Part shown: piece by piece, positions 1 to 39,408 of the stretch | How positions within the stretch are numbered: the stretch's first letter is position 1 | Layout: each line of letters starts with the position of its first letter | Virus record (IMG/VR): IMGVR_UViG_2917849834_000006 | Coordinates: 1 to 39,408 of that record | Direction: 5' to 3' (one strand) | Origin: a virus | Lineage: Duplodnaviria; Heunggongvirae; Uroviricota; Caudoviricetes | DNA length: 39,408 nucleotides | Made by a program: the position numbers and the translations under genes | The notes under the pieces: model-generated | Seen by the model: the letters and a program-made list of their open reading frames with translations, nothing else | Database searches by the model: none | Told to the model about the DNA's origin: nothing

Positions 1-90
1 TTGCCTCCCCCCCGTTGATGGGTAAAATAGCCGCAATTTTTCGTTTTCAACAAGCGCGGCGCGATGCCGCTTACTCAAGAAGAAAGAATT

Positions 91-165
91 ATGACGTTGT
101 CTCCTTATTTGCAAGAGGTGGCGAAGCGCCGCACTTTTGCCATTATTTCTCACCCCAATAATTAA
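91..165 (+). pseudogene. prfC: 5' fragment of the peptide chain release factor 3 gene (about 21 native codons) ending in a premature stop where phage DNA begins; marks the left prophage-host junction
   Basis: Translation of 91-165 is [24 protein letters not shown]; residues 1-22 match the RF3 N-terminus as I recall it (…AIISHPDAGKTT…), with divergence at about position 156 followed by AT-rich DNA. Confidence 0.5.
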
Positions 166-319
166 GCCCAAATTAAAGCTCTTTTACTCTTTCAAAGTCC
201 TTTCAGTTAATTGAGTGCTAATCATATAACTCATTTAATAACATGATGTTATGTGGTTTCTTTAATTGAAAATTCTTTCATGTAACTTTAAATCGATCAG
301 CTTGCTTTCATCAAAAATC

Positions 320-376
320 TGTACATGTGCTTGTACATAATGTACAAAACAGCAGAGGTGTTTTTTTATTTGTACA
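320..376. repeat. Cluster of four TGTACA hexamers immediately upstream of int, including the 17-bp palindrome TTGTACATAATGTACAA (331-347)
   Basis: Read directly; TGTACA at 320, 332, 341 and 371; the half-site resembles the immunity-region operators. Confidence 0.6.
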
Positions 377-385
377 AGGTGAGTA

Positions 386-1609
386 ATGGCGCTGTCTGAT
401 GCGTGGTTGCGTTCAGTCGTTGGAAAGGAACGTGATAAGGTTTTGGTTAAATCCGATCGTGATGGTCTGTCTGTCAGAGTATCACCGAAAGGTCGCGTAG
501 TGTTCCAATATCGTTATCAATGGGCAGGGAAAGGTGAGCGCCTTGATATCGGAACTTACCCGGCAACTGGATTAAAAGAGGCCAGAGAAGAGGTTATCCG
601 TCTCCGTGGTGAACTCGAGTCAAACCGCAATCCACGATTAGTCAAGCAGGCTGAAAAACGAAAAGCTACTGAAGCCATGACGGTAGAGTCTGTGATCCGT
701 GCCTGGTATGAAGCATATTGTGTAAAAAATAAAAAAGGTTCTGAACAGATACTCCGCTCGTTTGAGCTGCACCTGTTCTCTAAAATCGGGAATATCCCTC
801 ACGATGCAGCTACATTGCATGATTGGTTAGAAGTCCTGGAGCCTCTTAGCACTAAGACTCCAGCAATAGCAGACCGATTGCTAATTAACGCAAAGCAGGC
901 CCATGTCTGGGCGTATAAGAGAAAGCTCATTGAAACTCGCCCGCTGTCGGATATCACGGGTAAAGATATGGATATCCGTAAAGGTCAGAAGAAACGGTTT
1001 CTGACACATGATGAAATTAAAATCCTTTATGCTGCGATCGATGGTTCTCGAATGGTTCCTAAATACCGGGCCTTCATTAAACTATTGCTGCATTTTGGCT
1101 GCCGTAGTTCAGAGCTAATTACCGCCAGGGTGGACGATTTTGATTTCATTAATAAAGTATGGACTGTACCACCAGAACGACATAAGACTGGGGAGATAAC
1201 AGGCGAACCGCTAAAGCGGCCCATTATTGAACCGGTTGAAGAGCTTATAAAGTACGCTATTTCTATGAACAATGGTTCCGATATGCTTTTTACTAAGGAA
1301 GGAAGCAGGGAACCCGTTGGTCGGACATCATTGCAGTCGCTGCCTTACAATTTAATGCAGTACGCATGGCGGCGTTTGGGGTATCAATTCCCTCATTGGT
1401 CTCTTCATGATTTGAGGCGAACAGCACGAACAAACTTTTCTGATCTTACTGCGCCTCATATTGCAGAAATAATGCTAGGTCATAAACTGCCAGGGGTATG
1501 GCAAGTTTATGACAAGAGCGATTATCTAGAAGAACAGCGTAAAGCCTACCAGGCATGGTGGGAGAGAGTTGAATCGATCGTTACTTGTACTAACTCAGAC
1601 ACCAACTGA
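386..1609 (+). CDS. int: Phage tyrosine integrase (P4-like family)
   Basis: 407-aa ORF with RBS; C-terminal catalytic region HDLRRTARTNF…LGHKLPGVWQVYDKSDY typical of tyrosine recombinases; position next to the host junction. Confidence 0.9.
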   Translation: MALSDAWLRSVVGKERDKVLVKSDRDGLSVRVSPKGRVVFQYRYQWAGKGERLDIGTYPATGLKEAREEVIRLRGELESNRNPRLVKQAEKRKATEAMTVESVIRAWYEAYCVKNKKGSEQILRSFELHLFSKIGNIPHDAATLHDWLEVLEPLSTKTPAIADRLLINAKQAHVWAYKRKLIETRPLSDITGKDMDIRKGQKKRFLTHDEIKILYAAIDGSRMVPKYRAFIKLLLHFGCRSSELITARVDDFDFINKVWTVPPERHKTGEITGEPLKRPIIEPVEELIKYAISMNNGSDMLFTKEGSREPVGRTSLQSLPYNLMQYAWRRLGYQFPHWSLHDLRRTARTNFSDLTAPHIAEIMLGHKLPGVWQVYDKSDYLEEQRKAYQAWWERVESIVTCTNSDTN

Positions 1610-1796
1610 TAGTTCGCTCTGAGCTAGGAACGGATATTCTTATACAAACGGTGTCGCCAGATTGCAGTAAAACTATTGATTGATAAGTGAGCAGACACAG
1701 ATAAGCAGTCAATGAAACCAAAACTTCGCCAGCGATGACATTATCTGCAAGTCCTTTACTACAAACCTCCCATTTAGCTCTAATGTAAGGAATGCT

Positions 1797-2348
1797 ATGC
1801 ACCATCCAATACCCGCACAGTTAGATACGCCTGAAACCCTGAATTTTTGTCTGAAAGTTGTTCCTGATGCTCATGCTGTATTGATTAAAAATGAACCTTT
1901 CTCGGGAGCGGAAGTTATGGACTGCTTTTCGAATGTTGAAATGGTGATTGAACAGAATGGCGGAAGAGCTGTTTACGGTTGGGCTATCTGGCAGGTACCG
2001 GGAGTTTATATTGAAGCTGAGTTCCACTGTATTTGGGAGAATGATGCTGGAGAAATGCTGGATATCACGCCATATCCTTATAGTACGGAAAATATTTTAT
2101 TTCTACCTGATAGTACGCGGATTTATAGGGGGCAGCAGGTAGACAATATCCGCCAGGCTCTTGTAAATGATCCTGATGTGATCAGATGGTTGTATCTTGC
2201 TAGAAAACGTTTTGAAATATTAAATACTGGTGACCTAGCGAACCAGCATGGGCATATTGAATTGCCACCCAAATTAGCCAAAGAGTTTAGCAAAGTTGTC
2301 GATGAGATAGAAAGGCTGTATTCCCGACTAAATCTCCGATATTCATGA
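1797..2348 (+). CDS. Hypothetical protein, low-GC cargo gene between int and xis
   Basis: 183-aa ORF; no recognisable motifs; lower GC than flanking phage genes. Confidence 0.5.
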   Translation: MHHPIPAQLDTPETLNFCLKVVPDAHAVLIKNEPFSGAEVMDCFSNVEMVIEQNGGRAVYGWAIWQVPGVYIEAEFHCIWENDAGEMLDITPYPYSTENILFLPDSTRIYRGQQVDNIRQALVNDPDVIRWLYLARKRFEILNTGDLANQHGHIELPPKLAKEFSKVVDEIERLYSRLNLRYS

Positions 2349-2452
2349 CGAGAGGGTATTGCTATAACCACTGACCATTGAAGATAACGCCTACGGCAGG
2401 CTGTTCGAGTTAGTTGTATTATGGCGGCATATGCCGCCAGTTTTAATCAGTA

Positions 2453-2656
2453 TTAGCACAGCCACGAGGTCATACCTGTAATTACGGCTTTAGTTAATGC
2501 AATTAACTCCTTGTCAGAAAGTTCTTCTAGTTCCTTTCCAGGAAATAGGCCTGGTAACATGTCATTAGCAATATGTTCCAGCTCAATATATTTTCCTAAA
2601 AGTAAGGAGTCTTTGTATAGTTCAATCAGTTCTTCTTTCATCGATAAATCCCTCAT
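2453..2656 (-). CDS. Small hypothetical protein (67 aa), convergent with the upstream cargo ORF
   Basis: ORF only; acidic helical composition. Confidence 0.35.
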   Translation of the reverse strand: MRDLSMKEELIELYKDSLLLGKYIELEHIANDMLPGLFPGKELEELSDKELIALTKAVITGMTSWLC

Positions 2657-2963
2657 TCTACGCTAGAAAAAACAATCAGTTAACGTTATATAACTAGGCG
2701 ATACTCCCAGAATTCAATTCACAATAGTGCGCACTTATTGTGAAAAGTCGGTCGTGATATGTTTTGCAGATTGCCTAAAGTGACAGTATCTTGCAGCGCA
2801 TACATCAAGAATCGCCGCCGGGCGCACCAGCTGACTGACCTGTTCCCCGTTGTTCAAGGATAGCGTTGCATCGACCCGTTGAACTCACAGCATAGCGCAA
2901 GCTGTCAGATTAGGTTTGGCTTTGTGCCATAGATGTGTCAGCTCCCATCTGAGATAATACACG

Positions 2964-3158
2964 TTACTCAATAACTCCAGCAAACCTGTATATCTTGCGT
3001 GATGCCCATTTATTTGGGCAGGATTTAATATCAGGATCTGGAAAATCAGGCCTGTATTTCTGGCCAGTTCTCCTGTTTACGCTATTCCAGCGAAGAACAG
3101 TCGATACTGAAACGCCACAGAATTCGGCAACTTGTTTTGTTGTCATTAAGTTGTTCAT
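2964..3158 (-). CDS. xis: Excisionase / AlpA-like HTH DNA-binding protein
   Basis: 64 aa; TTKQVAEFCGVSVSTVLRW helix-turn-helix typical of AlpA/Xis family; first gene of the leftward operon near int. Confidence 0.7.
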   Translation of the reverse strand: MNNLMTTKQVAEFCGVSVSTVLRWNSVNRRTGQKYRPDFPDPDIKSCPNKWASRKIYRFAGVIE

Positions 3159-3778
3159 TACTTCACCTCCTGCGGCGGCTCCGGTAGCGGTATCCAGTGG
3201 GTTACTTTCGATGCCGGTTCTTCCCCATCGTCAGTAACTGCCCACCATTTGTTTCTCGACCAATCGTAATACCCTTCGAAGGTATCGCACTCAGTCCAGC
3301 CGTAAGACTTACCCCAACACCAAACATACCGTTTATCGTTCGGCATTCGCTCACTACAGCTTATCCAACCATCCGGAATTACCGGAGAGTTGCCCGACAG
3401 CTCGTTCAACTTGTAAGTCTGGCTTACAGGTTCGGCACCATGAATCATGGCGGTGCGGCGGGCGTTCCAGCCTTCATCAAAACCGACTATGCCATTATTT
3501 AAAGACGGACGAGCATCTGGCACCACCGGTACTGGTTTGGCTATATATAGCGGCTGAACATACCAGCCCTTTGATAACCAACTGTCAGCAATGTTTTTAC
3601 TCCTGGTTATTGCCGGAATACCTAAGCCATTGTCTGAATGCAGCCATGCCACCGGATCCTCTTCCAGCGATGCCAGAGCAATTTCATAAGCACGGCGCTC
3701 AATATCGTCTCGAACCTCTAGGCTGCTGATTCGTTCTTTGATTTCTTTAATCAGTTCTTTATTGGTAAATGTGGTCAT
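3158..3778 (-). CDS. DUF551-like phage early protein
   Basis: 206 aa; C-terminal W/C-rich segment ending THWIPLPEPP characteristic of DUF551. Confidence 0.55.
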   Translation of the reverse strand: MTTFTNKELIKEIKERISSLEVRDDIERRAYEIALASLEEDPVAWLHSDNGLGIPAITRSKNIADSWLSKGWYVQPLYIAKPVPVVPDARPSLNNGIVGFDEGWNARRTAMIHGAEPVSQTYKLNELSGNSPVIPDGWISCSERMPNDKRYVWCWGKSYGWTECDTFEGYYDWSRNKWWAVTDDGEEPASKVTHWIPLPEPPQEVK

Positions 3779-4139
3779 TATGCTCAGCCTCCGGCGCTTT
3801 TGGCATTACTGCCCAGTGAGTGATATTGACGTTTTCAAGGTCCCCGACCTGAAATGTCCACTGCCATTCTCCGGTTTCTTTTTGCCCCCATGTGTACCAG
3901 AGAGAACGCCAGCCAATCAGCCAGCCTTCTCCGTTAGCATCAAATAACAGAACACTTTCATTTGCTGGTGGCAGTTCAGCTGACACTGGTATTATTTTGT
4001 TTTCCAGTGCCGCACATTTAGCTTCAAGCGCGTCGAATTTACGTACCAGGTACTCAGCATTTGTTTCGTTCACTTTCAGATCTCGCGGTACACATCTCCC
4101 ACGAAGAAACCCTTCCATTTCGAAAACATTCATGCGCAT
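3759..4139 (-). CDS. Hypothetical phage early protein (DUF551-like C-terminus)
   Basis: 126 aa; W-rich C-terminus …ITHWAVMPKAPE; overlapping, coupled with neighbours. Confidence 0.5.
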   Translation of the reverse strand: MRMNVFEMEGFLRGRCVPRDLKVNETNAEYLVRKFDALEAKCAALENKIIPVSAELPPANESVLLFDANGEGWLIGWRSLWYTWGQKETGEWQWTFQVGDLENVNITHWAVMPKAPEAEHNDHIYQ

Positions 4140-4666
4140 TTGCGTAACTCCGATAACTCGTTAAAACGTTCCATAAACATCCCGTAGGCATGGTCCGGTG
4201 CCAGTGGAATCACTTTGAACATATCTGTTGCCGGGATACCTTCCAGTACAGGCCAGAAAGAGCCATCATCAAGCCCGAGATCGCGGCGTTCGGTTGCCAG
4301 CATAATGAGATCGGCATATTTCACTGGCGTGCTCATAACCGGAGGTAACCCGTATTTCTCACGGATTACGGCGTCTATTTTTTCTTCCATCCGTTTATAG
4401 TCAGGAAGAAGGCGTTTCAGTGGTGCGGGGATGTCCTGGCAATACGCTTCTGTTGCATCATGCATTAACGCTTCAAAAGCAAATTCCTGATGCACCAGCT
4501 GGCTGCAAAGCACCGCATGTTGGGCGACGCTGTAGAAGTGAGAAAGATGACCGGCAAAGCGGCAGATATTTGAAAGGGAAACCGCGATATCGTTAATAAC
4601 GATGTCGTCTTTATTTATCTTGTCATAATAAAAATGCTTCCCGGAAAAAGTTTTAATAAATGACAT
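4130..4666 (-). CDS. HD-domain phosphohydrolase-like protein
   Basis: H…HD motif (AQHAVL…LMHDATEAY); likely start is the internal ATG at 4666 preceded by GGAG, rather than the track start at 4729. Confidence 0.6.
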   Translation of the reverse strand: MSFIKTFSGKHFYYDKINKDDIVINDIAVSLSNICRFAGHLSHFYSVAQHAVLCSQLVHQEFAFEALMHDATEAYCQDIPAPLKRLLPDYKRMEEKIDAVIREKYGLPPVMSTPVKYADLIMLATERRDLGLDDGSFWPVLEGIPATDMFKVIPLAPDHAYGMFMERFNELSELRKCA

Positions 4667-5337
4667 TTCGTTCTCCACTTTATATGCGCTGCACCGCGCT
4701 GAATTTTGGGAAAAGGAAGCCCTCACCATCCGGCGATTATTGAGTCAATTACGTTTCAATAGATGCCCCAGCAGGGGCGGTTAGTTTCTCCACAAAACAG
4801 AGAAGAACACCTGCGGTGACAGCCGCCCGGATGGATTGGGTTATGAGCCCGTCGTCCGGTGATGCTCTTCTCTGTTTTGTAAAAAGAGCGGTACCAGCCG
4901 GAAGCAATGGTACAAACTGATACCGCCAAGGCAGTGGCTGTTGTGGCGGGGTTGTCACTCAGGCGTATGGTCAGCCTGACAACCCGGTGTCCTCAACGGG
5001 GAAAGAGTAACCCCGCCATACTTACCGCCGCGCCATTTCGCGGATTACCACAACGCTGAGAGCACTTAGCCAGTTCGGCGCCACACTTTGTCTCGGCTCC
5101 ATAAATGCTCTTATCGTTGCACCCTGGTCTCTTCCCAGGCGTCAAACCGAATCGCCACGCTGGTTAGGCGTCTTATCAGCATCATCATTGACTTGCACAT
5201 TCCGGCTACCTGGTTTGTTTGCCCGAGCAAGGAGTGGATTGTCCCCTTTAACGTCTCCAGACCGCTAACGACGCATGTGCCATACGCCGTGTTACAACCA
5301 AACTTTGTTTGAATCTTGCCTGTTGCATGTTTCTTTT

Positions 5338-5371
5338 GGATACATTATGTATCCCAAGGGTACATTGTCAA
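5338..5371 (-). promoter_or_regulatory. Candidate leftward early promoter (PL-like) with overlapping operators
   Basis: Minus strand TTGACA (5371-5366), 16-nt spacer, CATAAT (5349-5344); 17-bp palindrome GGATACATTATGTATCC (5338-5354) and operator-like site TGTATCCCAAGGGTACA (5348-5364). Confidence 0.45.
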
Positions 5372-5398
5372 GTATAAAAAAACCTGCCGAAGCAGGTT
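5372..5398 (-). terminator. Rho-independent terminator downstream of the cI-like gene
   Basis: Minus-strand hairpin AACCTGC-ttcg-GCAGGTT followed by a T7 run, 13 nt after the cI stop. Confidence 0.6.
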
Positions 5399-5410
5399 CA
5401 TAAATATTGA

Positions 5411-6085
5411 TTAGGTCTTTATTTTGTATCTTCTTGGTTTTCCCGAGAAAATCACTGTACCAATTATAGAGCAATTACCGTTGATCTTAATGTAAGGTTC
5501 AGGCCAGTTTGGGTTTAATGCTTTGAGGTAACGCTGTGTTCCATCTTCTATCAACCGCTTGAAGGTGGTTTCGCCTGTATCGTGCATCAATGCAATAACG
5601 TCGTCACCGTGGCAGGCAGGGACTTCAGGATCAACAAAAATCATGTCTCCTGGGCGGTACTCATCAATCATTGAATCACCAATCACCCGCAAGATATAAG
5701 TCATTTCACCACAGGGTACAGGGCAGGGATAAGTTTCTGCTGTGCTCAAATCAACCTCAGAATAACCAACTTCTTTCCATGCTCCGGCCTGTACCCATGA
5801 TATGACAGGGACTAACGTTATTTGTTTGTTAGTGATTGAAACATCAGGTTTTTTTGTGATGTTCGTTGTCTGGTGTTCTTGATCAAGCCATCCGACAGGC
5901 AGGTCGAAACATTTTTCGATGTGCCGTGCCATGCTGTCACCGATATTTTTAGTTGCACCATCTCCCATAAACCTGCTGGTCTGGGTTGGCTCGCGATCAA
6001 TCATGGTGGCAAAGGAAGAATTCCCGCCAACACCATCTCTCAGTTTTCTGGCGTTAGACCGCCGGATGTCATGGACTGTTTTCAT
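5411..6085 (-). CDS. cI-like repressor with C-terminal S24 (LexA-like) autopeptidase domain
   Basis: 224 aa; N-terminal HTH region and C-terminal VIGDSMIDEYRPGDMIFVDPE S24 signature; divergent from the cro-like gene. Confidence 0.85.
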   Translation of the reverse strand: MKTVHDIRRSNARKLRDGVGGNSSFATMIDREPTQTSRFMGDGATKNIGDSMARHIEKCFDLPVGWLDQEHQTTNITKKPDVSITNKQITLVPVISWVQAGAWKEVGYSEVDLSTAETYPCPVPCGEMTYILRVIGDSMIDEYRPGDMIFVDPEVPACHGDDVIALMHDTGETTFKRLIEDGTQRYLKALNPNWPEPYIKINGNCSIIGTVIFSGKPRRYKIKT

Positions 6086-6100
6086 AATGAAATTAAAACC

Positions 6101-6169
6101 CTTGTACCGTTAAGGTACAAGTATCTTGAAGGTTCATTTTAATCATGTAATATGTACATCGGAGGTACA
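6101..6169. promoter_or_regulatory. OR-like operator/promoter region with two 17-bp operators (TGTACC-N5-GGTACA at 6103-6119; TGTACA-N5-GGTACA at 6153-6169)
   Basis: Perfect palindrome CTTGTACCGTTAAGGTACAAG at 6101-6121; second near-identical site overlapping the cro RBS; candidate rightward promoter TTGAAG (6126-6131), 16 nt, TAATAT (6148-6153). Confidence 0.6.
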
Positions 6170-6175
6170 TATTGT

Positions 6176-6376
6176 ATGAAAGCGTATTGGGACTCTTTAA
6201 CCAAAGAACAGCAGGGCGAGTTGGCCGGAAAAGTTGGCTCAACACCAGGCTACTTACGGCTGGTTTTCAATGGTTATAAAAAAGCCAGTTTTGTGCTGGC
6301 TAAAAAAATTGAGCAATGCACGTCAGGTGCAATTACGAAATCTGACTTAAGACCGGATATCTATCCGAAAGATTAA
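6176..6376 (+). CDS. Cro-like / YdaS-like HTH regulator
   Basis: Small basic protein divergent from cI; likely start is the ATG at 6176 after GGAGG, rather than the track start at 6152. Confidence 0.65.
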   Translation: MKAYWDSLTKEQQGELAGKVGSTPGYLRLVFNGYKKASFVLAKKIEQCTSGAITKSDLRPDIYPKD

Positions 6377-6407
6377 CAGAACACCTTCAATTTTTAACCA
6401 CAGAACG

Positions 6408-6971
6408 ATGAGGCTAACCGTGGGTAAGCATCACTGGAAAGTAGAAAAACAGCCTGAGTGGTACGTGAAAGCTGTCAGAAAAACTATCGCGGCATTGCCG
6501 GGGGGTTACGCTGAAGCTGCTGACTGGCTGGATGTAACAGAGAACGCATTATTTAACCGCCTTCGTGCCGATGGCGATCAGATTTTCCCGCTGGGATGGG
6601 CAATGATTTTACAGCGCGCGGCTGGCACTCACTACATTGCGGATGCTGTCGCACAGTCTGCTGGTGGGGTGTTTGTATCGCTTCCTGAAATTGAGGAAGT
6701 AGAGAACGCCGATATAAACCAGCGCCTGCTGGAAGTCATCGAACAGATCGGGAGTTACTCAAAGCAGATTCGTTCGGCAATCGAAGATGGGGTAGTGGAG
6801 CCACACGAGCAGACAGCAATTAATGATGAGTTGTATCTGTCAATTTCGAAGCTCCAGGAGCATGCAGCACTGGTCTACAAAATCTTTTGCGCTCCAGAAA
6901 AGAGTGACGCCCGCGAGTGTGCAGCTCCGGGCGTCGTGGCGTTTTGTGTCTGTGGAGAAACTAACGCATGA
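6408..6971 (+). CDS. CII-like regulatory protein (CP76/YdaT-like), tentative
   Basis: 187-aa ORF directly after cro; family assignment is from position and general resemblance only. Confidence 0.4.
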   Translation: MRLTVGKHHWKVEKQPEWYVKAVRKTIAALPGGYAEAADWLDVTENALFNRLRADGDQIFPLGWAMILQRAAGTHYIADAVAQSAGGVFVSLPEIEEVENADINQRLLEVIEQIGSYSKQIRSAIEDGVVEPHEQTAINDELYLSISKLQEHAALVYKIFCAPEKSDARECAAPGVVAFCVCGETNA

Positions 6972-7804
6972 ACAGTTTAACGGCAAATAATCGTTTGTCG
7001 CAACAGCTGGTGGTCAGTGTCGCTGAACACCTGTTGTTACGGCATGAATGCAGATTACCAAATCACCTGGCTGTAAGTAACCACAGAGAACTTTACCTGA
7101 CTGTGGGGGGCGAGTTGTGCAGGAACTTAACCGCTGGTTTCGTGACGGAAGAGGGCTTTATGTCCATGTTATTCGTTGGGAGCCAGAAACACAGCGCGTT
7201 ATCTATCTTCGCAAAGACTACCCGCATGAGTGCTTTAGTCCTTTGTGGAAATTCAGGCGTGATTTTGTTGAGTGTGAAGGACCACCAGCACATTGATTCT
7301 GCCATTCTGGGACGTTACACTGTTCAGGCACCTTATAAAGCGGGTGCCGGGATTGGCGTCCTGGAATTGCATACGGCGACAATTGGCGCGTTAGCGTCTT
7401 TTTTGTTGCTACAACTCAGCTATACCCAAATTATGGTGGGCTGGGTGGGGGCACCGAAAGGTGCGCCGGTTTCCGTATGCGCCGGTTACGCCAACCCTGC
7501 TCAGTTCACCACCAGCGAAATTGGCGTTTCCGGTGGTGGAAGTTATCCATTGCATACGGAGGCTGCCATCATGGCTACTGTCCCAGCCCTCTCTCGTCTG
7601 AATGATGACGACTTACATAAACTCAGTTATGTAACAACTGCACTACGTGCTCTGCGCAAGGTAACTCTTTCGGATCCGCAGGCGCATCAGGTTCTGGTAG
7701 AAACCCTTCTTAACTTGCAGGCTGAACGTATTCGTCTGGCGGATAAGGCTAATTTTCATATTCACCGTCTCCTTAATATCAGCGGAGGGCATCGTCATGC
7801 TTAA
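6968..7804 (+). CDS. Hypothetical protein (early right operon)
   Basis: 278-aa ORF with overlapping stop/start coupling; an alternative-frame protein-like ORF at about 7078-7260 leaves the reading frame in this segment uncertain. Confidence 0.4.
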   Translation: MNSLTANNRLSQQLVVSVAEHLLLRHECRLPNHLAVSNHRELYLTVGGELCRNLTAGFVTEEGFMSMLFVGSQKHSALSIFAKTTRMSALVLCGNSGVILLSVKDHQHIDSAILGRYTVQAPYKAGAGIGVLELHTATIGALASFLLLQLSYTQIMVGWVGAPKGAPVSVCAGYANPAQFTTSEIGVSGGGSYPLHTEAAIMATVPALSRLNDDDLHKLSYVTTALRALRKVTLSDPQAHQVLVETLLNLQAERIRLADKANFHIHRLLNISGGHRHA

Positions 7805-8033
7805 TCCGTTGATTCTCAATATTTGCCGTTTGCTTCAGCGTAAAAAAACATCAATTCCTACAGTTGGGCAGTGGTACACCACGCCTGCAGGGCATGTTCT
7901 ACGTGTTAGCCTGGTTGACCGTGAATGTCAGAAGGTGATTTGTGAACCGCTGGGCCGTAATTACCGCGTCAGTATGCCGCTTATAGCCTTTCGCTCCGGA
8001 AAAAACATGAAGCATCTCGGAGGTGCAGCATGA
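7797..8033 (+). CDS. Hypothetical protein
   Basis: 78-aa ORF, ATGCTTAA overlap with the upstream gene. Confidence 0.4.
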   Translation: MLNPLILNICRLLQRKKTSIPTVGQWYTTPAGHVLRVSLVDRECQKVICEPLGRNYRVSMPLIAFRSGKNMKHLGGAA

Positions 8034-8848
8034 GTATGGAGCTGATGGTTAAAGCGATGAAAATTCGAGTGGGTAATCCATTGCGAAAACTGGTTCTGAT
8101 CAAGCTGGCTGATAATGCCAGCGATCAGGGTGAGTGCTGGCCCAGCTACCAGCATATTGCTGACCAGTGCGAGATTAGCAAACGTTCTGTGATGAATCAT
8201 ATTGCGGCCCTTTGTGAGTCCGGGCTGGTAAAAAAAGTCACCCGGAAAGGTGAAAAAGGTAACTCAAGTAATATCTATCTCCTTCATCTGGATGGTGCAG
8301 GAGATTCACTAGGGGGTAGTGCAAATAATTCACTATCTGGTGCAGCAAATTCACCAGGTAGTGCAGGAGTTGCACCAGGGGGTAGTGCAGGAGATTCACC
8401 CAGAACCAGTCACTCTTTTGAACCAGTCAAAGAATCAGTCAATGAACCAATAGCTTTTGGTGCATCTGCTGATGAGTCTGTGCGAGTTCGTTCAAACCGA
8501 CCGGAATACTCTCCGGAGTTTGAGCAGGCATGGCTGGCATATCCCAAACGTGCTGGTGGCAATTCAAAATCTGCAGCCTTCAAAGCCTGGAAAGCCCGTT
8601 TGAATGAGGGGGTAAACCCCGAAACCATGCTGGAAGGTGTGAAACGCTACGCGGGCTGGGTATCTGCGATGGGTAACAGTGGCACACAATTTGTGAAACA
8701 GGCTGTCACGTTCTTTGGTCCGGATCGTCATTTCGAAGAATCCTGGGAAGTTCCTGCGGTATCTGCAGCCAGACGCGAGGACCCGTACTTCAAAGCCAGT
8801 TACGACAACGTGGACTACAGCCAGATCCCGGCAGGATTCAGGGGGTGA
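8030..8848 (+). CDS. Replication initiation protein (phage replisome organiser N-terminal HTH domain, O-like)
   Basis: N-terminal KLVLIKLADNASDQGECWPSYQHIADQCEISKRSVMNHIAALCESGLV winged-helix domain; internal G/S/A-rich linker encoded by iteron-like DNA repeats. Confidence 0.65.
   Translation: MSMELMVKAMKIRVGNPLRKLVLIKLADNASDQGECWPSYQHIADQCEISKRSVMNHIAALCESGLVKKVTRKGEKGNSSNIYLLHLDGAGDSLGGSANNSLSGAANSPGSAGVAPGGSAGDSPRTSHSFEPVKESVNEPIAFGASADESVRVRSNRPEYSPEFEQAWLAYPKRAGGNSKSAAFKAWKARLNEGVNPETMLEGVKRYAGWVSAMGNSGTQFVKQAVTFFGPDRHFEESWEVPAVSAARREDPYFKASYDNVDYSQIPAGFRG
8290..8400 (+). repeat. Iteron-like direct repeats inside the replication gene (candidate origin)
   Basis: Five or more copies of (G/A)GTGCA(G/C) with repeated GGTGCAGGAGATTCAC and GGGGGTAGTGCA units. 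Confidence 0.5.
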
Positions 8849-9339
8849 TCATGAGTCTTTTGAATGAAGTTCAGAAATTCATTGAAGCCCATCCGGGGTG
8901 TACTTCCGGAGACATTGCGGATGCTTTTACAGGTTACTCACGGCAGCGCGTTCTGCAGTCAGCAAGCAAGTTACGTCAGAGTGGGCGTGTGGCTCACCGT
9001 TGTGAAGGGGATACACGCAGACATTTCCCGCGCCTGACTGAGAGAGCGCAGGAGCCGGAACCACAACCAGTTCGTGAAACCAGACCTGTGCGCAATTTCT
9101 ATGTCGGCACTAACGATCCACGGGTGATTTTGTGCCTGACCCGCCAGGCTGAAGAACTGGAGTCAAGGGGCTTATACCGTCGTGCTGCAACCGTGTGGAT
9201 GGCGGCATTCCGTGAAAGCCACTCCCAGCCAGAACGAAACAATTTTCTGGCGCGTCGTGAGCGGTGCTTACGGAAAAGCAGCAAGCGCGCTGCATCGGGT
9301 GAAGAGTGGTATCTGTCAGGGAATTACGTGGGGGCTTAA
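8845..9339 (+). CDS. PerC-like transcriptional activator family protein, tentative
   Basis: 164 aa; C-terminal LYRRAATVWMAAFRES… resembles PerC-family proteins common in enterobacterial prophages. Confidence 0.35.
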   Translation: MIMSLLNEVQKFIEAHPGCTSGDIADAFTGYSRQRVLQSASKLRQSGRVAHRCEGDTRRHFPRLTERAQEPEPQPVRETRPVRNFYVGTNDPRVILCLTRQAEELESRGLYRRAATVWMAAFRESHSQPERNNFLARRERCLRKSSKRAASGEEWYLSGNYVGA

Positions 9340-9992
9340 TGAGTAATAAATATTGCCAGGCGCTGGTGGAACTGCGGAACAAACCAGTCCATGAACTGAA
9401 GGAAGTGGGCGATCAGTGGCGCACGCCGGACAACATTTTCTGGGGAATTAACACCCTGTTTGGCCCGTTTGTTCTGGATCTGTTCACTGACGGTGATAAC
9501 GCCAAATGTGCTGCGTATTACACGGCGGAAGACAACGCGCTGGCGCATGACTGGTCAGAACGTCTTGCGGAGCTTAAAGGTGCTGCCTTTGGTAATCCCC
9601 CATACAGCCGCGCCAGTCAGCATGAGGGGCAATACATCACCGGCATGCGTTACATCATGAAACATGCCAGTGCCATGCGTGATAAGGGCGGGCGCTATGT
9701 TTTCCTGATCAAAGCTGCCACCAGCGAAGTGTGGTGGCCGGAAGATGCGGACCATATTGCTTTTATTCGCGGGCGTATTGGTTTTGAACTGCCTGCCTGG
9801 TTTATCCCGAAGGACGAGAAGCAGGTGCCGACAGGAGCGTTCTTCGCTGGTGCTATTGCTGTTTTCGACAAGACCTGGAAGGGACCGGCAATCAGCTACA
9901 TCGGGCGCGATGAACTTGAGGCATGTGGTGAGGCGTTTCTGGCGCAGGTTCGCCAGCAGGCGGAAAAACTGGTCAGGGAGATGGCGGCATGA
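9339..9992 (+). CDS. Phage DNA N6-adenine methyltransferase (Dam family)
   Basis: GNPPY motif (AFGNPPYS); likely start is the ATG at 9339 (TAATG overlap with the upstream stop). Confidence 0.8.
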   Translation: MSNKYCQALVELRNKPVHELKEVGDQWRTPDNIFWGINTLFGPFVLDLFTDGDNAKCAAYYTAEDNALAHDWSERLAELKGAAFGNPPYSRASQHEGQYITGMRYIMKHASAMRDKGGRYVFLIKAATSEVWWPEDADHIAFIRGRIGFELPAWFIPKDEKQVPTGAFFAGAIAVFDKTWKGPAISYIGRDELEACGEAFLAQVRQQAEKLVREMAA

Positions 9993-10315
9993 CGACGTTA
10001 ACTCAATGCCAGCAGCAGGTGCTGGATATGCTGATTTCTTATCAGAAAGAACGTGGCTTCCCGCCAACCAATCAGGAGGTGGCAACCATGCTGGGATACC
10101 GTTCGGTGAATGCAGCGGTGGAGCATCTTCGCTCACTGGAGAAAAAAGGCGTCATCACGATAAAGCGTGGTGTGGCCCGGGGGATAACGCTTCATACCGC
10201 GGTGAAGGACGACGACAGCGAGGCGGTCGAGATTATCCGATCACTGCTTGCCGGTGAGGAAAACGCCAGGCTGCGTGCAGCCTACTGGTTACATGAGAGG
10301 GGCCTGAAAGTATGA
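9989..10315 (+). CDS. LexA-type N-terminal DNA-binding domain protein
   Basis: 108 aa; winged-HTH resembling the LexA DNA-binding domain; no peptidase domain. Confidence 0.5.
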   Translation: MTTLTQCQQQVLDMLISYQKERGFPPTNQEVATMLGYRSVNAAVEHLRSLEKKGVITIKRGVARGITLHTAVKDDDSEAVEIIRSLLAGEENARLRAAYWLHERGLKV

Positions 10316-10701
10316 AGCTGATTCTGCCTTTTCCGCCCAGCGTGAACACGTACTGGCGACACCCCAACAAAGGGGCGTTTGCAGGTAAGAGCCTGATAAG
10401 CGCGGCGGGACGCAAATTCCAGAGCGCGGCGTGTGCAGCAATAGTTGAGCAGTTACGTCGTCTGCCAAAACCAACGTCGGCACCTGCTTCAGTGGAGATC
10501 GTGTTGTTTCCTCCGGATAACCGGATCCGCGATCTGGACAACTATAACAAGGCGCTGTTTGACGCCCTGACCCACGCGGGTGTGTGGGAAGACGACAGTC
10601 AGGTGAAAAGAATGCTGGTGGAGTGGGGACCGGTTATCCCGGAAGGGAAGGTCGAGATCACTATCAGTAAGTACGAGAAAACGGCGGGTGCAGCCGCCTG
10701 A
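10312..10701 (+). CDS. rusA: RusA-type Holliday junction resolvase
   Basis: 129 aa; LPFPPSVNTYWRH…DLDNYNKALFDALTHAGVWEDDSQV matches the RusA family. Confidence 0.9.
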   Translation: MKLILPFPPSVNTYWRHPNKGAFAGKSLISAAGRKFQSAACAAIVEQLRRLPKPTSAPASVEIVLFPPDNRIRDLDNYNKALFDALTHAGVWEDDSQVKRMLVEWGPVIPEGKVEITISKYEKTAGAAA

Positions 10702-10720
10702 TCAAGAGGAGAAACGAAGT

Positions 10721-11518
10721 ATGAATAATCTGATGGTCATTGATGGTATTGAAGTTCGTCGTGATGCTTATGGGCGTTACAGCCTGAACGATCTGCACAG
10801 GGCTGCCGGTTCTCTGGATAAGCATAAGCCTGCATACTGGCTCCGCAATGAGCAAACTGAACGTTTAATAAGCGAGTTGCAGATTTGCAACTCGGTCAAT
10901 ATAGAGCCAGTTAACGTTATTCGTGGCGGAAATAACCAGGGGACGTATGTCTGCAAAGAACTGGTGTATGCCTATGCAATGTGGATCAGCCCGTCATTCC
11001 ATCTGAAGGTGATCCGTACTTTCGACATGGTAACCAGCGCACCTGAAAAATTATCCGGACAGGCTGCTGACAAGATGCAGGCTGGCGTGATTCTGCTGGA
11101 CTTTATGCGTCGGGAGTTAAACCTGTCTAACTCATCTGTGCTTGGGGCCTGTCAGAAACTCCAGGAGGCTGTTGGCTTACCGAATCTGGCACCGCGCTAT
11201 GCCATTGATGCTCCTGCTGACGCGCCTGATGGCTCAAGTCGCCCTACGCTGTCGCTGAGTGCACTGCTGAAACAGTATGGTATCCGCCTTACGGCTAATC
11301 AGGCATATCACCAGATGGTGAAGCTGGGGATCGTCGAACAGCGCGAACGATACAGCCGTACCGCGATTAACAACATCAAAAAATTCTGGTCGCTGACAGC
11401 GAAAGGCTGCATGTTCGGCAAGAACATCACCAGTCCCGCAAATCCGCGCGAGACGCAGCCGCATTTCTTCGAATCCCGATTCCCTGAGCTGTTAAAGCTG
11501 CTCGATACCGTTCATTGA
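10721..11518 (+). CDS. KilA-N domain protein (antirepressor-like)
   Basis: KilA-N signature GTYVCKELVYAYAMWISPSFHLKVI; likely start is the ATG at 10721 after AGGAG, rather than the track start at 10688. Confidence 0.75.
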   Translation: MNNLMVIDGIEVRRDAYGRYSLNDLHRAAGSLDKHKPAYWLRNEQTERLISELQICNSVNIEPVNVIRGGNNQGTYVCKELVYAYAMWISPSFHLKVIRTFDMVTSAPEKLSGQAADKMQAGVILLDFMRRELNLSNSSVLGACQKLQEAVGLPNLAPRYAIDAPADAPDGSSRPTLSLSALLKQYGIRLTANQAYHQMVKLGIVEQRERYSRTAINNIKKFWSLTAKGCMFGKNITSPANPRETQPHFFESRFPELLKLLDTVH

Positions 11519-11519
11519 G

Positions 11520-12515
11520 GTGACCGTGAGAGCACTACTGACCCCTGAAATTGCCCCGCGCATGGGGATCGTATTGTTCAGGCCAGGTTCAGAGCTGATG
11601 CCCTTGTTTATGCAGGGGCGTGTCCTGCTGGAGCCTGAGCCGGAACGTTATTCATCTTTCGCCAGTGGTGCCGTTCCGGCGGCATCACAACCGCTGGCGG
11701 ATGATCCTGCCGTTCAGGCCGTGTTCCGCAATGAGGCAGTGATCCGTCGTGCTGGTGGCGTGGAATGTCTTGAAAGCTGGTTACTTCGTGAAAAAGGCTG
11801 CCAGTGGCCTCATTCCGACTGGCACAGCGAGAACATGACCACAATGCGACACGCGCCGGGCGCAATCCGTCTGTGCTGGCACTGCGATAACCAGCTGCGC
11901 GATCAGTTCACGGAACGGCTGGAATCAATGGCAACGGATAACTGTGCCCGCTGGGTGTTGTCTGTAGTCCGTCGGGATCTCGGTTTTGATGATAACCATG
12001 CCGTGACAATGCCGGAACTGTGCTGGTGGCTGATTCGTAATGACCTGGCGGATGCCTTACCTGAAAGCGCAGCCCGTAAGGCGCTGAGATTACCGAAACC
12101 TGTTGTGCCGTCTGTCACCCGGGAAAGTGACCTTGTGCCTTCGGTTCCTGCCACCAGCATCATCCAGGATAAAGCGAAAAAGGTGCTGGCGCTGAAAGTG
12201 GATCCGGAGTCGCCAGAGTCTTTTATGTTACGCCCAAAACGCCGCCGCTGGGTTAATGAAAAGTACACGCGCTGGGTTAAGACACAGCCGTGTGCATGTT
12301 GTGGAAAGCCTGCTGATGATCCCCACCACCTGATAGGCCATGGTCAGGGTGGAATGGGTACAAAAGCGCATGACCTCTTTGTGTTGCCTTTGTGCAGAAA
12401 GCATCACGACGAGCTGCATGCGGATACCGTGGCATTTGAAGAGAAGTATGGCTCTCAGCTGGAGCTGATATTTCGTTTTATCGATCGTGCGCTGGCAATT
12501 GGCGTATTGGCGTAA
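11520..12515 (+). CDS. DUF968 / Ref-like HNH-motif protein
   Basis: C-terminal cysteine/histidine cluster CACCGKPADDPHHLIGHG…CRKHHDELH; GTG start. Confidence 0.55.
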   Translation: MTVRALLTPEIAPRMGIVLFRPGSELMPLFMQGRVLLEPEPERYSSFASGAVPAASQPLADDPAVQAVFRNEAVIRRAGGVECLESWLLREKGCQWPHSDWHSENMTTMRHAPGAIRLCWHCDNQLRDQFTERLESMATDNCARWVLSVVRRDLGFDDNHAVTMPELCWWLIRNDLADALPESAARKALRLPKPVVPSVTRESDLVPSVPATSIIQDKAKKVLALKVDPESPESFMLRPKRRRWVNEKYTRWVKTQPCACCGKPADDPHHLIGHGQGGMGTKAHDLFVLPLCRKHHDELHADTVAFEEKYGSQLELIFRFIDRALAIGVLA

Positions 12516-12528
12516 GTGGAGAACGAGC

Positions 12529-13281
12529 ATGAACCTTGAAGCCTTACCAAAATATTACTCCCCAAAATCTCCAAAATTGAGCGATGACGCACCGGCGACA
12601 GGCTCAGGTGGTTTAACGATTACGGATGTGATGGCTGCGCAGGGGATGGTGCAGTCGAAAGCACCGCTTGGGTTTGCCTTATTCCTGGCAAAAGTTGGTG
12701 TTCAGGATCCTCAATTTGCGATTGAAGGTCTGCTCAATTACGCGATGGCACTGGATAACCCGACATTGAACAAATTGAGTGAAGAAACCCGGTTACAGAT
12801 CATCCCTTACCTTGTGAATTTTGCCTTTGCTGATTATTCCAGGTCTGCGGCAAGTAAGGCTCGCTGTGAGCATTGTGCTGGTACTGGATTTCATAATGTA
12901 TTGCGCGAAGTGGTGAAACACTCCAGAAGCGGGGAATCTGTTATCAAGGAAGAGTGGGTGAAGGAACTATGTCAGCATTGCCATGGTAAGGGAGAAGTCA
13001 GCACGGCTTGCAGAGGGTGTAAGGGTAAAGGCATTGTCCTGGATGAAAAAAGAACCCGGCTTCATGGCGCGCCTGTTTATAAGATTTGTGGGCGTTGCAA
13101 TGGAAATCGGTTTAGTCGTTTACCGACCACACTGGCACGACGTCATGTCCAGAAGCTGGTACCAGACCTGACTGATTATCAGTGGTACAAAGGATATGCA
13201 GACGTCATTGATAAACTGGTAACAAAGTGCTGGCAGGAAGAAGCATTCGCAGAGTTACAGTTGCAAAAAGTGACACGATAG
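12529..13281 (+). CDS. Late gene antiterminator Q-like protein
   Basis: Zinc-binding CxxC…CxxC cluster (CEHCAGTG…CQHCHGKG…CRGCKGKG…CGRC); position just upstream of the lysis cassette; likely start at 12529. Confidence 0.65.
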   Translation: MNLEALPKYYSPKSPKLSDDAPATGSGGLTITDVMAAQGMVQSKAPLGFALFLAKVGVQDPQFAIEGLLNYAMALDNPTLNKLSEETRLQIIPYLVNFAFADYSRSAASKARCEHCAGTGFHNVLREVVKHSRSGESVIKEEWVKELCQHCHGKGEVSTACRGCKGKGIVLDEKRTRLHGAPVYKICGRCNGNRFSRLPTTLARRHVQKLVPDLTDYQWYKGYADVIDKLVTKCWQEEAFAELQLQKVTR

Positions 13282-13472
13282 CTACATTTTTAATGATTTT
13301 CTCCGCATAATGCTTGCAATTTTCAAAAAATATGGTTAGCCTTAACGTAAAGATGGGCATTGAATGTCTAACTTTTATAAACCCGCTCAGGCGGGTTTAT
13401 GTTGCATGTTTTTTGAACAGGTGATATTGTGATCTCCATCACATTTGTGATGCTGGTTGAAAGGAGATCACC

Positions 13473-13676
13473 ATGCAAAATAGTAAACACACGACCAAGA
13501 AGGTCGTGGCAATTGCAAATAATATTGAGATTGGCTCAGTATTAGTGTCTGCTACTCAGAAAAGTATTCTGCTGAATACTGGTTGGGAATTACCAATTAT
13601 AGAAGTAGACAAGCTGTCTCATTCCTATGAGGTTTACATTAAACCTCGTCATAAAACCCTCCATCCTTCGCGATGA
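13473..13676 (+). CDS. Small hypothetical protein between Q and the lysis genes (moron position)
   Basis: 67-aa ORF with GGAG RBS, lower GC, followed by an intrinsic terminator. Confidence 0.45.
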   Translation: MQNSKHTTKKVVAIANNIEIGSVLVSATQKSILLNTGWELPIIEVDKLSHSYEVYIKPRHKTLHPSR

Positions 13677-13693
13677 TGAAAGTAAGATTTTTG

Positions 13694-13719
13694 AGGCCGC
13701 CTACGGGCGGCCTTTTTTA
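13694..13719 (+). terminator. Rho-independent terminator upstream of the holin gene
   Basis: AGGCCGCC-tacg-GGCGGCCT followed by a T6 run. Confidence 0.65.
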
Positions 13720-13805
13720 TGCGCACTTCTGCAAATCAGCGTTATAACCAGCTTCTTTCCCTTTTACTCGTTGCACTTCCGGTAACCGGAGGTGGGAATT
13801 ATGAA

Positions 13806-14141
13806 ATGCACAACGATCCTCATTCCTGGCCTGACTTACTTGAATTGTTACAGAGCTGGTGGCGTGGAGACACACCACTGGGCGCAGTGATTATGTCGAT
13901 TGTTATGGCTGGATTGCGCATTGCCTATTTTGGCGGTGGTGGTGGCTGGAAGCGAAAAACGCTCGAGATTTTGCTCTGTGGTGCTCTTACGCTGACTTTT
14001 GCATCCGCGCTTGAGTATGTCGGATGGCCTAAATCGCTTTCTGTTGCCATTGGTGGCGGCGTTGGGCTGATCGGTGTCGATGCTATTCGTGGGGCTGCAA
14101 TGCGAGTAATCGGTAACAAGTTTGGTAGCTCGAAGGAGTAA
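13806..14141 (+). CDS. Holin (lambda S-like, three TM segments)
   Basis: Three hydrophobic segments and charged C-terminus; immediately upstream of the endolysin gene; start uncertain (ATG at 13806 preferred over track start 13719). Confidence 0.7.
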   Translation: MHNDPHSWPDLLELLQSWWRGDTPLGAVIMSIVMAGLRIAYFGGGGGWKRKTLEILLCGALTLTFASALEYVGWPKSLSVAIGGGVGLIGVDAIRGAAMRVIGNKFGSSKE

Positions 14142-14144
14142 TTT

Positions 14145-14621
14145 ATGCAGGTGTTAAATTCCCAGCGTAAAGCTTTCCTTGATATGGTGGCATGGTCAGA
14201 AGGAACGGATAACGGGCGACAACCGACACGTAACCACGGTTATGACGTTATTGTCGGTGGAGAACTCTTCACTGATTACTCCGATCACCCTCGCAAACTT
14301 GTCACGCTAAACCCGAAACTCAAATCAACAGCTGCAGGCCGTTATCAACTTCTTTCACGCTGGTGGGATGCTTACCGCAAGCAGCTTGGGCTGAAAGACT
14401 TCTCTCCCAGAAGCCAGGATTCAGTGGCATTACAGCAGATTAAAGAGCGTGGCGCTTTACCGATGATTGATCGCGGTGATATCCGTCAGGCTATCGATCG
14501 TTGCAGCAATATCTGGGCGTCATTACCCGGTGCAGGTTACAGTCAGTATGAACATAAAATCGGTGACCTGATTGCCCGATTTAAAGAGGCTGGTGGGGTG
14601 GTAAATGAAGTTGAGTTATAA
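14145..14621 (+). CDS. R: Endolysin, lambda R-type lytic transglycosylase
   Basis: 158 aa; near-identical over most of its length to lambda R as recalled (…NQRKAFLDM…AWSEGTDNGRQ…YDVIVGGELFTDYSDHPRKLV…). Confidence 0.95.
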   Translation: MQVLNSQRKAFLDMVAWSEGTDNGRQPTRNHGYDVIVGGELFTDYSDHPRKLVTLNPKLKSTAAGRYQLLSRWWDAYRKQLGLKDFSPRSQDSVALQQIKERGALPMIDRGDIRQAIDRCSNIWASLPGAGYSQYEHKIGDLIARFKEAGGVVNEVEL

Positions 14622-14994
14622 GCTGGTTATCTCTGCTTTCTTCGTTACTGTCGTCAGTTCTATCATCTGGTCAGCCAACTACTACAGCAAATATCAGCAC
14701 GAAAAGAAACGTGCTGATGATGCTGCACGAAATGCTGAATCAGCAACTGCTATTACCAATAACGTCCTGCAATCAGTGCAAATCATAAATACAGTTCTGG
14801 AGGCTAACCAGCATGCAAAACAGCAGATCGCACTGGAGTCACAGAGAACCCAGGAAGATATCAAAGCGGCTGTTGCGGATGATGATTGTGCTTCACGTCC
14901 TGTGCCTGCTGCCGCTGCTGACCGGTTGCGGAAATTCGCGAACGGTTTACGTGAGCGCTCCGGTGGCACCACTGCCAGCCAGTCTGACTTCTGA
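14605..14994 (+). CDS. Rz-like inner-membrane spanin
   Basis: N-terminal TM segment, coiled-coil-like periplasmic region, position after the endolysin. Confidence 0.7.
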   Translation: MKLSYKLVISAFFVTVVSSIIWSANYYSKYQHEKKRADDAARNAESATAITNNVLQSVQIINTVLEANQHAKQQIALESQRTQEDIKAAVADDDCASRPVPAAAADRLRKFANGLRERSGGTTASQSDF

Positions 14995-15154
14995 TACTCC
15001 TGTACCGTTTATACCCAATCCGCTGACGTATGGTGCCAGTCTGGAGTTGAATGTGAGTCTGTTGTCAGCGTTGGGACAATGCAATATTGACAAAGCGGGG
15101 ATTAGAAAGATAGAGGCGAGCCGGTCAGGTAGAAATGAATCAGGCTCAAAGTGA
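14879..15154 (+). CDS. Rz1-like outer-membrane lipoprotein spanin, starts inside Rz in the +1 frame and extends beyond it
   Basis: Signal peptide with lipobox LLTGC and proline-rich mature region. Confidence 0.65.
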   Translation: MMIVLHVLCLLPLLTGCGNSRTVYVSAPVAPLPASLTSDTPVPFIPNPLTYGASLELNVSLLSALGQCNIDKAGIRKIEASRSGRNESGSK

Positions 15155-15236
15155 AGCGGAAAAGGTCTGTGGCACAAACTGATGCTGCCATAATTACAGC
15201 CTGATGACTTGTGGAATGAAACATGTTGAACCTCCT

Positions 15237-15797
15237 TAATTGATGTGATTCGAGTGAGGAAGGCATTCTGTCCTTCTATAGTGTCCAGTAAATCAAACAG
15301 GAAGCTTGTCTCACGTGTGAGACAAGCCTCTCCATTAGCGAGTTGTATTGATTACAACTCTTCAAAGAGTTCATTACTGGGTAGATGAAAATAGTTTCAC
15401 GACGAATGGAGGAGACTATGTCGGTGGCTTCTTCATTGGAGTACATATGCTCCCTCGAACCTCAAAAGCATGCCGAGTTCGCGGCTGCCGCCATACCACG
15501 ACTGACCCGTGTTGAAGCTCCGTAATTGATGTTATTCGAGTGAGGAAGGCATTCTGCCCCCCTATACTGTCCAGTAAATCAAACAGGAAACTTGCCTCAC
15601 GCGTGAGACAAGCCTCTCCCATCAGTGAGTTGTATTGATCTCGACTCTTCAAAGAATTCATTACTGGGTAGATGAAAATAGTTTCACGACGAATGGAGGA
15701 GGCTATGTCGGTAGCTTCTTCATTGGAGTACATATGCCACCACGAACCCCAAAAGCCTGCCGTGTTCGCGGCTGCCGCCATACCACAACTGACCCGT
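15237..15797 (+). repeat. Two diverged tandem copies of a ~286-bp unit (15237-15515 and 15523-15797), each with a long palindrome and an HNH-gene 5' end
   Basis: Direct comparison: about 90% identity between copies; copy 1 holds a 22-codon remnant MLPRTSKACRVRGCRHTTTDPC* (15447-15515), copy 2 holds the intact HNH start. Confidence 0.8.
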
Positions 15798-16084
15798 CAG
15801 GCTATTGCGAAAGCCACAAAAGTGAAGGCTGGAAGCAATACAAGCCAGGACAATCCCGTCATCAGCGCGGTTATGGTTCGAAGTGGGACGGTATCCGCGT
15901 GCGCGTCCTGAAGCGTGACAAAGGTTTATGTCAGTTATGTCTGCGTGCTGGTGTGGTGCGTGAGGCGAAAACCGTTGACCACATAATTCCTAAAGCGCAT
16001 GGCGGCACAGATTCAGACAGCAATCTGCAGAGCCTGTGCTGGCCGTGTCATAAGGCGAAGACGGCTCGTGAACGGCTGAAGTAA
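15734..16084 (+). CDS. HNH endonuclease (packaging-associated)
   Basis: HNH motif …DHIIPKAHGGTDSDSNLQSLCWPCHKAK…; directly upstream of the terminase small subunit; ATG at 15734 with GGAG RBS. Confidence 0.85.
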   Translation: MPPRTPKACRVRGCRHTTTDPSGYCESHKSEGWKQYKPGQSRHQRGYGSKWDGIRVRVLKRDKGLCQLCLRAGVVREAKTVDHIIPKAHGGTDSDSNLQSLCWPCHKAKTARERLK

Positions 16085-16208
16085 GAACCAGTTCCCACTG
16101 CCAGAGGGGAGGGCGGGTCAAATCCCTGTGACCTGACGCCTTCAGGACTGCCCGCCCCATCGTTTTTTTATACCCGCGAAAAATGAAATTTAACCAGGAG
16201 TGCCGCAT

Positions 16209-16703
16209 ATGGCTGGAACGGCGGGGCGTTCCGGGCGTCGCCCCAAGCCAACGGCGCGCAAGGCGCTGGCCGGAAACCCCGGCAAGCGAGCCCTGAACAA
16301 AGATGAACCCGTTTTTACGCCCATCAAAGGTGTTGAGCCACCGGAGTGGTTCGCTGAAGAAGAGCTCCCTCTCGCCACGATCATGTGGCAACTGACAACC
16401 AAAGAACTCTGCGGTCAGGGCCTGCTGTGCGTGACTGACCTCGCAGTGCTTGAGCGGTGGTGCGTGGCCTATGAGTTCTGGCGACGTGCTGTGAAAAATA
16501 TTGCCAGACAGGGCAACACCATCACCGGTGCAATGGGCGGCATGGTCAAAAATCCGGAGCTGACCGCCAAAAAAGAACAGGAGTCCGAGATGAGCAGTAC
16601 GGGGGCAATGCTCGGACTCGACCCCAGCAGCCGCCAGCGTCTGATTGGCCTGGCGGGGCAGAAGAAAGCCACTAACCCGTTTCTGAAAATTATCGAATCA
16701 TGA
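16209..16703 (+). CDS. Terminase small subunit (P27/HK97 family)
   Basis: Position between HNH and large terminase, size, charged N-terminus; ATG at 16209 with GGAG RBS. Confidence 0.8.
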
Positions 16704-18433
16704 GCCGGAAATCTTACCCCAACGTAAATGCTGCAAATCAGTATGCCCGGGATGTCGTGCGCGGAAAGATTGTTGCCTGCCAGTTTGTGATTCAGGCCTG
16801 CCAGCGCCATCTTGATGACCTGATGGCGGAAAAAAGTAAGTCGTTTCGTTACCGCTTCGACAAGGACCTGGCTGAACGGGCCGCCAAATTTATTCAGCTG
16901 TTGCCGCACACCAAGGGTGAGTGGGCATTTAAACGGATGCCCATCACGCTGGAGCCGTGGCAGCTATTTGTGATCTGCTGTGCGTTTGGCTGGGTCAATA
17001 AAGGCACCCGGTTGCGCCGCTTCCGGGAGGTGTATACCGAAATTCCCCGTAAGAACGGCAAATCGGCAATCTCTGCCGGTGTTGCCCTGTATTGTTTTGC
17101 CTGTGATAACGAGTTCGGCGCGGAAGTGTATTCCGGTGCCACGACGGAGAAACAGGCATGGGAAGTCTTTCGTCCGGCACGACTGATGTGTAAACGCACA
17201 CCCATGCTGACGGAAGCGTTCGGGATTGAGGTTAACGCCTCAAACATGAACCGTCCGGAGGATGGTGCGCGGTTTGAACCGCTGATCGGTAACCCCGGTG
17301 ATGGTTCATCACCCCACTGTGCCGTGGTGGATGAATATCACGAGCACGCCACAGATGCGCTTTACACCACAATGCTTACCGGGATGGGGGCGCGACGCCA
17401 GCCACTGATGTGGGCCATCACCACCGCCGGGTACAACATTGAGGGGCCGTGCTATGACAAGCGGCGGGAAGTTCTCGAGATGCTCAACGGTTCGGTACCC
17501 AACGATGAACTGTTCGGGATCATCTATACCGTTGACGAAGGCGATGACTGGACCGACCCGGAGGTGCTGGAAAAAGCCAACCCGAATATTGGCGTGTCGG
17601 TTTATCGCGAATTTTTGTTAAGTCAGCAGCAGCGTGCGAAAAATAACGCCCGTCTGGCAAACGTCTTTAAAACAAAACACCTCAATATCTGGGTGTCGGC
17701 GCGTTCGGCGTATTTCAACCTGGTGAGCTGGCAGAGCTGCGAGGATAAATCACTGACCCTTGAGCAGTTCGAGGGGCAGCCGTGCATTCTGGCCTTTGAC
17801 CTGGCGCGTAAGCTGGATATGAACAGCATGGCGCGACTTTATACTCGCGAGATTGACGGTAAAACGCATTACTACAGTGTGGCCCCGCGTTTCTGGGTAC
17901 CGTATGACACGGTGTACAGCGTCGAGAAAAATGAAGATCGACGGACAGCCGAACGCTTTCAGAAATGGGTGGAAATGGGCGTTCTGACCGTTACCGATGG
18001 TGCGGAGGTGGATTATCGCTACATCCTCGAGGAGGCCAAAGCGGCGAACAAAATCAGCCCGGTCAGTGAGTCACCCATCGACCCCTTCGGGGCGACCGGG
18101 TTGTCACATGACCTTGCTGATGAAGACCTGAACCCCATCACTATCATTCAGAACTACACCAACATGTCCGACCCGATGAAAGAGCTGGAAGCGGCAATTG
18201 AATCGGGGCGCTTTCATCATGATGGCAATCCCATCATGACCTGGTGTATCGGCAACGTGGTCGGCAAAACCATTCCGGGTAACGATGATGTGGTGAAGCC
18301 CGTCAAAGAGCAGGCGGAAAACAAAATCGATGGTGCAGTTGCGCTGATTATGGCGGTTGGCAGAGCCATGCTGTACGAGAAAGAAGACACGCTGTCTGAC
18401 CACATTGAGTCCTATGGGATCCGCTCGCTTTAA
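16700..18433 (+). CDS. Terminase large subunit
   Basis: 577 aa; ATPase and nuclease regions typical of Terminase_1; coupled to the small subunit (ATGA overlap). Confidence 0.9.
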
Positions 18434-18444
18434 CTGAGGTAATT

Positions 18445-18627
18445 ATGATCATGCTGATTTTCGCGCCTCTGGTGGGCGTGCTGGGGGCGCTTTTGCTGGC
18501 GTATGGTGCCTGGCTGATTTATCCCCCGGCGGGGTTTGTTGTTGCCGGGGCGTTGTGCCTGTTCTGGTCGTGGCTGGTGGCGCGATATCTCGACCGTACA
18601 CAGTCGTCTGTCGGCGGAGGTAAATAG
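18445..18627 (+). CDS. Small hydrophobic protein between terminase and portal
   Basis: 60 aa, two predicted TM helices. Confidence 0.4.
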
Positions 18628-19868
18628 TGTTCTTTTCGGGATTATTTCAACGAAAAAGTGACGCGCCGGTGACCACGCCAGCAGAGCTGGCGGATGCTAT
18701 CGGGCTGTCATATGACACCTATACCGGAAAGCAGATCAGCAGCCAGCGGGCCATGCGACTGACGGCGGTTTTTTCCTGCGTCAGGGTGCTGGCAGAGTCG
18801 GTCGGGATGTTGCCCTGCAATCTGTATCACCTGAACGGCAGCCTGAAACAGAGAGCCACCGGCGAACGTCTGCATAAGCTGATCTCCACGCATCCCAATG
18901 GCTATATGACGCCGCAGGAGTTCTGGGAGCTGGTGGTCACCTGTCTGTGCCTGCGGGGAAACTTTTACGCCTACAAAGTGAAAGCATTTGGTGAAGTGGC
19001 TGAACTGCTGCCCGTCGATCCCGGCTGTGTGGTACCGAAGCTTAACAGTAGCTGGGAGCCGGTCTATCAGGTCACATTCCCGGACGGCTCCACGGATGTA
19101 CTGAGCCAGGAAGATATCTGGCATGTGCGCACGCTGACGCTGGACGGACTGGTGGGGCTGAATCCCATCGCCTATGCCCGCGAGGCAATATCGCTGGCAG
19201 CTGCGACCGAAGAGCACGGGGCCAGACTGTTCAGCAATGGCGCGGTGACGTCCGGTGTGTTGCGTACAGAACAGACGCTGTCGGATCAGGCTTATGAGCG
19301 CCTGAAGAAAGATTTTGAGGAGCGTCACACCGGGCTTGGCAATGCTCACCGCCCGATGATCCTTGAGATGGGGCTGGACTGGAAGTCGATGGCGCTGAAC
19401 GCCGAGGACAGCCAGTTCCTGGAAACCCGCAAGTTTCAGCTTGAAGAAATCTGTCGTCTGTTCCGTGTGCCATTGCACATGGTGCAGAACACCGATCGCG
19501 CCACCTTCAACAATATCGAAGAGCTGGGGCTGGGATTTATCAACTATTCACTGGTGCCGTATCTGACCCGCATTGAGCAGCGGATCAACACCGGACTGGT
19601 ACGAAAAAGTAAGCAGGGCGTTTATTACGCCAAATTTAACGCCGGGGCGTTACTGCGCGGGGATATGAAGTCCCGTTTTGAAGCCTACGCCACCGGGATC
19701 AACTGGGGAATTTACTCTCCCAATGACTGCCGCGACCTGGAAGATATGAATCCGCGTCCCGGTGGTGATGTCTATCTCACACCGATGAACATGACCACGA
19801 AACCCTCCGATGGCAGTAAAGCCGGTAAGCAGAAGGATAACGCCAATGCAGACGAAACAACGTCTTGA
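18627..19868 (+). CDS. Portal protein (HK97 family)
   Basis: 413 aa; conserved position after the large terminase; GTG start with GGCGGAGG RBS. Confidence 0.9.
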   Translation: MFFSGLFQRKSDAPVTTPAELADAIGLSYDTYTGKQISSQRAMRLTAVFSCVRVLAESVGMLPCNLYHLNGSLKQRATGERLHKLISTHPNGYMTPQEFWELVVTCLCLRGNFYAYKVKAFGEVAELLPVDPGCVVPKLNSSWEPVYQVTFPDGSTDVLSQEDIWHVRTLTLDGLVGLNPIAYAREAISLAAATEEHGARLFSNGAVTSGVLRTEQTLSDQAYERLKKDFEERHTGLGNAHRPMILEMGLDWKSMALNAEDSQFLETRKFQLEEICRLFRVPLHMVQNTDRATFNNIEELGLGFINYSLVPYLTRIEQRINTGLVRKSKQGVYYAKFNAGALLRGDMKSRFEAYATGINWGIYSPNDCRDLEDMNPRPGGDVYLTPMNMTTKPSDGSKAGKQKDNANADETTS

Positions 19869-20496
19869 TGTACCGCTGAGTCTGAAATCTGTCAGTGACT
19901 CCGGTGAGTTTGAAGGGTATGGCTCCGTCTTTGGTGTAAAGGACAGCCACGATGATGTGGTGATGTCCGGGGCATTTGCTGCTTCCCTGCGGGCGTGGAG
20001 TGACAGAAAAGCGTTACCTGCGCTGCTCTGGCAGCACCGCATGGATGAGCCCATCGGCGTTTACACCGAAATGAAGGAAGACGATGTCGGGCTTTACGTC
20101 AGGGGGCGGTTGCTCATTGATGATGATCCCCTGGCAAAACGCGCACATGCACACATGAAGGCCGGTTCGTTAACCGGCCTTTCTATTGGGTACGTCCTGA
20201 AGGACTGGGAATACGACCGGACGAAAGAAGCCTTTCTGCTGAAAGAAATCGACCTCTGGGAAGTCAGTCTGGTGACGTTCCCGTCTAACGACGAGGCGCG
20301 GATCAGCGACGTCAAGAACGCGCTGGCCCGCGGGGAAATCCCCGAACAGAAAAAAATCGAAAGAGTCCTGCGTGATGTCGGACTCTCCCGTACCCAGGCC
20401 AAAGCATTCATGGCCGGGGGCTATGGCGCACTGTCCCTGCGCGACGCTGAGGATGTGGGCTCTGCACTGAATGCACTTAAAAATCTGAACTTCTAA
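19846..20496 (+). CDS. Prohead protease (HK97 family, S78)
   Basis: Position between portal and capsid; likely start is the ATG at 19846. Confidence 0.85.
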   Translation: MQTKQRLDVPLSLKSVSDSGEFEGYGSVFGVKDSHDDVVMSGAFAASLRAWSDRKALPALLWQHRMDEPIGVYTEMKEDDVGLYVRGRLLIDDDPLAKRAHAHMKAGSLTGLSIGYVLKDWEYDRTKEAFLLKEIDLWEVSLVTFPSNDEARISDVKNALARGEIPEQKKIERVLRDVGLSRTQAKAFMAGGYGALSLRDAEDVGSALNALKNLNF

Positions 20497-20510
20497 TCAG
20501 GAGAAATACG

Positions 20511-21716
20511 ATGGCGGTTGATATTAAAGATGTGGAACAGGTCGCGCAGGAGCTGCAGCAGAAGTTTGACGACTTCAAGGCAAAGAACGACAAGCGCGTG
20601 GATGCGATTGAGCAGGAAAAAGGCAAACTTGCCGGGCAGGTGGAAACCCTGAACGGGAAACTCAGCGAGCTGGAAAATCTCAAAAGCGACCTTGAAAAAG
20701 AGCTGCTTGAGCTGAAACGTCCGGCAGGTGGTGCGCAAAATAAACTGGCCACAGAGCACAAAGAGGCGTTTGTGGGCTTTCTGCGTAAAGGCCGTGAAGA
20801 CGGTCTGCGCGATCTGGAGCGCAAGGCATTGCAGGTGGGCACCGATGAAGACGGTGGCTATGCCGTGCCGGAAGCACTGGATCGCAACATTCTTACCCTG
20901 CTGAAAGATGAAGTGGTGATGCGCCAGGAAGCCACGGTGATCACTGTTGGCGGTTCCGACTACAAAAAACTGGTGAATCTGGGCGGCACGGCTTCCGGAT
21001 GGGTGGGCGAGACTGACGCGCGCCCCCAGACTGCCACCTCAAAACTGGGACTGATTGAACCTTTCATGGGGGAAATCTACGGTAACCCGCAGGCCACTCA
21101 GAAAATGCTGGATGATGCCTTCTTCAACGTGGAGGCCTGGATCAACAGCGAGCTGGCGACCGAATTTGCCGAACAGGAAGAAATTGCCTTTACCACCGGT
21201 GATGGCACCAAGAAGCCAAAAGGGTTCCTGGCGTATGAATCCACCGATGAAACCGATAAGGTTCGTGCGTTCGGTAAACTTCAGCATATTGTATCCGGTG
21301 AAGCGACGACGGTGACCGCAGATGCCATTATCAAACTGATTTACACGCTGCGTAAGGCACACCGCACTGGCGCGAAGTTCATGATGAACAACAACAGCCT
21401 GTTTGCCATCCGTCTGCTGAAAGACACCGAGGGTAACTATCTGTGGCGTCCGGGGCTGGAGCTGGGGCAACCGTCCTCTCTGGCGGGTTACGGTATCGCT
21501 GAAAACGAACAGATGCCGGATATCGCCGCTGATGCGAAAGCTATTGCATTTGGTAACTTCAAACGGGGTTACACCATCGTTGACCGTATCGGCACCCGCA
21601 TTCTGCGCGACCCGTACACCAATAAACCGTTTGTCGGTTTTTATACCACCAAGCGCACCGGCGGGATGCTGGTCGATTCGCAGGCCATCAAACTGCTGAA
21701 GATTGCAGCGGCGTAA
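20511..21716 (+). CDS. Major capsid protein (HK97 fold)
   Basis: 401 aa with N-terminal coiled-coil delta domain; position after the protease. Confidence 0.9.
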   Translation: MAVDIKDVEQVAQELQQKFDDFKAKNDKRVDAIEQEKGKLAGQVETLNGKLSELENLKSDLEKELLELKRPAGGAQNKLATEHKEAFVGFLRKGREDGLRDLERKALQVGTDEDGGYAVPEALDRNILTLLKDEVVMRQEATVITVGGSDYKKLVNLGGTASGWVGETDARPQTATSKLGLIEPFMGEIYGNPQATQKMLDDAFFNVEAWINSELATEFAEQEEIAFTTGDGTKKPKGFLAYESTDETDKVRAFGKLQHIVSGEATTVTADAIIKLIYTLRKAHRTGAKFMMNNNSLFAIRLLKDTEGNYLWRPGLELGQPSSLAGYGIAENEQMPDIAADAKAIAFGNFKRGYTIVDRIGTRILRDPYTNKPFVGFYTTKRTGGMLVDSQAIKLLKIAAA

Positions 21717-21765
21717 TCACTCAGGGGCGCTGAACTGCGCCCCCTGTTCTGACGGGTGAAGAATC

Positions 21766-21954
21766 ATGATCCTGAAACAAGATCTGAAATGGTCACCGGA
21801 CGGTATGCGCGTTGAGATCATTCGTGCTGGTGAGTATGAAGATAAAGAATTACCCGAACGGGTACGTGAAATTGCCACTGCAGCAGGGATTGTTTCTGAT
21901 AAGAGAACACCTGTTGCACGGGTATCTGATAAGGCTAAAAAACAGCATTCATAG
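21766..21954 (+). CDS. Small hypothetical protein
   Basis: 62-aa ORF between capsid and connector genes. Confidence 0.3.
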   Translation: MILKQDLKWSPDGMRVEIIRAGEYEDKELPERVREIATAAGIVSDKRTPVARVSDKAKKQHS

Positions 21955-21965
21955 AGGTAGCCCAA

Positions 21966-22271
21966 ATGATGCCTACTCTGGAAGAGCTTCGTGTTCAGTG
22001 CCGGATTGATGATGACAATGAACAGGAGAATGCACTTCTTATGATGTATCTGGCAGCAGCCAGAGAAGAGGCTGAAAAGTTTTTAAACCGGACACTTCAC
22101 GATGAAACTGTTCCTGATCAGGATACGACCGGGCTTGTAATAACACCGCTGATAAAGCTGCGTCTTATGCAACTGGTTGGCTACTGGTACGAGAACAGGG
22201 AAATGCAGGATGCTGTACCTGATTTTTTCTATACCGGACTCCGAATGTATCGGTTTCATCCCGGAACATAG
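21966..22271 (+). CDS. Head-tail connector protein (gp6-like)
   Basis: Size and position; MMYLAAAREEAEKFLNR…LVGYWYENRE pattern. Confidence 0.75.
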   Translation: MMPTLEELRVQCRIDDDNEQENALLMMYLAAAREEAEKFLNRTLHDETVPDQDTTGLVITPLIKLRLMQLVGYWYENREMQDAVPDFFYTGLRMYRFHPGT

Positions 22272-22280
22272 GAGGATTTC

Positions 22281-22619
22281 ATGCAGGCAGGAAGATTACG
22301 TGATCGCGTGGTTATTCTGAATATTACGACCTCCCGTACCCCTTCCGGTCACCCGGAGGAAACCCTGAAAGAGGGGGCTACGGTATGGGCAGAGGTTAAG
22401 GGGATCAGTGGGCGGGAACGTATATCGGGCGGTGCGGAAACCGCGCAGACAACAGTCAGAGTCTGGATGCGATTTCGGCGCGATGTGACGGCCGCCTCAC
22501 GTCTGAAAGTGCTGACAGGGGCATTCAAGGGAGCCATTCTGAATATCGACGGGCCGCCGATCCCGGACGCACGATCCTCCAGGCTTGAAATACTTTGCAG
22601 CCAGAGAGGTGGAATGTGA
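22281..22619 (+). CDS. Head closure / head-tail adaptor protein
   Basis: Size and position in an HK97-like head-tail joining module. Confidence 0.7.
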   Translation: MQAGRLRDRVVILNITTSRTPSGHPEETLKEGATVWAEVKGISGRERISGGAETAQTTVRVWMRFRRDVTAASRLKVLTGAFKGAILNIDGPPIPDARSSRLEILCSQRGGM

Positions 22620-23065
22620 CGGATTTTAGTCTGGATTTTTCTGGCCTGGCGGATATTGCAAGAGATCTGGAACTTCTCAGCAGAGCAGAGAGTAATAAGG
22701 TGCTTCGCGATGCCTCCCGTGCCGGTGCAGAGGTTATCCGGGAGGCGGTTATTGACCATGCGCCAGAGCTAACCGGAAAACTGAAGAAAAACGTGGTTAT
22801 TCTGACTCAGCGTTCACGGCGTCGTGGTGAAATTATCTCTGGTGTCCACATTCGTGGGCGGAATCTGCGAACCGGAAACAGTGATAACAGCATGAAAGCC
22901 AGCGATCCGCGAAACGCGTTTTACTGGCGTTTCGTGGAGCTGGGGACTATCAATATGCCTGCCCATCCGTTCATTCGCCCGGCCTTTGATATGACAGAGG
23001 AGCTGGCAGCACAGGTTGCCATGAAGCATATGAATCAGGCTATTGATGGGGTGCTGAGTAAATGA
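22595..23065 (+). CDS. HK97 gp10-family neck protein
   Basis: Size and position; overlapping coupling. Confidence 0.65.
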   Translation: MQPERWNVTDFSLDFSGLADIARDLELLSRAESNKVLRDASRAGAEVIREAVIDHAPELTGKLKKNVVILTQRSRRRGEIISGVHIRGRNLRTGNSDNSMKASDPRNAFYWRFVELGTINMPAHPFIRPAFDMTEELAAQVAMKHMNQAIDGVLSK

Positions 23066-23406
23066 GAGAAGCCACGCTGTATGCTCTTCTGTCCAAACTG
23101 GCCGGAGGGCAGGTTTATCCTTATGTGGTCCCGCTGACGGAGGGAAAGCCTGCGGTATTTCCACCATGGCTGGTGTTTTCAGTGGTGTCTGACATCGCGT
23201 CTGATGTGCTTGATGGTCAGGCTGAATCCAGAATCACAGTGCAGATTGATATCTGGGCAACGGCTCCTGATGACGCAGATGATATCCGTGAGCAGGCGCT
23301 TGATGCGGTAAGGGAACTGGCACCATCCGTTATTTCTAAAACTCAGGGTTATGATCCTGATTCCCGTCTGAGCAGAGCTACGCTTGAATTTCAGGTAATT
23401 GCCTGA
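23062..23406 (+). CDS. Tail terminator-like protein (DUF3168-like)
   Basis: Size and position immediately before the major tail protein. Confidence 0.6.
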   Translation: MREATLYALLSKLAGGQVYPYVVPLTEGKPAVFPPWLVFSVVSDIASDVLDGQAESRITVQIDIWATAPDDADDIREQALDAVRELAPSVISKTQGYDPDSRLSRATLEFQVIA

Positions 23407-23426
23407 GGTTGTTAATGATTTTACCC

Positions 23427-23450
23427 ACCCGCCGCTGGCGGGTTTTTTAT
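23427..23450 (+). terminator. Hairpin plus T-run immediately upstream of the major tail gene
   Basis: ACCCGCC-gct-GGCGGGT followed by T6. Confidence 0.5.
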
Positions 23451-23465
23451 TTTCAGGAGACGAGT

Positions 23466-24170
23466 ATGTCCTCTAATTTTGAACGTTCTCAGCAGACCAA
23501 AGTCATGATCTCGTCTGCACCGGTAACGGCAGAAACGCTGAGTTCTGCCAGTTTTCTTGAACTGAGCTGTACGATTAAAGAGGTTCAGTTTACCGCCGGG
23601 CAGAAACAGGATATTGATGTCACTACGCTGTGTTCTACCGAGCAGGAGAATATCAACGGTCTTGGGGCTGCTTCAGAGATTTCCATGTCAGGAAACTTTT
23701 ATCTCAACGCTGCCCAGAACGCGTTGCGTAGTGCTTATGACAACGACACCACATACGGTTTCAAAGTTATTTTCCCGTCAGGAAATGGATTTACCTTTAT
23801 GGCAGAAGTTCGCCAGCATACCTGGTCTGTGGGAACCAACGGTGTTGTTGCTGCCACATTTTCCCTGCGCCTGAAAGGAAAGCCCTCTCTGACCACTGAA
23901 CCTTTGAAACTCCTCTCTGATTTGAAAAGTACACTACAGGTTTCTGCCAGTGAAACGCTGAATATGTCTGTTGAGGCATCAGGTGGTGTGCCTCCTTATT
24001 CATATGTCTGGAAGAAAGGCAGCTCTCCAGTTTCCGGGCAGACATCGGCAACTTTCAACAAGGCCTCCGTGACATCCGGAGATGCCGGTGCGTATACCTG
24101 TGAGGTTTCTGATTCAGCAAGCCCGGTTAATAAGGTGACCTCCACTTCCTGCACCGTAACTGTCAGTTAA
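23466..24170 (+). CDS. Major tail protein with C-terminal Ig-like domain
   Basis: ATG at 23466 after AGGAG; C-terminal Ig-like segment (…GGVPPYSYVWKKG…GAYTCEVSD…). Confidence 0.85.
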   Translation: MSSNFERSQQTKVMISSAPVTAETLSSASFLELSCTIKEVQFTAGQKQDIDVTTLCSTEQENINGLGAASEISMSGNFYLNAAQNALRSAYDNDTTYGFKVIFPSGNGFTFMAEVRQHTWSVGTNGVVAATFSLRLKGKPSLTTEPLKLLSDLKSTLQVSASETLNMSVEASGGVPPYSYVWKKGSSPVSGQTSATFNKASVTSGDAGAYTCEVSDSASPVNKVTSTSCTVTVS

Positions 24171-24175
24171 GGAGG

Positions 24176-24556
24176 ATGAAATCTATGTCTAAAAATATCC
24201 GCAATCTGGCACTGGCGACGATGTCTGGTTTTCGCCACAAAACAGTTGATGTTCCTGAGTGGGAAGGTACAACGGTTGTATTACGGGAACCCTCTGCAGA
24301 AGCCTGGTTACGTTGGCAGGAGATCGTTAAAACCGGAGATGATGATACACCGTTATCAGTTGCGGAGCGTGCCCGCCGAAATCTGGAAGCGGATGTTGAA
24401 CTGTTCATCGATGTTCTGTGTGATACCGGGATGCAACCCGTGTTTTCAGCGGATGATCGGGAGCAGGTACTTGCAGTATATGGTCCGGTACATGCGCGAC
24501 TGCTTCGTCAGTCACTGGAACTGATCACTGATGCTGAAGTTATTAAAAAAAAGTAG
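24176..24556 (+). CDS. Tail assembly chaperone (gpG-like)
   Basis: Position before the tape measure; ends at a slippery A-run. Confidence 0.75.
   Translation: MKSMSKNIRNLALATMSGFRHKTVDVPEWEGTTVVLREPSAEAWLRWQEIVKTGDDDTPLSVAERARRNLEADVELFIDVLCDTGMQPVFSADDREQVLAVYGPVHARLLRQSLELITDAEVIKKK
24545..24553 (+). other. Programmed -1 ribosomal frameshift site (AAAAAAAAG) joining the G-like and T-like chaperone frames
   Basis: The -1 frame is open from 24547 through 24858; conserved G/GT arrangement upstream of tape measure genes. Confidence 0.65.
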
Positions 24557-24858
24557 CACTTCCGGGTATTCGTTTTCTGATGATGCTGGCGCTCAGGATG
24601 GGGCGCACATTGTCAGAGTTACGCCGGGAAATGTCTGCATCGGAAATCATGATGTGGGCAGAATTTGACAGGATCAGCCCGCTGGGTGACGAGCGGGCTG
24701 ATATCCGGGCTGCCCAGATAGTTTCTGCAGTTTACGGGGCGCAGGGTGTCAAAGTTCCACTGAATGAAGCGATTCTTCAGTGGGAGGTCGTTCCTGCAAA
24801 TAATATTAAAGATCCGTTCACAGCGTTTGAAAATGCATTATTTGCAGCGACACAATGA
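24547..24858 (+). CDS. Tail assembly chaperone gpT-like extension (made as a G-T fusion by -1 frameshift)
   Basis: ORF in the -1 frame relative to G with no independent RBS. Confidence 0.7.
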   Translation, partial: KKVALPGIRFLMMLALRMGRTLSELRREMSASEIMMWAEFDRISPLGDERADIRAAQIVSAVYGAQGVKVPLNEAILQWEVVPANNIKDPFTAFENALFAATQ

Positions 24859-24913
24859 TCTTCTTACTTTACTGGATTATGATTCCGATTTTTATTAAGT
24901 AAATAAGGAGATA

Positions 24914-25258
24914 TTGATGGAAGTTATTCTTATTGCGCTAGTCCTGGGGTTAATTCCGGCTATTATCGCGCAAAGTAAAGGGCGTTCATTTTGGGGATGG
25001 TGGATATACGGAGCCTTACTCTTTATCGTTGCCCTAGTTCATTCACTTGTAATCCAAAAAGATGAAAAAACGCATGAGCAACAAATGGTGAGCAATGGCA
25101 TGAAAAAATGCCCTTACTGTGCGGAGTTGATCAAAGAAGAAGCCATTAAGTGTAAGCATTGCGGTAGTGATTTAACACATAACCCTGATAGTACCGTTTC
25201 GCAAAAAACGGATGATGAATATCTTGAAGAAGCAAGGCGTAAGGCTGGGCTTCTTTAA
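24914..25258 (+). CDS. Moron: small membrane protein with C-terminal zinc-ribbon (CPYC…CKHC)
   Basis: Low-GC insert between the chaperone and tape measure genes with its own AT-rich upstream region, RBS and terminator; two N-terminal TM helices. Confidence 0.55.
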   Translation: MMEVILIALVLGLIPAIIAQSKGRSFWGWWIYGALLFIVALVHSLVIQKDEKTHEQQMVSNGMKKCPYCAELIKEEAIKCKHCGSDLTHNPDSTVSQKTDDEYLEEARRKAGLL

Positions 25259-25262
25259 AAGC

Positions 25263-25289
25263 AAAAACCGCTTCGGCGGTTTTTTTTTG
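25263..25289 (+). terminator. Rho-independent terminator after the moron
   Basis: AACCGC-ttcg-GCGGTT followed by T9. Confidence 0.7.
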
Positions 25290-25303
25290 CCTGGAGAACG
25301 AGA

Positions 25304-28300
25304 ATGGCGTCACTACGCGAACTGATTATAAAAATCTCGGCAAATTCGCAGTCATTCCAGTCAGAAATTGCGCGAGCTTCACGTATGGGACAGGAGTACT
25401 ACCGTACCATGCAGAACGGAGGTCGACAGTCTGCAGCTGCATCCCGTGATATGCGGCGAGCACTGGCAGAAGTGACCGAGCAGATAAATACGGCGAAGTC
25501 TTCGGCAATGAATATGGCTGGCGCATTTGCCGGTGCTTTTGCCACTGGACATCTTATATCTCTTGCGGATGAATGGAGCTCAGTAAATGCCCGTCTGAAG
25601 CAGGCCACGCAGTCCAGCGATGATTTCCAGGCATCACAGCGCGAATTAATGGCGATCAGCCAGAGAACGGGTACTGCTTTTGCTGATAACGCCAGTCTTT
25701 TTGCACGTTCGGCTTCTTCCATGCGGGAATATGGTTACAGATCTGAGGAAGTACTGAAAGTTACCGAGGCCATTTCTACAGGATTGAAATTGTCCGGAGC
25801 CAGTTCTGCGGAAGCCAGCTCGGTGATCACTCAGTTCAGCCAGGCACTGGCGCAAGGGGTTCTGCGCGGTGAAGAGTTTAATTCAGTAAATGAAAGCGGT
25901 GATCGTGTTATTCGTGCTCTGGCTGCAGGAATGGGGGTTGCCCGTAAAGATCTGAAGGCAATGGCGGATGATGGAAAGCTGACCGCCGATAAGGTTGTTC
26001 CTGCACTGATTAGCCAGCTTGGTACGCTGCGGGATGAATATGCAGCCATGCCTGATACCGTATCATCCTCTGCAACCAAAGTTGAAAACGCCTTTATGGC
26101 CTGGGTTGGTGGTGCGAATGATGCCAGCGGTGCAACGAAAACGCTTACCGGAATAATGAATGGTGTTGCGAATAATATTGATACGGTTGCCACGGCGGCG
26201 GGAGCTCTGGTTGCAATTGGTGTAGCCCGATATTTTGGCAATATGGCGTCTTCTGCGGGCTCTGCAACTGCCGGGTTAATTACTGCTGCCAGAAACGAAG
26301 TGGCTCTTGCTGAGGCACAGCTCAGAGGGACACAGATAGCAACAGCCAGAGCGCGGGCGGCATTGTATCGTGCGCAGCAGGCGGTTGTGGCTGCCCGTGG
26401 TACAGAAAAACAGGCTGCAGCAGAAGCGAAACTGGCAACCGCACAGGCTTCACTTACCCGTAATATTGCTGCCAGAACAGCGGCACAGGCAACGCTGAAT
26501 AACGTTACGTCAGTTAGTAGTCGGTTGTTAAGCGGTGCTCTGGGGCTGGTTGGTGGTGTGCCTGGACTTGTCATGCTGGGGGCGGCGGCCTGGTACACAA
26601 TGTATCAGAACCAGGAGCAGGCCAGAGAATCAGCGCGTCAGTATGCCGCAACAATCGATGAAATTCGCCAGAAAACGTCTGCAATGTCACTTCCTGAAGC
26701 GGCAGATAATGAGGAAAAGACGCGGCAGGCTCTGGAGGAGCAGAACAGGTTAATTGACGAGCAGAAAAGTAAGATTAAATCCTTACAGGAAAAAATTGCT
26801 GGCTATCAGTATGTCCTGGCAAACCCGGGCTGGACAACCGATAACGGTTTTATGATTAACCACATGACGTCGGTGAAAACTGTCACAGAAGGGCTTGCAG
26901 AAGCAACAAGTCAGCTGGCTGTTGAGCAGTCCCGACTTTCCGGAATGCAGGAAAAAGCCCAGTCAATCCAGGATGTGCTTGCCGGGCTGGAAGAACGACG
27001 AGTGGCGCTGATCCGCCAACAGGCAGCGGAACAAAACAAAGCATATCAGTCATTACTGATCATGAATGGCCAATATACCGAGTTTAATCGTCTTCTTGGG
27101 CTTGGTAATGAATTACTTCAGCAGCGACAGGGGCTGGTGAATGTACCGTTACGGCTGCCACAGGCTGCTCTGGATGATAAACAGCAGAACGCGCTGAATA
27201 ACACTGAGCGAGAGCTGACCTTATCCCGTCTGAAGGGGGAAGCGCGTGAGCGTACTCGTCTGGGCTATGTAGCGGATGATCTCGGTTTTGTGGGGGATGC
27301 CTATCAGACGGCAAGGCAAACTTATATCAACAACGCGCTGGAAGCATGGCGTAACAACCAGGCGAATAAGCCAAAGGTACGTGGTGGAAAATCGGAAGCA
27401 GAAAAAACGGAAGATGCTTATAACAGACTGATTAAACAACAAAAAGAACAAATAGCACTGGCAGGACAGAATACTGAACTGGCTAAGATGAAATACCAGG
27501 TCAGCCAGGGCGAATTATCAACCTTATCAGAAGCGCAGAAACAAACCCTTTTACAGAATGCAGCACTCATCGACCAGAAAAAAATTCGTGAGCAAATTGC
27601 TGCTTATGAAAGCAGCCTGGCGGACAGTAACGCCAGTGTCAGGGCATCAAATGAGGCTCAGTTGTTAGGGTATGGAGACGGAACACGAATACGTGAGCGG
27701 CTTCAGGAAATGTGGAACATCCGACAGGAGTTTGAGCAGAAAAATAATGAGTTGCTGAGACAGTACCAGACCGGAGAAATCGAAGAAGCCCTGTGGAAAC
27801 AGGAAAAAACGCTGAATGAAAAATATCTGGAGGAGCGTCTCAACGATCAGCAGGATTATTATGCAAAGGCCGATGCTTTACGCAGTAACTGGAATGCCGG
27901 GCTCAAAGAGGGGCTGACGAACTGGGCAGACAGTGCCACTGATTATTCTTCACAGGCGGCAGACGTGGTCGTTTCCACTATGGATGGTCTGGTTTCAAAT
28001 ATTTCCGAGGCACTGGCCGGAAACGTTGTGGACTGGAGAAACTGGGGGAGTTCGATCCTTCAGGAAGTTTCAAAAATCCTGATGAACGTGGCCATTGTTA
28101 ACGGGCTGAAATCACTCTCCGGGACAATGTCGGGAGCGGGGGGATGGATTGGTAGTGTTGGCGACTGGCTTTCCGGTGCAGTAGCGAACGCAAAAGGCGG
28201 TGTTTACACATCGGCAAATCTGAGTGCTTACAGTAACACCATTGTGGATACGCCGACGTACTTTGCTTTTGCGAAAGGTGCCGGGCTGATGGGGGAAGCC

Positions 28301-28546
28301 GGACCTGAAGCTATCATGCCGCTTACGCGGGCGGCGGACGGTTCTCTTGGGGTCAGGGCTATTGGCAATGTGAATGGTGGTGGCGGATTTGTCTATTCTC
28401 CCGTGTATCACATCAATATTCAGAATAAAGGGAGCAATGGCGAGATTGATACGCAGTCAGCCAGGGGGCTGGTGGATCTGATCGACAGCAGGGTTGTGTC
28501 AATTATGCAGTCATCACGTCGGGACGGAGGATTATGCAGTGCCTGA
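25304..28546 (+). CDS. Tail tape measure protein
   Basis: 1080 aa, Ala/Gln-rich coiled-coil, position before M-L-K-I-J. Confidence 0.9.
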   Translation: MASLRELIIKISANSQSFQSEIARASRMGQEYYRTMQNGGRQSAAASRDMRRALAEVTEQINTAKSSAMNMAGAFAGAFATGHLISLADEWSSVNARLKQATQSSDDFQASQRELMAISQRTGTAFADNASLFARSASSMREYGYRSEEVLKVTEAISTGLKLSGASSAEASSVITQFSQALAQGVLRGEEFNSVNESGDRVIRALAAGMGVARKDLKAMADDGKLTADKVVPALISQLGTLRDEYAAMPDTVSSSATKVENAFMAWVGGANDASGATKTLTGIMNGVANNIDTVATAAGALVAIGVARYFGNMASSAGSATAGLITAARNEVALAEAQLRGTQIATARARAALYRAQQAVVAARGTEKQAAAEAKLATAQASLTRNIAARTAAQATLNNVTSVSSRLLSGALGLVGGVPGLVMLGAAAWYTMYQNQEQARESARQYAATIDEIRQKTSAMSLPEAADNEEKTRQALEEQNRLIDEQKSKIKSLQEKIAGYQYVLANPGWTTDNGFMINHMTSVKTVTEGLAEATSQLAVEQSRLSGMQEKAQSIQDVLAGLEERRVALIRQQAAEQNKAYQSLLIMNGQYTEFNRLLGLGNELLQQRQGLVNVPLRLPQAALDDKQQNALNNTERELTLSRLKGEARERTRLGYVADDLGFVGDAYQTARQTYINNALEAWRNNQANKPKVRGGKSEAEKTEDAYNRLIKQQKEQIALAGQNTELAKMKYQVSQGELSTLSEAQKQTLLQNAALIDQKKIREQIAAYESSLADSNASVRASNEAQLLGYGDGTRIRERLQEMWNIRQEFEQKNNELLRQYQTGEIEEALWKQEKTLNEKYLEERLNDQQDYYAKADALRSNWNAGLKEGLTNWADSATDYSSQAADVVVSTMDGLVSNISEALAGNVVDWRNWGSSILQEVSKILMNVAIVNGLKSLSGTMSGAGGWIGSVGDWLSGAVANAKGGVYTSANLSAYSNTIVDTPTYFAFAKGAGLMGEAGPEAIMPLTRAADGSLGVRAIGNVNGGGGFVYSPVYHINIQNKGSNGEIDTQSARGLVDLIDSRVVSIMQSSRRDGGLCSA

Positions 28547-28880
28547 ACCTGAAGTTTTTAACTGGATCCCCCGCGAGGGGATGGAGACGACACGAAAGCC
28601 ATCTGTTATTACAGTAAAGTTCGGTGACGGATATGAACAGCGACGGGCTGGTGGTCTGAATGCGGATCTGAAAACCTTTAAACCGGTATTTCGTGTCACA
28701 GATGAATATTCCCGCGCCGCGCTGGACAGTTTTTTATCCCGTCATGCCGGGATGCGTGCTTTTTTGTGGCGTCCGCCAAAACACAACAGGACTGTGAGGG
28801 TTGTCTGCAGGGAGTGGAGTACTTCGGATAATGCCATGTATACCGATTTTAACTGTACCTTTGAAGAGGTCACTCACTGA
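28539..28880 (+). CDS. M: Minor tail protein M
   Basis: …KFGDGYEQRRAGGLNADLKT…FLWRPP… matches lambda gpM as recalled; likely GTG start at 28539 after GGAGG. Confidence 0.85.
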   Translation: MPEPEVFNWIPREGMETTRKPSVITVKFGDGYEQRRAGGLNADLKTFKPVFRVTDEYSRAALDSFLSRHAGMRAFLWRPPKHNRTVRVVCREWSTSDNAMYTDFNCTFEEVTH

Positions 28881-29578
28881 TGCAGGATATACAACAGGAA
28901 ACACTGAATGAGTGTACAAAAGCGGAGCAATCCGCACTGGTCGTGCTCTGGGAAGTCGATCTGACAGAAGTCGGTGGCGAGCGTTATTTTTTCTGTAATG
29001 AGCAGAACGAAAAAGGTGAGTCAGTCACCTGGCAGGGGCGGCAGTATCAGACGTATCCCATTCAGGGGAGCGGATTTGAGATGAACGGCAAAGGAGCCAG
29101 TGCCAGACCAACACTGAAAGTCTCTAATCTGCACGGTATGGTCACCGGGATGGCGGAAGATCTGCAGAGTCTGGTCGGCGGAACGGTGGTCCGGCGTAAG
29201 GTTTACGCCCGTTTTCTGGATGCGGTGAACTTCGTCAACGGAAACAGTGACGCCGATCCGGAGCAGGAGGTGATCAGCCGCTGGCACATCGAGCAGTGCA
29301 GCGAACTGAACGCGGTCAGTGCCTCCTTTGTATTGTCCACGCCGACTGAAACGGATGGCGCTGTTTTTCCGGGGCGTATCATGCTGGACAACACCTGCAC
29401 CTGGACCTATCGCGGTGATGAGTGCGGTTATAGCGGACCTGCTGTCGCGGATGAATATGACCAGCCGACGACCGATATCACGAAGGATAAATGCAGCAAA
29501 TGCCTGAGTGGCTGTAAGTTTCGCAATAATGTCGGCAACTTTGGCGGCTTCCTTTCCATTAACAAACTTTCGCAGTAA
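28880..29578 (+). CDS. L: Minor tail protein L
   Basis: 232 aa; near-identical to lambda gpL as recalled, including the C-terminal Cys cluster. Confidence 0.95.
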   Translation: MQDIQQETLNECTKAEQSALVVLWEVDLTEVGGERYFFCNEQNEKGESVTWQGRQYQTYPIQGSGFEMNGKGASARPTLKVSNLHGMVTGMAEDLQSLVGGTVVRRKVYARFLDAVNFVNGNSDADPEQEVISRWHIEQCSELNAVSASFVLSTPTETDGAVFPGRIMLDNTCTWTYRGDECGYSGPAVADEYDQPTTDITKDKCSKCLSGCKFRNNVGNFGGFLSINKLSQ

Positions 29579-29583
29579 ATCCC

Positions 29584-30327
29584 ATGACACAGACAGAATC
29601 AGCGATTCTGGCGCACGCCCGGCGATGTGCGCCAGCGGAGTCGTGCGGCTTCGTGGTGAGAACGCCGGAAGGGGAAAGATATTTTCCCTGCGTAAATATC
29701 TCCGGTGAGCCGGAGGATTATTTCCGGATGTCGCCGGAGGAGTGGCTGCAGGCAGAGATGCAGGGTGAGATTGTCGCGCTGGTGCACAGCCATCCCGGTG
29801 GTCTGCCCTGGCTGAGTGAGGCCGACCGGCGGCTGCAGGTGCAGAGTGATTTGCCGTGGTGGCTGGTCTGCCGGGGGGCGATTCACAAGTTCCGCTGTGT
29901 GCCACATCTTACCGGGCGGCGCTTTGAGCACGGGGTGACGGACTGTTACACGCTGTTCCGGGACGCTTACCATCTGGCGGGGATTGAGATGCCGGAGTTT
30001 CATCGCGGGGATGACTGGTGGCGTAACGGCCAGAATCTCTATCTGGATAATCTGGAGGCAACGGGGCTGTATCAGGTGCCGTTGTCAGCGGCGCAGCCGG
30101 GCGATGTGCTGCTGTGCTGTTTTGGTTCATCGGTGCCGAATCATGCCGCCATTTACTGTGGTGACGGCGAGCTGCTGCACCATATTCCTGAACAACTGAG
30201 CAAACGAGAGAGGTATACCGACAAATGGCAGCGACGCACACACTCCCTCTGGCGTCACCGGGTATGGCACGCATCTGCCTTTACGGGGATTTACAACGAT
30301 TTGGCCGCCGCATCGACCTTCGTGTGA
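29584..30327 (+). CDS. K: Tail assembly protein K (NlpC/P60 and JAB/MPN domains)
   Basis: 247 aa; high similarity to lambda gpK as recalled. Confidence 0.9.
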   Translation: MTQTESAILAHARRCAPAESCGFVVRTPEGERYFPCVNISGEPEDYFRMSPEEWLQAEMQGEIVALVHSHPGGLPWLSEADRRLQVQSDLPWWLVCRGAIHKFRCVPHLTGRRFEHGVTDCYTLFRDAYHLAGIEMPEFHRGDDWWRNGQNLYLDNLEATGLYQVPLSAAQPGDVLLCCFGSSVPNHAAIYCGDGELLHHIPEQLSKRERYTDKWQRRTHSLWRHRVWHASAFTGIYNDLAAASTFV

Positions 30328-30872
30328 AAACGGGGGCCGAAGCCATCCGGGCGCTGGCCACGCAGCTTCCGGCGTTTCGCCAGAAACTGAATGAGGGCTG
30401 GTATCAGGTGCGCATTGCCGGGCGTGATGCAGGCGAAAATGAATTATCTGCCCGTCTTAATGAGCCGCTGGTAAATGGTGTCGTGATCCACATTGTGCCG
30501 CGTCTGGCGGGAGCTAAAAGTGGCGGTGTTTTTCAGGCAGTGCTGGGTGCGGCGCTGATTGCGGTGGCATGGTGGAACCCTGTGGGCTGGCTGGGTGCCG
30601 CGGCTGTATCGGGCATGTATGCGGCAGGGGCCAGTATGATCCTGGGTGGTGTGGCCCAGATGCTGGCACCGAAAGCCCGGACGCCCACAGCGACCAGCAC
30701 GGATAACGGTAAACAGAACACCTATTTCTCCTCACTGGATAACATGGTTGCCCAGGGCAATGTTCTGCCCGTTCTGTACGGTGAAATGCGCGTGGGGTCA
30801 CGGGTGGTTTCTCAGGAGATCAGCACGGCAGACGAAGGGGATGGTGGTCAGGTTGTGGTGATTGGTCGCTGA
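30225..30872 (+). CDS. I: Tail assembly protein I
   Basis: 215 aa; MAATHTLPLASPGMARICLYGDLQRFGRR… matches lambda gpI as recalled; overlaps the K 3' end as in lambda. Confidence 0.9.
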   Translation: MAATHTLPLASPGMARICLYGDLQRFGRRIDLRVKTGAEAIRALATQLPAFRQKLNEGWYQVRIAGRDAGENELSARLNEPLVNGVVIHIVPRLAGAKSGGVFQAVLGAALIAVAWWNPVGWLGAAAVSGMYAAGASMILGGVAQMLAPKARTPTATSTDNGKQNTYFSSLDNMVAQGNVLPVLYGEMRVGSRVVSQEISTADEGDGGQVVVIGR

Positions 30873-30932
30873 TGCAAAATGTTTTATGTGAAACCGCCTG
30901 CGGGCGGTTTTGTCGTTTATGGAGCGTGAGGA

Positions 30933-33900
30933 ATGGGTAAAGGCAGCAGTAAGGGGCATACCCCGCGCGAAGCGAAGGACAACCTCAAATCCACGCAGTT
31001 GCTGAGTGTGATCGATGCCATCAGTGAAGGGCCGGTTGAAGGTCCGGTGGATGGATTAAAAAGCGTGCTGCTGAACAGTACGCCGGTGCTGGACAATGAG
31101 GGGAATACCAACATCTCCGGCGTCACGGTGGTGTTCCGGGCAGGTGAGCAGGAGCAGTCACCGCCGGAGGGATTTGAATCCTCCGGCTCCGAGACGGTGC
31201 TGGGTACGGAAGTGAAATATGACACGCCGATCACCCGGACCATCACGTCGGCAAACATCGACCGTCTGCGCTTTACCTTCGGCGTGCAGGCACTGGTGGA
31301 AACCACCTCAAAGGGTGACCGGAATCCGTCGGAAGTCCGCCTGCTGGTTCAGATACAGCGTAATGGTGGCTGGGTGACGGAAAAAGACATCACCATTAAG
31401 GGCAAAACCACGTCGCAGTATCTGGCCTCGGTGGTGGTGGATAACCTGCCGCCGCGCCCGTTTAATATCCGGATGCGCAGGATGACGCCGGACAGCACCA
31501 CAGACCAGCTGCAGAACAAAACGCTCTGGTCGTCATACACCGAAATCATCGATGTGAAACAGTGCTACCCGAACACGGCACTGGTCGGCGTGCAGGTGGA
31601 TTCGGAGCAGTTCGGCAGCCAGCAGGTGAGTCGTAATTATCATCTGCGCGGGCGCATTCTGCAGGTGCCGTCGAACTATAACCCGCAGACGCGGCAATAC
31701 AGCGGTATCTGGGACGGAACGTTTAAGCCAGCATACAGCAACAACATGGCCTGGTGTTTGTGGGATATGCTGACCCATCCGCGCTACGGCATGGGGAAAC
31801 GTCTTGGTGCAGCAGATGTGGATAAATGGGCGCTGTATGTCATCGGCCAGAATTGCGACCAGTCGGTGCCGGACGGTTTTGGCGGCACGGAGCCGCGCAT
31901 CACCTGTAACGCTTACCTGACCACACAGCGTAAGGCGTGGGATGTGCTCAGTGATTTCTGTTCGGCGATGCGCTGTATGCCGGTATGGAACGGGCAGACG
32001 CTGACGTTCGTGCAGGACCGACCGTCGGATAAGGTGTGGACCTATAACCGCAGTAATGTGGTGATGCCGGATGATGGCGCGCCGTTCCGCTACAGCTTCA
32101 GCGCCCTGAAGGACCGCCATAATGCCGTTGAGGTGAACTGGATTGACCCGAATAACGGCTGGGAGACGGCGACAGAGCTTGTGGAGGACACGCAGGCCAT
32201 TCTCCGTTACGGTCGTAACGTCACGAAAATGGATGCTTTTGGCTGTACCAGCCGGGGGCAGGCACACCGCGCCGGGCTGTGGCTGATTAAAACGGAGCTG
32301 CTGGAAACGCAGACCGTGGACTTCAGCGTGGGCGCAGAAGGGCTGCGCCATGTACCGGGTGATGTTATTGAAATCTGCGATGATGACTATGCGGGGATCA
32401 GCATTGGCGGGCGCGTGCTGGCGGTGAACAGCCAGACCCGGACGCTGACGCTCGACCGTGAAATCACGCTGCCATCCTCCGGTACCACGCTGATAAGCCT
32501 GGTTGACGGGCAGGGGAGTCCGGTCAGCGTGGAGGTTCAGTCCGTCACCGACGGCGTGAAGGTGAAAGTGAGTCGGGTTCCTGACGGCGTTGCCGAATAC
32601 AGCGTGTGGGGGCTGAAGCTGCCGACGCTGCGCCAGCGCCTGTTCCGCTGTGTGAGTATCCGTGAGAACGATGACGGCACGTATGCCATCACTGCCGTGC
32701 AGCATGTACCGGAGAAAGAAGCCATCGTGGATAACGGGGCGCACTTTGACGGCGACCAGAGCGGAACGGTGAACGGTGTCACGCCGCCCGCGGTGCAGCA
32801 CCTGACTGCAGAAGTCACCGCAGACAGCGGGGAATACCAGGTGCTGGCGCGCTGGGACACGCCGAAGGTGGTGAAGGGGGTGAGCTTTATGCTTCGCCTG
32901 ACCGTGGCAGCGGATGACGGCAGTGAGCGGCTGGTCAGCACGGCCAGGACGACGGAAACCACATACCGCTTCAGGCAACTGGCGCTGGGGAACTACAGGC
33001 TGACAGTCCGGGCGGTAAATGCGTGGGGGCAGCAGGGGGATCCGGCGTCGGTATCGTTCCGGATTGCCGCACCGGCAGCGCCATCGCGGATTGAGCTGAC
33101 GCCGGGCTATTTTCAGATAACCGCAACGCCGCATCTTGCCGTTTATGATCCGACGGTACAGTTTGAGTTCTGGTTCTCGGAAAAGCAGATTGCGGATATC
33201 AGGCAGGTTGAAGCCAGCGCGCGTTATCTTGGTACGGCGCTGTACTGGATAGCCGCCAGTATCAATATCAAACCGGGCCATGATTATTATTTTTACATTC
33301 GCAGTGTGAACACCGTTGGCAAATCGGCATTTGTGGAGGCTGTTGGCCAGCCGAGTGATGATGCATCCGGCTATCTGGATTTTTTCAAAGGAGAGATAGG
33401 GAAAACCCATCTGGCTCAGGAGTTGTGGACGCAGATTGATAACGGTCAGCTTGCGCCTGACCTGGCTGAAATCAGGACGTCCATTACGGATGTCAGCAAT
33501 GAAATCACGCAGACCGTCAATAAGAAACTGGAAGACCAGAGTGCAGCGATCCAGCAGATACAGAAGGTTCAGGTTGATACAAATAATAACCTGAACAGCA
33601 TGTGGGCTGTGAAGCTGCAGCAGATGCAGGACGGACGCCTTTATATCGCGGGTATTGGTGCCGGTATTGAGAATACCCCTGACGGTATGCAGAGTCAGGT
33701 GCTGCTGGCGGCGGACAGGATTGCGATGATTAATCCTGCGAATGGCAATACAAAGCCGATGTTTGTTGGTCAGGGCGATCAGATATTTATGAATGAAGTG
33801 TTCCTGAAATATCTGACGGCTCCCACCATTACCAGCGGCGGTAATCCTCCGGCATTTTCCCTGACACCGGACGGGCGGCTGACGGCGAAAAATGCGGATA

Positions 33901-34415
33901 TCAGCGGTAACGTGAACGCGAACTCCGGGACGCTCAACAATGTCACGATTAATCAGAACTGCCGGATTCTGGGAAAACTGTCAGCCAACCAGATTGAAGG
34001 CGATATTGTTAAAACGGTGGGAAAAGCCTTTCCGAGAAATAGCAGTTATGCCAGCGGTACAATAACGGTCACGGTGTACGATGACCAGGCTTTTGACCGT
34101 CAGATAGTAATCCCCCCCGTTCTGTTTCGCGGTGGTAAGCATGAAAACTTCAACAGCAACAACCAACAGTCATACTGGTATTCAACCTGTAAGCTGCAGG
34201 TGCTGAAGAACGGACAGGAAATCTTTCAGCAACCCGCGACGGATGTCAGCAGGGTATTTTCATCAGTCATTGATATGCCTGCCGGACACGGCCATGTCAC
34301 CCTGACTTTCAATGTTTCTTCATATGGTGCAAATAACTGGACGCCAACGACCAGTATCAGCGACCTTCTTGTTGTCGTGATGAAGAAATCAACAGCCGGC
34401 ATCAGTATCAGTTGA
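30933..34415 (+). CDS. J: Tail tip host-specificity protein J
   Basis: 1160 aa; N-terminal and central regions closely match lambda J as recalled; C-terminal receptor-binding region present. Confidence 0.95.
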
Positions 34416-34434
34416 ATTTTAAAACCCAAATTCG

Positions 34435-34459
34435 GGCACCAGAAATGGTGCCTTTTTTA
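34435..34459 (+). terminator. Rho-independent terminator after J
   Basis: GGCACC-agaaat-GGTGCC followed by T6. Confidence 0.65.
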
Positions 34460-34467
34460 TTTGTGGA

Positions 34468-36531
34468 GTGAATATGGCAGTACAGATTTCAGGTGTGCTG
34501 AAAGACGGTGCAGGAAAACCGATACAGAACTGCACCATTCAGCTCAAAGCAAAACGTAACAGCACCACAGTTGTGGTGAACACGGTGGCCTCAGAAAATC
34601 CGGATGAAGCCGGACGTTACAGCATGGATGTTGAGTATGGCCAGTACAGCGTCGCCCTGCTGGTTGAAGGTTTTCCGCCTTCACATGCCGGGACCATCAC
34701 CGTGTATGAGGATTCTAAGCCGGGGACATTGAATGATTTTCTGGGCGCTGCAACAGAAGATGATGTTCGTCCGGAGGCACTGTATCGTTTTGAAAAGATG
34801 GTGGAAGAGGCGGCACGCAACGCTGAAGCCGCCTCTCAGAGCGCAGCGGCAGCAAAGAAATCAGAAACAGCAGCGGCATCGTCCAGGAACGCGGCGAAAA
34901 CATCAGAGACGAATGCAGGTAACAGCGCGAAAGCGGCAGCTTCTTCAAAAACAGCCGCACAAAATGCAGCAACAGCGGCAGAACGTTCAGAGACAAATGC
35001 CCGTGCGTCAGAGGAAGCCTCCGCAGACAGTGAAGAGGCTTCCCGCCGTAATGCAGAGTCAGCCGCTGAGAATGCCGGAATCGCCACCACAAAAGCGCGG
35101 GAGGCCGCAGCAGACGCAACAAAGGCCGGGCAGAAAAAGGATGAGGCTCTGTCGGCAGCGACACGAGCTGAAAAGGCGGCAGACCGCGCAGAAGCCGCAG
35201 CGGAAGTGACTGCAGAGCCCTATGCGAATATAGTGCCGCCGCTGCCTGATGTGTGGATACCGTTTAACGATTCACTGGATATGATTACGGGGTTTTCGCC
35301 ATCATATAAAAAGATTGTTATTGGTGACGATGAAATAACAGTGCCAGGCGACAAGATTGTTAAGTTTAAACGAGCTTCAACAGCAACATATATCAATAAG
35401 TCAGGCTCGTTTGTTGTGGCAGATGTTGATGAAGCCAGATTTGAAAAGTCTGGTTTACTGATAGAAGGGCAACGTACTAATAATTTCATTAACAGTAATG
35501 CACCAGAAGCATGGAACTTTAATAATAAACGTCTTGATGTAAACAGTAATCTCGATCCATTTGGATTCAGCTATGGTGTTCTGACGTATAAAGATTCATC
35601 TGATACCGGGCCTGTGACGCTCATTTCAACAGGAACAGGTCGGGTTATCTCTGTGGAAAATGGTGACTCTGTTACAATTTCTGCCCGATTCAAGGGAAAC
35701 GGAATCAGGGCGAGAATGCGCATATCGAAGCTGAATGATGATGGCGCAGGGAATACTTTTATAGCAGATGCGCTTCTGGATTTGAGCAATCTGACATTAA
35801 AAAGTGATGTGCTTTCGTCATCTTTCGTAGTGGAAAACAGCGGATGGATATTCTTTCAGTCAACCTATAAATCTGATTCATCACAAAATATATATGCCCG
35901 AATAGAAATGTATCAACAGGAAGGCAATGAAATTAAGGTCGGTGACAGTATATCAATGGCAACGCCTCAGGTTGAGAAAGGAACTGCTGCATCATCATTC
36001 ATCATAACAGGGGGAACACCGGCAACGCGAGCCAGTGATATTGTGACAATCCCATTAAATAAAAACTGGGTGCGAAGGCCACTGACAGTACTGACAGAGT
36101 GCAGTGTCTCATGGGACGTTATGCCAAATACCACGGGCGCAGCAAGGATATTAAATATTTCCACTACGGGAGACTCAACAGATATAGCTGACCAGAGTTA
36201 TATGTATCTTGGTTTTATCTCAAAGGGCTCAAAAGCAATCATCACGAATGGAAAGGGAACTATGGCAGAGATAAAAAGTGACATTGCTGTTTCAGGGCGA
36301 AAAAACATTATTGGCGGAAGGTTTAAAGAAGACGGGAGTCTGTCTGTAGTGGTAAATGGAAATATCGGTGGTGCATCGGTTTCGCCTTATAATGATACAA
36401 GATATCTTAATGGTTTCATGAATATAGGGGGGCAATCCTCCACCGGAGACAGGCATTTATTTGGACATGTCAGAAATCTGCGAATCTGGCACAGGGAATT
36501 GAATGACAGGCAATTAAAAGAGGCCGTATGA
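34468..36531 (+). CDS. stf: Side tail fibre protein, chimeric (lambda Stf-like N-terminus, divergent low-GC C-terminal domain)
   Basis: N-terminus MAVQISGVLKDGAGKPIQNCTIQLKAKRNSTTVVVNTV… resembles lambda Stf; Ala-rich coiled-coil middle; C-terminal ~400 aa unrelated and lower GC. Confidence 0.85.
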   Translation: MNMAVQISGVLKDGAGKPIQNCTIQLKAKRNSTTVVVNTVASENPDEAGRYSMDVEYGQYSVALLVEGFPPSHAGTITVYEDSKPGTLNDFLGAATEDDVRPEALYRFEKMVEEAARNAEAASQSAAAAKKSETAAASSRNAAKTSETNAGNSAKAAASSKTAAQNAATAAERSETNARASEEASADSEEASRRNAESAAENAGIATTKAREAAADATKAGQKKDEALSAATRAEKAADRAEAAAEVTAEPYANIVPPLPDVWIPFNDSLDMITGFSPSYKKIVIGDDEITVPGDKIVKFKRASTATYINKSGSFVVADVDEARFEKSGLLIEGQRTNNFINSNAPEAWNFNNKRLDVNSNLDPFGFSYGVLTYKDSSDTGPVTLISTGTGRVISVENGDSVTISARFKGNGIRARMRISKLNDDGAGNTFIADALLDLSNLTLKSDVLSSSFVVENSGWIFFQSTYKSDSSQNIYARIEMYQQEGNEIKVGDSISMATPQVEKGTAASSFIITGGTPATRASDIVTIPLNKNWVRRPLTVLTECSVSWDVMPNTTGAARILNISTTGDSTDIADQSYMYLGFISKGSKAIITNGKGTMAEIKSDIAVSGRKNIIGGRFKEDGSLSVVVNGNIGGASVSPYNDTRYLNGFMNIGGQSSTGDRHLFGHVRNLRIWHRELNDRQLKEAV

Positions 36532-36806
36532 AAGATTTAACTTTGAAGTTTCATGACAAACTGCAGTTTAAGGCCTTCCTGTCATCTCTTGGCTGGGCGG
36601 AAGATGAAGACCTCCAGAATAAACTGTTAGTTGATGAAATTGGTGTCACCTACACAGAAACAGGGGTAACTGAAGAGGGAGAACCTGTCTGTATCCGGAA
36701 TGACGGTTATTTTGTCAACATTCGTATTCTTGATGACTTGTTTGATGTTTCTGTATTCTCTGATTATGTCGTGGAGCTGGAAACACCGCTTCGGGAATGG
36801 AGCTGA
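36528..36806 (+). CDS. Hypothetical protein, possibly a tail fibre assembly chaperone
   Basis: 92 aa, acidic, ATGA overlap with the tail fibre gene; function inferred from position only. Confidence 0.4.
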   Translation: MKDLTLKFHDKLQFKAFLSSLGWAEDEDLQNKLLVDEIGVTYTETGVTEEGEPVCIRNDGYFVNIRILDDLFDVSVFSDYVVELETPLREWS

Positions 36807-36818
36807 AAGGAGGAAATA

Positions 36819-37104
36819 ATGGATATAAGCCCCTTACTTCATGCACTTTGTGCTGTAGCTGCGCAGATACTGGTTGGTCTTTTTACCGGAAACTGGGTTT
36901 ACGGTGCGATAGCCGGTTGTACGTTCTTCATTGCGCGTGAACACACCTAGGCAGAATATCGCTGGATTGAAATGTTCGGGCATGGCAAGCGTATGAATAT
37001 GCCGTGGTGGGGCGGTTTTGATCCACGTGCTTGGGATGTGGCAAGCCTGATGGATTTTGCGGTGCCGGTGGTAGCGTGTCTGCTGGTCTGGCTGTTTATC
37101 CGTT
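36819..37104 (+). pseudogene. Small membrane-protein ORF interrupted by an in-frame TAG (amber) after codon 43
   Basis: Strong RBS AAGGAGG before the ATG at 36819; MDISPLLHALCAVAAQILVGLFTGNWVYGAIAGCTFFIAREHT-TAG-AEYRWIEMFGHGKRMNMPWWGGFDPRAWDVASLMDFAVPVVACLLVWLFIR; frame stays protein-like after the stop. Confidence 0.45.
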
Positions 37105-37112
37105 AAACATAA

Positions 37113-37148
37113 AAAGCCGCAGCAACTTGTCATGGCAGGATACTGCGG
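37113..37148 (-). terminator. Hairpin between convergent genes, candidate terminator of the RT operon
   Basis: AGCCGCAG … CTGCGGCT 8-bp stem with 20-nt loop; T-rich tract follows on the minus strand. Confidence 0.45.
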
Positions 37149-37213
37149 CTGGTTTGTGAGTTTAAATAGTGTGTTTATTACGGTATATTTAAAGGACTTA
37201 ATGGATTACATAT

Positions 37214-38590
37214 CTATGATATTCCTGAAATATCCTCTTCAAGTTCTTTTACTGATTTCGCAATTTTAAATTTAAATTTCCTCTCTATTTCACTATTGCT
37301 AAGTTTTTTTTCCTTCTCTTTCCCTATCCACATAGAAACAAGTTCTCGTTTCTGAGATATATGTAGATTGTCAAAGTTAGGTATGTATTTAAAAGTCTCC
37401 GCTCTACCTCTGCGGAGTTCATAGAAAGTTTTAATCAAAGACTTTGGTTTTATTTCTGATAAAAGGCCGAATCGGCGGATAAGATTATTGATAGTATGAT
37501 TAACAGAGCGAAGTTGAGCTGTTGAGGTTATTTGTGAGAAGTACGATACCCATCCCAATCGTTTACCTTCAAACACACATCCCGTAATTCTGAGATTTAG
37601 TTTCCACTGACAATATGCAACAGCTCGTTCTTTATCGCGCTTACTTTTAGCTTGTAGTAGAGCGTGCCTATATGCAGTAAAAATTTTTGCTAAGGATGAC
37701 TCAAATCTAAGAATGCTCTCATGTTTTATCAATAATTCTCGATTTTCTATGTGGTATCCCAAAAAGTTAAAACTTTCATCCAAGCTGCCTACTTTGGATT
37801 TTGAGTTCTCTTCATTTAATGGATGTGGGTTTAAATTTAATGATTGAAGCTTATCAATGATATGAGATGTTATTTTTGTTGCTTGATATTTGGGCGTTAA
37901 AATAAGAATGTCATCAACGTATCGCATGTACCATATGCCATGCATTTTATTGATTTCATCATCGAAATTAGATAGTGATATTTCAGCTAAAATGTTTGAT
38001 ATCGCTAATCCCTGAGGTACTCCTCTGGTATTATTAGGGATACCTTTGCTTCCTGTACTTCCACTTACAGTAGGTACGATTAATGATGATGTTATTAACT
38101 GTCTAATTTCTTTTTTTCTAATCTTATTTTTTATTGCATTAAATATCAATTTATGTTCAATTGAAGGATAGAAACTTTTAAGATCTATTTTTGCATATTC
38201 AGCATATAGACTGCAGTTTAATGCTTCTTTCAATGAGTCAATTACTGTATGTGGTAGTTTTAATCTGGAATTAGGATATATTTCCGTAAGGCATTCACAG
38301 AGAGCCCTAAGAGTAATTCTGTCCCTAGCAGTTGGTATGGAAATCTGTCTGGGGGTAGAGTTAGCCCCTTTAGATATTAATTTTTCTTTATATGCTGTAA
38401 ATTTATAATTGCCAGAATTAACCTTTTCAAAAATGAAAGTGATCTCATTGTTTATTGTTAAATCAAGTTTTGATGGGCGAATCCGATCTATGCCAATCGC
38501 TCCTGATTCTTTGATTTTTTCAGTGTATACTTTTAGAAGGTTTTTTTTCGAGAATGACTTTTTAAAAATTCTACTTGCAGTCATAGTCAA
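37214..38590 (-). CDS. Reverse transcriptase (prokaryotic defence-type; retron/Abi/DRT-like, family unassigned)
   Basis: RT motifs read in translation: PRQISIPTARDRITLRAL, IDLKSFYPSI, GVPQGLAISNILAEI, WYMRYVDDILIL (YVDD catalytic box), FLGYHI; C-terminal extension of about 150 aa; about 30% GC; track start is TTG, an ATG lies at 38584. Confidence 0.9.
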   Translation of the reverse strand: MTMTASRIFKKSFSKKNLLKVYTEKIKESGAIGIDRIRPSKLDLTINNEITFIFEKVNSGNYKFTAYKEKLISKGANSTPRQISIPTARDRITLRALCECLTEIYPNSRLKLPHTVIDSLKEALNCSLYAEYAKIDLKSFYPSIEHKLIFNAIKNKIRKKEIRQLITSSLIVPTVSGSTGSKGIPNNTRGVPQGLAISNILAEISLSNFDDEINKMHGIWYMRYVDDILILTPKYQATKITSHIIDKLQSLNLNPHPLNEENSKSKVGSLDESFNFLGYHIENRELLIKHESILRFESSLAKIFTAYRHALLQAKSKRDKERAVAYCQWKLNLRITGCVFEGKRLGWVSYFSQITSTAQLRSVNHTINNLIRRFGLLSEIKPKSLIKTFYELRRGRAETFKYIPNFDNLHISQKRELVSMWIGKEKEKKLSNSEIERKFKFKIAKSVKELEEDISGIS

Positions 38591-39113
38591 TCCAAAGATA
38601 TATTAATGGTAGTATATAAAGTGCGGCAGTAATAAATATTCGAAGTAATATCCATAAATTAACAATTATTTTTTCTTTTTGTGTGGGGAGCCTCGTCGTA
38701 AGTCCAACTTGAGTTACCCTTGAAACTTTATCATCTATCTCACGATGATTCTCAACCTCATTGAGCAAATTAAAATATTTTTCTTTCTGTTCAGGAGTTA
38801 ATTGTTGGCCGTTGGTAATGTCAAAATAGAGTCGCTGTAGTGCAATATAATTCCTTCTCATGGCTATTGCTCGACCACGAAAATCTAGGTTAGATACGAT
38901 CAGAGAAATACCTAGTAGAGCCACTGAAAGTATCGCTGCAACGATATCTGTATTATCTCCTAGAACTTTTGGAAATCGTAACGTTACAATTGAAAGCACC
39001 GCACTCAATATAGCATACCAAACGAGGATTAATTGAGAGTGTTTTTCAAGCCATTCTAGTCGATGGTGCGCTTGGATACGGGCTTTATATGTAAACCAAA
39101 TATTGTCATGCAT
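38571..39113 (-). CDS. Small multi-pass membrane protein co-transcribed upstream of the RT (candidate effector)
   Basis: 180 aa; three hydrophobic helices (about residues 27-45, 57-77, 152-176) around a charged middle region; AGGA RBS; ends 8 nt before the RT ATG; same low GC. Confidence 0.7.
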   Translation of the reverse strand: MHDNIWFTYKARIQAHHRLEWLEKHSQLILVWYAILSAVLSIVTLRFPKVLGDNTDIVAAILSVALLGISLIVSNLDFRGRAIAMRRNYIALQRLYFDITNGQQLTPEQKEKYFNLLNEVENHREIDDKVSRVTQVGLTTRLPTQKEKIIVNLWILLRIFITAALYILPLIYLWIDYDCK

Positions 39114-39134
39114 AAAAGATCCTTTTTTAAAAGC

Positions 39135-39275
39135 GGAAGGGGCAGGATATATTGGAACCGTTGAACATCCTGCCCGGCAGGATCAGTGAGCATAAGCTCA
39201 ACAGTAAAATATTACTGTTCATTATCAGAGCCGCCCTTGCATGCGCAAGAGGAAAAACCTGCCCCATCCTTTTGA
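39135..39275 (-). ncRNA. Candidate structured non-coding RNA upstream of the membrane-protein/RT operon (possible msr-msd-like element)
   Basis: Nested inverted repeats: GGGCAGGAT (39140-39148) with ATCCTGCCC (39167-39175); GGAAGGGGCAGG (39135-39146) with CCTGCCCCATCC (39258-39269); small hairpins CTTGC-gcat-GCAAG and CAGTAA-tatt-TTACTG; no ORF. Confidence 0.25.
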
Positions 39276-39408
39276 ATTATTACAATTTAATGATCTTAAA
39301 GTCAATACAAGTGAATGGTGTCCAGGGATGATGAACTTAATGAACAAACCACTCGTCAGCAGACTCCCAAGTATCTTTCAGAGTTTCCTGAACAACAGTT
39401 TTAGCTGA

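Follow-up and report, generated by a model that had tools for sequence, protein, structure and literature searches.

Into which host site is this prophage inserted, and what becomes of the host gene at that site? The window analysed here is the whole stretch of 39,408 nucleotides of the IMG/VR virus record IMGVR_UViG_2917849834_000006. An initial annotation, made from the sequence, placed the insertion in the 5' end of prfC, which encodes RF3, rather than at a tRNA gene.

Host DNA at the left end of the window

Positions 1-155 were aligned pairwise with K-12. All 155 of 155 bases were identical to the yjjG-prfC spacer and prfC codons 1-22, and no relatedness was seen beyond them. Position 1 falls directly after the yjjG stop codon of a K-12 derivative, and the annotated prfC ATG is position 91. 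The spacer between yjjG and prfC (1..90, plus strand), which contains the native prfC ribosome-binding site, is 100% identical to K-12. A candidate native prfC promoter, TTGCCT-16-TAAAAT, is located at 1-28 (plus strand) by consensus match only (9/12). The truncated native prfC 5' end (91..165, plus strand) was identified by the ORF list and the K-12 prfC alignment. It is a 24-codon stub whose residues 1-22 are RF3 residues 1-22, followed by a phage-derived NN and TAA. All 22 of these residues match K-12 prfC, as expected from the initial annotation, which had read the left-flank ATG and its first ~22 codons as the RF3 N-terminus. Codon 22 is CCC in the stub and CCG in the native gene, a synonymous change. 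The last host base is 155, at the end of ATTATTTCTCACCC (142-155); it is followed by 230 bp of AT-rich phage DNA (156-385), and int starts at 386. The frame had been described as collapsing about 230 bp before int, a figure that is accurate to the base.

The host match was searched in 5,426 complete E. coli genomes. Positions 1-155 were matched in 5,425 of them, mostly at 100% identity, and the match always ended at base 152-155, except in genomes that also have the adjoining phage DNA. The prfC reading had been made to depend on a match of ORF 91-165 to prfC, and what was found is the 155/155 identity to the annotated yjjG-prfC locus. A coincidental resemblance of this ORF to RF3, with the phage in an intergenic or other site, has a negligible probability against this nucleotide identity in thousands of genomes and against the rest of prfC being found at the opposite prophage end in relatives.

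The site had also been said not to be a tRNA, and ARAGORN indeed found 0 tRNA or tmRNA genes across the 39.4-kb window. A P4-like island or satellite at a tRNA site was ruled out, as the window holds no tRNA/tmRNA and the junction is inside the prfC coding sequence. The integrases of P4-type islands and satellites do share the Pfam architecture found here (Arm-DNA-bind_3, central and catalytic domains), with int located by att and transcribed away from it. The difference from the P4-type tRNA-site islands is at the junction, where there is no tRNA/tmRNA and the target is a protein-coding 5' end. The element must therefore rebuild an N-terminus and expression signals, not a tRNA 3' end.

Many IMG/VR viral contigs (L092, L094-L096 and others) start exactly 385 bp before int, as the window does, and this position is the yjjG end. 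The shared start indicates that the left boundary of the window looks like a prophage-caller convention and not a biological end.

The attachment core in prfC codons 18-22

The four attachment sites were aligned with the window as attL, K-12 as attB, phages cdtI and Ayreon (Escherichia phage Ayreon, MF807953) as attP, and strains GPEC1337 and DCE7 as attR. The 14-bp ATTATTTCTCACCC is the sole block identical across attB, attP (cdtI), attL, and attR. Its attL copy is located at 142..155 and covers codons I18-I19-S20-H21-P22. The comparison with the uninterrupted K-12 locus, proposed in the initial annotation, was thus the one that defined the core, and the attachment site expected within the first prfC codons is now narrowed to codons 18-22. 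One base to the left of the core is an A/C mismatch, at which attL has the host C and attR has the phage A. Because each junction keeps its parental side at this base, the crossover lies inside the 14-bp block or at its edge. The Ayreon attP has C at the mismatch position, which stretches its identity with attB to 20 bp.

To the left of the core, the attP sites of cdtI and Ayreon match the phage side of the GPEC1337 attR. To the right, the P' arm of the phage attachment site (156..385, plus strand) is collinear with and nearly identical to the cdtI attP, with one mismatch over 230 bp; the Ayreon attP matches this arm with more mismatches than cdtI. The sharing of the core by attP, attB, attL, and attR indicates site-specific recombination inside the IISHP codons. 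Window positions 1-385 are very probably the attL of a lambdoid prophage that integrated via Int-mediated site-specific recombination into E. coli prfC codons 18-22. In this process attP and attB recombine at the 14-bp core. The first 22 native codons stay behind at attL as a stub, together with the native promoter and ribosome-binding site. Excision would probably need Int together with the excisionase encoded at 2964-3158.

The core codes for the residues that lead up to and into the GTPase P-loop (IISHPDAGKT). Truncated prfC remnants were examined at 16 related loci of Gamma- and Betaproteobacteria, and every one of them has kept the AIISHP-coding stretch. This pre-P-loop conservation probably explains the use of the same site across many hosts by an integrase family that includes SXT/R391.

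A known class of prfC-site lambdoid prophages

The initial annotation was right about the insertion in prfC. Its view of this site as unusual did not hold, since prfC is a published common site (PMC2323221, PMC8138268, PMC10132054). The attL was found in 701 of the 5,426 complete E. coli genomes (~13%), and the matching attR in 692. Described prfC-site lambdoid phages include cdtI (NC_009514; Asakura 2007 as cited in PMC8138268) and the Stx phages of O103 STEC (PMC2323221). An Stx1 phage in prfC that alters the RF3 N-terminus was reported by Ogura 2007 (PMC2323221), and Stx1a and Stx2c phages at prfC were catalogued in CC119 STEC (PMC10132054). The integrases of the cdt1-phage and SXT were placed in one cluster, all inserting at prfC, by Smyshlyaev 2021 (PMC8138268).

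The int gene of the window (386..1609, plus strand) encodes a 407-aa tyrosine integrase of the P4/SXT type. Its arm-binding, central, and catalytic domains are Arm-DNA-bind_3 (PF13356), Phage_int_M (PF22022), and Phage_integrase (PF00589), all above the cut-offs. The gene is 96-98.5% identical in nucleotide sequence to the int of cdtI, Ayreon, and 27 Stx1a/Stx2c phages, with cdtI at 98.5%. The domains, the sequence relationship, and the prfC insertion all place it in the prfC-targeting SXT cluster of the IntSXT subgroup (Smyshlyaev 2021).

The window resembles the cdtI, Ayreon, and Stx phages in several respects. The nucleotide identity of 96-98.5% covers both int and the P' arm, which are also collinear and form the left end. 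The 14-bp core shows no differences, the closest lysogens have the same P arm, and the late genes are lambdoid. The order dinI-attP-int of cdtI also agrees with the window, which ends in a dinI-like gene. Differences are found in the cargo and in portions of the early and tail regions. The genes cdt, cif, nleH, and stx are absent from the window, which instead has an RT_UG17 and SLATT pair by dinI and a 183-aa ORF by int. The kind of element is already known: it is a further member of the described class of prfC-site lambdoid prophages with the cdtI/Stx1a/Stx2c integrase type.

The main value of the analysis is in annotation, as the 69-75-nt 'hypothetical pseudogene' at the left edge of such prophages is the native prfC start. 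The 14-bp core and the arm sequences permit exact boundaries to be set for a common prophage class, including the toxin phages of STEC and EPEC.

The prophage body

The lambdoid prophage body extends over 156..39408 (plus strand) by PHROG matches, and its right end is cut by the window. The PHROG matches identified a CI-like (CI/LexA-like) repressor (5411-6085, minus strand), a Q antiterminator (12487-13281), an endolysin (14145-14621), a large terminase (16700-18433), a portal (18627-19868), a major head protein (20511-21716), a tape measure (25304-28546), and J (30933-34415). The xis gene (2964..3158, minus strand) encodes an excisionase of 64 aa that has a helix-turn-helix motif; it matched phrog_1553 'excisionase' with E = 1.3e-35, and its matches to Pfam HTH_17 and MerR were weak and below the curated cut-offs. 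With int and xis, these genes form a complete phage set and bear out the assignment of the element as a prophage. The PHROG matches and the synteny with the GPEC1337 prophage indicate that a temperate siphovirus-type gene set is present.

Among whole relatives, the prfC prophage of E. coli GPEC1337 comes closest, with 76-84% coverage and ~97% identity. No complete genome covered at least 80% of either window part (1-25000 or 25001-39408), except GPEC1337, which covered 84% of the second part.

The element could instead be a fixed, excision-defective (cryptic) prophage remnant, with the junction as a fossil without ongoing att function. Only the attL is visible here, and some relatives, such as DCE7, have IS elements and pseudogenes in the tail region. 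Against this, int and xis are full-length, the major morphogenesis, lysis, and regulatory genes all give full-length PHROG matches, and cdtI and Ayreon (the latter on K-12), both recovered as free phage genomes, have int and attP sequences that are 96-98.5% identical to those of this element. A cryptic remnant is thus quite improbable.

The int gene points away from attL and is co-directional with the native prfC promoter. The native promoter region, the 24-codon stub, and int (1-386) all run in one direction, and no intrinsic terminator was predicted between them. Based on this arrangement, int may be transcribed from the host prfC promoter in the lysogen.

attR and the rebuilt prfC gene of related lysogens

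No 12-mer from the left 300 bases recurs in the window as a second copy of the junction. The lack of any repeat of at least 12 bases from this 300 bp indicates that attR is outside the window. The window ends within a dinI-like gene, of which the 3' end (23 codons and the stop; 39337..39408, minus strand) was identified by the match of its translation to a DinI-like C-terminus. In relatives, this gene is the last phage gene before attR. The last 2,500 bases of the window are 96.9% identical to GPEC1337, in which the attR core starts 445 bp further. By colinearity with GPEC1337, the attR core of this prophage probably lies ~445 bp beyond base 39408. The statement in the initial annotation that attR is not in the window agrees with both the missing junction copy and this predicted position. 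The predicted attR would read ...AACCTTTGC(A/C)ATTATTTCTCACCCGGA(C/T)GCCGGTAAG, with ATGACAAGCCTTTTGGCCGCAGAGGTAGCGAAAAGAAGA upstream and the prfC frame open.

In the lysogens, the attR carries a phage-borne ATG and 16 codons fused in frame to the remaining prfC. An intact annotated prfC of 1,587 nt (528 codons) was present in 5/5 lysogens examined (DCE7, GPEC1337, ETEC1718, WL7562, and 01A20CPO004), and the five hybrid translations have an identical N-terminus and a single terminal stop. The initial annotation presumed that the phage supplies a replacement 5' end for prfC, and this is what is found in these relatives. Since attR lies outside the window, the replacement 5' end and the intactness of prfC in this host are extrapolated from the ~97%-identical relatives.

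In the hybrid RF3, the phage replaces residues 1-17. The changes are limited to residues 2-8, and the product of 528 aa is one residue shorter. The conserved segment before the P-loop, starting with K or R, is retained. The native RF3 N-termini of other genera (MSNPFLEEVARRR..., MSPSEFAREVAKRR..., MTNQAAEVAKRR...) vary in just the replaced region, which suggests that the substitution falls within natural variation.

The hybrid prfC genes differ from K-12 by 22-30 synonymous and 0-2 non-synonymous changes, mostly divergence predating the integration. Because most of the differences are older than the event, the counts were not accepted as a test of post-integration selection.

RefSeq labels the attL stub of lysogens (L002 49505-49573; L004 49520-49588) a pseudogene ('incomplete hypothetical protein') and gives the attR hybrid as a normal prfC. 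Together with a survey that scores prfC as disrupted (PMC3603311), this annotation indicates that pan-genome analyses may treat the locus inconsistently. Surveys of that kind may mis-score a rebuilt gene.

Probable expression of the hybrid prfC

A scan upstream of the hybrid prfC found no sigma-70 consensus promoter (at least 9/12) on the sense strand; the matches of the scan were on the dinI strand. The best candidate by eye is TTTTCT-17-CATAAT (8/12), with CATAAT located 22-27 nt upstream of the phage ATG. The hybrid prfC is probably expressed from a weak phage promoter in the P arm, and its product is probably functional.

Integration could also effectively knock out prfC. The hybrid would then have no working promoter or ribosome-binding site, and the lysogens would be RF3-deficient, a state tolerated because prfC is non-essential. 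The missing consensus promoter on the sense strand and the removal of the authentic promoter and ribosome-binding site are in line with a knockout. Transcription and translation of prfC in such lysogens were stated to be unknown by Ogura et al. (PMC2323221), Bobay et al. count prfC among the genes 'disrupted' by prophages (PMC3603311), and delta-prfC E. coli routinely serve as recipients (PMC2791158). However, the phage attP has an in-frame ATG and codons that preserve the conserved pre-P-loop motif. A comparable replacement ORF is found independently in R997 of SXT/R391, an element whose Int shares only 39% identity with that of the phage. Such conservation in both the phage and R997 is hard to explain if the fusion is irrelevant. 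In addition, the hybrid ORF is intact in 5/5 lysogens from different sources, and the junction is present in ~13% of complete E. coli genomes. A knockout is therefore unlikely. For SXT, the element reportedly supplies a promoter and 5' end, with RF3 activity retained (Hochhut and Waldor, 1999). Expression of a functional hybrid from the phage P arm is the preferred reading.

Two palindromes that resemble the LexA-box consensus CTGT-N8-ACAG, CTGTATTTGTATACAG and CTGTATGAATAAACAG, are present upstream of the dinI-like gene in relatives, past the position where the window ends (L004 7855-7810). Their distance from the start codon of the hybrid prfC, which is on the other strand, is ~150-210 bp.

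A more elaborate scheme is a reciprocal promoter swap, in which RF3 synthesis would depend on the weak phage promoter in the ~13% of E. coli genomes with this junction, termination fidelity would be tied to the prophage state or the SOS response, and the constitutive host prfC promoter would read through the stub into int. Here the P-arm promoter would be overlapped by putative arm-type Int sites (TGTACA) and would lie ~150-210 bp from the LexA-box-controlled divergent dinI promoter. This scheme is speculative, and we consider it rather improbable.

Comparison with SXT/R391 elements

The SXT/R391 elements have long been known to insert at the prfC 5' end (PMC2791158), and the window shares several features with them. 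The target is the prfC 5' end at the IISHP(D) codons, and the core begins at the same base (ATTATTTC-CACCC). The element-borne replacement start codon and N-terminal codons end in ...KRRTFAII. Tandem TGTACA repeats are present on both att arms, and the homologous integrase has the same three-domain architecture. The circular record of R997 begins at ATTATTTCCCACCCTGA and finishes with its own replacement RF3 N-terminus. In Proteus mirabilis H63, the native prfC stub is found at the SXT-type junction, followed by element DNA. At this P. mirabilis junction, the host identity extends ~9 bases further right (through TGATGCCG) than at the phage junction, and the R997 record starts with the same sequence. 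The SXT core is 17 bp.

Several differences separate the two groups. The Int of the window and that of R997 are 39% identical in amino acids over the full length (E = 2e-90), whereas the SXT/R391 family is defined by nearly identical Int, ~99% to IntSXT (PMC2791158). In SXT/R391, int is oriented towards the core, with xis placed between the two; the phage int is transcribed away from the core, at a distance of 230 bp. SXT/R391 is conjugative and not a virus, and the genes by att in R997 include mobI, one that is ParM-like, and one for a LexA-family regulator. No conjugative backbone gene (tra, mobI, setCD/setR) was found in the window, where all scanned ORFs matched phage families, and no conjugation genes are annotated in the related GPEC1337 prophage. 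Membership in SXT/R391 was rejected on the 39% Int identity, the lack of conjugation genes, and the opposite orientation of int. A core in the pre-P-loop codons combined with an element-borne N-terminus is, as judged from sequence comparison, a solution common to phages and ICEs.

TGTACA repeats on the attachment arms

Four TGTACA motifs were counted in the P' arm, at 320-325, 332-337, 341-346, and 371-376. They are putative arm-type Int-binding sites and overlap the int leader. The 39.4-kb window contains seven TGTACA copies, and 4/7 fall inside 57 bp (320-376). Four further copies are present in the P arm, as seen in relatives. The layout upstream of int is kept in 16 loci from Pantoea to Variovorax, with a tandem pair 50-75 bp upstream and one copy adjoining the int start. 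The SXT/R391 element R997 has tandem TGTACA pairs on both att arms. The repeats on both arms are probably arm-type sites for the N-terminal domain of Int.

The palindromic TGTACA is kept on the att arms over integrases that are 39%-99% identical (window 320-376; L004 7790-7665; L087 150-180 and 385-415; L175 975-1000; the 16 loci), and it mostly occurs as two tandem copies with 5-6 bp between them. SXT/R391 and relatives that do not target prfC are among the elements with these arm repeats. The arm-site motif appears to be more conserved than the core specificity.

Related integrases in other genera and the lepA site

An alignment-based scan with one genome per species returned 80 integrase loci. 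In 16 of the 80, a host prfC stub ends exactly at the core motif, 214-252 bp upstream of int, and the Int is 45-99% identical. These 16 loci include Pantoea, Serratia, Pseudomonas, Marinobacterium, Halomonas, Microbulbifer, Methylomonas, Burkholderiaceae, Methylibium, and Variovorax. A scan of IMG/VR viral contigs for diverse attP also returned 80 loci, all of the E. coli type at 98-100%, and it was uninformative on the replacement ORF across genera.

Two sister integrases, ~45% identical to the window Int, were found 222-227 bp downstream of MKNIRNFSIIAHI... stubs. These lepA-type loci are in a 51-kb circular phage-like replicon of Enterobacter asburiae (L171 2200-2500) and in Acinetobacter johnsonii (L039 3720-4000). 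The MKNIRNFSIIAHI stub peptide gave three hits only in PDB, all to LepA/EF4 residues 1-13, with the weak E-values of a short peptide. The lepA-like mini-ORF gave no match by blastn against E. coli genomes, the query being short and diverged.

The lepA-site elements resemble the prfC prophages in using the homologous pre-P-loop position of a paralogous translational GTPase, and the Enterobacter element also has an attP-borne replacement mini-ORF adjoining dinI. They differ in the target gene, the Enterobacter arm repeats are GTCCAC/GGACAC-like and not TGTACA, and the comparison covers two loci only. Prophages at the lepA 5' end are presumably of the Gifsy-1 type. The lepA gene is listed as a Salmonella prophage hotspot (PMC3603311), and no paper linking the prfC and lepA sites was found in the literature searched. 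These likenesses suggest that the integrase family makes use of a pre-P-loop DNA stretch that is conserved in translational GTPases. The lepA parallel is a modest but tidy point on the evolution of att specificity.

In a rough NJ tree without support values, the prfC-targeting integrases were not monophyletic; the lepA-targeting ones and integrases with no assigned target were nested among them. This branching hints at target switching among the integrases. For many integrases with TGTACA arms that are 40-57% identical (L015, L018-L029, L031-L037, L040-L044, L169, and L170), no prfC- or lepA-like stub was found within 450 bp upstream, and no tRNA gene was found in the 17 of these loci that were scanned.

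Cargo at the two prophage ends

The prophage has a slot with variable cargo at each end. In the one that separates dinI from the tail fibre genes, PADLOC identified an RT_UG17 and SLATT_5 pair (37214-39113, minus strand). The reverse transcriptase of 458 aa (RT_UG17, E = 2e-158) overlaps an SLATT_5 two-transmembrane protein of 180 aa ('RTasSLATT', E = 1e-56). Based on these matches, the pair is a candidate anti-phage system of the DRT type. In relatives, the dinI-side slot holds a TIR-reverse transcriptase (WL7562) or cdtABC/cif/nleH (DCE7).

Directly downstream of int is a 183-aa ORF (1797-2348, plus strand). It matched only phrog_37148, of unknown function, and gave no match in Pfam, NCBIfam, or PADLOC. 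The int-side slot, which may be a second defence or moron hotspot, holds a CHAT-domain protein in DCE7 and a different hypothetical protein in GPEC1337. In the E600003 prophage, a Dsr1 sirtuin gene is present somewhere in the left part that matched the window.

Follow-up and report, generated by a model that had tools for sequence, protein, structure and literature searches.

Clustered TGTACA hexamers in attL of a prfC-integrated lambdoid prophage as probable arm-type sites of the adjacent integrase

What are the TGTACA hexamers crowded ahead of the integrase gene of this prophage for, and with which of its genetic modules do they belong? The window, the whole 39,408-bp stretch of DNA that we analyzed, contains seven copies of TGTACA where 7.6 are expected, so that the total is at chance level; four of the seven lie within 57 bp, at 320-325, 332-337, 341-346, and 371-376, the last of them 9 nt from the int start at 386. 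In none of 300 first-order Markov simulations did a 60-bp segment reach three copies, and the probability of at least four in any 60-bp segment is, by a Poisson estimate, ~5e-7 for the whole window; the clustering near int is non-random. Two of the hexamers lie within TTGTACATAATGTACAA, a perfect 17-bp palindrome with an odd center at 331-347. The first-pass annotation had described four TGTACA copies in 60 bp before int and a 17-bp palindrome ahead of the gene, and both descriptions are borne out; its two readings of them, as repressor operators controlling int or as integrase sites near the att junction, fared differently.

The window is the left part of a cdtI/Ayreon-type lambdoid prophage that lies in the 5′ end of prfC. 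Positions 1-165 are host DNA, comprising the prfC promoter region and the first 24 codons, and the identical prfC flank is present in Stx phage records and in Trabulsiella and Pantoea loci. The features that define the junction and the recombination genes are as follows.

91..165, plus strand: 5′ remnant of host prfC, with the native ATG, a 24-codon stub, and a phage-derived TAA at 163-165, pointing towards int
142..155, plus strand: 14-bp att core ATTATTTCTCACCC, the crossover region, common to attB and attP
386..1609, plus strand: int, coding for a 407-aa heterobivalent P4/CP4-like tyrosine integrase and read away from attL
2964..3158, minus strand: xis, coding for the recombination directionality factor (RDF; phrog_1553 excisionase, E 1.3e-34)

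The core is annotated as a 'duplication due to insertion' at both ends of the element in 27 Stx1a and Stx2c prophage records. It is single here, with no second copy of ATTATTTCTCACCC and no attR within the window, and attR must therefore lie beyond it. The right end of the window (38400-39120, minus strand) is AT-rich, codes for apparently hydrophobic proteins, and resembles a moron or cargo region upstream of attR. Because the hexamers lie between the core and int, they fall in the P′ arm of attL, which spans 142-385.

The integrase is of a type that needs arm sites, as it carries an Arm-DNA-bind_3 domain (PF13356, residues 3-90, E 1.9e-16), followed by PF22022 (Phage_int_M) and PF00589 (Phage_integrase); its N-terminal domain matches PDB 3jtz, the N-domain of a CP4-like integrase, and the protein as a whole matches the phrog_1 integrases. 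The xis gene, whose product has weak HTH_17/MerR matches, is on the strand opposite int, and the two genes share no operon and are uncoupled. Between them on the int strand is a 183-aa open reading frame (1797-2348, plus strand) that matches phrog_37148 and no Pfam family; in phage Ayreon a different, 2.2-kb gene takes this position, which makes it a variable cargo slot.

All TGTACA copies fit the flank-inclusive consensus TTGTACAT(A/N)A, which gives each an orientation, and on this basis we predict four P′ arm-type sites, oriented forward, forward, reverse, and reverse.

319..326, plus strand: P′1, predicted arm-type site cTGTACAT, the first of a 12-bp tandem pair
331..340, plus strand: P′2, predicted arm-type site TTGTACATAA, the second of the tandem pair
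338..347, minus strand: P′3, predicted arm-type site, reading TTGTACATTA on the minus strand and forming the 331-347 palindrome together with P′2
369..378, minus strand: P′4, predicted arm-type site TTGTACAA, an 8-bp palindrome whose inverted orientation is suggested by the wider family

The hexamer core is itself palindromic, and orientation is set by the flanking T and A bases only; a palindromic core is unusual among arm-type sites, which are oriented. P′2 contains a −10-like CATAAT (336-341), P′4 abuts the int ribosome-binding site AAGGTGAG at 376-383, and P′3 is restricted to the lineage in which Int is at least 78% identical.

The P arm lies with attR outside the window, and we therefore took it from three relatives: phages Ayreon and cdtI, and an Stx2c lysogen. 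The att and int region of Ayreon, a free-phage genome, is 97-98% identical to the window, and its intact attP has five TGTACA copies within 240 bp on the P arm, then the core, and then the same four copies on the int side. The cdtI attP carries four copies on the P arm and four on the P′ arm, and attR of the Stx2c lysogen (L229, LC727876.1) has the same four P-arm copies. One tandem pair on the P arm, the 22-mer TGTACAtatgatTGTACAtaat, differs little from its P′ counterpart, TGTACAtgtgctTGTACAtaat. The word is thus a feature of both arms, occurs in either orientation as far as ~230 bp from the core, and is absent from the core itself; a short word so distributed is the defining layout of the arm-type sites of heterobivalent integrases.

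In the lysogen attR, a phage-supplied 5′ end restores the full prfC open reading frame (L229, 555-760; Ayreon, L001, 2481-2550), and the new prfC ATG supplied by the phage is preceded, at 21-38 nt, by a tandem TGTACA pair; at attL, no more than 66 nt separate the pair TGTACA-N6-TGTACATAAT from the int ATG. Integrase bound at the attR pair might affect expression of host prfC. A speculative extension, suggested by the similar placement of the pairs, is that integrase on the arm word at the two junctions, with CATAAT as a possible −10 element in both, could link the expression of int and of the host release-factor-3 gene to the recombination machinery; we consider this unlikely.

Conservation of the hexamers was compared with that of the surrounding DNA in two sets of homologues. 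In an alignment of seven attL regions, with integrase identities of 78-100% (from Escherichia coli phages, Trabulsiella, Pantoea, Salmonella, and a metagenomic contig), every hexamer column between the core and the int ATG is invariant (24/24), compared with 54 of the 206 other columns (Fisher p = 3.5e-13). The sole invariant runs of at least five columns are CTTTCA (275-280), TCTGTACAT (318-326), TTGTACATAATGTACAAA (331-348), and TTTGTACAAGGT (369-380), the first being the only one outside the TGTACA blocks. A further 12 Int homologues, with 50-85% identity and from hosts including Salmonella, Xenorhabdus, Serratia, Erwinia, Pantoea, Alcanivorax, Shewanella, Pseudomonas, and Vibrio, extend the comparison to loci where the DNA around the conserved words is otherwise unalignable. 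Eight of the 12 have an exact TGTACA-N6-TGTACA just upstream of int, a version with one mismatch is present in two, and only degenerate remnants are left in the other two; in most of the 12, an inverted TGTACA precedes the ATG by 12-30 nt. As in the window, prfC is the insertion site of several of these elements.

The association holds when the search is started from the motif. An IMG/VR scan using the integrase alignment returned near-identical prophages only, and a blind IMG/VR scan for TGTACA-N6-TGTACATAA returned 120 loci, mostly presumed chance matches; at 24 of the 120 an Int homologue (26-100% identity) is present, and all 24 have the motif 33-77 nt ahead of the int ATG. At one of them (L194, Int 37% identical) the TGTACA pair is on both arms, and elements from Vibrio, Pseudomonas, Moraxella, and others also have the word beside int. 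From these comparisons, the arm code TGTACATAA appears to be conserved to an unusual depth within a large clade of P4-like integrases, down to ~26% identity.

A different word accompanies a different branch of the family. Salmonella phage SPN3UB and Klebsiella phage Kpn_R1, which target lepA and have integrases with ~46% identity, share the two-arm architecture but use the word TGTGTCCA, and their arm-binding domains differ from those of the TGTACA group by the substitutions S29W, Q41F, Y44F, R52K, and D54T. Since a lineage with another Int uses another arm word, the word follows the integrase, and it seems to have switched discretely to TGTGTCCA in the lepA-targeting relatives. In these two phages (SPN3UB, L106, JQ288021.1, 400-900; Kpn_R1, L107, 400-905) the attP core lies in a phage-borne lepA 5′ end (MKNIRNFSIIAHID), and the arm repeats, TGTGTCCA/TGGACACA, are on both arms. 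The lepA and prfC targets correspond, both being the G1-motif region in genes for paralogous translational GTPases.

We considered whether the hexamers could instead be additional CI operators that silence int in the lysogen, as in the repressor reading of the first-pass annotation, which noted that they share the core of the immunity operators. The immunity elements of the window are these.

5348..6169: immunity region, with cI at 5411-6085 (minus strand) and cro from 6176
6103-6119 and 6153-6169: operators TGTAC-N7-GTACA, between cI and cro, with a one-mismatch copy at 5348-5364

Operators of this SfV/cdtI type are 19 bp, wTGTAC-N7-GTACAw, and are not strictly conserved, the second OR site of SfV having TGTATA; the one-mismatch copy here lies to the left of cI, past its terminator. 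The shared core is real as far as the half-site TGTAC goes, and the dyad symmetry of the 17-bp palindrome is also what an operator would show, but the likeness does not extend to spacing: the half-sites of the palindrome are 5 bp apart, not 7, and the other copies are 12-bp direct repeats. Operator-spaced sites upstream of int are not above chance (14 matches in the window where 11 are expected), and the sole operator-type match there with up to two mismatches, 371-387, is at the level of chance. Exchange of modules among relatives points the same way. Twelve Stx1a phages combine this int and its four hexamers with an unrelated 234-aa repressor, and their operator region has GATAAAT/ATTTATC repeats and no TGTAC; conversely, SfV and SfIV have the same immunity region with a different integrase, and SfV has no TGTACA cluster, only three scattered copies in 37 kb. 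These swaps in the Stx1a phages and SfV indicate that the cluster travels with int and not with immunity, and the word is moreover kept beside int outside the lambdoid phages. By sequence comparison the cluster is part of the integration module, not of the immunity module; repressor control of int is not supported, by the 5-bp spacing, the Stx1a phages, and SfV alike, and we give operator function next to no credence. The apparent control link between immunity and int is thereby removed.

Nor do other DNA-binding proteins account for the pattern as well. Binding of Xis (2964-3158) to the hexamers would serve to bend attL during excision and to repress int, and some observations fit: the family retains a homologous Xis throughout, encoded in the distant loci by small open reading frames next to int, so that the constancy of the word could as well be due to Xis, and the KplE1 RDF, TorI, binds within attL and represses intS (PMC2951348). 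A palindromic hexamer would also suit a helix-turn-helix protein. RDF sites typically form a short array on one arm, as for lambda Xis and TorI, whereas the word here is on both arms and in both orientations, reaching ~230 bp from the core; it also remains constant though Xis diverges faster than Int (44% versus 61% identity at the Serratia locus), and faster-changing repeats between the core and the hexamers (YCTTTCA here) are better Xis candidates. An attempt to separate Int from Xis through unrelated RDFs beside the same word failed, Xis being homologous across the family. On balance we regard Xis as an improbable ligand of the hexamers. A host factor, or plain promoter elements of int, we find very improbable. 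TGTACA-N6-TGTACA does resemble the TyrR box, TGTAAA-N6-TTTACA, at 10 of 12 positions in a by-eye comparison, and the CATAAT in P′2 is −10-like; however, the word is always beside this integrase family, in hosts far outside the Enterobacteriaceae, and is also on the P arm, far from int. The att region has no match to the IHF consensus WATCAANNNNTTR, and a promoter scan was empty there. An RNA element was likewise considered and rejected, with no Rfam match at E ≤1 for positions 1-900 and a z of 0.06 for folding of 300-400.

The faster-changing repeats form a second family between the core and the hexamers.

188-194, 199-205, and 274-280, plus strand: YCTTTCA repeats
304-310, plus strand: GCTTTCA

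The invariant CTTTCA at 275-280 (among attL regions with Int at least 78% identical) belongs to this family, and the P arm of Ayreon has no YCTTTCA cluster. Other repeats take the same position in relatives, with CCAACTATTTGCAAYTACC present twice in one locus (L095) and GACAAGCTGAGCC or AAGACA-type repeats in six others (L009, L102, L103, L140, L149, and L171). We suggest that the YCTTTCA and GCTTTCA repeats are candidate sites for excisionase or for a bending protein.

We therefore return to the integrase, and consider it likely that the TGTACA hexamers are the P′-arm arm-type sites of attL for the adjacent Int, and that they probably double as an int autoregulatory element. The layout, the presence on both arms, the conservation, and the linkage to the integrase are seen directly in the compared sequences, and from them we infer physical binding of Int. 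The second reading of the first-pass annotation, integrase sites near the att junction, thus gains strong support from the two-arm word, the alignment footprint, and the tracking of the integrase. Each Int molecule would hold an arm site through its N-terminal domain and the core site at 142-155 through its C-terminal domains; the P′ sites, with the four to five equivalent P-arm sites, would fold the DNA into an intasome, which would perform integration into prfC and, with Xis, excision.

The hexamers resemble a known att feature of temperate phages and introduce no new principle, and we found no report of TGTACA arm sites at an attP or an integrase in the open-access literature. Lambda attP (P1, P2, and P′1-P′3) has a short word on its two arms that is bound by the N-domain of Int, with a P′ tandem array spaced by about one helical turn, and our set may be likened to the lambda P′ sites in having a repeated word on both arms and a tandem P′ array. 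Lambda, however, reads int towards attP from pL or pI, so that its arm sites stay clear of the int promoter, and its arm-binding fold is Phage_integ_N rather than Arm-DNA-bind_3. The SXT/R391 integrative conjugative elements share the prfC target and also supply a replacement prfC 5′ end, as the phage does here, but SXT int is transcribed from the SetCD-dependent Ps003, is convergent with xis, and does not directly abut attL. The satellite phage P4 is the founder of the integrase type with the arm-binding domain found here.

For regulatory geometry, the closest likenesses we draw are to KplE1 attL/intS and to P4 int. In KplE1 (CPS-53 of E. coli K-12), as here, int is read away from attL with its regulatory region inside attL, the P′ arm-type sites are just upstream of the int start, and the RDF gene is uncoupled; the two differ in target (the argW tRNA gene versus the 5′ end of prfC), in integrase lineage, and in arm word, and the promoter and binding of KplE1 are mapped whereas the sites here are predicted from sequence. 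The KplE1 arm-type P′ sites and the sites for the RDF TorI overlap PintS, and IntS and TorI both repress this promoter; the authors predict the same for any prophage with an int promoter inside attL (Panis et al. 2010, PMC2951348). Work cited in that paper has P4 int down-regulated by Int and by the RDF Vis.

The hexamers fill the final 66 bp ahead of the int ATG, and with the CATAAT in P′2 and P′4 at the Shine-Dalgarno sequence, their occupancy is expected to lower int expression. Int on its arm sites would thus repress int, a negative autoregulation like that of KplE1 intS, and such autoregulation is probable, as argued from position and precedent only. A scan of 1-700 found no sigma-70 promoter scoring at least 9/12 between the core and int, and only a host prfC promoter-like site at 1-28; manual candidates, TTGAAA-16-TTAAAT (266-293) and CATAAT (336-341, with no −35), lacked conservation or were unconvincing. 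Alternatively, int could be transcribed by read-through from the host prfC promoter upstream.

This analysis defines the attL and attP of prfC-integrating lambdoid phages, which include the cytolethal distending toxin phage cdtI and many Stx1a and Stx2c phages, and the signature TGTACA-N6-TGTACATAA, 30-80 nt upstream of int, offers a simple means of finding att arms across a broad integrase clade. We predict that excision of these toxin phages would be governed, as in KplE1, by expression of Xis over a low and self-limited level of Int, which would bear on the stability and mobilization of toxin phages.

Follow-up and report, generated by a model that had tools for sequence, protein, structure and literature searches.

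Organization of the locus

The window analysed here, a stretch of 39,408 nt (IMG/VR record IMGVR_UViG_2917849834_000006), opens with what we take, from the translated sequence, to be the first codons of prfC (RF3). It continues into a lambdoid prophage whose backbone is common to Stx2c-converting phages. The gene yjjG lies immediately upstream in all four E. coli genomes that have the same DNA, and it likewise stands beside prfC in K-12. The integrase of this prophage carries the Phage_integrase, Arm-DNA-bind_3, and Phage_int_M domains of Pfam. Of 5,426 complete E. coli genomes, about 700 have int with its attachment region at yjjG/prfC (90 to 99% identity). At the far side of the interval under study, the product of xis matches the excisionase family phrog_1553 (E 1.3e-35) and has an HTH_17 domain; from position 2964 onwards the leftward genes are xis, two genes for DUF551 proteins, yfdR, and others. 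The features of the interval and its flanks are:

386 to 1609, + strand: int, tyrosine integrase of the lambdoid prophage, which is integrated at the 5' end of prfC; bounds the slot on the left and is conserved
1606 to 1645, + strand: post-int element CAACTGA(T/C)AGT..GAGC..GGA, the last stretch common to sister prophages before their cargo diverges (left boundaries compared at 8 loci)
1646 to 2878 (approximate), no strand: variable cargo cassette that fills the int-xis slot, with flanks kept and content swapped among sisters
1735 to 1762, + strand: promoter-like element of ORF183, with -35 ATGACA at 1735-1740, a 16-nt spacer, and -10 TACTAC at 1757-1762; putative in function
1797 to 2348, + strand: ORF183, encoding an acidic protein of 183 aa (pI 5.0)
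2422 to 2439, + strand: GC-rich terminator hairpin TGGCGGCATATGCCGCCA, then GTTTTAATCA on the + strand, between the convergent ORFs (terminator scan)
2453 to 2641, - strand: small gene, 62 aa; the longest ORF reaches 2656 (67 aa)
2718 to 2744, no strand: palindrome TTCACAATA-GTGCGCACT-TATTGTGAA, 77 nt upstream of the ATG at 2641; candidate protein-binding site
2879 to 2963, - strand: post-xis region, conserved, on the downstream side of xis; bounds the slot on the right
2964 to 3158, - strand: xis, excisionase, last gene of the leftward early operon

Between int and xis there are thus, in order, ORF183, the GC-rich hairpin, the small ORF on the opposite strand, and about 300 nt that contain the palindrome and no credible ORF. 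An earlier sequence-only reading of this DNA had described the 183-aa ORF and a convergent 67-aa ORF (2453-2656) in this place, and all of these are present. The smaller one needs a correction: the 67-aa ORF exists, but the gene more likely encodes 62 aa and starts at the ATG at 2641, since this start has a GAGGGA Shine-Dalgarno sequence 7 nt upstream, is the one called by RefSeq, and gives the length of most homologues. The palindrome, reported at 2719-2743, does lie upstream of the small gene but is slightly larger, with 9-nt arms that extend it to 2718-2744. The interval had also been called an AT-rich island. Its GC content is indeed about 0.42 (0.418 to 0.419 for the cassette; int has 0.454 and the whole window 0.499), which falls in the lowest 7% of equal-sized windows, so the dip is real but mild; the opposite end of the prophage is far more AT-rich (GC 0.33 to 0.36). 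A search of positions 1500-3300 against Rfam at a permissive threshold gave no match.

An interchangeable cargo slot between int and xis

In this lambdoid prophage, which integrates at prfC, the int-xis interval is a cargo slot: its flanks are fixed, and what lies between them is exchanged. Across 12 sister loci the last 300 bp of int are 92 to 100% identical and about 85 bp after xis are 90 to 99% identical, and the 1.1 to 2.3 kb between these conserved flanks are unrelated from locus to locus. The sister prophages have a post-xis hairpin (GGCACAGAGC..GCTCTGTGCC), the left arm of which is degraded in the window prophage. The slot is sharply bounded and present in about 13% of complete E. coli genomes. 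The cargo of the window itself is found in only four of the 5,426, with a cassette that is identical in these four strains, and megablast found this cargo in none of 50,697 phage records.

In the sister prophages this slot holds established single-gene anti-phage systems. PADLOC recognizes AbiU (E 3.7e-111), the Borvo protein BovA (E 1.3e-241; a split copy in another strain places Borvo at two loci), and a NucC/PD-DExK-like DUF6602 nuclease, while an anti-phage dCTP deaminase and a dGTPase-family protein are identified by their RefSeq names; an 868-aa HNH endonuclease is found as well. The uncharacterized cargos comprise proteins of 413 aa (IAI39), 150 and 160 aa (RM13514), 517 aa (Stx2c-converting phages), and 377 aa (EC-10), together with a set of three genes (ETEC1717). 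Cargo genes occur in both orientations. About half of the sampled sister cargos are recognized immune genes and about half are uncharacterized, and all cargos with an assigned function are conflict or immune genes. The proposal that the int-xis interval serves as a site for accessory or defence/anti-defence genes is therefore supported for this lineage, where sisters keep the flanks and swap the content. Given the share of recognized immune genes among the sampled cargos, the uncharacterized ones, both genes of the window included, are good candidates for anti-phage or counter-defence functions.

Two independent genes in the window slot

ORF183 is preceded by an AAGGA Shine-Dalgarno sequence at 1787-1791 and, further upstream, by the promoter-like element. 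The arrangement of ATGACA, then TA(C/T)TA(T/C) 16 to 17 nt downstream, and then an AAGGA ribosome-binding site is kept across four differing genomic contexts. In the window the -10 hexamer is weak (TACTAC) and a simple promoter scan did not flag the element, and for these reasons we treat it as a putative promoter. The window and a Citrobacter islet share the DNA between 1726 and 2438 (87% identity, BLAST), that is, from 71 nt upstream of the ATG to the terminator hairpin. Being the 3' limit of this shared module as well as a hit of the terminator scan, the hairpin at 2422-2439 is supported as the terminator of ORF183. Across its differing genomic settings the gene has a dN/dS of 0.12 to 0.23, indicative of purifying selection. 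ORF183 would thus be an autonomous moron, equipped with a Shine-Dalgarno sequence, a terminator, and a conserved promoter-like element, and with such signals of its own it would be made in the lysogen independently of the lytic programme of the phage.

The small gene encodes an acidic protein (pI 4.5) with a strictly conserved C-terminal ITGMTSW(L/V)C. Its homologues form 8 clusters at 70 to 97% identity, and a dN/dS of about 0.10 again points to purifying selection. The protein matched no family in Pfam, NCBIfam, or PHROG, gave chance matches only against the PDB, and a single chance-level match (E 0.058) against PADLOC-DB 2.0. It occurs alone after ogr at the end of a Citrobacter P2-like prophage, in an E. 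coli kdgR-yobH islet beside an uncharacterized 495-aa gene, and inside the transfer region of an ICE. We infer that it is a second, separate moron.

The window slot accordingly carries two independent genes, each under purifying selection. Conservation, on which the sequence-only reading had let its case depend, is found for both ORFs (dN/dS 0.10 to 0.23). The two ORFs are not a unit, and conservation links the palindrome to neither. A single regulated two-gene system, either a toxin-antitoxin pair or an effector and its regulator with the palindrome as operator, might be suggested by the adjacency of both genes in a single cassette, of which four E. coli strains have identical copies, and by the position of the palindrome upstream of the small gene. 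Yet the genes are convergent with a terminator between them, each is found without the other even at 79 to 90% identity (ORF183 in the Citrobacter islet; the small gene in the P2-like prophage, the kdgR islet, and the ICE), the BLAST homology of each module ends at its own gene, and the palindrome was found in no other context. A conserved partner gene of ORF183 was also sought at 57 loci from many phyla; any neighbours that recur there do so among close relatives only. Since each gene occurs alone, no partner gene emerges at these loci, and homology stops at the borders of each module, we reject the two-gene system, which would in our estimation be very improbable.

As to the palindrome, its 9-nt arms TTCACAATA and TATTGTGAA are perfect, and an inner GTGC/GCAC pairing is offset by one base. 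In the region, 0.3 inverted repeats with perfect 8-nt arms and at most 12 nt between them are expected; the palindrome and the hairpin at 2422-2439 were both found, and the palindrome exceeds what chance predicts. Three readings of it were dropped: that of a repeated operator, as the 27-nt pattern occurs once in the window; that of a stable RNA hairpin, as shuffled sequence folds equally well (z -0.28); and that of a CRP site, as the half-sites are in the wrong order on inspection. BLAST did not recover the palindrome in other contexts of the small gene, and a MAFFT alignment gave no more than a hint of weak similarity upstream. A distant DNA search with the non-coding stretch 2657-2878 and the small gene returned only the same four E. 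coli strains. Our guess is that the palindrome is at most a binding site in the upstream region of the small gene.

Predicted fold and candidate active site of ORF183

The only family assignment of ORF183 is phrog_37148, which PHROG labels as of unknown function. The sequence-only reading could assign no function and had called for remote-homology and structure searches. In searches of these kinds the protein has no match in Pfam, NCBIfam, or PADLOC (PADLOC-DB 2.0), only chance matches in a sequence-profile search against the PDB, and no significant match of its AF2 model to PDB structures. A literature search by protein accessions and PHROG identifier found no papers.

In the AF2 model (pLDDT 93.7), residues 1-125 form an alpha/beta core and residues 126-181 a C-terminal helical hairpin. 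In the core, a helix at 43-54 is followed by strands at 57-67, 71-81, 87-89, 99-104, and 118-121. Three residues are conserved in nearly all aligned relatives: Cys43 (241 of 244), His77 (248 of 250), and Asp89 (235 of 251). In the model Cys43 is the first residue of the helix, His77 lies on the second strand after it, and Asp89 on the third. Glu73 and Glu75 are also conserved, on the same face of the strand as His77, and a conserved Asp105 comes after the fourth strand. In the definition of the papain-like core (PMC10318531), a Cys stands at the N-terminus of a helix, a His on the second strand, and a polar residue on the third. As modelled, ORF183 shows the pattern of the corresponding Pfam clan, CL0125, with a core helix and then 4 to 5 strands as judged by their order along the chain, and the placement of the Cys, His, and polar residues also fits. 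ORF183 therefore probably acts like a thiol enzyme of the papain/transglutaminase type.

Similarity searches do not carry the assignment further. No significant profile or structural similarity of ORF183 to an accepted CL0125 member was found, and for this reason we do not file it as a member of the clan. A homology search for transglutaminase-core proteins, with an approximate fragment of yeast PNGase as query, found none. The transglutaminase-core motifs (C-x-x-aromatic, G-x-x-A-x-Y-x-G-aromatic, H-x-x-W-E, and D-x-T) resemble CFSN, GGRAVYGW, HCIWE, and DITP of ORF183, a resemblance that we use as a lead only. The invariant Glu-x-Glu-x-His could instead be a metal site. In a Foldseek search against viral models the sole significant match was a GIY-YIG_COG3680 protein (E 4e-6, TM 0.49); a GIY-YIG reading was dropped, as the order of strands and helices does not fit that domain. 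If the thiol-enzyme reading is right, ORF183 would be a compact enzyme that acts on a protein, in all likelihood as a peptidase, a deamidase, or a transglutaminase. The three residues Cys43, His77, and Asp89 make a short, testable list in a 183-aa protein, from a family that has neither a name, nor a Pfam model, nor a solved structure.

Some databases name this exact protein 'zinc chelation protein SecC'. A SEC-C knuckle (CxC..C[CH]) is present at the end of 90 of the 251 aligned relatives (36%), and of 14 of 52 in another set, but the SEC-C motif (PF02810) is absent from the ORF183 of the window, so that the name has been carried over wrongly. Rugutis, a lactococcal anti-phage protein of 359 aa, has an N-terminal SEC-C motif (PMC11381338); we regard this, too, as a lead only.

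Distribution and neighbours of the ORF183 family

ORF183 has 104 word-indexed homologues, and its family amounts to at least 3,156 clusters at 50% identity (E <= 1e-3). Members occur in Gamma-, Beta-, and Alphaproteobacteria, Acidobacteria, Verrucomicrobia, Clostridia, Fusobacteria, Bacteroidota, and Nanoarchaeota, in a patchy distribution across phyla such as is seen with horizontally transferred genes. The family is nearly missing from sequenced phage genomes (3 of 50,697) and common in bacterial genomes, where it is found on chromosomes, at prophage ends, in ICEs, and on 53 plasmids. Homologues that stand without the small gene are found in a common Citrobacter islet beside a serine recombinase, at Klebsiella prophage ends after a Hin-type invertase and an uncharacterized 184-aa gene, in a Dickeya ICE, in a Pseudomonas P2-like prophage, in a Yersinia islet next to a SIR2 protein of 967 aa whose N-terminus is ThsA/Dsr1-like, and in Mesorhizobium beside DarT/NADAR. 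Other neighbours are Kiwa, MADS, DrmD or HsdS, and a pair formed by an AAA-ATPase and a UvrD-helicase. Defence genes are nonetheless a minority among the 149 family neighbours scanned. Rhizobiales relatives have a recurrent long neighbour (169 to 768 aa across loci) and another of roughly 400 aa; judging from sequence, we read the long one as ParB-like, and either would be usual for the leading region of a transfer element.

These settings bear on a counter-defence role, in which ORF183 or the small acidic protein would disarm host immunity upon entry of the mobile element, for example by cleaving or modifying an immune protein. The presence of the family on conjugative plasmids and ICEs, and the putative leading-region neighbours in Rhizobiales, with the long one read as ParB-like, would suit such a role, as would the small size and acidity of both proteins (pI 5.0 and 4.5), traits of many anti-defence proteins; papain-type enzymes are, moreover, common among virulence and effector proteins (PMC10318531). 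We nevertheless consider counter-defence unlikely, as only 3 of 50,697 phage genomes have the family, many copies are in chromosomal islets without transfer genes, the prfC-prophage slot otherwise holds defence rather than counter-defence genes, and ORF183 lies outside the early operon that is expressed on entry.

Another alternative is that the cargo plays no part in phage conflict. ORF183 would then be a selfish passenger, or else an enzyme of a housekeeping or niche kind that may depend on a metal bound by Glu73, Glu75, and His77, and the palindrome would be a chance or structural feature. Purifying selection on ORF183 across very different elements, the patchy, cross-phylum occurrence expected of horizontal transfer, the repeated location of the family at prophage ends, in ICEs, and in defence islets, and the fact that the identified cargos of the slot are conflict genes without exception all make this a rather unlikely account.

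Proposed function of the cargo

We favour the view that ORF183 is an anti-phage moron, probably a thiol enzyme, carried in the interchangeable slot of the prophage, and as a whole we give this explanation a probability of about 0.5. ORF183 would most likely shield the lysogen from other phages, as the slot and the neighbourhoods of its relatives suggest, and it would act on a phage or host protein, by cleavage or covalent modification, much as single-gene abortive-infection enzymes do. For the defence role taken by itself, our estimate is even odds at best or slightly below. In its favour are the immune character of the identified slot cargos, the defence genes that adjoin some relatives, and the scarcity of the family in phages together with its abundance in bacteria; against it, defence neighbours are a minority and some relatives are in conjugative elements beside a neighbour that we read as ParB-like, which suits counter-defence.

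A bolder proposal, which we advance tentatively and hold to be doubtful, is that ORF183 is the founding member of a large family, as yet unnamed, of single-gene anti-phage enzymes of a minimal papain/transglutaminase type, often tipped with a SEC-C zinc knuckle, that would halt infection by cutting or modifying a protein. If this were true, one could conveniently search the int-xis slot of prfC prophages for more such genes, among them those for the 62-aa protein and the cargos of 377, 413, and 517 aa.

Comparison with known systems

The slot of the prfC prophages is a prophage defence hotspot of a known kind. It resembles the variable loci of P2-like phages and P4-like satellites (Rousset et al. 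2022, PMC9122126) in having conserved phage genes as flanks and a swappable cargo, in the many single-gene anti-phage systems among its cargos, and in a cargo GC content below that of the surroundings. It belongs to another lineage than these hotspots and is placed elsewhere, between a divergently placed int and xis. The literature that we searched holds no description of an int-xis slot in the prfC lambdoid lineage. The cargo of the window matches no known system.

For a stand-alone enzyme that aborts infection, the Lit protease of the e14 prophage offers a plausible model: its gene is next to int, and its product cleaves EF-Tu on T4 infection. Lit and ORF183 are alike in that each is a single prophage-borne gene for a putative peptidase beside an integrase. 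They are unrelated in sequence and fold, Lit being a zinc metalloprotease whereas ORF183 has a Cys/His/Asp pattern.

With the papain-like/transglutaminase-like superfamily (Pfam clan CL0125; classification in PMC10318531) ORF183 has in common, in its predicted structure, a core helix followed by an antiparallel sheet and the placement of Cys, His, and Asp. The clan includes DUF2026, an uncharacterized family found adjoining restriction and PIWI-like genes. To the features of the clan ORF183 adds the invariant Glu73, Glu75, and Asp105 and a C-terminal helical hairpin, and about a third of its relatives add a SEC-C zinc knuckle.

Edges of the prophage and of the int-xis slot

The prophage is inserted at the 5' end of prfC (window 1-385), and the first prfC codons are copied within it at window 91-161, where the RefSeq annotation places a 69-nt pseudogene fragment. 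Its backbone is common to Stx2c-converting phages, for which a 14-bp insertion duplication is listed. The right edge of the slot, as we call the variable int-xis interval, is marked by a hairpin with a 10-bp stem, GGCACAGAGC..(about 20 nt)..GCTCTGTGCC, that is kept immediately downstream of the excisionase gene xis in sister prophages (L018-L023 and L032); its left arm is degraded in the window (2879-2963). At the end of the leftward operon, this hairpin might act as a terminator or as a processing site of the sib type.

Relatives of the slot genes

The exact protein encoded by ORF183 (183 aa; window 1797-2348) is called 'zinc chelation protein SecC' in some public records; the SEC-C motif is absent from it and is carried only by distant relatives. 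Its sole significant viral structural match is the BFVD model A0A6J5NTA5 (Foldseek E 4e-6, TM 0.49; alignment of 151 columns with 14% identity), a 384-aa 'GIY-YIG_COG3680 domain' protein from an uncultured phage. This match may point to an ORF183-like domain fused with a nuclease. At Klebsiella prophage ends, a fixed block of three genes closes with the ORF183 homologue:

L008-L012, 3817-5552: Hin-type invertase, 184-aa protein, ORF183 homologue (Klebsiella prophage ends)

The 184-aa protein had no match in Pfam or PADLOC. The block adjoins tailspike genes, which vary from strain to strain; after it comes int, gtrABC or a porin gene.

The small gene, whose product is a 62-aa acidic protein, has a homologue with 84% identity (BLASTP) in an E. 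coli kdgR-yobH islet, where a 495-aa gene lies about 500 nt downstream of it in the same orientation:

L024, 4001-6187: small-gene homologue and 495-aa gene (E. coli kdgR-yobH islet)

The 495-aa gene, for which Pfam and PADLOC gave no match, is a possible partner of the homologue in the kdgR-yobH context only.

Further cargo in this prophage and in Stx2c-converting phages

Past the tail-fibre gene, towards its far end, the prophage becomes strongly AT-rich, with a GC of 0.33-0.36:

34468-36531: tail-fibre gene
37214-39113, - strand: reverse-transcriptase and SLATT genes (PADLOC matches)

The products of the latter region are a reverse transcriptase of 458 aa (PADLOC RT_UG17, E 1.9e-158) and a SLATT membrane effector of 180 aa (PADLOC RTasSLATT, E 1e-56). 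Together they constitute a defence-associated reverse-transcriptase (DRT) system, and the region is a second cargo site of the prophage that carries the int-xis slot.

In Stx2c-converting phages, the slot itself is filled by an oppositely oriented ORF of 517 aa:

L032, 2044-3597, - strand: 517-aa ORF (Stx2c-converting phage LC727888.1)

Searched against Pfam and PADLOC without a match, this ORF represents further uncharacterised slot cargo, here in a phage group of medical relevance.

Follow-up and report, generated by a model that had tools for sequence, protein, structure and literature searches.

The control region analyzed here is of the immunity type that is known from the cryptic prophage e14 and from phage SfV. 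In e14, which is resident in Escherichia coli K-12, the repressor gene is ymfK and the cro gene is ymfT. YmfK has been listed as an SOS-sensitive repressor, and ymfM (sfiC), a gene of the e14 PR operon, has been reported to be inducible by RecA/SOS and not to be controlled by LexA. Based on dRNA-seq of K-12, a class I start of ymfK has been assigned to the first base of its start codon ATG (leader length 0), and the ymfK transcript is one of five in E. coli that were listed as leaderless (Romero et al., 2014; PMC4681348). For SfV, the GenBank record annotates a "putative operator region" at 26377-26445, and phages of the SfV type are described in the SfIV paper as being without homologues of N, cII and cIII. 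In the literature searched, the papers naming ymfK, ymfT or CroE give no binding sites, and no footprint, gel-shift, ChIP experiment or genetic operator mutant was found for a YmfK-type repressor. The six exact operator strings considered here also had no match in the literature searched.

Here, we analyze a stretch of 39,408 nucleotides, which is called the window below and always means the whole stretch. According to the ORF listing, the window carries open reading frames of terminase, portal, capsid and tail size, and therefore the prophage looks complete. A preliminary description, made from the sequence, had taken positions 5338-6169 for an immunity region with three operators and had supposed that it defines a specificity of this prophage. 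The operators are indeed there, but the specificity is not unique to this prophage, as it is that of the known e14/SfV type. The region 5338-6169, together with its flanks, is an ordinary control region for lysis versus lysogeny, belonging to a lambda-like prophage of E. coli, and its cI, cro and operator DNA are all near-identical to those of the e14/SfV immunity type.

In the stretch 5200-6400, the window shares 99.8% identity with many E. coli chromosomes whose annotation has ymfK/ymfT, 97.5% with cdtI, 97.3% with Stx2c-converting phages and Ayreon, and 96% with SfV and SfIV. The module is thus common to SfIV, cdtI, the Stx2c-converting phages and Ayreon, and occurs in 2H10 as well. At least 80% of the same query is present in 1,324 of 5,426 complete E. 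coli genomes, that is, in about a quarter of them. By tblastn, the repressor is 100% identical to SfV cI; the putative operator region of the SfV record corresponds exactly to 6102-6170 of the window, and the three core sites are shared by e14 of K-12, where they lie at 1202196, 1202951 and 1203001 (NC_000913.3). Compared with the e14/SfV-type elements, the operator centres differ by single bases, the right half of the weak operator on PL (OL2, see below) has ATACA where most relatives have GTACA, and left of 5314, in the PL leader, the window carries a mosaic module that differs from those of SfV and e14.

Since the SfV record annotates the region and the genes are known in e14, both the element and the putative location of its operators were already public. 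The e14/SfV-type operators are therefore not novel, being known as putative annotation. What is added here is two weak sites, the registration of the promoters and a well-supported operator map for the e14 repressor. Such a map can serve to annotate prophages of this kind, to predict homo-immunity among them and to design binding and induction experiments, and it leaves the understanding of phage switches unchanged.

Gene layout and the repressor protein

The cI-like repressor gene (5411-6085, minus strand), identified as an ORF, encodes a protein of 224 aa, which corresponds to YmfK/CohE of e14 and cI of SfV. The cro-like gene (6176-6376, plus strand), identified by its ORF and a domain search, encodes a 66-aa protein of the YdaS-type HTH, corresponding to YmfT/CroE. 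Its counterpart is labelled cro in SfV and cdtI, and ymfT in E. coli. The two genes are divergent and 90 bp apart, which is the arrangement of a lambdoid immunity region. They are followed on the plus strand by the second gene of the PR operon (6408-6971), whose product is a cII-like regulator of the Phage_CP76 family (Pfam PF06892, E = 1.4e-14) that corresponds to YmfL. For cI itself, a terminator scan detected an intrinsic terminator at 5380-5399 on the minus strand, which is also annotated in SfV and Ayreon and whose stem shows compensatory changes across relatives in the anchored alignments. An Rfam search over 4650-5420 returned no family.

The CI protein is composed of an N-terminal HTH domain (residues 1-71) and a C-terminal S24 autoprotease domain; the latter, already proposed in the preliminary description, is confirmed by the Pfam match (Peptidase_S24, E = 1.5e-26). 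The residues Ala100-Gly101 (VQAG), Ser138 (GDSM) and Lys176 (FKRL) align with A111-G112, S149 and K192 of lambda, and the C-terminal domain matches the structures of the lambda cI C-terminal domain, UmuD and LexA in the PDB. For the N-terminal domain, only weak matches to HTH repressors were obtained (5d50, E = 0.003), and a protein search in which this domain (75 aa) served as the query yielded nothing but pieces of the same protein. An HTH joined to a LexA/S24 autoprotease domain that holds the Ala-Gly, Ser and Lys residues is what would be expected of a repressor of this kind. The self-cleavage of CI would be stimulated by RecA, and the prophage is probably SOS-inducible via its S24 repressor.

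Probable operators and promoters around cI

All three of the 17-bp sites that had been proposed, with the pattern TGTAYC-N5-GGTACA, are present, at 5348-5364, 6103-6119 and 6153-6169. Exactly three matches to the core TGTAY-N7-RTACA are present in the 39,408 bases, where about 0.1 (0.11-0.16) are expected, and all three are located within 822 bp around cI. When no more than one mismatch to the full pattern is allowed, every match in the window falls at these three sites; when no more than two are allowed, the window contains 11 strand-hits, with 3.4 expected. Two weak sites, at 5328-5344 and 6120-6136, both surfaced at the level of two mismatches. Repeated two-fold symmetric operators are thus located over PR, PRM and PL, with five sites in all (three strong and two weak), and no other repeated palindrome was seen in the two control regions. 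From the comparison with relatives (see below), it is very likely that the three sites and their weak partners are CI/Cro operators, and the repressor would bind physically at these 17-bp sites.

The OR3-like operator TGTACCGTTAAGGTACA (6103-6119), identified by the sequence itself and the pattern search, is a perfect palindrome, which extends to 21 bp at 6101-6121 (CTTGTACC-GTTAA-GGTACAAG). It overlaps the -35 hexamer and the spacer of PRM, and its centre is at -26 from the PRM start. PRM (6085-6120, minus strand) is composed of the -35 hexamer TTGTAC (6120-6115), a 17-nt spacer, the -10 hexamer TTTAAT (6097-6092) and a start at 6085. These elements were placed in this register because the ymfK transcript of e14 begins at the ATG; one base differs between the window and e14 in the PRM stretch. 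Among the relatives, the -35 hexamer is invariant and a TnTAAT hexamer is kept 6 nt before the cI ATG, and it should be noted that the usual A at position 2 of the -10 hexamer is absent in most of them. An alternative -10 hexamer, TAAAAT at 6141-6136, was dropped, since the mapped e14 start is the ATG.

On the cro side, PR (6126-6153, plus strand) is predicted to consist of the -35 hexamer TTGAAG (6126-6131), a 16-nt spacer and the -10 hexamer TAATAT (6148-6153), with a start at about 6160. It was placed by direct reading of the sequence; it scores 8/12 against the sigma-70 consensus and lies below the threshold of the consensus scanner. In the alignment of the relatives, the conserved columns CTTg and tGtA..aT fit PR as TTGnnG and TAnnAT, which is consistent with the hexamers as read. 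The OR1-like operator TGTACATCGGAGGTACA (6153-6169), identified in the same way as the OR3-like one, has one mismatch to the consensus, at position 6. Its first base is also the final one of the PR -10 hexamer, and it spans the predicted PR start and holds the cro Shine-Dalgarno sequence GGAGG.

The two operators that had been described between cI and cro are therefore both there, but they are accompanied by a third, weak and conserved, site. This OR2-like operator AGTATCTTGAAGGTTCA (6120-6136), recognized by a two-mismatch match and by its conservation, lies over the PR -35 hexamer and directly abuts the OR3 palindrome, with its centre at -43 from the PRM start. Consequently, as far as the conservation goes, OR most likely has three sites rather than two.

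On the other side of cI, a consensus scan placed PL on the minus strand (5344-5371), with TTGACA (5371-5366), a 16-nt spacer, CATAAT (5349-5344) and a predicted start at about 5337; the match to the sigma-70 consensus is 11/12. The record of phage Ayreon has a promoter annotated at the PL position and a terminator left of cI. As the preliminary description had claimed, one operator lies on PL: OL1, TGTATCCCAAGGGTACA (5348-5364), is located between the -35 and -10 hexamers. A weak operator, OL2, TGTTTCTTTTGGATACA (5328-5344), lies over the PL start region at a distance of 3 bp from OL1, and it is most likely, based on the sequence comparison, that OL has two sites. The palindrome GGATACATTATGTATCC, which had been regarded as a neighbour of the operator, does occur beside OL1 at 5338-5354, but it does not stand as an element in its own right: it marks the junction of OL2 and OL1, where the right half of OL2 is followed by 3 bp and then by the left half of OL1, and the PL -10 hexamer lies within it. 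In the accessible part of the supplement of Romero et al. (2014; PMC4681348), there are no starts near the predicted PR and PL, as would be expected if both promoters are repressed in the lysogen.

How does this arrangement compare with that of lambda? In common with lambda, the locus has divergent cI and cro genes, 17-bp operators with two-fold symmetry, what is most likely a tripartite OR, and OL on PL. The CI protein likewise has an N-terminal HTH domain and a C-terminal S24 domain with Ala-Gly, Ser and Lys, and the cI mRNA from PRM is leaderless. The centre of the middle OR site is at -43 from PRM, compared with -42 for lambda OR2. Unlike in lambda, OR1 contains the cro ribosome-binding site, OL has two sites instead of three, the rex genes are absent and Cro is a YdaS-type HTH protein; in addition, neither the operators nor the N-terminal domain have sequence similarity to those of lambda. 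The OR3 and OR2 centres are separated by 17 bp, so that the two sites abut, and the OR2 and OR1 centres by 33 bp, whereas the spacing is 23-24 bp in lambda. Because OR3 and OR2 abut at 17 bp instead of 23-24 bp between centres, the cooperativity scheme of lambda is not simply transferable. The site closest to the consensus, which is predicted to be the strongest, is located on PRM instead of PR, the reverse of the affinity order of lambda CI.

Conservation of the sites among relatives

A scan of species-representative genomes yielded cI homologues that are 73-88% identical, from 17 genera of Enterobacterales, and the control regions of these genomic relatives were aligned by anchoring on the sites. 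Among the 17 genomic relatives, the half-sites and the promoter hexamers are kept, while the remaining intergenic columns diverge. For the window and these 17 relatives together, the OR3 half-sites are unchanged in 16 of the 18 sequences and the central 5 nt vary freely, and all 18 share the OR2 half GGTTCA, which reads TGAACC on the opposite strand. In the anchored alignments, OR1 keeps TGTAY and GTACA, and the cro Shine-Dalgarno sequence, which forms the centre of this site, is fixed. The OL1 half-sites TGTACC/GGTACA are invariant in nearly all relatives, with the five central bases free, and neither of the PL hexamers (TTGACA, CATAAT) varies. At OL2, the right half GGTACA is kept in 16 of the 17 genomic relatives, the remaining one (L020) having GAGTACA; the window itself has GGATACA at this half. 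The operator arms show no compensatory changes and are simply invariant.

Beyond the Enterobacterales, phage loci in IMG/VR were compared. The first IMG/VR scan returned identical E. coli copies only, and a scan led by the Pseudomonas domain gave 80 loci with 38-60% GC. The 54 distinct relatives compared, from Enterobacterales to Pseudomonas phages and covering 38-60% GC, all have the same recognition helix, and they exhibit invariant half-sites, free centres and fixed spacing. An OR1-like site was found in every one of them (54/54). At OR2, the distal half is TGAACC in 33 of the 54, the perfect TGTACC in 5 and TGTACC shifted by 1 nt in 15, while the other half is degenerate. At the OL2 position, 20 bp from OL1, a core match with no more than one mismatch is present in six distinct relatives.

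For 49 distinct site-sets from the IMG/VR and genome loci, 144 sites with no more than one mismatch were counted in 140.5 kb, compared with 4.3 expected. Successive sites are separated by 50-51 bp (46 cases), by 20 bp (6 cases) or, across cI, by about 755 bp; the first of these is the distance of OR1 from the cI-proximal site, which is thus fixed in 46 of the 49 site-sets. At positions 6 and 12, 89% of the 144 sites have C and G, respectively. Since these positions were not used in selecting the sites, their constancy supports a half-site of six bases, and the matrix derived from the 144 sites reads TGTAC(C)-N5-(G)GTACA.

For example, the repressor of Pseudomonas phage vB_Pae_CF60a (263 aa in total) is 58% identical to CI over its first 71 residues, with the recognition helix IDREPTQVSR, compared with IDREPTQTSR in CI. 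The C-terminal domains of the two repressors are unrelated, their cro-like neighbours share 32% identity, and the CF60a locus is without nucleotide homology to the window. The 88-bp control region of CF60a carries TGTACCTCCTGGGTACA, TGTACCGTCAAGGTTCT and TGTACATTTCTGGTACA, whose order and spacing match those in the window. CF60a and related IMG/VR contigs, with 56-60% GC, have the same TGTACC-N5-GGTACA sites in the same strong/weak/strong layout. Two differences should be noted: in CF60a, the middle site overlaps the cI-proximal one by 1 nt, and downstream of the repressor gene, the palindrome CTGTATATACAG is present instead of a further copy of any of the three sites.

Proposed switch and alternative readings

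We consider it highly probable that the locus is a lambdoid switch of the e14/SfV immunity type, with TGTACC-N5-GGTACA operators bound by CI and Cro and with RecA-triggered cleavage of CI. CI dimers, and most likely Cro dimers too, would recognise TGTACC-N5-GGTACA via the HTH helix that contains IDREPTQTSR. CI bound at OR1, OR2, OL1 and OL2 would block PR and PL, where OL1 between the PL hexamers and the weaker OL2 over the PL start would jointly shut off leftward transcription. The OR2 site at -43 may in addition help PRM. OR3, located on PRM, would serve for negative autoregulation at high CI, and Cro bound there would turn cI down. After DNA damage, activated RecA (RecA*) would induce the self-cleavage of CI at Ala100-Gly101 via Ser138 and Lys176, and PR and PL would be freed. 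Both the site preference of CI versus Cro and the activation of PRM from OR2 are what we infer from the arrangement.

A more far-reaching reading, which we regard as possible but doubtful, is that the e14/SfV-type switch uses a logic unlike that of lambda, with one operator specificity across genera. The geometry behind it is that of a perfect site at -26 on PRM with an abutting site at -43, of which one half is conserved, and with the PR operator, which holds the cro ribosome-binding site, another 33 bp away. The OR geometry and TGTACC-N5-GGTACA are kept from Enterobacterales to Pseudomonas phages, despite the exchanged C-terminal domain of the repressor. If this reading were true, cooperativity and exclusion would be distinct from those of lambda, e.g., OR3 and OR2 might be occupied in a mutually exclusive manner, and a single immunity specificity would be common to several genera. 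The latter would be unusual, because lambdoid immunity regions usually diversify.

Then, in the lambdoid switch proposed above, could Cro alone occupy the sites, or some other regulator of the phage (the CP76-type cII-like protein, for example), with CI acting elsewhere? A homologue of cro accompanies the sites even in CF60a, at 32% identity, and since both genes travel with the sites, the comparison does not separate binding by CI from binding by Cro. However, the sites follow the recognition helix of CI despite the exchange of its C-terminal domain. The same is true when the helix changes: phage Lodos, whose repressor belongs to the same domain family and has another recognition helix, shows TTAACC-N5-GGTTAA, that is, an equal geometry with a changed half-site. 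Ralstonia phage Hennie, whose N-terminal domain is 41% identical and has a different helix, has no TGTAC sites and gives no information on this point. Moreover, one of the sites is on PL, 700 bp from cro, where the lysogenic repressor must act, and the two control regions are without any other repeated palindrome. Binding by Cro or another regulator alone is therefore improbable.

Still less probable is that the palindromes work at the level of RNA (as a hairpin, attenuator or terminator) and not as DNA to which a protein binds. On the minus strand, 6121-6101 does look like a terminator to the scanner, with CTTGTACC-TTAAC-GGTACAAG followed by GGTTTTAATTT, which gives 8 pairs and a T-rich tail, and a variable loop with a conserved stem would also be expected of a hairpin. 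However, the cI transcript of e14 starts at the ATG, further downstream, so the palindrome lies outside the PRM RNA and is not an intrinsic terminator within a transcript. Similarly, the OR1 palindrome would not be transcribed whole, because the predicted PR start lies inside it. The stems of the operators are also free of compensatory changes, whereas the genuine cI terminator at 5380-5399 covaries. In addition, the same half-sites recur with other centres and in other contexts, and at OR2 one half alone is conserved.

The CRP box is TGTGA-N6-TCACA and the TyrR box is TGTAAA-N6-TTTACA. Despite a superficial likeness of the sites to both, boxes of such host transcription factors, or chance palindromes, have a negligible probability, since the sites have TGTA-N9-TACA instead of the N10 of TyrR and TGTAC instead of the TGTGA of CRP, are found nowhere but next to cI, in hosts ranging from Pseudomonas to Enterobacterales, and would be expected by chance about 0.1 times per window. 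The 144-site matrix differs from the CRP and TyrR boxes in half-site as well as in spacing.

PR operon: a candidate second immunity module based on RNA

Two matches to known RNA families were found on the plus strand, both with scores above the Rfam gathering score: one to the Hfq-binding RNA isrK at 7328-7404 (61 bits), and the other to the C4 antisense RNA of the P1/P7 immI region at 7429-7516 (81 bits). Both are enclosed by the ORF at 6968-7804, whose counterpart in Shigella phage SfV, orf37, is labelled 'immunity region'. Taken together, the two matches and this label suggest that a second immunity module, RNA-based, may be carried in the PR operon of the prophage. In addition, residues 117-209 of the ORF product match the Pfam family Phage_ASH, and this stretch coincides with the isrK and C4 matches; judging from this overlap, the 'Ash' ORF may be in part a translation of RNA genes.

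The region downstream of PL

On the minus strand, about 600 nt (4730-5337) separate the predicted PL start from the next leftward gene (4130-4729), and neither a convincing ORF nor an Rfam match was found in this region. Compared with shuffled controls, the region folds much more stably (z = -4.7), and one long hairpin within it is near-perfect, its arms lying at 4792-4809 and 4863-4880. The region is a mosaic of unannotated blocks, which are common to cdtI, Stx2c phages, mEp460, SPN1S, and even P1, SJ46 and D6. Possible readings of the region are a structured leader and a non-coding RNA.

Many of the relatives' loci compared (L004-L021) have a conserved element in common about 20-90 bp downstream of PL, in which the transcribed strand reads GGCAGGACGCCCACGAAGTAGCCGCC and a hairpin comes next, as exemplified in E. 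coli K-12 (NC_000913.3, about 1202100-1202180). The window left of 5314 is not among the sequences sharing it. The hairpin stem shows a compensatory change, CCGGT/ACCGG versus CCCCA/TGGGG in one relative (L009). Such an element could be an RNA signal, for example an antitermination site; N has been reported to be absent from these phages.

In the Pseudomonas phage vB_Pae_CF60a, the palindrome CTGTATATACA(G/A) occurs twice downstream of the repressor gene (at 2328-2340 and 2363-2375 of the compared locus, L003), in the place taken by OL in the enterobacterial relatives. Each copy consists of TGTAT/ATACA half-sites without a spacer.

Integration module and a LexA-like ORF

The integrase gene (386-1609, plus strand) points into the prophage, its direction of transcription being the reverse of that of the PL operon, whereas in the cryptic prophage e14 intE and xisE have the same orientation as the repressor gene ymfK. 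Therefore, the integration module is a mosaic piece different from that of e14.

The ORF at 9989-10315 (plus strand) encodes 108 aa whose resemblance to LexA is confined to the N-terminal DNA-binding domain, with the cleavage/protease domain absent, and its product could be a non-cleavable LexA mimic. Its counterpart in a related prophage is annotated as 'LexA family transcriptional regulator'.

Follow-up and report, generated by a model that had tools for sequence, protein, structure and literature searches.

A small DUF4222 gene and an overlapping ymfM-like reading frame within a 278-codon open reading frame of an enterobacterial lambdoid prophage

The lambda Rz/Rz1 pair and the overlaps of phiX174 are same-strand overlapping phage genes, and in these systems one frame bears most of the constraint. 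The immI c4-icd-ant region of phages P1 and P7 is reportedly the subject of work by Citron and Schuster in 1990 and by Biere et al. in 1992, and it is compared below with a module of the locus under study. In Gifsy-1, isrK is driven by its own promoter, while orf45 is translated and is coupled to the antirepressor gene anrP, its nucleotides being conserved and its amino acids variable (PMC4825925). YmfM, encoded by the cryptic prophage e14 of Escherichia coli K-12, has been published as the SfiC cell division inhibitor (bioRxiv 10.1101/2020.11.19.390815). The only characterised DUF4222 protein that we found is RgdR (ECs1581), a regulator from prophage Sp7/CP-933C of EHEC O157:H7 that activates LEE1 and type III secretion and represses motility (PMC3378721, PMC10877973); an RGD motif at its residues 20-22 is needed for activity of the orthologues tested (PMC3378721).

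The locus described here lies in a stretch of 39,408 nucleotides of viral DNA (the window), where every feature discussed is on the plus strand unless stated otherwise. It contains a 278-codon ORF at 6968-7804, called orf37 in phage SfV and elsewhere an 'ash family protein', which is stop-free throughout and yet is a composite rather than one selected protein: its parts are a ymfM-like leader, an out-of-frame overlap with a DUF4222 gene, two genes for regulatory RNAs and a single short ORF that is a true gene. Stop-to-start overlaps chain this ORF to its neighbours. Upstream, ymfL (6420-6971; PGAP coordinates mapped from an E. coli chromosome that is 99.8% identical) encodes a CII-like (Phage_CP76) regulator (Pfam CP76 E 1.4e-14; NCBIfam YmfL equivalog E 8e-50), and terminates within the ATGA (6968-6971) at which the long ORF starts. 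Downstream, orf38 (7797-8033; 78 aa, PHROG 1153) starts with an ATG that overlaps the TAA ending the long ORF (7802-7804) and finishes with a stop that overlaps the ATG (ATGA, 8030-8033) of the replication initiator gene (O / DnaD-like 'primosomal protein', 8030-8848), which is the usual immediate 3' neighbour of DUF4222 in related phages. That orf38 might itself be a DUF4222 paralogue was considered and is unproven (PHROG E 0.008; hhalign probability 4.8%).

A sequence-only reading of the window had pointed to a protein-like alternative frame inside the long ORF, and the peptide that it quoted is the exact translation of a plus-strand ORF ending at 7296. Its coordinates, 7078-7260, lie on the right ORF, starting some 39 nt ahead of the start codon and falling 36 nt short of the stop: the gene runs from a GTG at 7117 to a TGA at 7294-7296 and encodes 59 aa. 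The frame is open from 7081, and GTG 7117 is its earliest start codon. The G-rich, RBS-like tract that had been noticed upstream corresponds to a Shine-Dalgarno-like GGGGGG at 7105-7110, 6 nt 5' of the GTG. The two ORFs are one base out of register, the long frame being the +1 frame of DUF4222. The 59-aa ORF matches Pfam DUF4222 (PF13973; E 9.5e-14; 51.1 bits, cut-off 27) over positions 4-51 of the 53 in the profile, and PHROG 1343 over its full length (E 1.1e-36); no NCBIfam model matched this ORF, the 278-codon ORF, the Ash ORF called by PGAP or the distal ORF of 77 aa. An identical 59-aa sequence is carried in RefSeq as 'MULTISPECIES: DUF4222 domain-containing protein' and occurs on at least 999 public contigs, and WP_001341559.1 is the PGAP call at exactly the equivalent of 7117-7296 in the 99.8% identical chromosome. 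The small gene is already catalogued, and RefSeq calls it in the many E. coli genomes inspected. Homologues are present in 115 phage records, including stand-alone copies in Serratia, Yersinia and Morganella phages; an alignment of 21 sequences, distant phage homologues among them, shows no variation at residues D10, G13, V28, R32, Y35 and P42, and in every lineage compared the gene has its own Shine-Dalgarno sequence and an ATG, GTG or TTG at the homologous position. Its position is also regular, with a replication gene or an Ash/c4 module as 3' neighbour in 14 of 15 phage loci inspected and the replication gene immediately downstream in 11 of the 15.

Substitution patterns separate the competing frames of the overlap. 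Across the overlap, pN/pS is about 0.03-0.3 in the DUF4222 frame and above 1 in the long frame. Pairwise comparison with phage ST64B gives pS 0.41 and pN 0.016 in the DUF4222 frame, and K-12 against a Klebsiella phage gives pS 0.78 and pN 0.048, while the other two frames have pN above pS in both comparisons. Among close relatives, all 11 polymorphisms within 7117-7258 are synonymous in the DUF4222 frame and all 11 are non-synonymous in the long frame. An antisense ORF at 7093-7305, which is a gene call in one phage record, was rejected, since 10 of the 11 polymorphisms would change its amino acids; the antisense frame whose wobble positions coincide with those of DUF4222 is broken by a stop at 7218-7220. 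These comparisons confirm, as far as sequence can, that the alternative frame at 7117-7296 is a real small prophage gene of the DUF4222 family, and the earlier suggestion of an overlapping small gene is borne out by its conservation and selection. The opposite reading, that the real gene is the 278-aa long ORF and chance alone makes the alternative frame look protein-like, agrees with the SfV record and several other phage records, which annotate the long ORF only, but we give it practically no credence in the face of the Pfam and PHROG matches, a substitution pattern favouring the alternative frame, the stand-alone homologues in three genera and the RNA genes within the long ORF. When both frames are searched for homologues, the one belongs to a Pfam, PHROG and RefSeq family and the leader of the other is a homologue of YmfM, so that the long-frame product is clearly not the only one conserved.

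The distal half of the long ORF invites comparison with the Gifsy-1 and P1/P7 modules. An Ash family (PF10554) HMM matches long-ORF residues 117-209 with 62.6 bits (cut-off 26). Yet pN/pS over 7315-7570 is 1.05, 0.82 and 0.85 in the long frame and similarly about 1 in the other frames, and the differences are spread evenly across the three codon positions. The Ash-matched region sits on two RNA genes, an IsrK-like and a C4 RNA, and carries no coding signature. The IsrK-like small RNA (7328-7404; Rfam RF01394, 61.2 bits with gathering threshold 50, E 7.5e-13) contains a first C4 target, GGGATTGGCGTCC, at 7349-7361, and at its 3' end a terminator hairpin and T tract (7385-7408, by terminator scan). 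A candidate sigma-70 promoter for it, inferred from the sequence at 7293-7321 (TTGATT, a 17-nt spacer and TACACT), ends 6 nt 5' of position 7328, where the Rfam isrK match starts; the promoter scan placed this candidate under threshold. The C4-type antisense RNA (7429-7516; Rfam RF01695, 80.7 bits with gathering threshold 45, E 2e-16, full length) belongs to the clan of P1/P7 c4 and P4 CI and has the loop ACGCCAACCC at 7488-7497. An orf45-like upstream ORF (7433-7570) lies over the C4 RNA and contains the second C4 target (7518-7531); it has 46-47 codons, is stop-free in the eight specificity types counted, and begins at 7433, where PHROG 4908 proteins also begin. In an alignment judged by eye, changes in the loop from one specificity type to another are matched by changes in both targets, with the pairings TTGGCGT/ACGCCAA, GTGGAAA/TTTCCAC and TCGCAG/CTGCGA. 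A distal small ORF of 77 aa (7571-7804) follows, preceded by the Shine-Dalgarno sequence GGAGG at 7558-7562; its polymorphisms are 11 synonymous to 5 non-synonymous in its own frame and 5:11 and 1:15 in the other frames, which by this measure sets it apart from the rest of the 'Ash' ORF as the one segment that evolves like protein-coding sequence. It has no Pfam or NCBIfam family.

The window thus resembles the isrK-orf45-anrP module of Gifsy-1 and the immI c4-icd-ant module of P1/P7. The features in common are a terminator-bearing IsrK-like RNA upstream of a C4-type RNA, an ORF spanning the C4 RNA with about 46 codons, variable amino acids and conserved nucleotides, two targets complementary to the C4 loop that co-vary between types, and a strong ribosome-binding site for the next ORF right after the second target. 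It differs in that the orf45-like ORF is fused in frame to the downstream ORF, whereas orf45 of Gifsy-1 overlaps its neighbour by AUGA, and in the downstream product: relatives ST64B and the Stx phages carry Rha or Ant, whereas the 77-aa product has no Rha/Ant domain, and 3' of the window C4 module there is no antirepressor gene, just this ORF without a family. Unlike in either module, moreover, an upstream frame from ymfM enters the window module.

That upstream frame begins with the ymfM-like leader, which takes up 50 codons at the 5' end of the long ORF (6968-7116) and is preceded by the Shine-Dalgarno sequence GGAGA at 6954-6958. An HMM built from the most frequent leader family matches the leader (E 1.8e-7; hhalign probability 99.2%), which on this evidence is a homologue, though a diverged one, of the YmfM N-terminal domain in K-12 e14 (YmfM being PHROG 1170 and its N-terminal domain PHROG 20047). 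K-12 ymfM, at 3323-3661 of locus L003, is the counterpart of the 5' part of the window long ORF: both have the ATGA coupling to ymfL, an MNSL start and homologous leader domains, and K-12 ymfM likewise overlaps a DUF4222 gene (L003 3502-3681) in the +1 frame. The K-12 frame, however, stops in DUF4222 codon 53, 9 nt before the replication gene, whereas the window frame has no stop there and enters the RNA module. Selection differs as well. Three leader families have pN/pS of 0.35-0.46 against about 1 in other frames, and the K-12-type leader is strongly selected, with 18 synonymous changes against 1 non-synonymous among 53 haplotypes and a ymfM ORF of 112 aa in 78 of 79 loci. The window-type leader, by comparison, is not clearly selected (10 synonymous and 15 non-synonymous polymorphisms; pN/pS 0.65 against 0.72 and 0.83 in other frames), and because it is without a clear coding signature the ymfM-like part may be decaying in the window's own lineage. 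Leader indels are multiples of three, and the Shine-Dalgarno sequence and the ATGAACAGTTTA start are kept across lineages, even with a different upstream gene. About 35 nt 5' of the long-ORF start there is also a conserved hairpin, GACGCCCG-N14-CGGGCGTC (6906-6935), found in nearly all loci with a ymfM-like leader; its arms show compensatory changes (CCCG/CGGG, CCAG/CTGG, CCGG/CCGG and CACCCG/CGGGTG), and the region 6895-6975 folds with -31.4 kcal/mol (z -2.8).

Downstream of the leader, the long frame over 7117-7296 shows no amino-acid constraint, as judged from the substitutions described above, and yet is kept stop-free. Within DUF4222 codons 1-52 no +1 stop occurs in any of 43 leader-bearing genes, where about 2 would be expected per gene and the probability of having none is 0.03-0.08 for each. 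Leu, Val and Ile codons at risk of creating a +1 stop end in T or C in 132 of 132 cases from 29 diverged lineages, so that none makes such a stop, against 55 of 142 non-risky sites in the same genes that end in A or G (Fisher 6e-19, relatedness ignored, the statistics treating as independent lineages that are related). The risky sites do vary between lineages, but solely between T and C, and in leaderless DUF4222 genes, taken as controls, +1 stops do arise from 18 of 47 risky codons. On these counts stops in the +1 frame are depleted beyond what synonymous-codon choice would lead one to expect. The ymfM frame then stops within DUF4222 codons 53-55 in 24 of 29 representatives, in 21 of these 24 at 9 nt 5' of the next ATG; this stop is missing in the window, ST64B, a Stx-type locus and two further loci (L099 and L133). 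The comparative evidence says that both the ymfM and the DUF4222 frames are maintained. We infer that openness of the +1 frame matters, in that ribosomes must travel along it, whether for translational coupling downstream or for protection from polarity, and that the peptide of the open stretch itself probably does not matter. The locus is like Rz/Rz1 and phiX174 in that two frames are read from one stretch of DNA, and unlike them in that its second frame is without amino-acid constraint in the overlap and just stop-free, which suggests that translation itself is needed and not any particular peptide. Gifsy-1 orf45 is by analogy a precedent for a translated ORF with an unconstrained peptide.

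These observations bear on a rival explanation, in which DUF4222 is the sole real gene in 6972-7296 and the long frame 5' of the Ash region is untranslated, open by ancestry and chance and hence dropped by PGAP. Such an explanation would accommodate the lack of amino-acid constraint in the overlap, including the 11 of 11 polymorphisms that are non-synonymous in the long frame, the window-type leader whose pN/pS of 0.65 is indistinguishable from that of the control frames, and the absence from PGAP annotation both of the 5' part in this locus and of ymfM in the listed non-reference genomes. We nevertheless consider it unlikely, because the 132 risky codons all avoid +1 stops at sites that are free between T and C, whereas leaderless homologues show no such avoidance, and because the leader keeps its Shine-Dalgarno sequence and ATG where the upstream gene differs, accumulates indels only in multiples of three and, in the K-12 type, is under strong selection.

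A frameshift had been offered as another way to account for the two frames. If it is taken to be an indel from sequencing or assembly, or a pseudogenising frameshift of recent date, that split or merged genes in the window, it has nothing in its favour beyond the presence of two frames and may safely be set aside: no indel is seen relative to relatives, and the two-frame layout recurs in more than 100 loci, the two frames being offset in the identical way in 82 near-identical loci of the window type, in 79 of the K-12 type and in 32 prophages from other genera of enterobacteria. A fusion of the YmfM N-terminal domain to the DUF4222 domain in one protein, by a programmed -1 ribosomal frameshift, would suit the presence, on one mRNA, of two selected segments in frames 0 and -1 of which the upstream ends where the downstream begins. 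It is nonetheless very improbable, as no slippery heptamer was found near the junction on inspection by eye, a Shine-Dalgarno sequence and start codon for DUF4222 are kept in every lineage, the DUF4222 frame 5' of its start freely gains and loses stops, and DUF4222 is a stand-alone gene elsewhere; it also leaves unexplained why the 0 frame stays open for 52 further codons.

We therefore regard as the likely explanation two same-strand, out-of-frame genes, the DUF4222 gene and a ymfM-like ORF, the latter extended by the RNA module. The first, at 7117-7296, would belong to the early operon, initiate independently and encode the 59-aa DUF4222 protein, for which a small SH3/KOW-like beta-barrel is predicted. 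The second would be the ymfM-like ORF from 6968, coupled by ATGA to the ymfL stop and crossing the entire DUF4222 gene in the +1 frame. Most relatives, K-12 e14 among them, would have a ymfM frame consisting of a selected N-terminal domain of about 57 aa and an unconstrained tail of about 52 aa that need only stay open and ends within DUF4222 codons 53-55, 9 nt before the replication-gene ATG. In the window, a Gifsy-1 IsrK / P1 c4-type RNA module appears to have been placed after DUF4222, so that the usual ymfM stop is missing and the frame would continue through the IsrK-like RNA, the C4 RNA with its orf45-like ORF and the short real ORF, giving rise to the 278-codon 'orf37 / Ash' ORF. The sequence-only reading had taken the long ORF to be partly artefactual; this holds for the 278-aa product, which on sequence evidence is not credible as a single protein, its overlap being unconstrained and its Ash region lying on RNA genes, but not for the 5' part, a ymfM-like ORF in a frame that is kept clear of stops all through DUF4222. 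More tentatively, ymfM and DUF4222 may form a conserved dual-coding locus of enterobacterial lambdoid prophages, whose open frame relays ribosomes to the replication gene, in the window by way of the c4/IsrK module and orf38, with the peptide irrelevant. Ribosomes arriving from upstream would seem to clash with C4-mediated translational control at 7518-7562, and the IsrK terminator (7385-7408) falls within the long ORF. Folding around the DUF4222 ribosome-binding site, aimed at structure that ymfM translation would open, revealed no conserved or significant masking structure in six lineages (z -1.1 to +1.7). A literature search found neither ribosome profiling nor proteomics covering either frame, and, in the library searched, no paper that connects DUF4222 to ymfM or that treats ymfM in relation to overlapping genes or ribosome profiling.

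As to function, the AlphaFold2 model of the DUF4222 protein (pLDDT 85.7) is an SH3/KOW/Tudor-like beta-barrel with a helix, and a search with it against the PDB and a viral library returned only generic barrels of this kind, none with E below 0.001, and no functional lead. RgdR carries a DUF4222 domain (Pfam E 2e-23), as does the window protein, and both are small and prophage-encoded; hhalign relates RgdR to the window family with a probability of 97.4% and 35% identity over 51 residues, and the RgdR gene is also directly 5' of a replication gene (primase), with an ATGA overlap. On the other hand, RgdR has 99 aa, with N- and C-terminal extensions, against 59 aa for the window protein, and it sits in a P4-like element, whereas the window gene is in a lambdoid immunity and replication region. 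The RGD motif is absent from the window protein, where it aligns at or just upstream of residues 4-6 (LNR), RgdR residue 22 standing opposite window residue 6 in the hhalign alignment. The phenotypes of RgdR cannot be transferred to the window protein. The DUF4222 product may, by this analogy and because of its fixed position ahead of replication genes, be a small regulatory or adaptor protein.

The locus has consequences for annotation and for the biology of e14. SfV orf37, ST64B sb41, their counterparts in Stx phages and the 'Ash family' label describe a largely illusory long protein, which masks a conserved small gene and two regulatory RNA genes. The annotation gaps are complementary: the K-12 reference record annotates ymfM and lacks the DUF4222 gene, PGAP does the reverse, and each thus omits one of the two maintained frames. 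For SfiC the overlap is of direct relevance. The clone used to show filamentation also holds 53 of the 59 DUF4222 codons, if its insert ended at the ymfM stop, and the filamentation work reported no frame-specific control (bioRxiv 10.1101/2020.11.19.390815). In all of the published evidence considered for ymfM as SfiC, the clones and deletions also contain or remove DUF4222, and the two frames were never separated; the identity of SfiC would, as a corollary of the dual-coding proposal, be unsettled. If the dual-coding reading is true, the division inhibitor could be the DUF4222 protein, or both products could be required, and the SfiC assignment, deemed closed after 35 years, becomes re-testable.

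The long ORF lies in a stretch (around 6400-8900) that holds the immunity and replication genes of an SfV/e14-like lambdoid prophage. Identity is 97-99% with phages Ayreon, 2H10 and SfV, and 99.8% with many ExPEC chromosomes. Inside the 278-aa plus-strand ORF given there by the ORF listing (6968-7804) lies a second plus-strand ORF of 59 aa (7117-7296), one base off the long-ORF register; its frame is open from 7081, its first start codon is GTG 7117, and a GGGGGG tract on the same strand (7105-7110) lies 5' of that start. The peptide quoted in the sequence-only reading is the translation of this ORF, and the range proposed there (7078-7260) ends 36 nt short of the stop. The ORF matches almost the entire Pfam DUF4222 profile (E 9.5e-14; 51 bits, cut-off 27) and, end to end, PHROG 1343 (E 1e-36). 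Exactly this ORF is called by PGAP as WP_001341559.1 in a 99.8% identical chromosome, and the exact sequence is a MULTISPECIES RefSeq protein found on at least 999 contigs.

Substitution patterns single out the same frame. Over the first 53 DUF4222 codons, compared among ten diverged homologues, pN was far below pS in the DUF4222 frame (pS 0.41 and pN 0.016 against ST64B; pS 0.78 and pN 0.048 between K-12 and a Klebsiella phage). In both the long frame and the third frame pN exceeded pS, as happens where an unselected frame covers a gene under constraint. A set of 82 near-identical loci carries 11 polymorphisms in 7117-7258, every one of them silent in the DUF4222 frame and amino-acid-changing in the long frame. 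An antisense ORF at 7093-7305 was also considered; 10 of these 11 polymorphisms would change its product, which rules it out. The small DUF4222 gene is therefore real and already catalogued: of the two explanations offered from the sequence, an overlapping small gene is borne out by a known family (Pfam, PHROG and RefSeq) under selection, and the other, a frameshift, is not, there being no frameshift error here.

A tblastn search found the DUF4222 protein in 115 phage records, with hosts in Escherichia, Shigella, Salmonella, Klebsiella, Citrobacter, Serratia, Yersinia and Morganella. Of 15 phage loci inspected, 14 have the gene 3' of cro and cII-like genes; a replication initiator gene follows directly in 11 of those 14, often overlapping it, and the other three have an Ash/c4 module in between. 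In several records the gene is masked by a longer ORF that uses another frame or even the opposite strand. In the window, the usual DUF4222 place is held by orf38 (7797-8033; 78 aa; PHROG 1153), which overlaps the start of the replication gene and faintly resembles DUF4222 (PHROG E 0.008; probability 4.8% in hhalign); that it is a distant paralogue is possible but unproven. Enterobacterial-type ymfM/DUF4222 loci also occur in assemblies labelled Vagococcus sp., a Geobacteraceae MAG and Dietzia massiliensis, the last a 310-nt contig (L120, L128 and L132), likely through contamination or mis-binning.

From 19 homologues AlphaFold2 gave a confident model (pLDDT 85.7), in which a single helix accompanies a small beta-barrel; the closest structures are KOW, Tudor and SH3 domains, without a significant match. 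Among DUF4222 proteins, RgdR of EHEC is the only one for which we found a characterization: this 99-aa regulator, encoded by a prophage, activates LEE1 and type III secretion, represses motility and shows weak, non-specific DNA binding (PMC3378721, PMC10877973). RgdR is homologous to the family in the window (hhalign 97.4%, 35% identity), but its RGD motif is absent from the window protein. In the Sakai prophage Sp7, rgdR (L217 3720-4019) overlaps the start of the downstream P4-type primase gene by ATGA, so that a small gene stands ahead of a replication gene just as in the lambdoid phages. Our best guess for the window protein is a small early factor with a regulatory or adaptor role; a tie to the replication or transcription machinery is a tentative suggestion, which we rate at rather less than even chances.

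The 5' part of the long ORF, the ymfM-like leader (6968-7116), is more than random open sequence. Neither Pfam nor NCBIfam has a family that matches residues 1-97 of the long ORF, and the GGAGA Shine-Dalgarno sequence and ATGAACAGTTTA start are kept even where the upstream gene differs. The leaders of 43 loci form four related families. Three of these have a pN/pS of 0.35-0.46 in the ymfM frame (about 1 in the other frames), and their changes are enriched at third positions. The first 60 codons of 53 K-12-type haplotypes hold 18 synonymous changes and one non-synonymous change, and the ymfM ORF has 112 aa in 78 of 79 K-12-type loci. The leader is thus a selected protein in most lineages. The fourth family, that of the window, also takes in ST64B, two Salmonella loci and one from Citrobacter; it is an in-frame homologue of the commonest leader family (HMM E 1.8e-7, hhalign 99.2%) and shows no clear constraint, with 10 synonymous and 15 non-synonymous changes and a pN/pS of 0.65 versus 0.72 and 0.83 in the other frames. 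Further upstream, at the 3' end of the cII-like gene or just past it, a hairpin (GACGCCCG-N14-CGGGCGTC, 6906-6935) is kept in about 35 loci of many genera with several independent compensatory changes in its arms, and could be a processing, nut-like or attenuator site.

The overlap is also marked by avoidance of stops. When synonymous codons were resampled with this phage's own codon usage over DUF4222 codons 1-52, about two +1 stops were expected and the probability of none was 0.03-0.08 per lineage; none occurs in any of the 43 leader-bearing genes (at least ten genera), whose +2 frame holds 1-7. Among 29 representatives below 93% nucleotide identity, 132 of 132 risky codons (Leu, Val or Ile codons that would make a +1 stop if ending in A or G) end in T or C, and A or G is the last base in 55 of 142 other Leu, Val and Ile codons of the same genes (Fisher 6e-19, with no correction for relatedness). 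Risky sites vary only between T and C: at codon 18, 13 representatives have GTT and 15 have GTC. Codon 31, a non-risky site, is CTG in most. Leaderless DUF4222 genes (phiNP, SaltyDalty, BZS1, Morganella and others) have +1 stops at 18 of 47 risky sites. In the 24 representatives whose ymfM frame stops near the gene end, it does so inside DUF4222 codons 53-55 (via ATA, TTA or CTA), in 21 of them exactly 9 nt 5' of the next ATG, which belongs to a replication gene in the annotated examples and has its Shine-Dalgarno sequence at the ymfM stop. We infer selection for translation through the overlap, the simplest purpose of which would be to couple the downstream gene. In the window, unbroken stop-start overlaps (6968-6971, 7797-7804 and 8030-8033) chain ymfL, the long ORF, orf38 and the replication gene, consistent with serial translational coupling over about 1.1 kb. 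In a Salmonella Oranienburg prophage (L133 1696-2323), a reverse-strand HTH/Gp49 (HigB/HigA-like) pair lies between DUF4222 and an Ash/Rha gene, and the +1 frame stays open across it for 628 codons, the probable reason being that coding sequence lies antisense to it.

In window-type DUF4222 genes the C-terminus differs (…FVECEGPPAH) and lacks the ymfM stop, and the long ORF reaches 278 codons because that stop is missing and an Rfam-recognized module lies downstream. The module comprises an IsrK-like RNA (7328-7404; 61 bits), ended by a terminator hairpin and T tract (7385-7408), and a full-length C4 antisense RNA (7429-7516; 81 bits) whose loop (7488-7497) has two complementary targets, 7349-7361 and 7518-7531; when ten relatives are aligned, loop and both targets co-vary from one specificity type to the next. 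TTGATT and TACACT, 17 nt apart (7293-7321) and overlapping the DUF4222 stop, are likely the IsrK-like RNA promoter, judging from sequence, the Rfam start and the Gifsy-1 precedent. Comparison of 7315-7570 with loci L002, L006, L009, L014, L060, L084, L085, L086 and L031 gave at least five or six specificity types, with loop/target pairs such as TTGGCGT with ACGCCAA, GTGGAAA with TTTCCAC and TCGCAG with CTGCGA. On either side, 7259-7314 and the downstream ORF recombine independently. No coding signature was seen in any frame of 7315-7570 (pN/pS 0.8-1.05, differences even over codon positions); 7298-7570 is a multiple of three in length and stop-free in the long frame in 10 of 10 types. The ORF at 7433-7570, stop-free with 46-47 codons in the eight types counted, is the counterpart of Gifsy-1 orf45, which is translated and coupled to the antirepressor gene and conserved in nucleotides, not amino acids (PMC4825925). 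It is followed by an ORF at 7571-7804 with a GGAGG Shine-Dalgarno sequence (7558-7562) and 11 synonymous versus 5 non-synonymous long-frame changes.

The sole Pfam match of the long ORF, Phage_ASH, begins at residue 117, past the DUF4222 stop; as it falls largely on the RNA genes and the upstream ORF, the Ash domain may largely be a translated RNA control module. The exact 278-aa sequence occurs once, as an 'ash family protein' of Escherichia sp. E4702, and in a chromosome with 99.8% identity PGAP shortens the ORF to the counterpart of 7259-7804, under the name 'ash family protein'. Starts are annotated variously at 6968 (SfV), GTG 7259 (PGAP), GTG 7274 (PHROG 3960) and ATG 7433 (PHROG 4908); only 7433 and 7571 are backed by the Gifsy-1 precedent and the substitution pattern. 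The earlier suspicion that the long ORF is partly artefactual is apt for it as a single protein, but its parts are meaningful and its 5' frame is probably translated.

The same arrangement bears on ymfM of the cryptic K-12 prophage e14 (L003 3323-3681 together with its DUF4222 ORF), whose 112-aa product is annotated 'cell division inhibitor YmfM'. Like the long ORF, ymfM overlaps ymfL by ATGA at its start and holds a 59-aa DUF4222 ORF in the matching relative frame, with a TTG start, an AAGGAG Shine-Dalgarno sequence and a Pfam E of 8.6e-19. The curated K-12 reference record annotates ymfM and lacks the DUF4222 gene; PGAP calls DUF4222 without ymfM on other K-12 assemblies, on UTI89 (L136) and on every non-reference genome listed, these being drawn from about 2,000 matching records. 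SfiC filamentation was assigned to ymfM by cloning 'the open reading frame' in pBAD24 and by gene deletion, and that paper reports no tag, frame-specific mutation or DUF4222 control (bioRxiv 10.1101/2020.11.19.390815). An insert ending at the ymfM stop would hold 53 of the 59 DUF4222 codons, that is, the entire Pfam domain; fragments from two earlier screens carry both ORFs complete, and later ymfM work used whole-gene deletions. We rate YmfM as more likely than DUF4222 to be SfiC, because pBAD24 drives the ymfM frame strongly; that DUF4222 is the filamentation factor in e14-type elements, or contributes to it, we regard as doubtful, at roughly one chance in three. The maintained dual coding of DUF4222 with ymfM, and the ambiguity over SfiC that results, have so far gone unreported.

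What the first reader, a model, noticed from the sequence alone, without database searches (positions are those of the whole stretch)
8290..8400. Iteron-like repeats embedded in the replication initiator gene
About 110 bp within the replication gene consists of repeated GGTGCAG-type units, encoding a low-complexity G/S/A linker. Lambdoid origins lie inside the initiator gene as arrays of iterons bound by the initiator itself, so this is the probable origin of replication.
Basis: partly seen in the sequence, partly recalled or inferred. Interest (0 to 1): 0.4.

Follow-up and report, generated by a model that had tools for sequence, protein, structure and literature searches.

The report
Iteron replication origin inside initiator gene
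The repeats are real and are almost certainly the binding sites of the prophage's own replication initiator, lying inside its gene as in phage lambda. It is an expected kind of origin, but it is built on a different initiator family and sits next to a strikingly conserved DNA block of unknown role.

Summary
Observation confirmed. Window 8291-8403 holds five 21/24-bp units with the dyad core GTGCA-N5-TKCAC. The core occurs nowhere else in the 39 kb (0.27 expected). The array lies in gene 8030-8848, which is 98% identical to SfV orf39. That gene encodes an HTH_36 winged-helix domain, a disordered linker and a helical C-terminal domain.

Comparative evidence supports selection on the DNA:
- Among 69 non-redundant relatives chosen only by the N-terminal domain, 66 have repeat arrays at this position. 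Control segments gave 0 of 69 and 1 of 68.
- Spacing is always 21-24 bp, and 34 of 69 loci contain out-of-frame spacings. The same iteron then encodes different peptides.
- The iteron sequence co-varies with the recognition helix.
- N-terminal domain plus iterons swap as one unit onto the same C-terminal domain.
- Copy number ranges from 1 to 9 in near-identical initiators and is usually 5.

Just downstream, at 8402-8436, lies a block with GAAYCAGTCA repeats. Its synonymous sites are nearly invariant across phages of enterics, Pseudomonas, Shewanella and Aeromonas. It is the local AT maximum, but only about 60% AT.

The gene is not a sequence-level member of the lambda O family, and no helicase loader follows it. 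No origin is annotated in the SfV record, and none was found described in the papers I could search.

The parts
8030..8848 (+). Replication initiator gene (272 aa; homologue of SfV orf39; 'Eru6'-type HTH protein of Stx phages)
   Evidence: ORF. It is 98% identical in DNA to SfV orf39 and to Stx2c phages. It matches PHROG 270 'replication initiation protein' at 5.5e-88. It is 97.8% identical in protein to Stx2a_WGPS2, the Eru6 reference (PMC8951638).
8030..8293 (+). Codes for the N-terminal winged-helix DNA-binding domain (aa 1-88). The predicted recognition helix is aa ~50-62, SKRSVMNHIAAL.
   Evidence: Pfam HTH_36 at 1.9e-12 and DnaD_N at 2.9e-6. The AlphaFold model gives pLDDT 74-94 and an H-H-H-H-E-E topology. 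The nearest folds are winged helices including the DnaD N-domain 2v79, but none is significant.
8291..8403 (+). Iteron array. Five 23-bp imperfect palindromes at 8291-8313, 8315-8337, 8336-8358, 8357-8379 and 8381-8403, with cores GTGCA-N5-TKCAC at 8295, 8319, 8340, 8361 and 8385. These are the predicted initiator-binding sites.
   Evidence: for the array itself. Family-wide arrays. Frame independence. Co-variation with the recognition helix.
8402..8436 (+). Constant origin block AGAACCAGTCACTCTTTTGAACCAGTCAAAGAATC. GAAYCAGTCA 10-mers lie at 8403-8412, 8420-8429 and 8432-8441. It is a candidate unwinding or loading element; its function is inferred, not shown.
   Evidence: Present in 70 of 80 loci chosen by the N-terminal domain only. 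The commonest third base at synonymous sites has frequency 0.93-1.00, against 0.56 in the winged-helix domain. It is the local AT maximum at 58-61% AT. More than 120 viral contigs carry the exact 26-mer.
8294..8500 (+). Codes for the disordered linker (aa 89-157) that carries the iterons and the block
   Evidence: AlphaFold pLDDT is below 50 for residues 91-157. Length and sequence are hypervariable among homologues.
8501..8845 (+). Codes for the C-terminal helical domain (aa ~158-272; motif EYSPEFEQAW..YPKRAGGNSK). It is the presumed partner-recruiting module.
   Evidence: PHROG 26426, 3729 and 1701 ('replication protein', 'DnaD-like helicase loader') match aa 134-272. The same domain sits behind unrelated N-terminal domains that have their own repeats, next to DnaC-like or helicase genes. 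The model shows helices 162-225 at pLDDT ~59-78.

Best explanation
Window 8291-8436 is most likely the vegetative replication origin of this SfV-like lambdoid prophage, embedded in its initiator gene.

**Proposed mechanism**
1. Rightward early transcription from the cI/cro region expresses the 272-aa initiator.
2. Dimers of its N-terminal winged-helix domain bind the five dyad-symmetric iterons. The recognition helix is at about aa 50-62, the iteron core is GTGCA-N5-TKCAC, and the iterons are spaced about two helical turns apart. The result would be an O-some-like nucleoprotein complex.
3. This complex distorts the adjacent constant block (8402-8436, GAAYCAGTCA repeats), which is the local AT maximum, and strand opening begins there.
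4. The C-terminal domain, tethered by a disordered linker, recruits the helicase. No phage loader or helicase gene follows, so this would presumably be host DnaB with host DnaC.

**Status of each step**
- Shown by sequence and comparison: the repeats are under DNA-level selection, are tied to the specificity of the N-terminal domain, and lie at a fixed distance from a DNA-conserved block.
- Inferred: binding itself, dimer stoichiometry, the unwinding site, and the helicase route.
For: **The array is specific.** There are five exact core sites, only here, against 0.27 expected.

**The gene is an initiator**. A family member paired with a DnaC-like ATPase lies directly beside the ParMR partition genes of a 28-kb circular Arsenophonus plasmid. 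It has the same layout of iterons plus GAAYCAGTCA repeats.

**An unbiased family test was positive.** I used 69 non-redundant loci selected by the N-terminal domain alone.
- 66 have repeated 13-mers at 20-26-bp offsets in the 112 nt upstream of the block. The controls gave 0 of 69 (N-terminal coding) and 1 of 68 (C-terminal coding).
- The offsets found are only 21, 22, 23 and 24 bp.
- 34 of 69 loci include offsets that are not multiples of 3.

**The same iteron is read in different frames.** GTGCAGGAGATTCAC encodes SAGDSP here and VQEIH in L020. The same frame shift between copies is seen in L011, L022, L028, L078, L116 and L121.

**The recognition helix co-varies with the iteron class** (for the additional R56 lineages).
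- S[KR]RSV[MI]NH goes with GTGMA-N5-TKCAC.
- Helices with R at position 56 go with GTGAC-N5-GTCAC, in five lineages.
- SK[ST]AVRxH goes with YATGCC-N7-GGCAC.
- DRSTVRKH goes with GTAGGCC..GCAC.
- GRSTVKVH goes with GGGGCAGGAGCTGCCCC.

**N-terminal domain and iterons move as one module.** P0065, P0069 and P0072 carry three different N-terminal/iteron classes joined at the block to the window-type C-terminal domain.

**The block is under DNA-level constraint.** Arg is AGA in 65 of 65 loci, Ser is AGT in 67 of 67 and TCT in 66 of 66. Replacements such as T to I, P to S and H to N are tolerated. The block is the local AT maximum.

**Literature precedent.**
- Lambda, P22 and phage L origins are iteron arrays inside the initiator gene (PMC8022706; PMC7466680; the P22 record annotates a rep_origin inside gene 18).
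- Domesticated, non-initiator HTH_36 proteins (DopC) have no detectable iterons (PMC5509034).
Against: - I found no experiment on this origin or on any family member.
- The flanking element is only about 60% AT. In this window the least stable 40-mer near the array is on the other flank (8250-8289), and the block ranks only in the least stable 7% of 40-mers.
- There are no DnaA boxes, IHF sites or GATC clusters in or next to the array.
- No helicase or loader gene follows, so the loading route is a guess.
- Near-identical initiators with only 1-2 iterons exist in complete chromosomes (P0030, 64 contigs), and one variant lacks the block (P0040). Function in those prophages is unknown.
- Co-variation counts are not corrected for phylogeny.
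Confidence: 0.8

Rival explanations
1. The repeats are a protein-level feature only. A low-complexity G/S/A linker expanded by replication slippage, and the DNA has no cis-acting role.
For: The region encodes a disordered linker with pLDDT below 50. In this window all five units are in frame, with spacings of 24 and 21 bp. Copy number varies among near-identical genes, as expected for slippage-prone repeats.
Against: - Half of the relatives (34 of 69) have out-of-frame spacings of 22 or 23 bp.
- Identical iterons encode unrelated peptides.
- The units are palindromic, which a peptide repeat does not require.
- The repeat sequence tracks the recognition helix of the DNA-binding domain rather than any linker property.
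- Arrays sit at a fixed distance from a block conserved at the DNA level.
- Domesticated DopC relatives have no detectable iterons (PMC5509034).
Confidence: 0.03
2. The repeats are true initiator-binding sites but serve control, and initiation takes place elsewhere in the genome. Control here could mean autoregulation by roadblock, titration or handcuffing, or incompatibility.
For: Iterons in plasmids also act in copy-number control. The adjacent element is only moderately AT-rich, and the left flank melts more easily. No DnaA or IHF sites are present.
Against: - No other copy of the core exists in the 39-kb window.
- Tandem-repeat search found no other iteron-like array. The only other large repeat is a 287-bp duplication near the terminase genes.
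- In lambda and P22 the same in-gene arrangement is annotated as, or shown to be, the origin.
- The same iteron-plus-block arrangement lies beside the partition genes of a circular Arsenophonus plasmid.
Confidence: 0.1
3. This rival concerns the constant block only. Its DNA conservation reflects its role as the homologous-recombination junction where N-terminal and C-terminal modules are exchanged, maintained by gene conversion rather than by a role in initiation.
For: Mosaic joints fall at the block. tblastn similarity to relatives with other C-termini ends at aa ~135-143. Recombinants P0065, P0069 and P0072 switch exactly there.
Against: - The block is kept with A/T-ending codons in phages of GC-rich Pseudomonas and in distant hosts that are unlikely to exchange DNA often.
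- It is made of direct 10-mer repeats with variable spacing and number, which is typical of protein-binding sites.
- It travels with the N-terminal module and is absent where only the C-terminal domain is shared.
- The two roles are not exclusive.
Confidence: 0.15

Closest known systems
Phage lambda O protein / ori-lambda (also 933W and P27 Stx phages)
   Same: The origin lies in the middle of the initiator gene, in the part coding the linker between the DNA-binding N-terminal domain and the partner-binding C-terminal domain. There are 4-6 dyad-symmetric iterons of about 19 bp spaced about two helical turns apart and bound by the N-terminal domain. An adjacent, more AT-rich element follows. 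The gene lies in the rightward early operon (PMC7466680; PMC8022706).
   Different: No sequence match to the Pfam lambda O-type family was found. The comparison with lambda-O-type P22 gp18 gave E = 3.3 by BLASTP and 22% probability by hhalign. A paper reports that HHpred finds HTH_36 in lambda O, so remote homology is possible (PMC5509034). No P-like loader gene follows here. The flanking element is a sequence-conserved block of GAAYCAGTCA repeats at about 60% AT. From my own recollection, not checked here, the lambda tract is roughly 80% AT.
Salmonella phages P22 (gene 18) and L: in-gene origins with phage-specific iterons
   Same: Each initiator carries its own iteron type inside its gene. 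The initiator and its origin are exchanged only together (PMC8022706). The P22 record annotates a rep_origin inside gene 18.
   Different: P22 gp18 is a lambda-O-type protein followed by a DnaB-type helicase gene (gene 12). The window's initiator stands alone. The last P22 iteron (GAATCAGTCAAAC) shares 11 nt with the window's block. The meaning of that match is unknown.
Iteron plasmids (RepA/TrfA/pi type: pPS10, RK2, R6K, F)
   Same: They have tandem initiator-binding sites at spacings of about 22 bp next to an unwinding element that itself contains short repeats. Rep proteins can bind one strand of that element sequence-specifically (PMC4081077, abstract seen). Winged-helix domains do the recognition.
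   Different: From general knowledge, not tested here: plasmid iterons lie outside the rep gene, are usually asymmetric and bound by monomers of two-winged-helix Rep proteins, and the origins usually carry DnaA boxes. Here there is one winged-helix domain, the sites are palindromic, the array is inside the gene, and there are no DnaA boxes.
DopC (domesticated HTH_36 + DnaT_C protein of Cellvibrionales and Oceanospirillales)
   Same: It has the same N-terminal HTH_36 domain and a lambda-O-like gene position upstream of a helicase-handling partner (PMC5509034).
   Different: DopC has no detectable iterons and its locus is not an origin. It serves as a natural negative control showing that the repeats accompany origin function.
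'Eru6' replication region of Stx phages (reference Stx2a_WGPS2)
   Same: It is the same gene, 97.8% identical in protein. The authors note the HTH_36 motif (PMC8951638).
   Different: That work typed the region by gene content only. It states that nothing is known about the proteins involved in Eru phage replication, and it does not mention an origin or repeats.

Membership tests
Lambda O / ori-lambda type origin | The initiator N-terminal domain belongs to the lambda O protein family by sequence | tested here: not met
   Pfam scans of the whole protein and of aa 1-88 (up to E = 10) list HTH_36, DnaD_N and generic winged helices, with no lambda O-type family. BLASTP against lambda-O-type P22 gp18 gave E = 3.3 and hhalign gave 22% probability. 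The literature claims remote HHpred similarity (PMC5509034), so superfamily-level kinship remains open.
Lambda O / ori-lambda type origin | An array of at least 4 dyad-symmetric iterons of about 19 bp inside the initiator gene, between the regions coding the N- and C-terminal domains | tested here: met
   There are five units at 8291-8403 with spacings of 21 or 24 bp. Arm complementarity is 4-7 of 9, and the array lies in the linker-coding region.
Lambda O / ori-lambda type origin | Iterons are bound by the initiator's own N-terminal domain (specificity pairing) | tested here: inconclusive
   Binding cannot be measured with these tools. Indirect support is strong: the recognition helix co-varies with the iteron class, and N-terminal domain and iterons are swapped as one module.
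Lambda O / ori-lambda type origin | A strongly AT-rich unwinding tract directly next to the last iteron | tested here: inconclusive
   The adjacent 35-bp block is the local AT maximum across 69 loci but reaches only 58-61% AT. In this window its duplex stability is only in the least stable 7% of 40-mers, and the opposite flank is less stable.
Lambda O / ori-lambda type origin | A partner gene for helicase delivery (P, DnaC-like, or DnaB-like) immediately downstream | tested here: not met
   The downstream genes are PerC-like, Dam, a LexA DNA-binding-domain-only protein, and RusA. Other family members do have DnaB, P, or primase-helicase genes.
Lambda O / ori-lambda type origin | The fragment supports initiator-dependent autonomous replication | not testable with these tools
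   No experiment was found in the searchable literature.
HTH_36 (PF13730) / DnaD_N-like phage replication initiators (PHROG 270) | A significant match of the N-terminal domain to the family profiles | tested here: met
   HTH_36 scored 44-47 bits against a cut-off of 25. DnaD_N scored 27.8 bits on the isolated domain against a cut-off of 27. PHROG 270 matched at 5.5e-88 over aa 3-271.
Iteron-plasmid Rep (RepA/TrfA type) | A two-winged-helix Rep protein, asymmetric iterons outside the rep gene, and DnaA boxes in the origin | tested here: not met
   The model shows a single winged-helix domain. No Rep_3-type Pfam hit appeared; only a faint RepL/RP-C signal with E above 0.04. The iterons are palindromic and inside the gene. 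No DnaA box lies near the array.

The most novel reading that the evidence does not exclude
The constant block (8402-8436, two to four GAAYCAGTCA 10-mers) may be a previously undescribed, sequence-specific origin-core element shared by HTH_36-type initiators of gammaproteobacterial phages and phage-plasmids. It would be read either by a conserved surface of the initiator, for example as single-stranded DNA in the way plasmid Rep proteins read their unwinding-element repeats, or by a conserved host replication factor. It would be the site where the host helicase is loaded. That would explain how 'initiator-solo' phages such as SfV and Eru6 Stx phages replicate without their own loader. Together with the helix-iteron pairs, it would give a readable specificity code for a whole initiator family.
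Probability: 0.35. Interest if true: 0.6.

Novelty: new variant of a known kind. Interest (0 to 1): 0.45.

Why it matters
- **Prevalence.** This initiator gene is present at 80% or more coverage in 897 of 5,426 complete E. coli genomes. It is the replication gene of SfV-like serotype-converting Shigella phages and of Eru6-type Stx2 phages.
- **A gap in the literature.** For Eru-type phages the literature says nothing is known about the replication proteins (PMC8951638).
- **A testable origin.** Placing the origin at 8291-8436 gives a concrete fragment to test. Stx production depends on phage replication, according to the discussion in PMC7466680.
- **Material for wider use.** The family-wide pairs of recognition helix and iteron, and the invariant GAAYCAGTCA block, could be used to annotate origins in thousands of prophages and to study how a single-protein phage replicon recruits the host helicase.
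- **In itself it is ordinary.** An iteron origin inside an initiator gene is what a phage biologist would expect.

Tried and rejected
- **RNA-level explanation.** The Rfam E-value scan of 7900-8900 gave only a sub-threshold miRNA hit (22 bits against a gathering score of 84). No promoter-like sites were found in 7700-9400. Rejected.
- **Host-factor sites.** There are no DnaA boxes, IHF sites or GATC clusters at the array.
- **Extra iterons elsewhere, for handcuffing or autoregulation.** None above chance.
- **Homology to lambda O through P22 gp18.** Not detectable.
- **Solved-structure relatives.** None by sequence or profile. Foldseek returned only generic winged helices at E of 0.02 or higher. 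The C-terminal domain has no Pfam or NCBIfam family.
- **Literature.** The SfV genome paper (PMID 11889106, PMC134923) and the Weigel and Seitz 2006 review on phage replication modules are not held. I therefore could not check whether they already mention these repeats. Full-text searches for the motif strings found nothing relevant.
- **Biased sample set aside.** The viral-contig loci were retrieved with the block itself, so they were not used to measure its conservation. The unbiased genome set was used instead.
- I searched the plasmid collection for small plasmids that depend on this gene. Most 38-46-kb hits look like circularised phage genomes. Only the Arsenophonus ParMR plasmid is informative.
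Full report
**What the window is.** The 39.4-kb window is an SfV-like lambdoid prophage. Region 7797-9339 is 98-99% identical to Shigella phage SfV (orf38-orf40), to Stx2c-converting phages, and to mEp460, 2H10 and Ayreon. The early-right region reads as follows:
- cI-like S24 repressor, 5411-6085 on the minus strand
- cro-like gene, 6152-6376
- CII (CP76) gene, 6408-6971
- an 'immunity region' ORF with an Ash domain, 6968-7804
- a 78-aa ORF
- the 272-aa gene at 8030-8848
- PerC-like, Dam, a LexA DNA-binding domain alone, and RusA

The 272-aa gene is SfV orf39 'replication protein'. The SfV record annotates no origin.

**The observation.** Positions 8291-8403 hold five units with the core GTGCA-N5-TKCAC at 8295, 8319, 8340, 8361 and 8385, spaced 24, 21, 21 and 24 bp apart. 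The core occurs only there in the window, against 0.27 expected, and no shuffle reached the observed count. One-mismatch hits elsewhere are at chance level. Each unit with its flanks is an imperfect 23-bp palindrome, with 4-7 of 9 arm positions complementary. Random 23-mers average 2.3, and 1.2% reach 6 or more. The units encode the G/S/A-rich aa 89-124. A second, unlisted repeat follows directly: GAAYCAGTCA at 8403, 8420 and 8432, against 0.09 expected. The real unit is 21/24 bp with a dyad core, not a 7-mer.

**The gene.** Residues 1-88 match Pfam HTH_36 and DnaD_N. The whole protein matches PHROG 270 'replication initiation protein' at 5.5e-88. An AlphaFold model built from 26 homologues shows three parts:
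- a confident winged helix at residues 1-88 (pLDDT 74-94)
- a disordered stretch at 91-157 (pLDDT below 50)
- a helical C-terminal domain at 162-225 (pLDDT about 59-78)

The repeats and the following block therefore lie in the DNA that codes a flexible linker. No solved structure is related by sequence. Fold matches are generic winged helices, including the DnaD N-domain, and none is significant.

**Are the repeats DNA elements or just a repetitive peptide?** Thirteen homologues from annotated phages of Salmonella, Aeromonas, Vibrio, Stenotrophomonas, Klebsiella, Pectobacterium and E. coli all show 3-5 repeats immediately after the winged-helix domain. The sequences are lineage-specific:
- GTGAC-N5-GTCAC
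- TGTGCC-N7-GGCACA
- CTATGC-N9-GCATAG
- GGCAG-GAG-CTGCC

For an unbiased test I fetched 80 loci from bacterial genomes using only the N-terminal 85 aa as the query. The hosts include Pseudomonas, Shewanella, Aeromonas, Marinomonas, Xenorhabdus and enterics. Among the 69 non-redundant loci:
- 66 have repeated 13-mers at 20-26-bp offsets in the 112 nt upstream of the block. Equal-sized N-terminal and C-terminal coding controls gave 0 of 69 and 1 of 68.
- The offsets are only 21, 22, 23 or 24 bp.
- 34 loci contain offsets that are not multiples of three.

Explicit listing shows the same DNA unit read in two frames within one gene. GTGCAGGAGATTCAC, identical to the window's first and fifth iterons, encodes VQEIH in L020 but SAGDSP here. 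The same frame shift between copies occurs in L011, L022, L028, L078, L116 and L121. A peptide repeat cannot explain this, whereas a DNA site spaced about two helical turns apart can. By a rough count, 4-5 copies are typical (62 of 69 loci).

**Link to the DNA-binding domain.** The predicted recognition helix (aa ~49-62) co-varies with the repeat class across 51 helix variants (further R56 lineages):

| Recognition helix | Iteron class |
|---|---|
| S[KR]RSV[MI]NH | GTGMA-N5-TKCAC |
| Arg at position 56 (SKRSVMRH, DKRTAMRH, SKRTAMRA, SERTFMRK, SKRTVIRH) | GTGAC-N5-GTCAC |
| SK[ST]AVRxH | YATGCC-N7-GGCAC |
| DRSTVRKH | GTAGGCC..GCAC |
| GRSTVKVH | GGGGCAGGAGCTGCCCC |

Natural recombinants P0065, P0069 and P0072 carry three different N-terminal domains, each with its matching repeats, joined to the window-type C-terminal domain. 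This is the pattern expected if the repeats are the N-terminal domain's own binding sites. The counts are not corrected for phylogeny.

**Copy-number variation.** Near-identical initiators (88-99% identity) exist in these lengths:

| Protein length | Units | Note |
|---|---|---|
| 242 aa | 1 | short metagenome contigs |
| 250 aa | 2 | 64 contigs, including complete chromosomes |
| 272 aa | 5 | by far the largest cluster, 2,852 member sequences |
| 283-302 aa | 7-9 | |

One rare variant (P0040) has lost the last unit and the block. Repeats are never wholly absent from the listed near-identical proteins, so the test does not refute the interpretation.

**The constant block.** Directly after the last iteron, at a fixed distance, lies AGAACCAGTCACTCTTTTGAACCAGTCAAAGAATC (8402-8436).
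- In the unbiased set, 70 of 80 loci carry it with at most 6 of 28 mismatches and in the same frame.
- At amino-acid columns conserved in the winged-helix domain, the commonest third base has a mean frequency of 0.56, so synonymous sites there are saturated. In the block it is 0.93-1.00: Arg is AGA in 65 of 65, Ser is AGT in 67 of 67 and TCT in 66 of 66.
- Amino-acid changes are tolerated (T to I, P to S, H to N). The constraint is therefore on the DNA.
- The block is conserved over 35 nt and is the local AT maximum, at 58-61% AT against 42-45% in the flanks.
- More than 120 viral contigs contain the exact 26-mer.
- It goes with the N-terminal module. Proteins that share only the C-terminal domain (L216-L218) have their own repeats, such as CCCCTTCGGRAAA four times in Bcep22, but no block.
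- The spacing of the 10-mers (17, 14 or 12 bp) and their number both vary.

In this window the block is only moderately unstable, in the least stable 7% of 40-mers, and the left flank at 8250-8289 is less stable. Calling the block the unwinding element is therefore an inference. Alternatives are a host-factor site, a single-strand-binding site, or a recombination junction. Mosaic joints do fall at the block.

**Other checks.**
- No Rfam family or promoter-like site explains the region.
- No DnaA boxes, IHF sites or GATC clusters are present.
- A 28-kb circular Arsenophonus plasmid has a family member plus a DnaC-like ATPase directly beside its ParMR partition genes. Its iterons lie in two frames and are followed by GAATCAGTCA-N4-GAACCAGTCA, consistent with a working replicon of this design.

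**Comparison with what is known.** The design is that of lambda and P22. The origin lies inside the initiator gene, the iterons are specific to the N-terminal domain, and a more AT-rich element is adjacent (PMC8022706; PMC7466680; the P22 rep_origin feature).

Membership in the lambda O protein family is not supported by direct tests. One paper reports that HHpred finds HTH_36 in lambda O, and that the domesticated relative DopC has no detectable iterons and is not an origin (PMC5509034).

The differences from lambda are:
- no loader gene downstream
- a sequence-conserved block of direct 10-mers instead of a strongly AT-rich tract
- no detectable sequence kinship to lambda O

The Stx-phage literature types this region as Eru6, notes the HTH_36 motif, and states that nothing is known about Eru replication proteins. 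It mentions no origin (PMC8951638). I could not read the SfV genome paper or the Weigel and Seitz review, so prior mention of these repeats cannot be excluded.

**Verdict.** The repeats are real. They are under DNA-level selection and are very probably the initiator's binding sites, and the origin of this prophage very probably lies at 8291-8436 (confidence about 0.8). This is an expected type of element, so as it stands the finding is of moderate interest. Two things go beyond expectation: the family-wide helix-iteron pairing, and the near-invariant GAAYCAGTCA block whose reader is unknown.

Noticed in passing
window 8402-8453: A 35-nt block with GAAYCAGTCA direct repeats follows the iterons. 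Its DNA, including synonymous sites, is almost invariant across phages of enterics, Pseudomonas, Shewanella, Aeromonas, Vibrio and Stenotrophomonas, whose winged-helix domains have saturated synonymous sites. What binds or uses it is unknown.
   Followed up: yes
window 7328-7516 (inside the mechanical ORF 6968-7804): Rfam gathering-level hits to isrK (7328-7404, 61 bits) and C4 antisense RNA (7429-7516, 81 bits) lie inside the 278-aa 'immunity region' ORF, which is SfV orf37 with an Ash domain. This suggests a P1/P7 immI-like antisense-RNA/antirepressor module, and that the long ORF is probably not one protein.
   Followed up: partly
window 15224-15797: A 287-bp tandem duplication (2.0 copies, 90% identical) lies between the lysis genes and the HNH endonuclease/terminase genes. 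The best-matching phage records align about 327 bp to 614 query bases, suggesting a single copy there.
   Followed up: partly
window 8845-10701: The initiator gene is followed by a PerC-like (yfdN-like) gene, Dam methylase, a 108-aa protein that is only a LexA DNA-binding domain, and RusA. No helicase, primase or loader gene is present, so this is an 'initiator-solo' replication module. In many complete E. coli genomes, K-12 derivatives such as BW25113 among them, only the last ~76 nt of the initiator gene match, next to yfdN.
   Followed up: partly
L215 (phage P22) 2841-2985: The annotated P22 origin ends its iteron row with GAATCAGTCAAAC. This shares 11 consecutive bases with window 8432-8442, although P22 gp18 is not detectably related to this initiator. 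It may be chance or a shared element.
   Followed up: no
L218 (Burkholderia phage Bcep22 gp27) and L216 (Stx2a phage 12E129): Initiators with unrelated N-terminal domains but the same C-terminal domain also carry their own tandem repeats in the linker-coding DNA, for example CCCCTTCGGRAAA four times in Bcep22. In-gene iterons therefore look general for initiators sharing this C-terminal domain.
   Followed up: partly
L219 (Arsenophonus nasoniae plasmid paNv_CH13) 3782-4561: A 28-kb circular phage-like plasmid has a family member plus a DnaC-like ATPase directly beside its ParMR partition genes. Ten Arsenophonus plasmid records in the collection match the query protein.
   Followed up: partly

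Follow-up and report, generated by a model that had tools for sequence, protein, structure and literature searches.

The DNA analysed here, referred to as the window, is a stretch of 39,408 nucleotides from a virus of the Caudoviricetes (IMG/VR record IMGVR_UViG_2917849834_000006). The interval of interest runs from the gene of the Q antiterminator to the lysis genes, with holin, endolysin and spanin-type genes coming after it. Judged from its sequence, it appears to be made of two parts, namely a late-control unit at 13314-13403 and a small-gene cassette at 13402-13719. An initial annotation had listed four elements here (a hairpin with a T-run, a 9-bp inverted repeat, a low-GC ORF of 67 aa and a strong terminator), and each of the four was recovered in its place. 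The present analysis adds a late promoter at 13314-13357, a second promoter at 13402-13430 and a perfect palindrome at 13428-13443. The Q gene and the late-control part comprise the following features.

12529-13281, plus strand: Q antiterminator gene of the Q-lambda family, 250 aa, with four CXXCXGXG motifs (Pfam PF03589, E 1.6e-53)
13314-13342, plus strand: predicted late promoter pR', laid out as TTGACT-17-TAAATT in lambda, with -35 TTGCAA at 13314-13319, the 17-nt spacer TTTTCAAAAAATATGGT at 13320-13336 and -10 TAGCCT at 13337-13342
13349-13357, plus strand: predicted pR' start at A13349 and putative sigma-dependent pause element AAAGAT, then GGG, placed by alignment to lambda and by the relatives
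13377-13403, plus strand: predicted first late terminator, tR'-like, with a 10-bp stem, a 4-nt loop and the tail TTTATGTT (-16.2 kcal/mol, z -4.4)

In lambda, AACGAT at +1 to +6 serves as the pause element of the late promoter. The window reads TTGCAA-17-TAGCCT-TAACGT-AAAGATGGG at this place and aligns with TTGACT-17-TAAATT-TGACTC-AACGATGGG of lambda, while the relatives carry AACGATGGG at the pause element. The region had been named as the likely seat of the late promoter and the Q-utilisation site, and this is borne out by a promoter that aligns base for base with lambda pR'. Immediately behind Q, the sequence predicts a sigma-70 promoter whose positions +1 to +6 form a putative -10-like pause element, with GGG following it. 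The Q protein itself is matched by the lambda Q structure PDB 7ubm_Q (E 1.3e-38), and the start of its gene agrees with the PGAP start in E. coli ECCHD184. Its Pfam family, PF03589, is the Q-lambda family (PMC9388147).

The first hairpin, ATAAACCCGC-tcag-GCGGGTTTAT at 13377-13400, is complementary at 10 of 10 stem positions and was confirmed with its T-run. It was not listed by a simple terminator scan because its T-tract is interrupted. It lies where all relatives carry their first late terminator; a hairpin with a T-run is found there in every one of them, with differing stem sequences, and a terminator is annotated at that position in Ayreon and SfV. The hairpin begins 28 nt further on from the pR' start region, from which a leader RNA of about 52-56 nt is predicted. 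Counting the stem downstream of the small ORF, two intrinsic terminators are predicted between the promoter and the late genes (13377-13403 and 13693-13719).

This arrangement resembles that of the lambda late cassette, which has the same Q family, the same promoter layout as far as AA(C/A)GATGGG at +1 to +9, then a terminator and a lambda-S-type holin. It differs from lambda in four respects: the window Q, at 250 aa, has an extra pair of CXXCXGXG motifs; the leader RNA has a predicted length of about 55 nt, compared with 194 nt in lambda; the -10 element is TAGCCT; and an extra gene cassette with a second terminator precedes the holin. The annotated orf-64 of lambda is unrelated to the ORF of the window. 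Further counterparts are SfV, mEp460, Ayreon, the Stx2c-converting phages and Qin of E. coli K-12 (quuQ/ydfT), in which Q is 753 nt long as in the window. These modules share the 75-nt pR' piece at 13306-13380, including the promoter spacer, at 74-85% identity, and have the terminator at the same position; the conserved piece is present in 29 phage records. The spacer, TTTTCAAAAAATATGG, hardly varies among SfV, Ayreon, an Stx2c phage, SKA5 and sal3, which is unusual for a spacer, and the segment at 13320-13336 is a candidate Q-binding element. Past the first terminator, the cargo of these modules varies: orf47 and a methylase are found in SfV and Ayreon, and an 86-aa ORF in SKA5 and sal3. The small-gene cassette of the window was found in none of the modules of SfV, mEp460, Ayreon, Stx2c, Qin, SKA5 and sal3.

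A short leader RNA of this type has a parallel in StxS, the short pR'-to-tR' RNA described for Stx phages (PMC7547250). There, as is predicted here, a constitutive late promoter gives a short RNA that is terminated just downstream in the lysogen. StxS was described for a different phage, and the likeness to the window is one of anatomy.

The second part of the interval and the start of the lysis genes comprise the features below. Counts out of 13 refer to the 13 cassette leaders compared, which correspond to about 7 independent groups.

13402-13430, plus strand: predicted cassette promoter, with TTGnnn, 16-17 nt and TAnnnT at the same place in 13/13 leaders; -35 TTGCAT at 13402-13407, a 17-nt spacer with a TGa extended -10 at 13422-13424, and -10 TATTGT at 13425-13430
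13428-13443, strand not applicable: palindrome TGTGATCTCCATCACA, a perfect match to the CRP consensus core TGTGA-N6-TCACA
13438-13451, plus strand: 5'-terminal stem-loop AUCAC-AUUU-GUGAU of the cassette mRNA, with the predicted start at A13438; a hairpin at this place in 13/13 leaders
13426-13474, plus strand: outer inverted repeat ATTGTGATCTCC / GGAGATCACCAT, enclosing the SD GGAG at 13463-13466, in the E. coli lineage only
13473-13676, plus strand: 67-aa ORF of family phrog_25981 (profile match), basic, predicted all-beta, ending HPSR-TGA-TGA
13693-13719, plus strand: predicted second terminator, GAGGCCGCC-tacg-GGCGGCCTT and a T-run (-19.7 kcal/mol, z -5.4)
13774-13794, plus strand: predicted hairpin CACTTCCGGT-a-ACCGGAGGTG over the holin SD (-16 kcal/mol, z -2.6)
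13806-14141, plus strand: holin gene of the lambda S family, the first lysis gene (PF05106, E 5.5e-28; PGAP start in ECCHD184)

A homology search, which the initial annotation had proposed for the 67-aa ORF, placed it in phrog_25981, an uncharacterised phage protein family. The profile match (E 1e-49) covers residues 1-67 of a 67-position profile, and 10 of the 10 aligned homologues match as well. The homologues are 31-79% identical and have the motifs TGW..P, SH.YEV and HPSxW in common, and dN/dS in the core of the ORF was 0.33-0.48 against the Citrobacter homologues. E. coli genomes with about 98% identity over this region carry the ORF too, and PGAP labels it a hypothetical protein there. 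By these sequence comparisons, the ORF codes for a real protein family. The full interval is carried by only 32 of 5426 E. coli genomes. The E. coli lineage lacks the conserved terminal Trp, where TGG TGG has become TGA TGA, which suggests that the protein encoded here may be impaired.

The product is predicted to be a small, basic, beta-rich and soluble protein. An AF2 model made from 10 sequences was all-beta with a pLDDT of 73.6, while a model made from 3 sequences was poor (pLDDT 59). Searches of Pfam, NCBIfam and PADLOC gave nothing significant for the 67-aa protein; the best matches below significance were L31 type B (E 0.03) and NifT (E 0.08), each obtained with one family member. A PDB sequence search with the family profile returned no match, and the ORF showed no homology to orf-64 of lambda or orf47 of SfV. 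When three family members were compared by tblastn with 50,697 GenBank phage records, no match was obtained, and a peptide-pattern scan of representative genomes revealed no relative. In every locus with visible flanks, family members sit between Q and the lysis genes; they follow all three Q families (PF03589, PF06323 and PF06530) and precede several holin types. This fixed place before lysis cassettes suggests either an accessory factor expressed in the lysogen or a lysis-linked function.

The initial annotation had described the slot as one where toxin morons sit. The moron part of this description is supported by the sequence. Homology with the relatives ends at about 13380 and resumes at about 13787, so that phages with the same Q and pR' share 13306-13380 and the start of the holin gene, but not 13381-13786. 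The ORF is bracketed by its own predicted promoter and a downstream terminator, and the GC content of the interval is 38-39%, compared with about 50% in the flanks. The toxin part found no support, as domain, defence-system, profile and structure-database searches revealed no toxin similarity of the 67-aa protein. Morons in the Q-to-holin slot are a known kind of element, and the cassette is a further case. Lambdoid morons such as bor and lom of lambda, and stx in the Q-to-S slot, are likewise of deviant GC content, absent from relatives and bracketed by a promoter and a terminator. As with stx, the cassette occupies the classical Q-to-holin slot and would also receive late read-through. Unlike bor, lom and stx, its product is predicted to be a 67-aa soluble protein that is neither a toxin nor a surface protein, and its control region (promoter, CRP-like box and 5' stem-loop) is conserved across three Q families.

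The leaders of this family follow a common order in 13 of 13 cases: TTGnnn, 16-17 nt, TAnnnT, 6-7 nt and a hairpin. The TTG of the -35 element and T1, A2 and T6 of the -10 element are present in all of them, while the spacers otherwise differ. The hexamers of the window, TTGCAT and TATTGT, are moderate matches to the consensus, and the promoter was not called by a consensus scan because its -35 element matches at only 3 of 6 bases. The hairpin, of 5-8 bp, begins at nt 1-3 of the predicted transcript in all 13 leaders; its start lies 6-7 nt past the -10 element everywhere, including the two lineages that have no CRP-like box. In the alignment of this stem-loop, 98.5% of cells are paired, 3 pairs show compensatory changes, and none of 500 shuffles reaches the score. 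When the position was slid as a control, pairing dropped to 11-68%. It is known from the ompA leader that a 5'-terminal stem-loop stabilises the mRNA against decay that depends on the 5' end. The hairpin of the window resembles such stem-loops in its position at nt 1-3 and in being kept by compensatory changes, although the 5' end is a predicted one here.

The palindrome overlaps the -10/+1 region of the cassette promoter, with its centre about 2.5 bp upstream of the predicted +1, and it is the sole perfect match to the CRP core in the 39-kb window. The lac CRP site matches the ICAP consensus at 15 of 22 positions. The 22-mer at 13425-13446 matches at 18 of 22 (ICAP/CRP consensus from PMC2504297). 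A CRP-like box was found in 11 of the 13 leaders, with 9-10 of 10 core bases, the N6 spacing and all four key G/C positions; the lineages L150 and L152 have none. Where the box varies (CGTGA, TCACG), the changes fall at positions that CRP tolerates (PMC2504297). The left half is conserved in sequence and does not covary with the right half, which points to a constraint at the DNA level; RNA pairing between the halves was considered and rejected for the same lack of covariation. The RNA stem-loop places a constraint of its own on the right half, and the apparent conservation of the box is thereby inflated. With TGTGA-N6-TCACA and both key G's in each half, the window has the DNA site expected of a CRP-controlled promoter.

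The position of the box, at about -2.5, is not one of activation (near -41.5, -61.5 or similar) and appears to fit repression. Activation of a downstream or minus-strand promoter by CRP was also considered and rejected, as sequence inspection found no suitable -10 at class I/II distances: there is no -10-like element about 30-35 nt downstream of the box centre on the plus strand or at the equivalent minus-strand position. At cyaA P2, repression is exerted by cAMP-CRP bound over -10/+1. The window likewise has TGTGA-N6-TCACA over the core promoter, as in such CRP-repressed promoters, which predicts occlusion of RNA polymerase. The box is nearer to the consensus than most chromosomal CRP sites, and the effect of CRP is a prediction here. 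From the site and its place, we infer that the cassette promoter is regulated by CRP.

Taken together, the interval is best read as two stacked units, one for Q-dependent late control and the other an autonomous small-gene cassette with a CRP box, and on balance this reading is somewhat probable. RNA polymerase would start at pR' (+1 at about 13349) and pause at the -10-like AAAGAT-GGG. Without Q, transcription would terminate at 13377-13403 and leave a leader RNA of about 55 nt, the presumed counterpart of lambda 6S RNA. The moron would have been inserted in the variable slot between this terminator and the holin leader. Its sigma-70 promoter at 13402-13430 would give an mRNA from about 13438, of which the first 14 nt would fold into the stem-loop and probably protect the 5' end from decay, and a 35-nt leader with a good SD would precede the ORF. 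The cassette transcript would end at 13693-13719, so that the holin would remain silent in the lysogen. Binding of cAMP-CRP on -10/+1 should occlude RNA polymerase, and expression from the cassette's own promoter would therefore be expected mainly at low cAMP. Since the -10 element of pR' is weak (TAGCCT) and the U-tract of the first terminator is interrupted, some transcription from pR' may reach the cassette in the lysogen. Once the prophage is induced, polymerase modified by Q would run from pR' through both terminators and transcribe the ORF and the lysis genes whatever CRP does.

The late-control part of this reading is textbook, and its value is one of annotation, as it allows base-level placement of pR', the pause element and two terminators. 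If CRP truly controls the cassette, it would clearly exemplify a prophage accessory gene that is tied to the catabolite status of the host, and the 67-aa family would become a candidate for a lysogen-expressed or lysis-linked function. A literature search joining moron, antiterminator, holin and CRP found no paper. A further step would be to regard the cassette as a module gated by carbon status, in which cAMP-CRP directly shuts off a small basic protein that is expressed in the lysogen and has stayed at the front of lysis cassettes across all three Q families; this protein would act on the timing of lysis, on prophage induction or on some process of the host. Such a reading is speculative and we give it little credence; if true, host nutrition would be coupled to prophage behaviour via an as yet undescribed factor.

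For CRP, about -2.5 is an unusual site position, and the palindrome could belong to another regulator. It might be the operator of a different dimeric protein, either encoded by the phage or the 67-aa product itself in an autoregulatory loop, with the layout otherwise the same. The box does overlap the core promoter in the manner of a classical operator, the 67-aa protein is small and basic, and the box accompanies the ORF in phages whose Q and holin differ. However, the half-sites are exactly the CRP consensus and stay unchanged while the protein diverges to 31-45% identity, and the variation that does occur is at the CRP-tolerated positions given above. No DNA-binding fold or domain was detected in the 67-aa protein, and the prophage window contains a single such site. 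Another regulator is therefore unlikely, though it is the strongest of the alternatives.

It is also conceivable that the ORF has no promoter of its own and is simply the first late gene, transcribed only by Q-modified polymerase from pR'; the hexamers would then be fortuitous, and the palindrome and the hairpin would have their role in the RNA, for instance as signals for processing or stability of the late transcript. The 86-aa ORF of SKA5 and sal3 offers a precedent, as it starts right past the first terminator with no visible promoter, and the moderate hexamers and the clearly RNA-level stem-loop agree with such a view. It is nevertheless hard to reconcile with -10 and -35 positions that are kept in all 13 leaders at 16-17 nt while the spacers differ, with a hairpin at a constant distance from the -10 element even in the two box-less lineages, or with a left half of the palindrome that shows no RNA covariation. 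For these reasons, a cassette lacking its own promoter is considered improbable.

The initial annotation had proposed translational control by a hairpin that sequesters the ribosome-binding site. The inverted repeat behind this proposal is real: its arms, GTGATCTCC (13429-13437) and GGAGATCAC (13463-13471), are perfect over 9 nt and extend to 12 nt at 92% complementarity (13426-13437 / 13463-13474), and the 3' arm contains GGAG at 13463-13466, 6 nt before the ATG at 13473. The predicted start of the cassette mRNA falls downstream of the 5' arm, so that the two transcripts would differ, and in one version of the proposal translation is on in the short mRNA from the cassette's own promoter, which lacks the 5' arm, and off in the late read-through RNA. 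The minimum-energy fold of the long RNA uses the repeat, and in 5 of 13 lineages the accessibility of the SD in the long RNA is below that of at least 95% of controls with a shuffled upstream segment. In the window, the SD-to-AUG segment is predicted to be unpaired at 0.40 in the long read-through RNA and 0.51 in the short RNA, compared with a mean of 0.43 after shuffling of the upstream segment, and 34% of the shuffles were as low as the window. Predicted occlusion of the SD thus does not exceed the shuffled controls in the window, and the result is mixed in the other lineages. Among dinucleotide shuffles of the interval (524 nt), 9% contained somewhere a perfect 9-bp repeat whose loop was 3-40 nt long, which makes the repeat alone only weakly beyond chance, and complementarity between the arms is absent in all non-E. 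coli cassette lineages. The conserved palindrome accounts for the 5' arm and the SD for the 3' arm; the structured elements that are kept across lineages are the 5'-terminal stem-loop and the DNA palindrome, not the outer repeat. Sequestration of the SD is accordingly rated as quite improbable, a shade below the reading without a cassette promoter.

That the ORF is untranslated and the functional product of the cassette is a small RNA, about 280 nt long and spanning its promoter to its terminator, is very hard to credit: its outline of promoter, 5' hairpin and strong terminator is sRNA-like and no protein function is assignable, but protein motifs are kept at 31-53% identity where DNA similarity is gone, an SD stands at the proper distance in every lineage, dN/dS in the core is below 0.5, and an Rfam scan of 12400-14600 with E up to 1 gave sub-threshold chance matches only, with no family at threshold.

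The strong terminator of the initial annotation was confirmed as a stem of 9 bp with 7 G-C pairs at 13693-13714, followed by the T-run. The same type of stem is found after the ORF in 12 of 13 lineages. It was considered whether the stem is specific to the cassette, for example as the 3' end of an sRNA, and this was rejected, as it is a generic phage terminator motif: AGGCTGCC-N4-GGCGGCCTTTT is present in at least 120 other viral contigs, and 0 of 121 occurrences have the ORF upstream. The second terminator may be part of the holin leader and not of the cassette.

Each of the elements that the initial annotation listed between the Q antiterminator gene and the holin gene was found in place: a hairpin with a T-run, an inverted repeat enclosing a Shine-Dalgarno sequence, a low-GC ORF of 67 aa and a strong terminator. 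The interval has a GC content of 38–39%, against about 50% on either flank. What is new here is a conserved arrangement of predicted promoter, CRP-like box and 5' stem-loop ahead of the ORF, with a fixed position behind Q genes of three families. The features are as follows.

12529-13281: Q antiterminator gene (Pfam PF03589, E 1.6e-53)
13314-13342: predicted late promoter pR', -35 TTGCAA (13314-13319), 17-nt spacer, -10 TAGCCT (13337-13342)
13349: predicted pR' start (A); TAACGT follows the -10, then AAAGATGGG at 13349-13357
13377-13403: predicted first late terminator, hairpin ATAAACCCGC-tcag-GCGGGTTTAT (13377-13400), tail TTTATGTT
13402-13407: predicted cassette -35, TTGCAT
13422-13424: TGa of the predicted extended -10
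13425-13430: predicted cassette -10, TATTGT
13426-13437 with 13463-13474: inverted repeat, 12 nt, 92% complementary, including the 9-nt GTGATCTCC / GGAGATCAC
13428-13443: palindrome TGTGATCTCCATCACA, overlapping the cassette -10 and +1
13438: predicted cassette +1 (A)
13438-13451: stem-loop AUCAC-AUUU-GUGAU
13473-13676: 67-aa ORF, ATG at 13473
13693-13719: second terminator, 9-bp stem with 7 G-C pairs, -19.7 kcal/mol
13806-14141: holin gene, lambda S type (PF05106, E 5.5e-28)

The upstream part of the interval follows a known design. PMC9388147 identifies PF03589 as the Q-lambda family and describes the general late cassette. The window Q matches the solved lambda Q structure 7ubm with an E value of 1.3e-38, yet it is 250 aa long and has four CXXCXGXG motifs, which give a sub-threshold match to the DnaJ central domain (31.2 bits, where the cut-off is 32.7). 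It differs from lambda Q by an insertion at residues 121-159 that holds two extra motifs of this kind. A 75-nt piece, 13306-13380, is the only portion of the interval common to other phages; it is shared with SfV, mEp460, Ayreon, Stx2c-converting phages, SKA5 and sal3, and also matches the quuQ/ydfT region of E. coli K-12 Qin. The corresponding elements of lambda pR' are TTGACT, a 17-nt spacer, TAAATT, TGACTC and AACGATGGG. In lambda, Q binds an element between the -35 and the -10, and AACGAT at +1 to +6 is where the sigma-dependent pause occurs. The spacer of pR' is almost invariant among the relatives that share the 75-nt piece, which fits a candidate Q-binding element.

The arms of the hairpin at 13377-13400 pair perfectly (-16.2 kcal/mol, z -4.4), and a simple terminator scan missed it because its tail is an interrupted T-tract. 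A hairpin with a T-run stands at this position in every relative, with differing stem sequences, and a terminator is annotated there in Ayreon and SfV. The assignment of promoter, start and terminator relies on the layout in lambda and the relatives, together with this hairpin at the same place; start site, pause and termination are inferred by analogy. The leader RNA from pR' would be about 52–56 nt long and would correspond to the 6S RNA of lambda and to StxS in Stx phages (PMC7547250). By every feature that can be tested in sequence, this late-control part belongs to the Q-lambda cassette family, in keeping with the late promoter and Q-utilisation site that had been proposed for the region.

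Of 5426 complete E. coli genomes, 32 have a PGAP annotation of the 67-aa ORF (hypothetical protein), and in these the interval is about 98% identical. With word indexing, the search for homologues gave only two clusters, from Citrobacter prophages, at 79% identity; an exhaustive profile search added seven more distant members of 61–82 aa, and after a further indexed search the family stood at 16 clusters. Shared motifs are L.TGW.(I/L)P, SH.YEV and, at the C-terminus, HPSxW. All members match phrog_25981, a catalogued but uncharacterised PHROG of unassigned function, the protein of the window with an E value of 1e-49. The dN/dS against the Citrobacter genes is 0.33–0.48, excluding the fast-evolving N-terminus. 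On these comparisons, the ORF represents a real protein family. In every locus with visible flanks, the family gene lies between the Q gene and the lysis genes, and it was found behind Q proteins of PF03589, PF06323 and PF06530. Several holin types occur downstream, in most loci directly; in the Citrobacter loci, a DNA methylase intervenes.

Some details of the coding region may be added. At 13674-13679, the ORF ends ...HPSR TGA TGA, where Citrobacter has TGG TGG AAG TAA (WWK), so that the E. coli lineage lacks the terminal Trp of most members through two G-to-A changes. Three 82-aa gene calls (L024, L147 and L148) are over-extended: the ATG assigned to them falls within the CRP-like box and stem-loop. 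Read from an internal ATG, which has its own Shine-Dalgarno, the product is about 68 aa long and lines up with the other family members. A hairpin within the ORF (CACGACC-aagaa-GGTCGTG, 13490-13508, codons for TTKKVV) resembles a minus-strand terminator in the terminator scan. The Citrobacter genes have it too, which protein conservation alone may explain.

The leaders of 13 loci, forming about seven independent groups, were compared. All 13 have TTGnnn, 16–17 nt and TAnnnT, then a purine 6–7 nt further on that begins a hairpin of 5–8 bp, and a Shine-Dalgarno followed by an ATG 35–43 nt beyond that purine (the internal ATG for the 82-aa forms). In the stem-loop, 98.5% of cells are paired, with three compensatory pairs (A-U to G-C); none of 500 shuffles reached this score, and slid registers are only 11–68% paired. 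A hairpin at the extreme 5' end of an mRNA is known to protect against 5'-end-dependent decay, and by analogy the cassette stem-loop may guard its transcript in this way.

The palindrome at 13428-13443 matches the pattern TGTGA-N6-TCACA, and the 22-mer 13425-13446 agrees with the ICAP consensus AAATGTGATCTAGATCACATTT (PMC2504297) at 18 of 22 positions. It is the only perfect instance of the pattern in the 39-kb window. The lac site scores 15 of 22. The box is present in 11 of the 13 leaders, always with N6 spacing and 9–10 of the 10 core bases; the variants CGTGA, TCACG and TCGCA keep all four key G/C bases. Changes in the right half are accompanied by changes in the downstream arm of the stem-loop, while the left half stays, and the two halves scored as RNA pairing give zero compensatory changes. 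The left half is thus constrained at the DNA level, and the right has a double role, in box and stem-loop. The putative box might be bound by a different regulator, the ORF product included. CRP is nevertheless the simplest candidate, since the site is constant across loci that differ in the adjacent protein, in Q and in holin. The box is centred about 2.5 bp upstream of the predicted +1, and no -10-like element was found at class I or class II distances from it on either strand; CRP binding there would thus be predicted to repress by occlusion, for which cyaA P2 is a precedent.

Translational control by sequestration of the ribosome-binding site, also suggested in the initial annotation, was not supported as a conserved element. 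The 3' arm of the repeat contains GGAG, 6 nt ahead of the ATG. When the interval is shuffled with its dinucleotides preserved, 9% of the sequences contain a perfect 9-bp repeat somewhere (loop 3–40 nt), so the repeat alone is not strong evidence. The left half of the box and its spacer make up the 5' arm, and the Shine-Dalgarno together with ATCAC the 3' arm; in none of the other lineages compared is the Shine-Dalgarno region complementary to the box region. Only RNA reading through from pR' could form the repeat, because the cassette transcript is predicted to start downstream of the 5' arm. The predicted unpaired probability from Shine-Dalgarno to AUG is 0.40 in this RNA against 0.51 in the short mRNA, and controls with the upstream 40 nt shuffled average 0.43. 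In 5 of 13 lineages, the long RNA is less accessible than 95% or more of the controls; a weak and general dependence on the transcript is therefore conceivable.

Behind the ORF, 12 of the 13 lineages have the stem AGGC(T/C)GCC-N4-GGCGGCCT with a T-run, which is better conserved than the 67-aa protein. Specificity to the cassette was rejected: the motif AGGCTGCC-N4-GGCGGCCTTTT occurs in at least 120 IMG/VR viral contigs, far more than the one or so that a rough calculation for 19 fixed bases would give by chance, and none of the 121 occurrences among the matches listed has the family ORF upstream. Its contexts are many and unrelated on both sides, including holin leaders without the ORF, and its loops vary. 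The terminator is generic and widespread among enterobacterial phages, and here it may be part of the cassette or of the holin leader. In either case, transcription from the cassette, and whatever leaks through from pR', would be halted before the holin.

The ORF had been called a small moron, and at the sequence level it fits that definition, as it is absent from close relatives, has its own predicted promoter and terminator, and deviates in GC. In a lysogen, pR' transcripts would stop at 13400-13404, the holin would be silent, and the cassette promoter would yield a 5'-protected mRNA of about 280 nt (13438 to about 13719), mainly at low cAMP-CRP. Upon induction, Q would load at pR' and polymerase would pass both terminators, so that the 67-aa protein would then be produced alongside the lysis proteins. 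The cassette is a well-defined, testable small module, and it will not surprise a phage biologist.

Further downstream, an inverted repeat CACTTCCGGT / ACCGGAGGTG (13774-13794, -16 kcal/mol, z -2.6) covers the holin Shine-Dalgarno GGAGGTG and may limit holin translation, as the structure ahead of lambda S does. The holin ATG (13806) has another ATG 4 nt before it, at 13802 and in a different frame. A tandem duplication was observed at 15214-15797, with a period of about 287 bp and two copies 88–92% identical. It occupies the stretch from the end of the lysis genes towards an HNH endonuclease ORF (15635-16084), and its second copy overlaps the start of that ORF.
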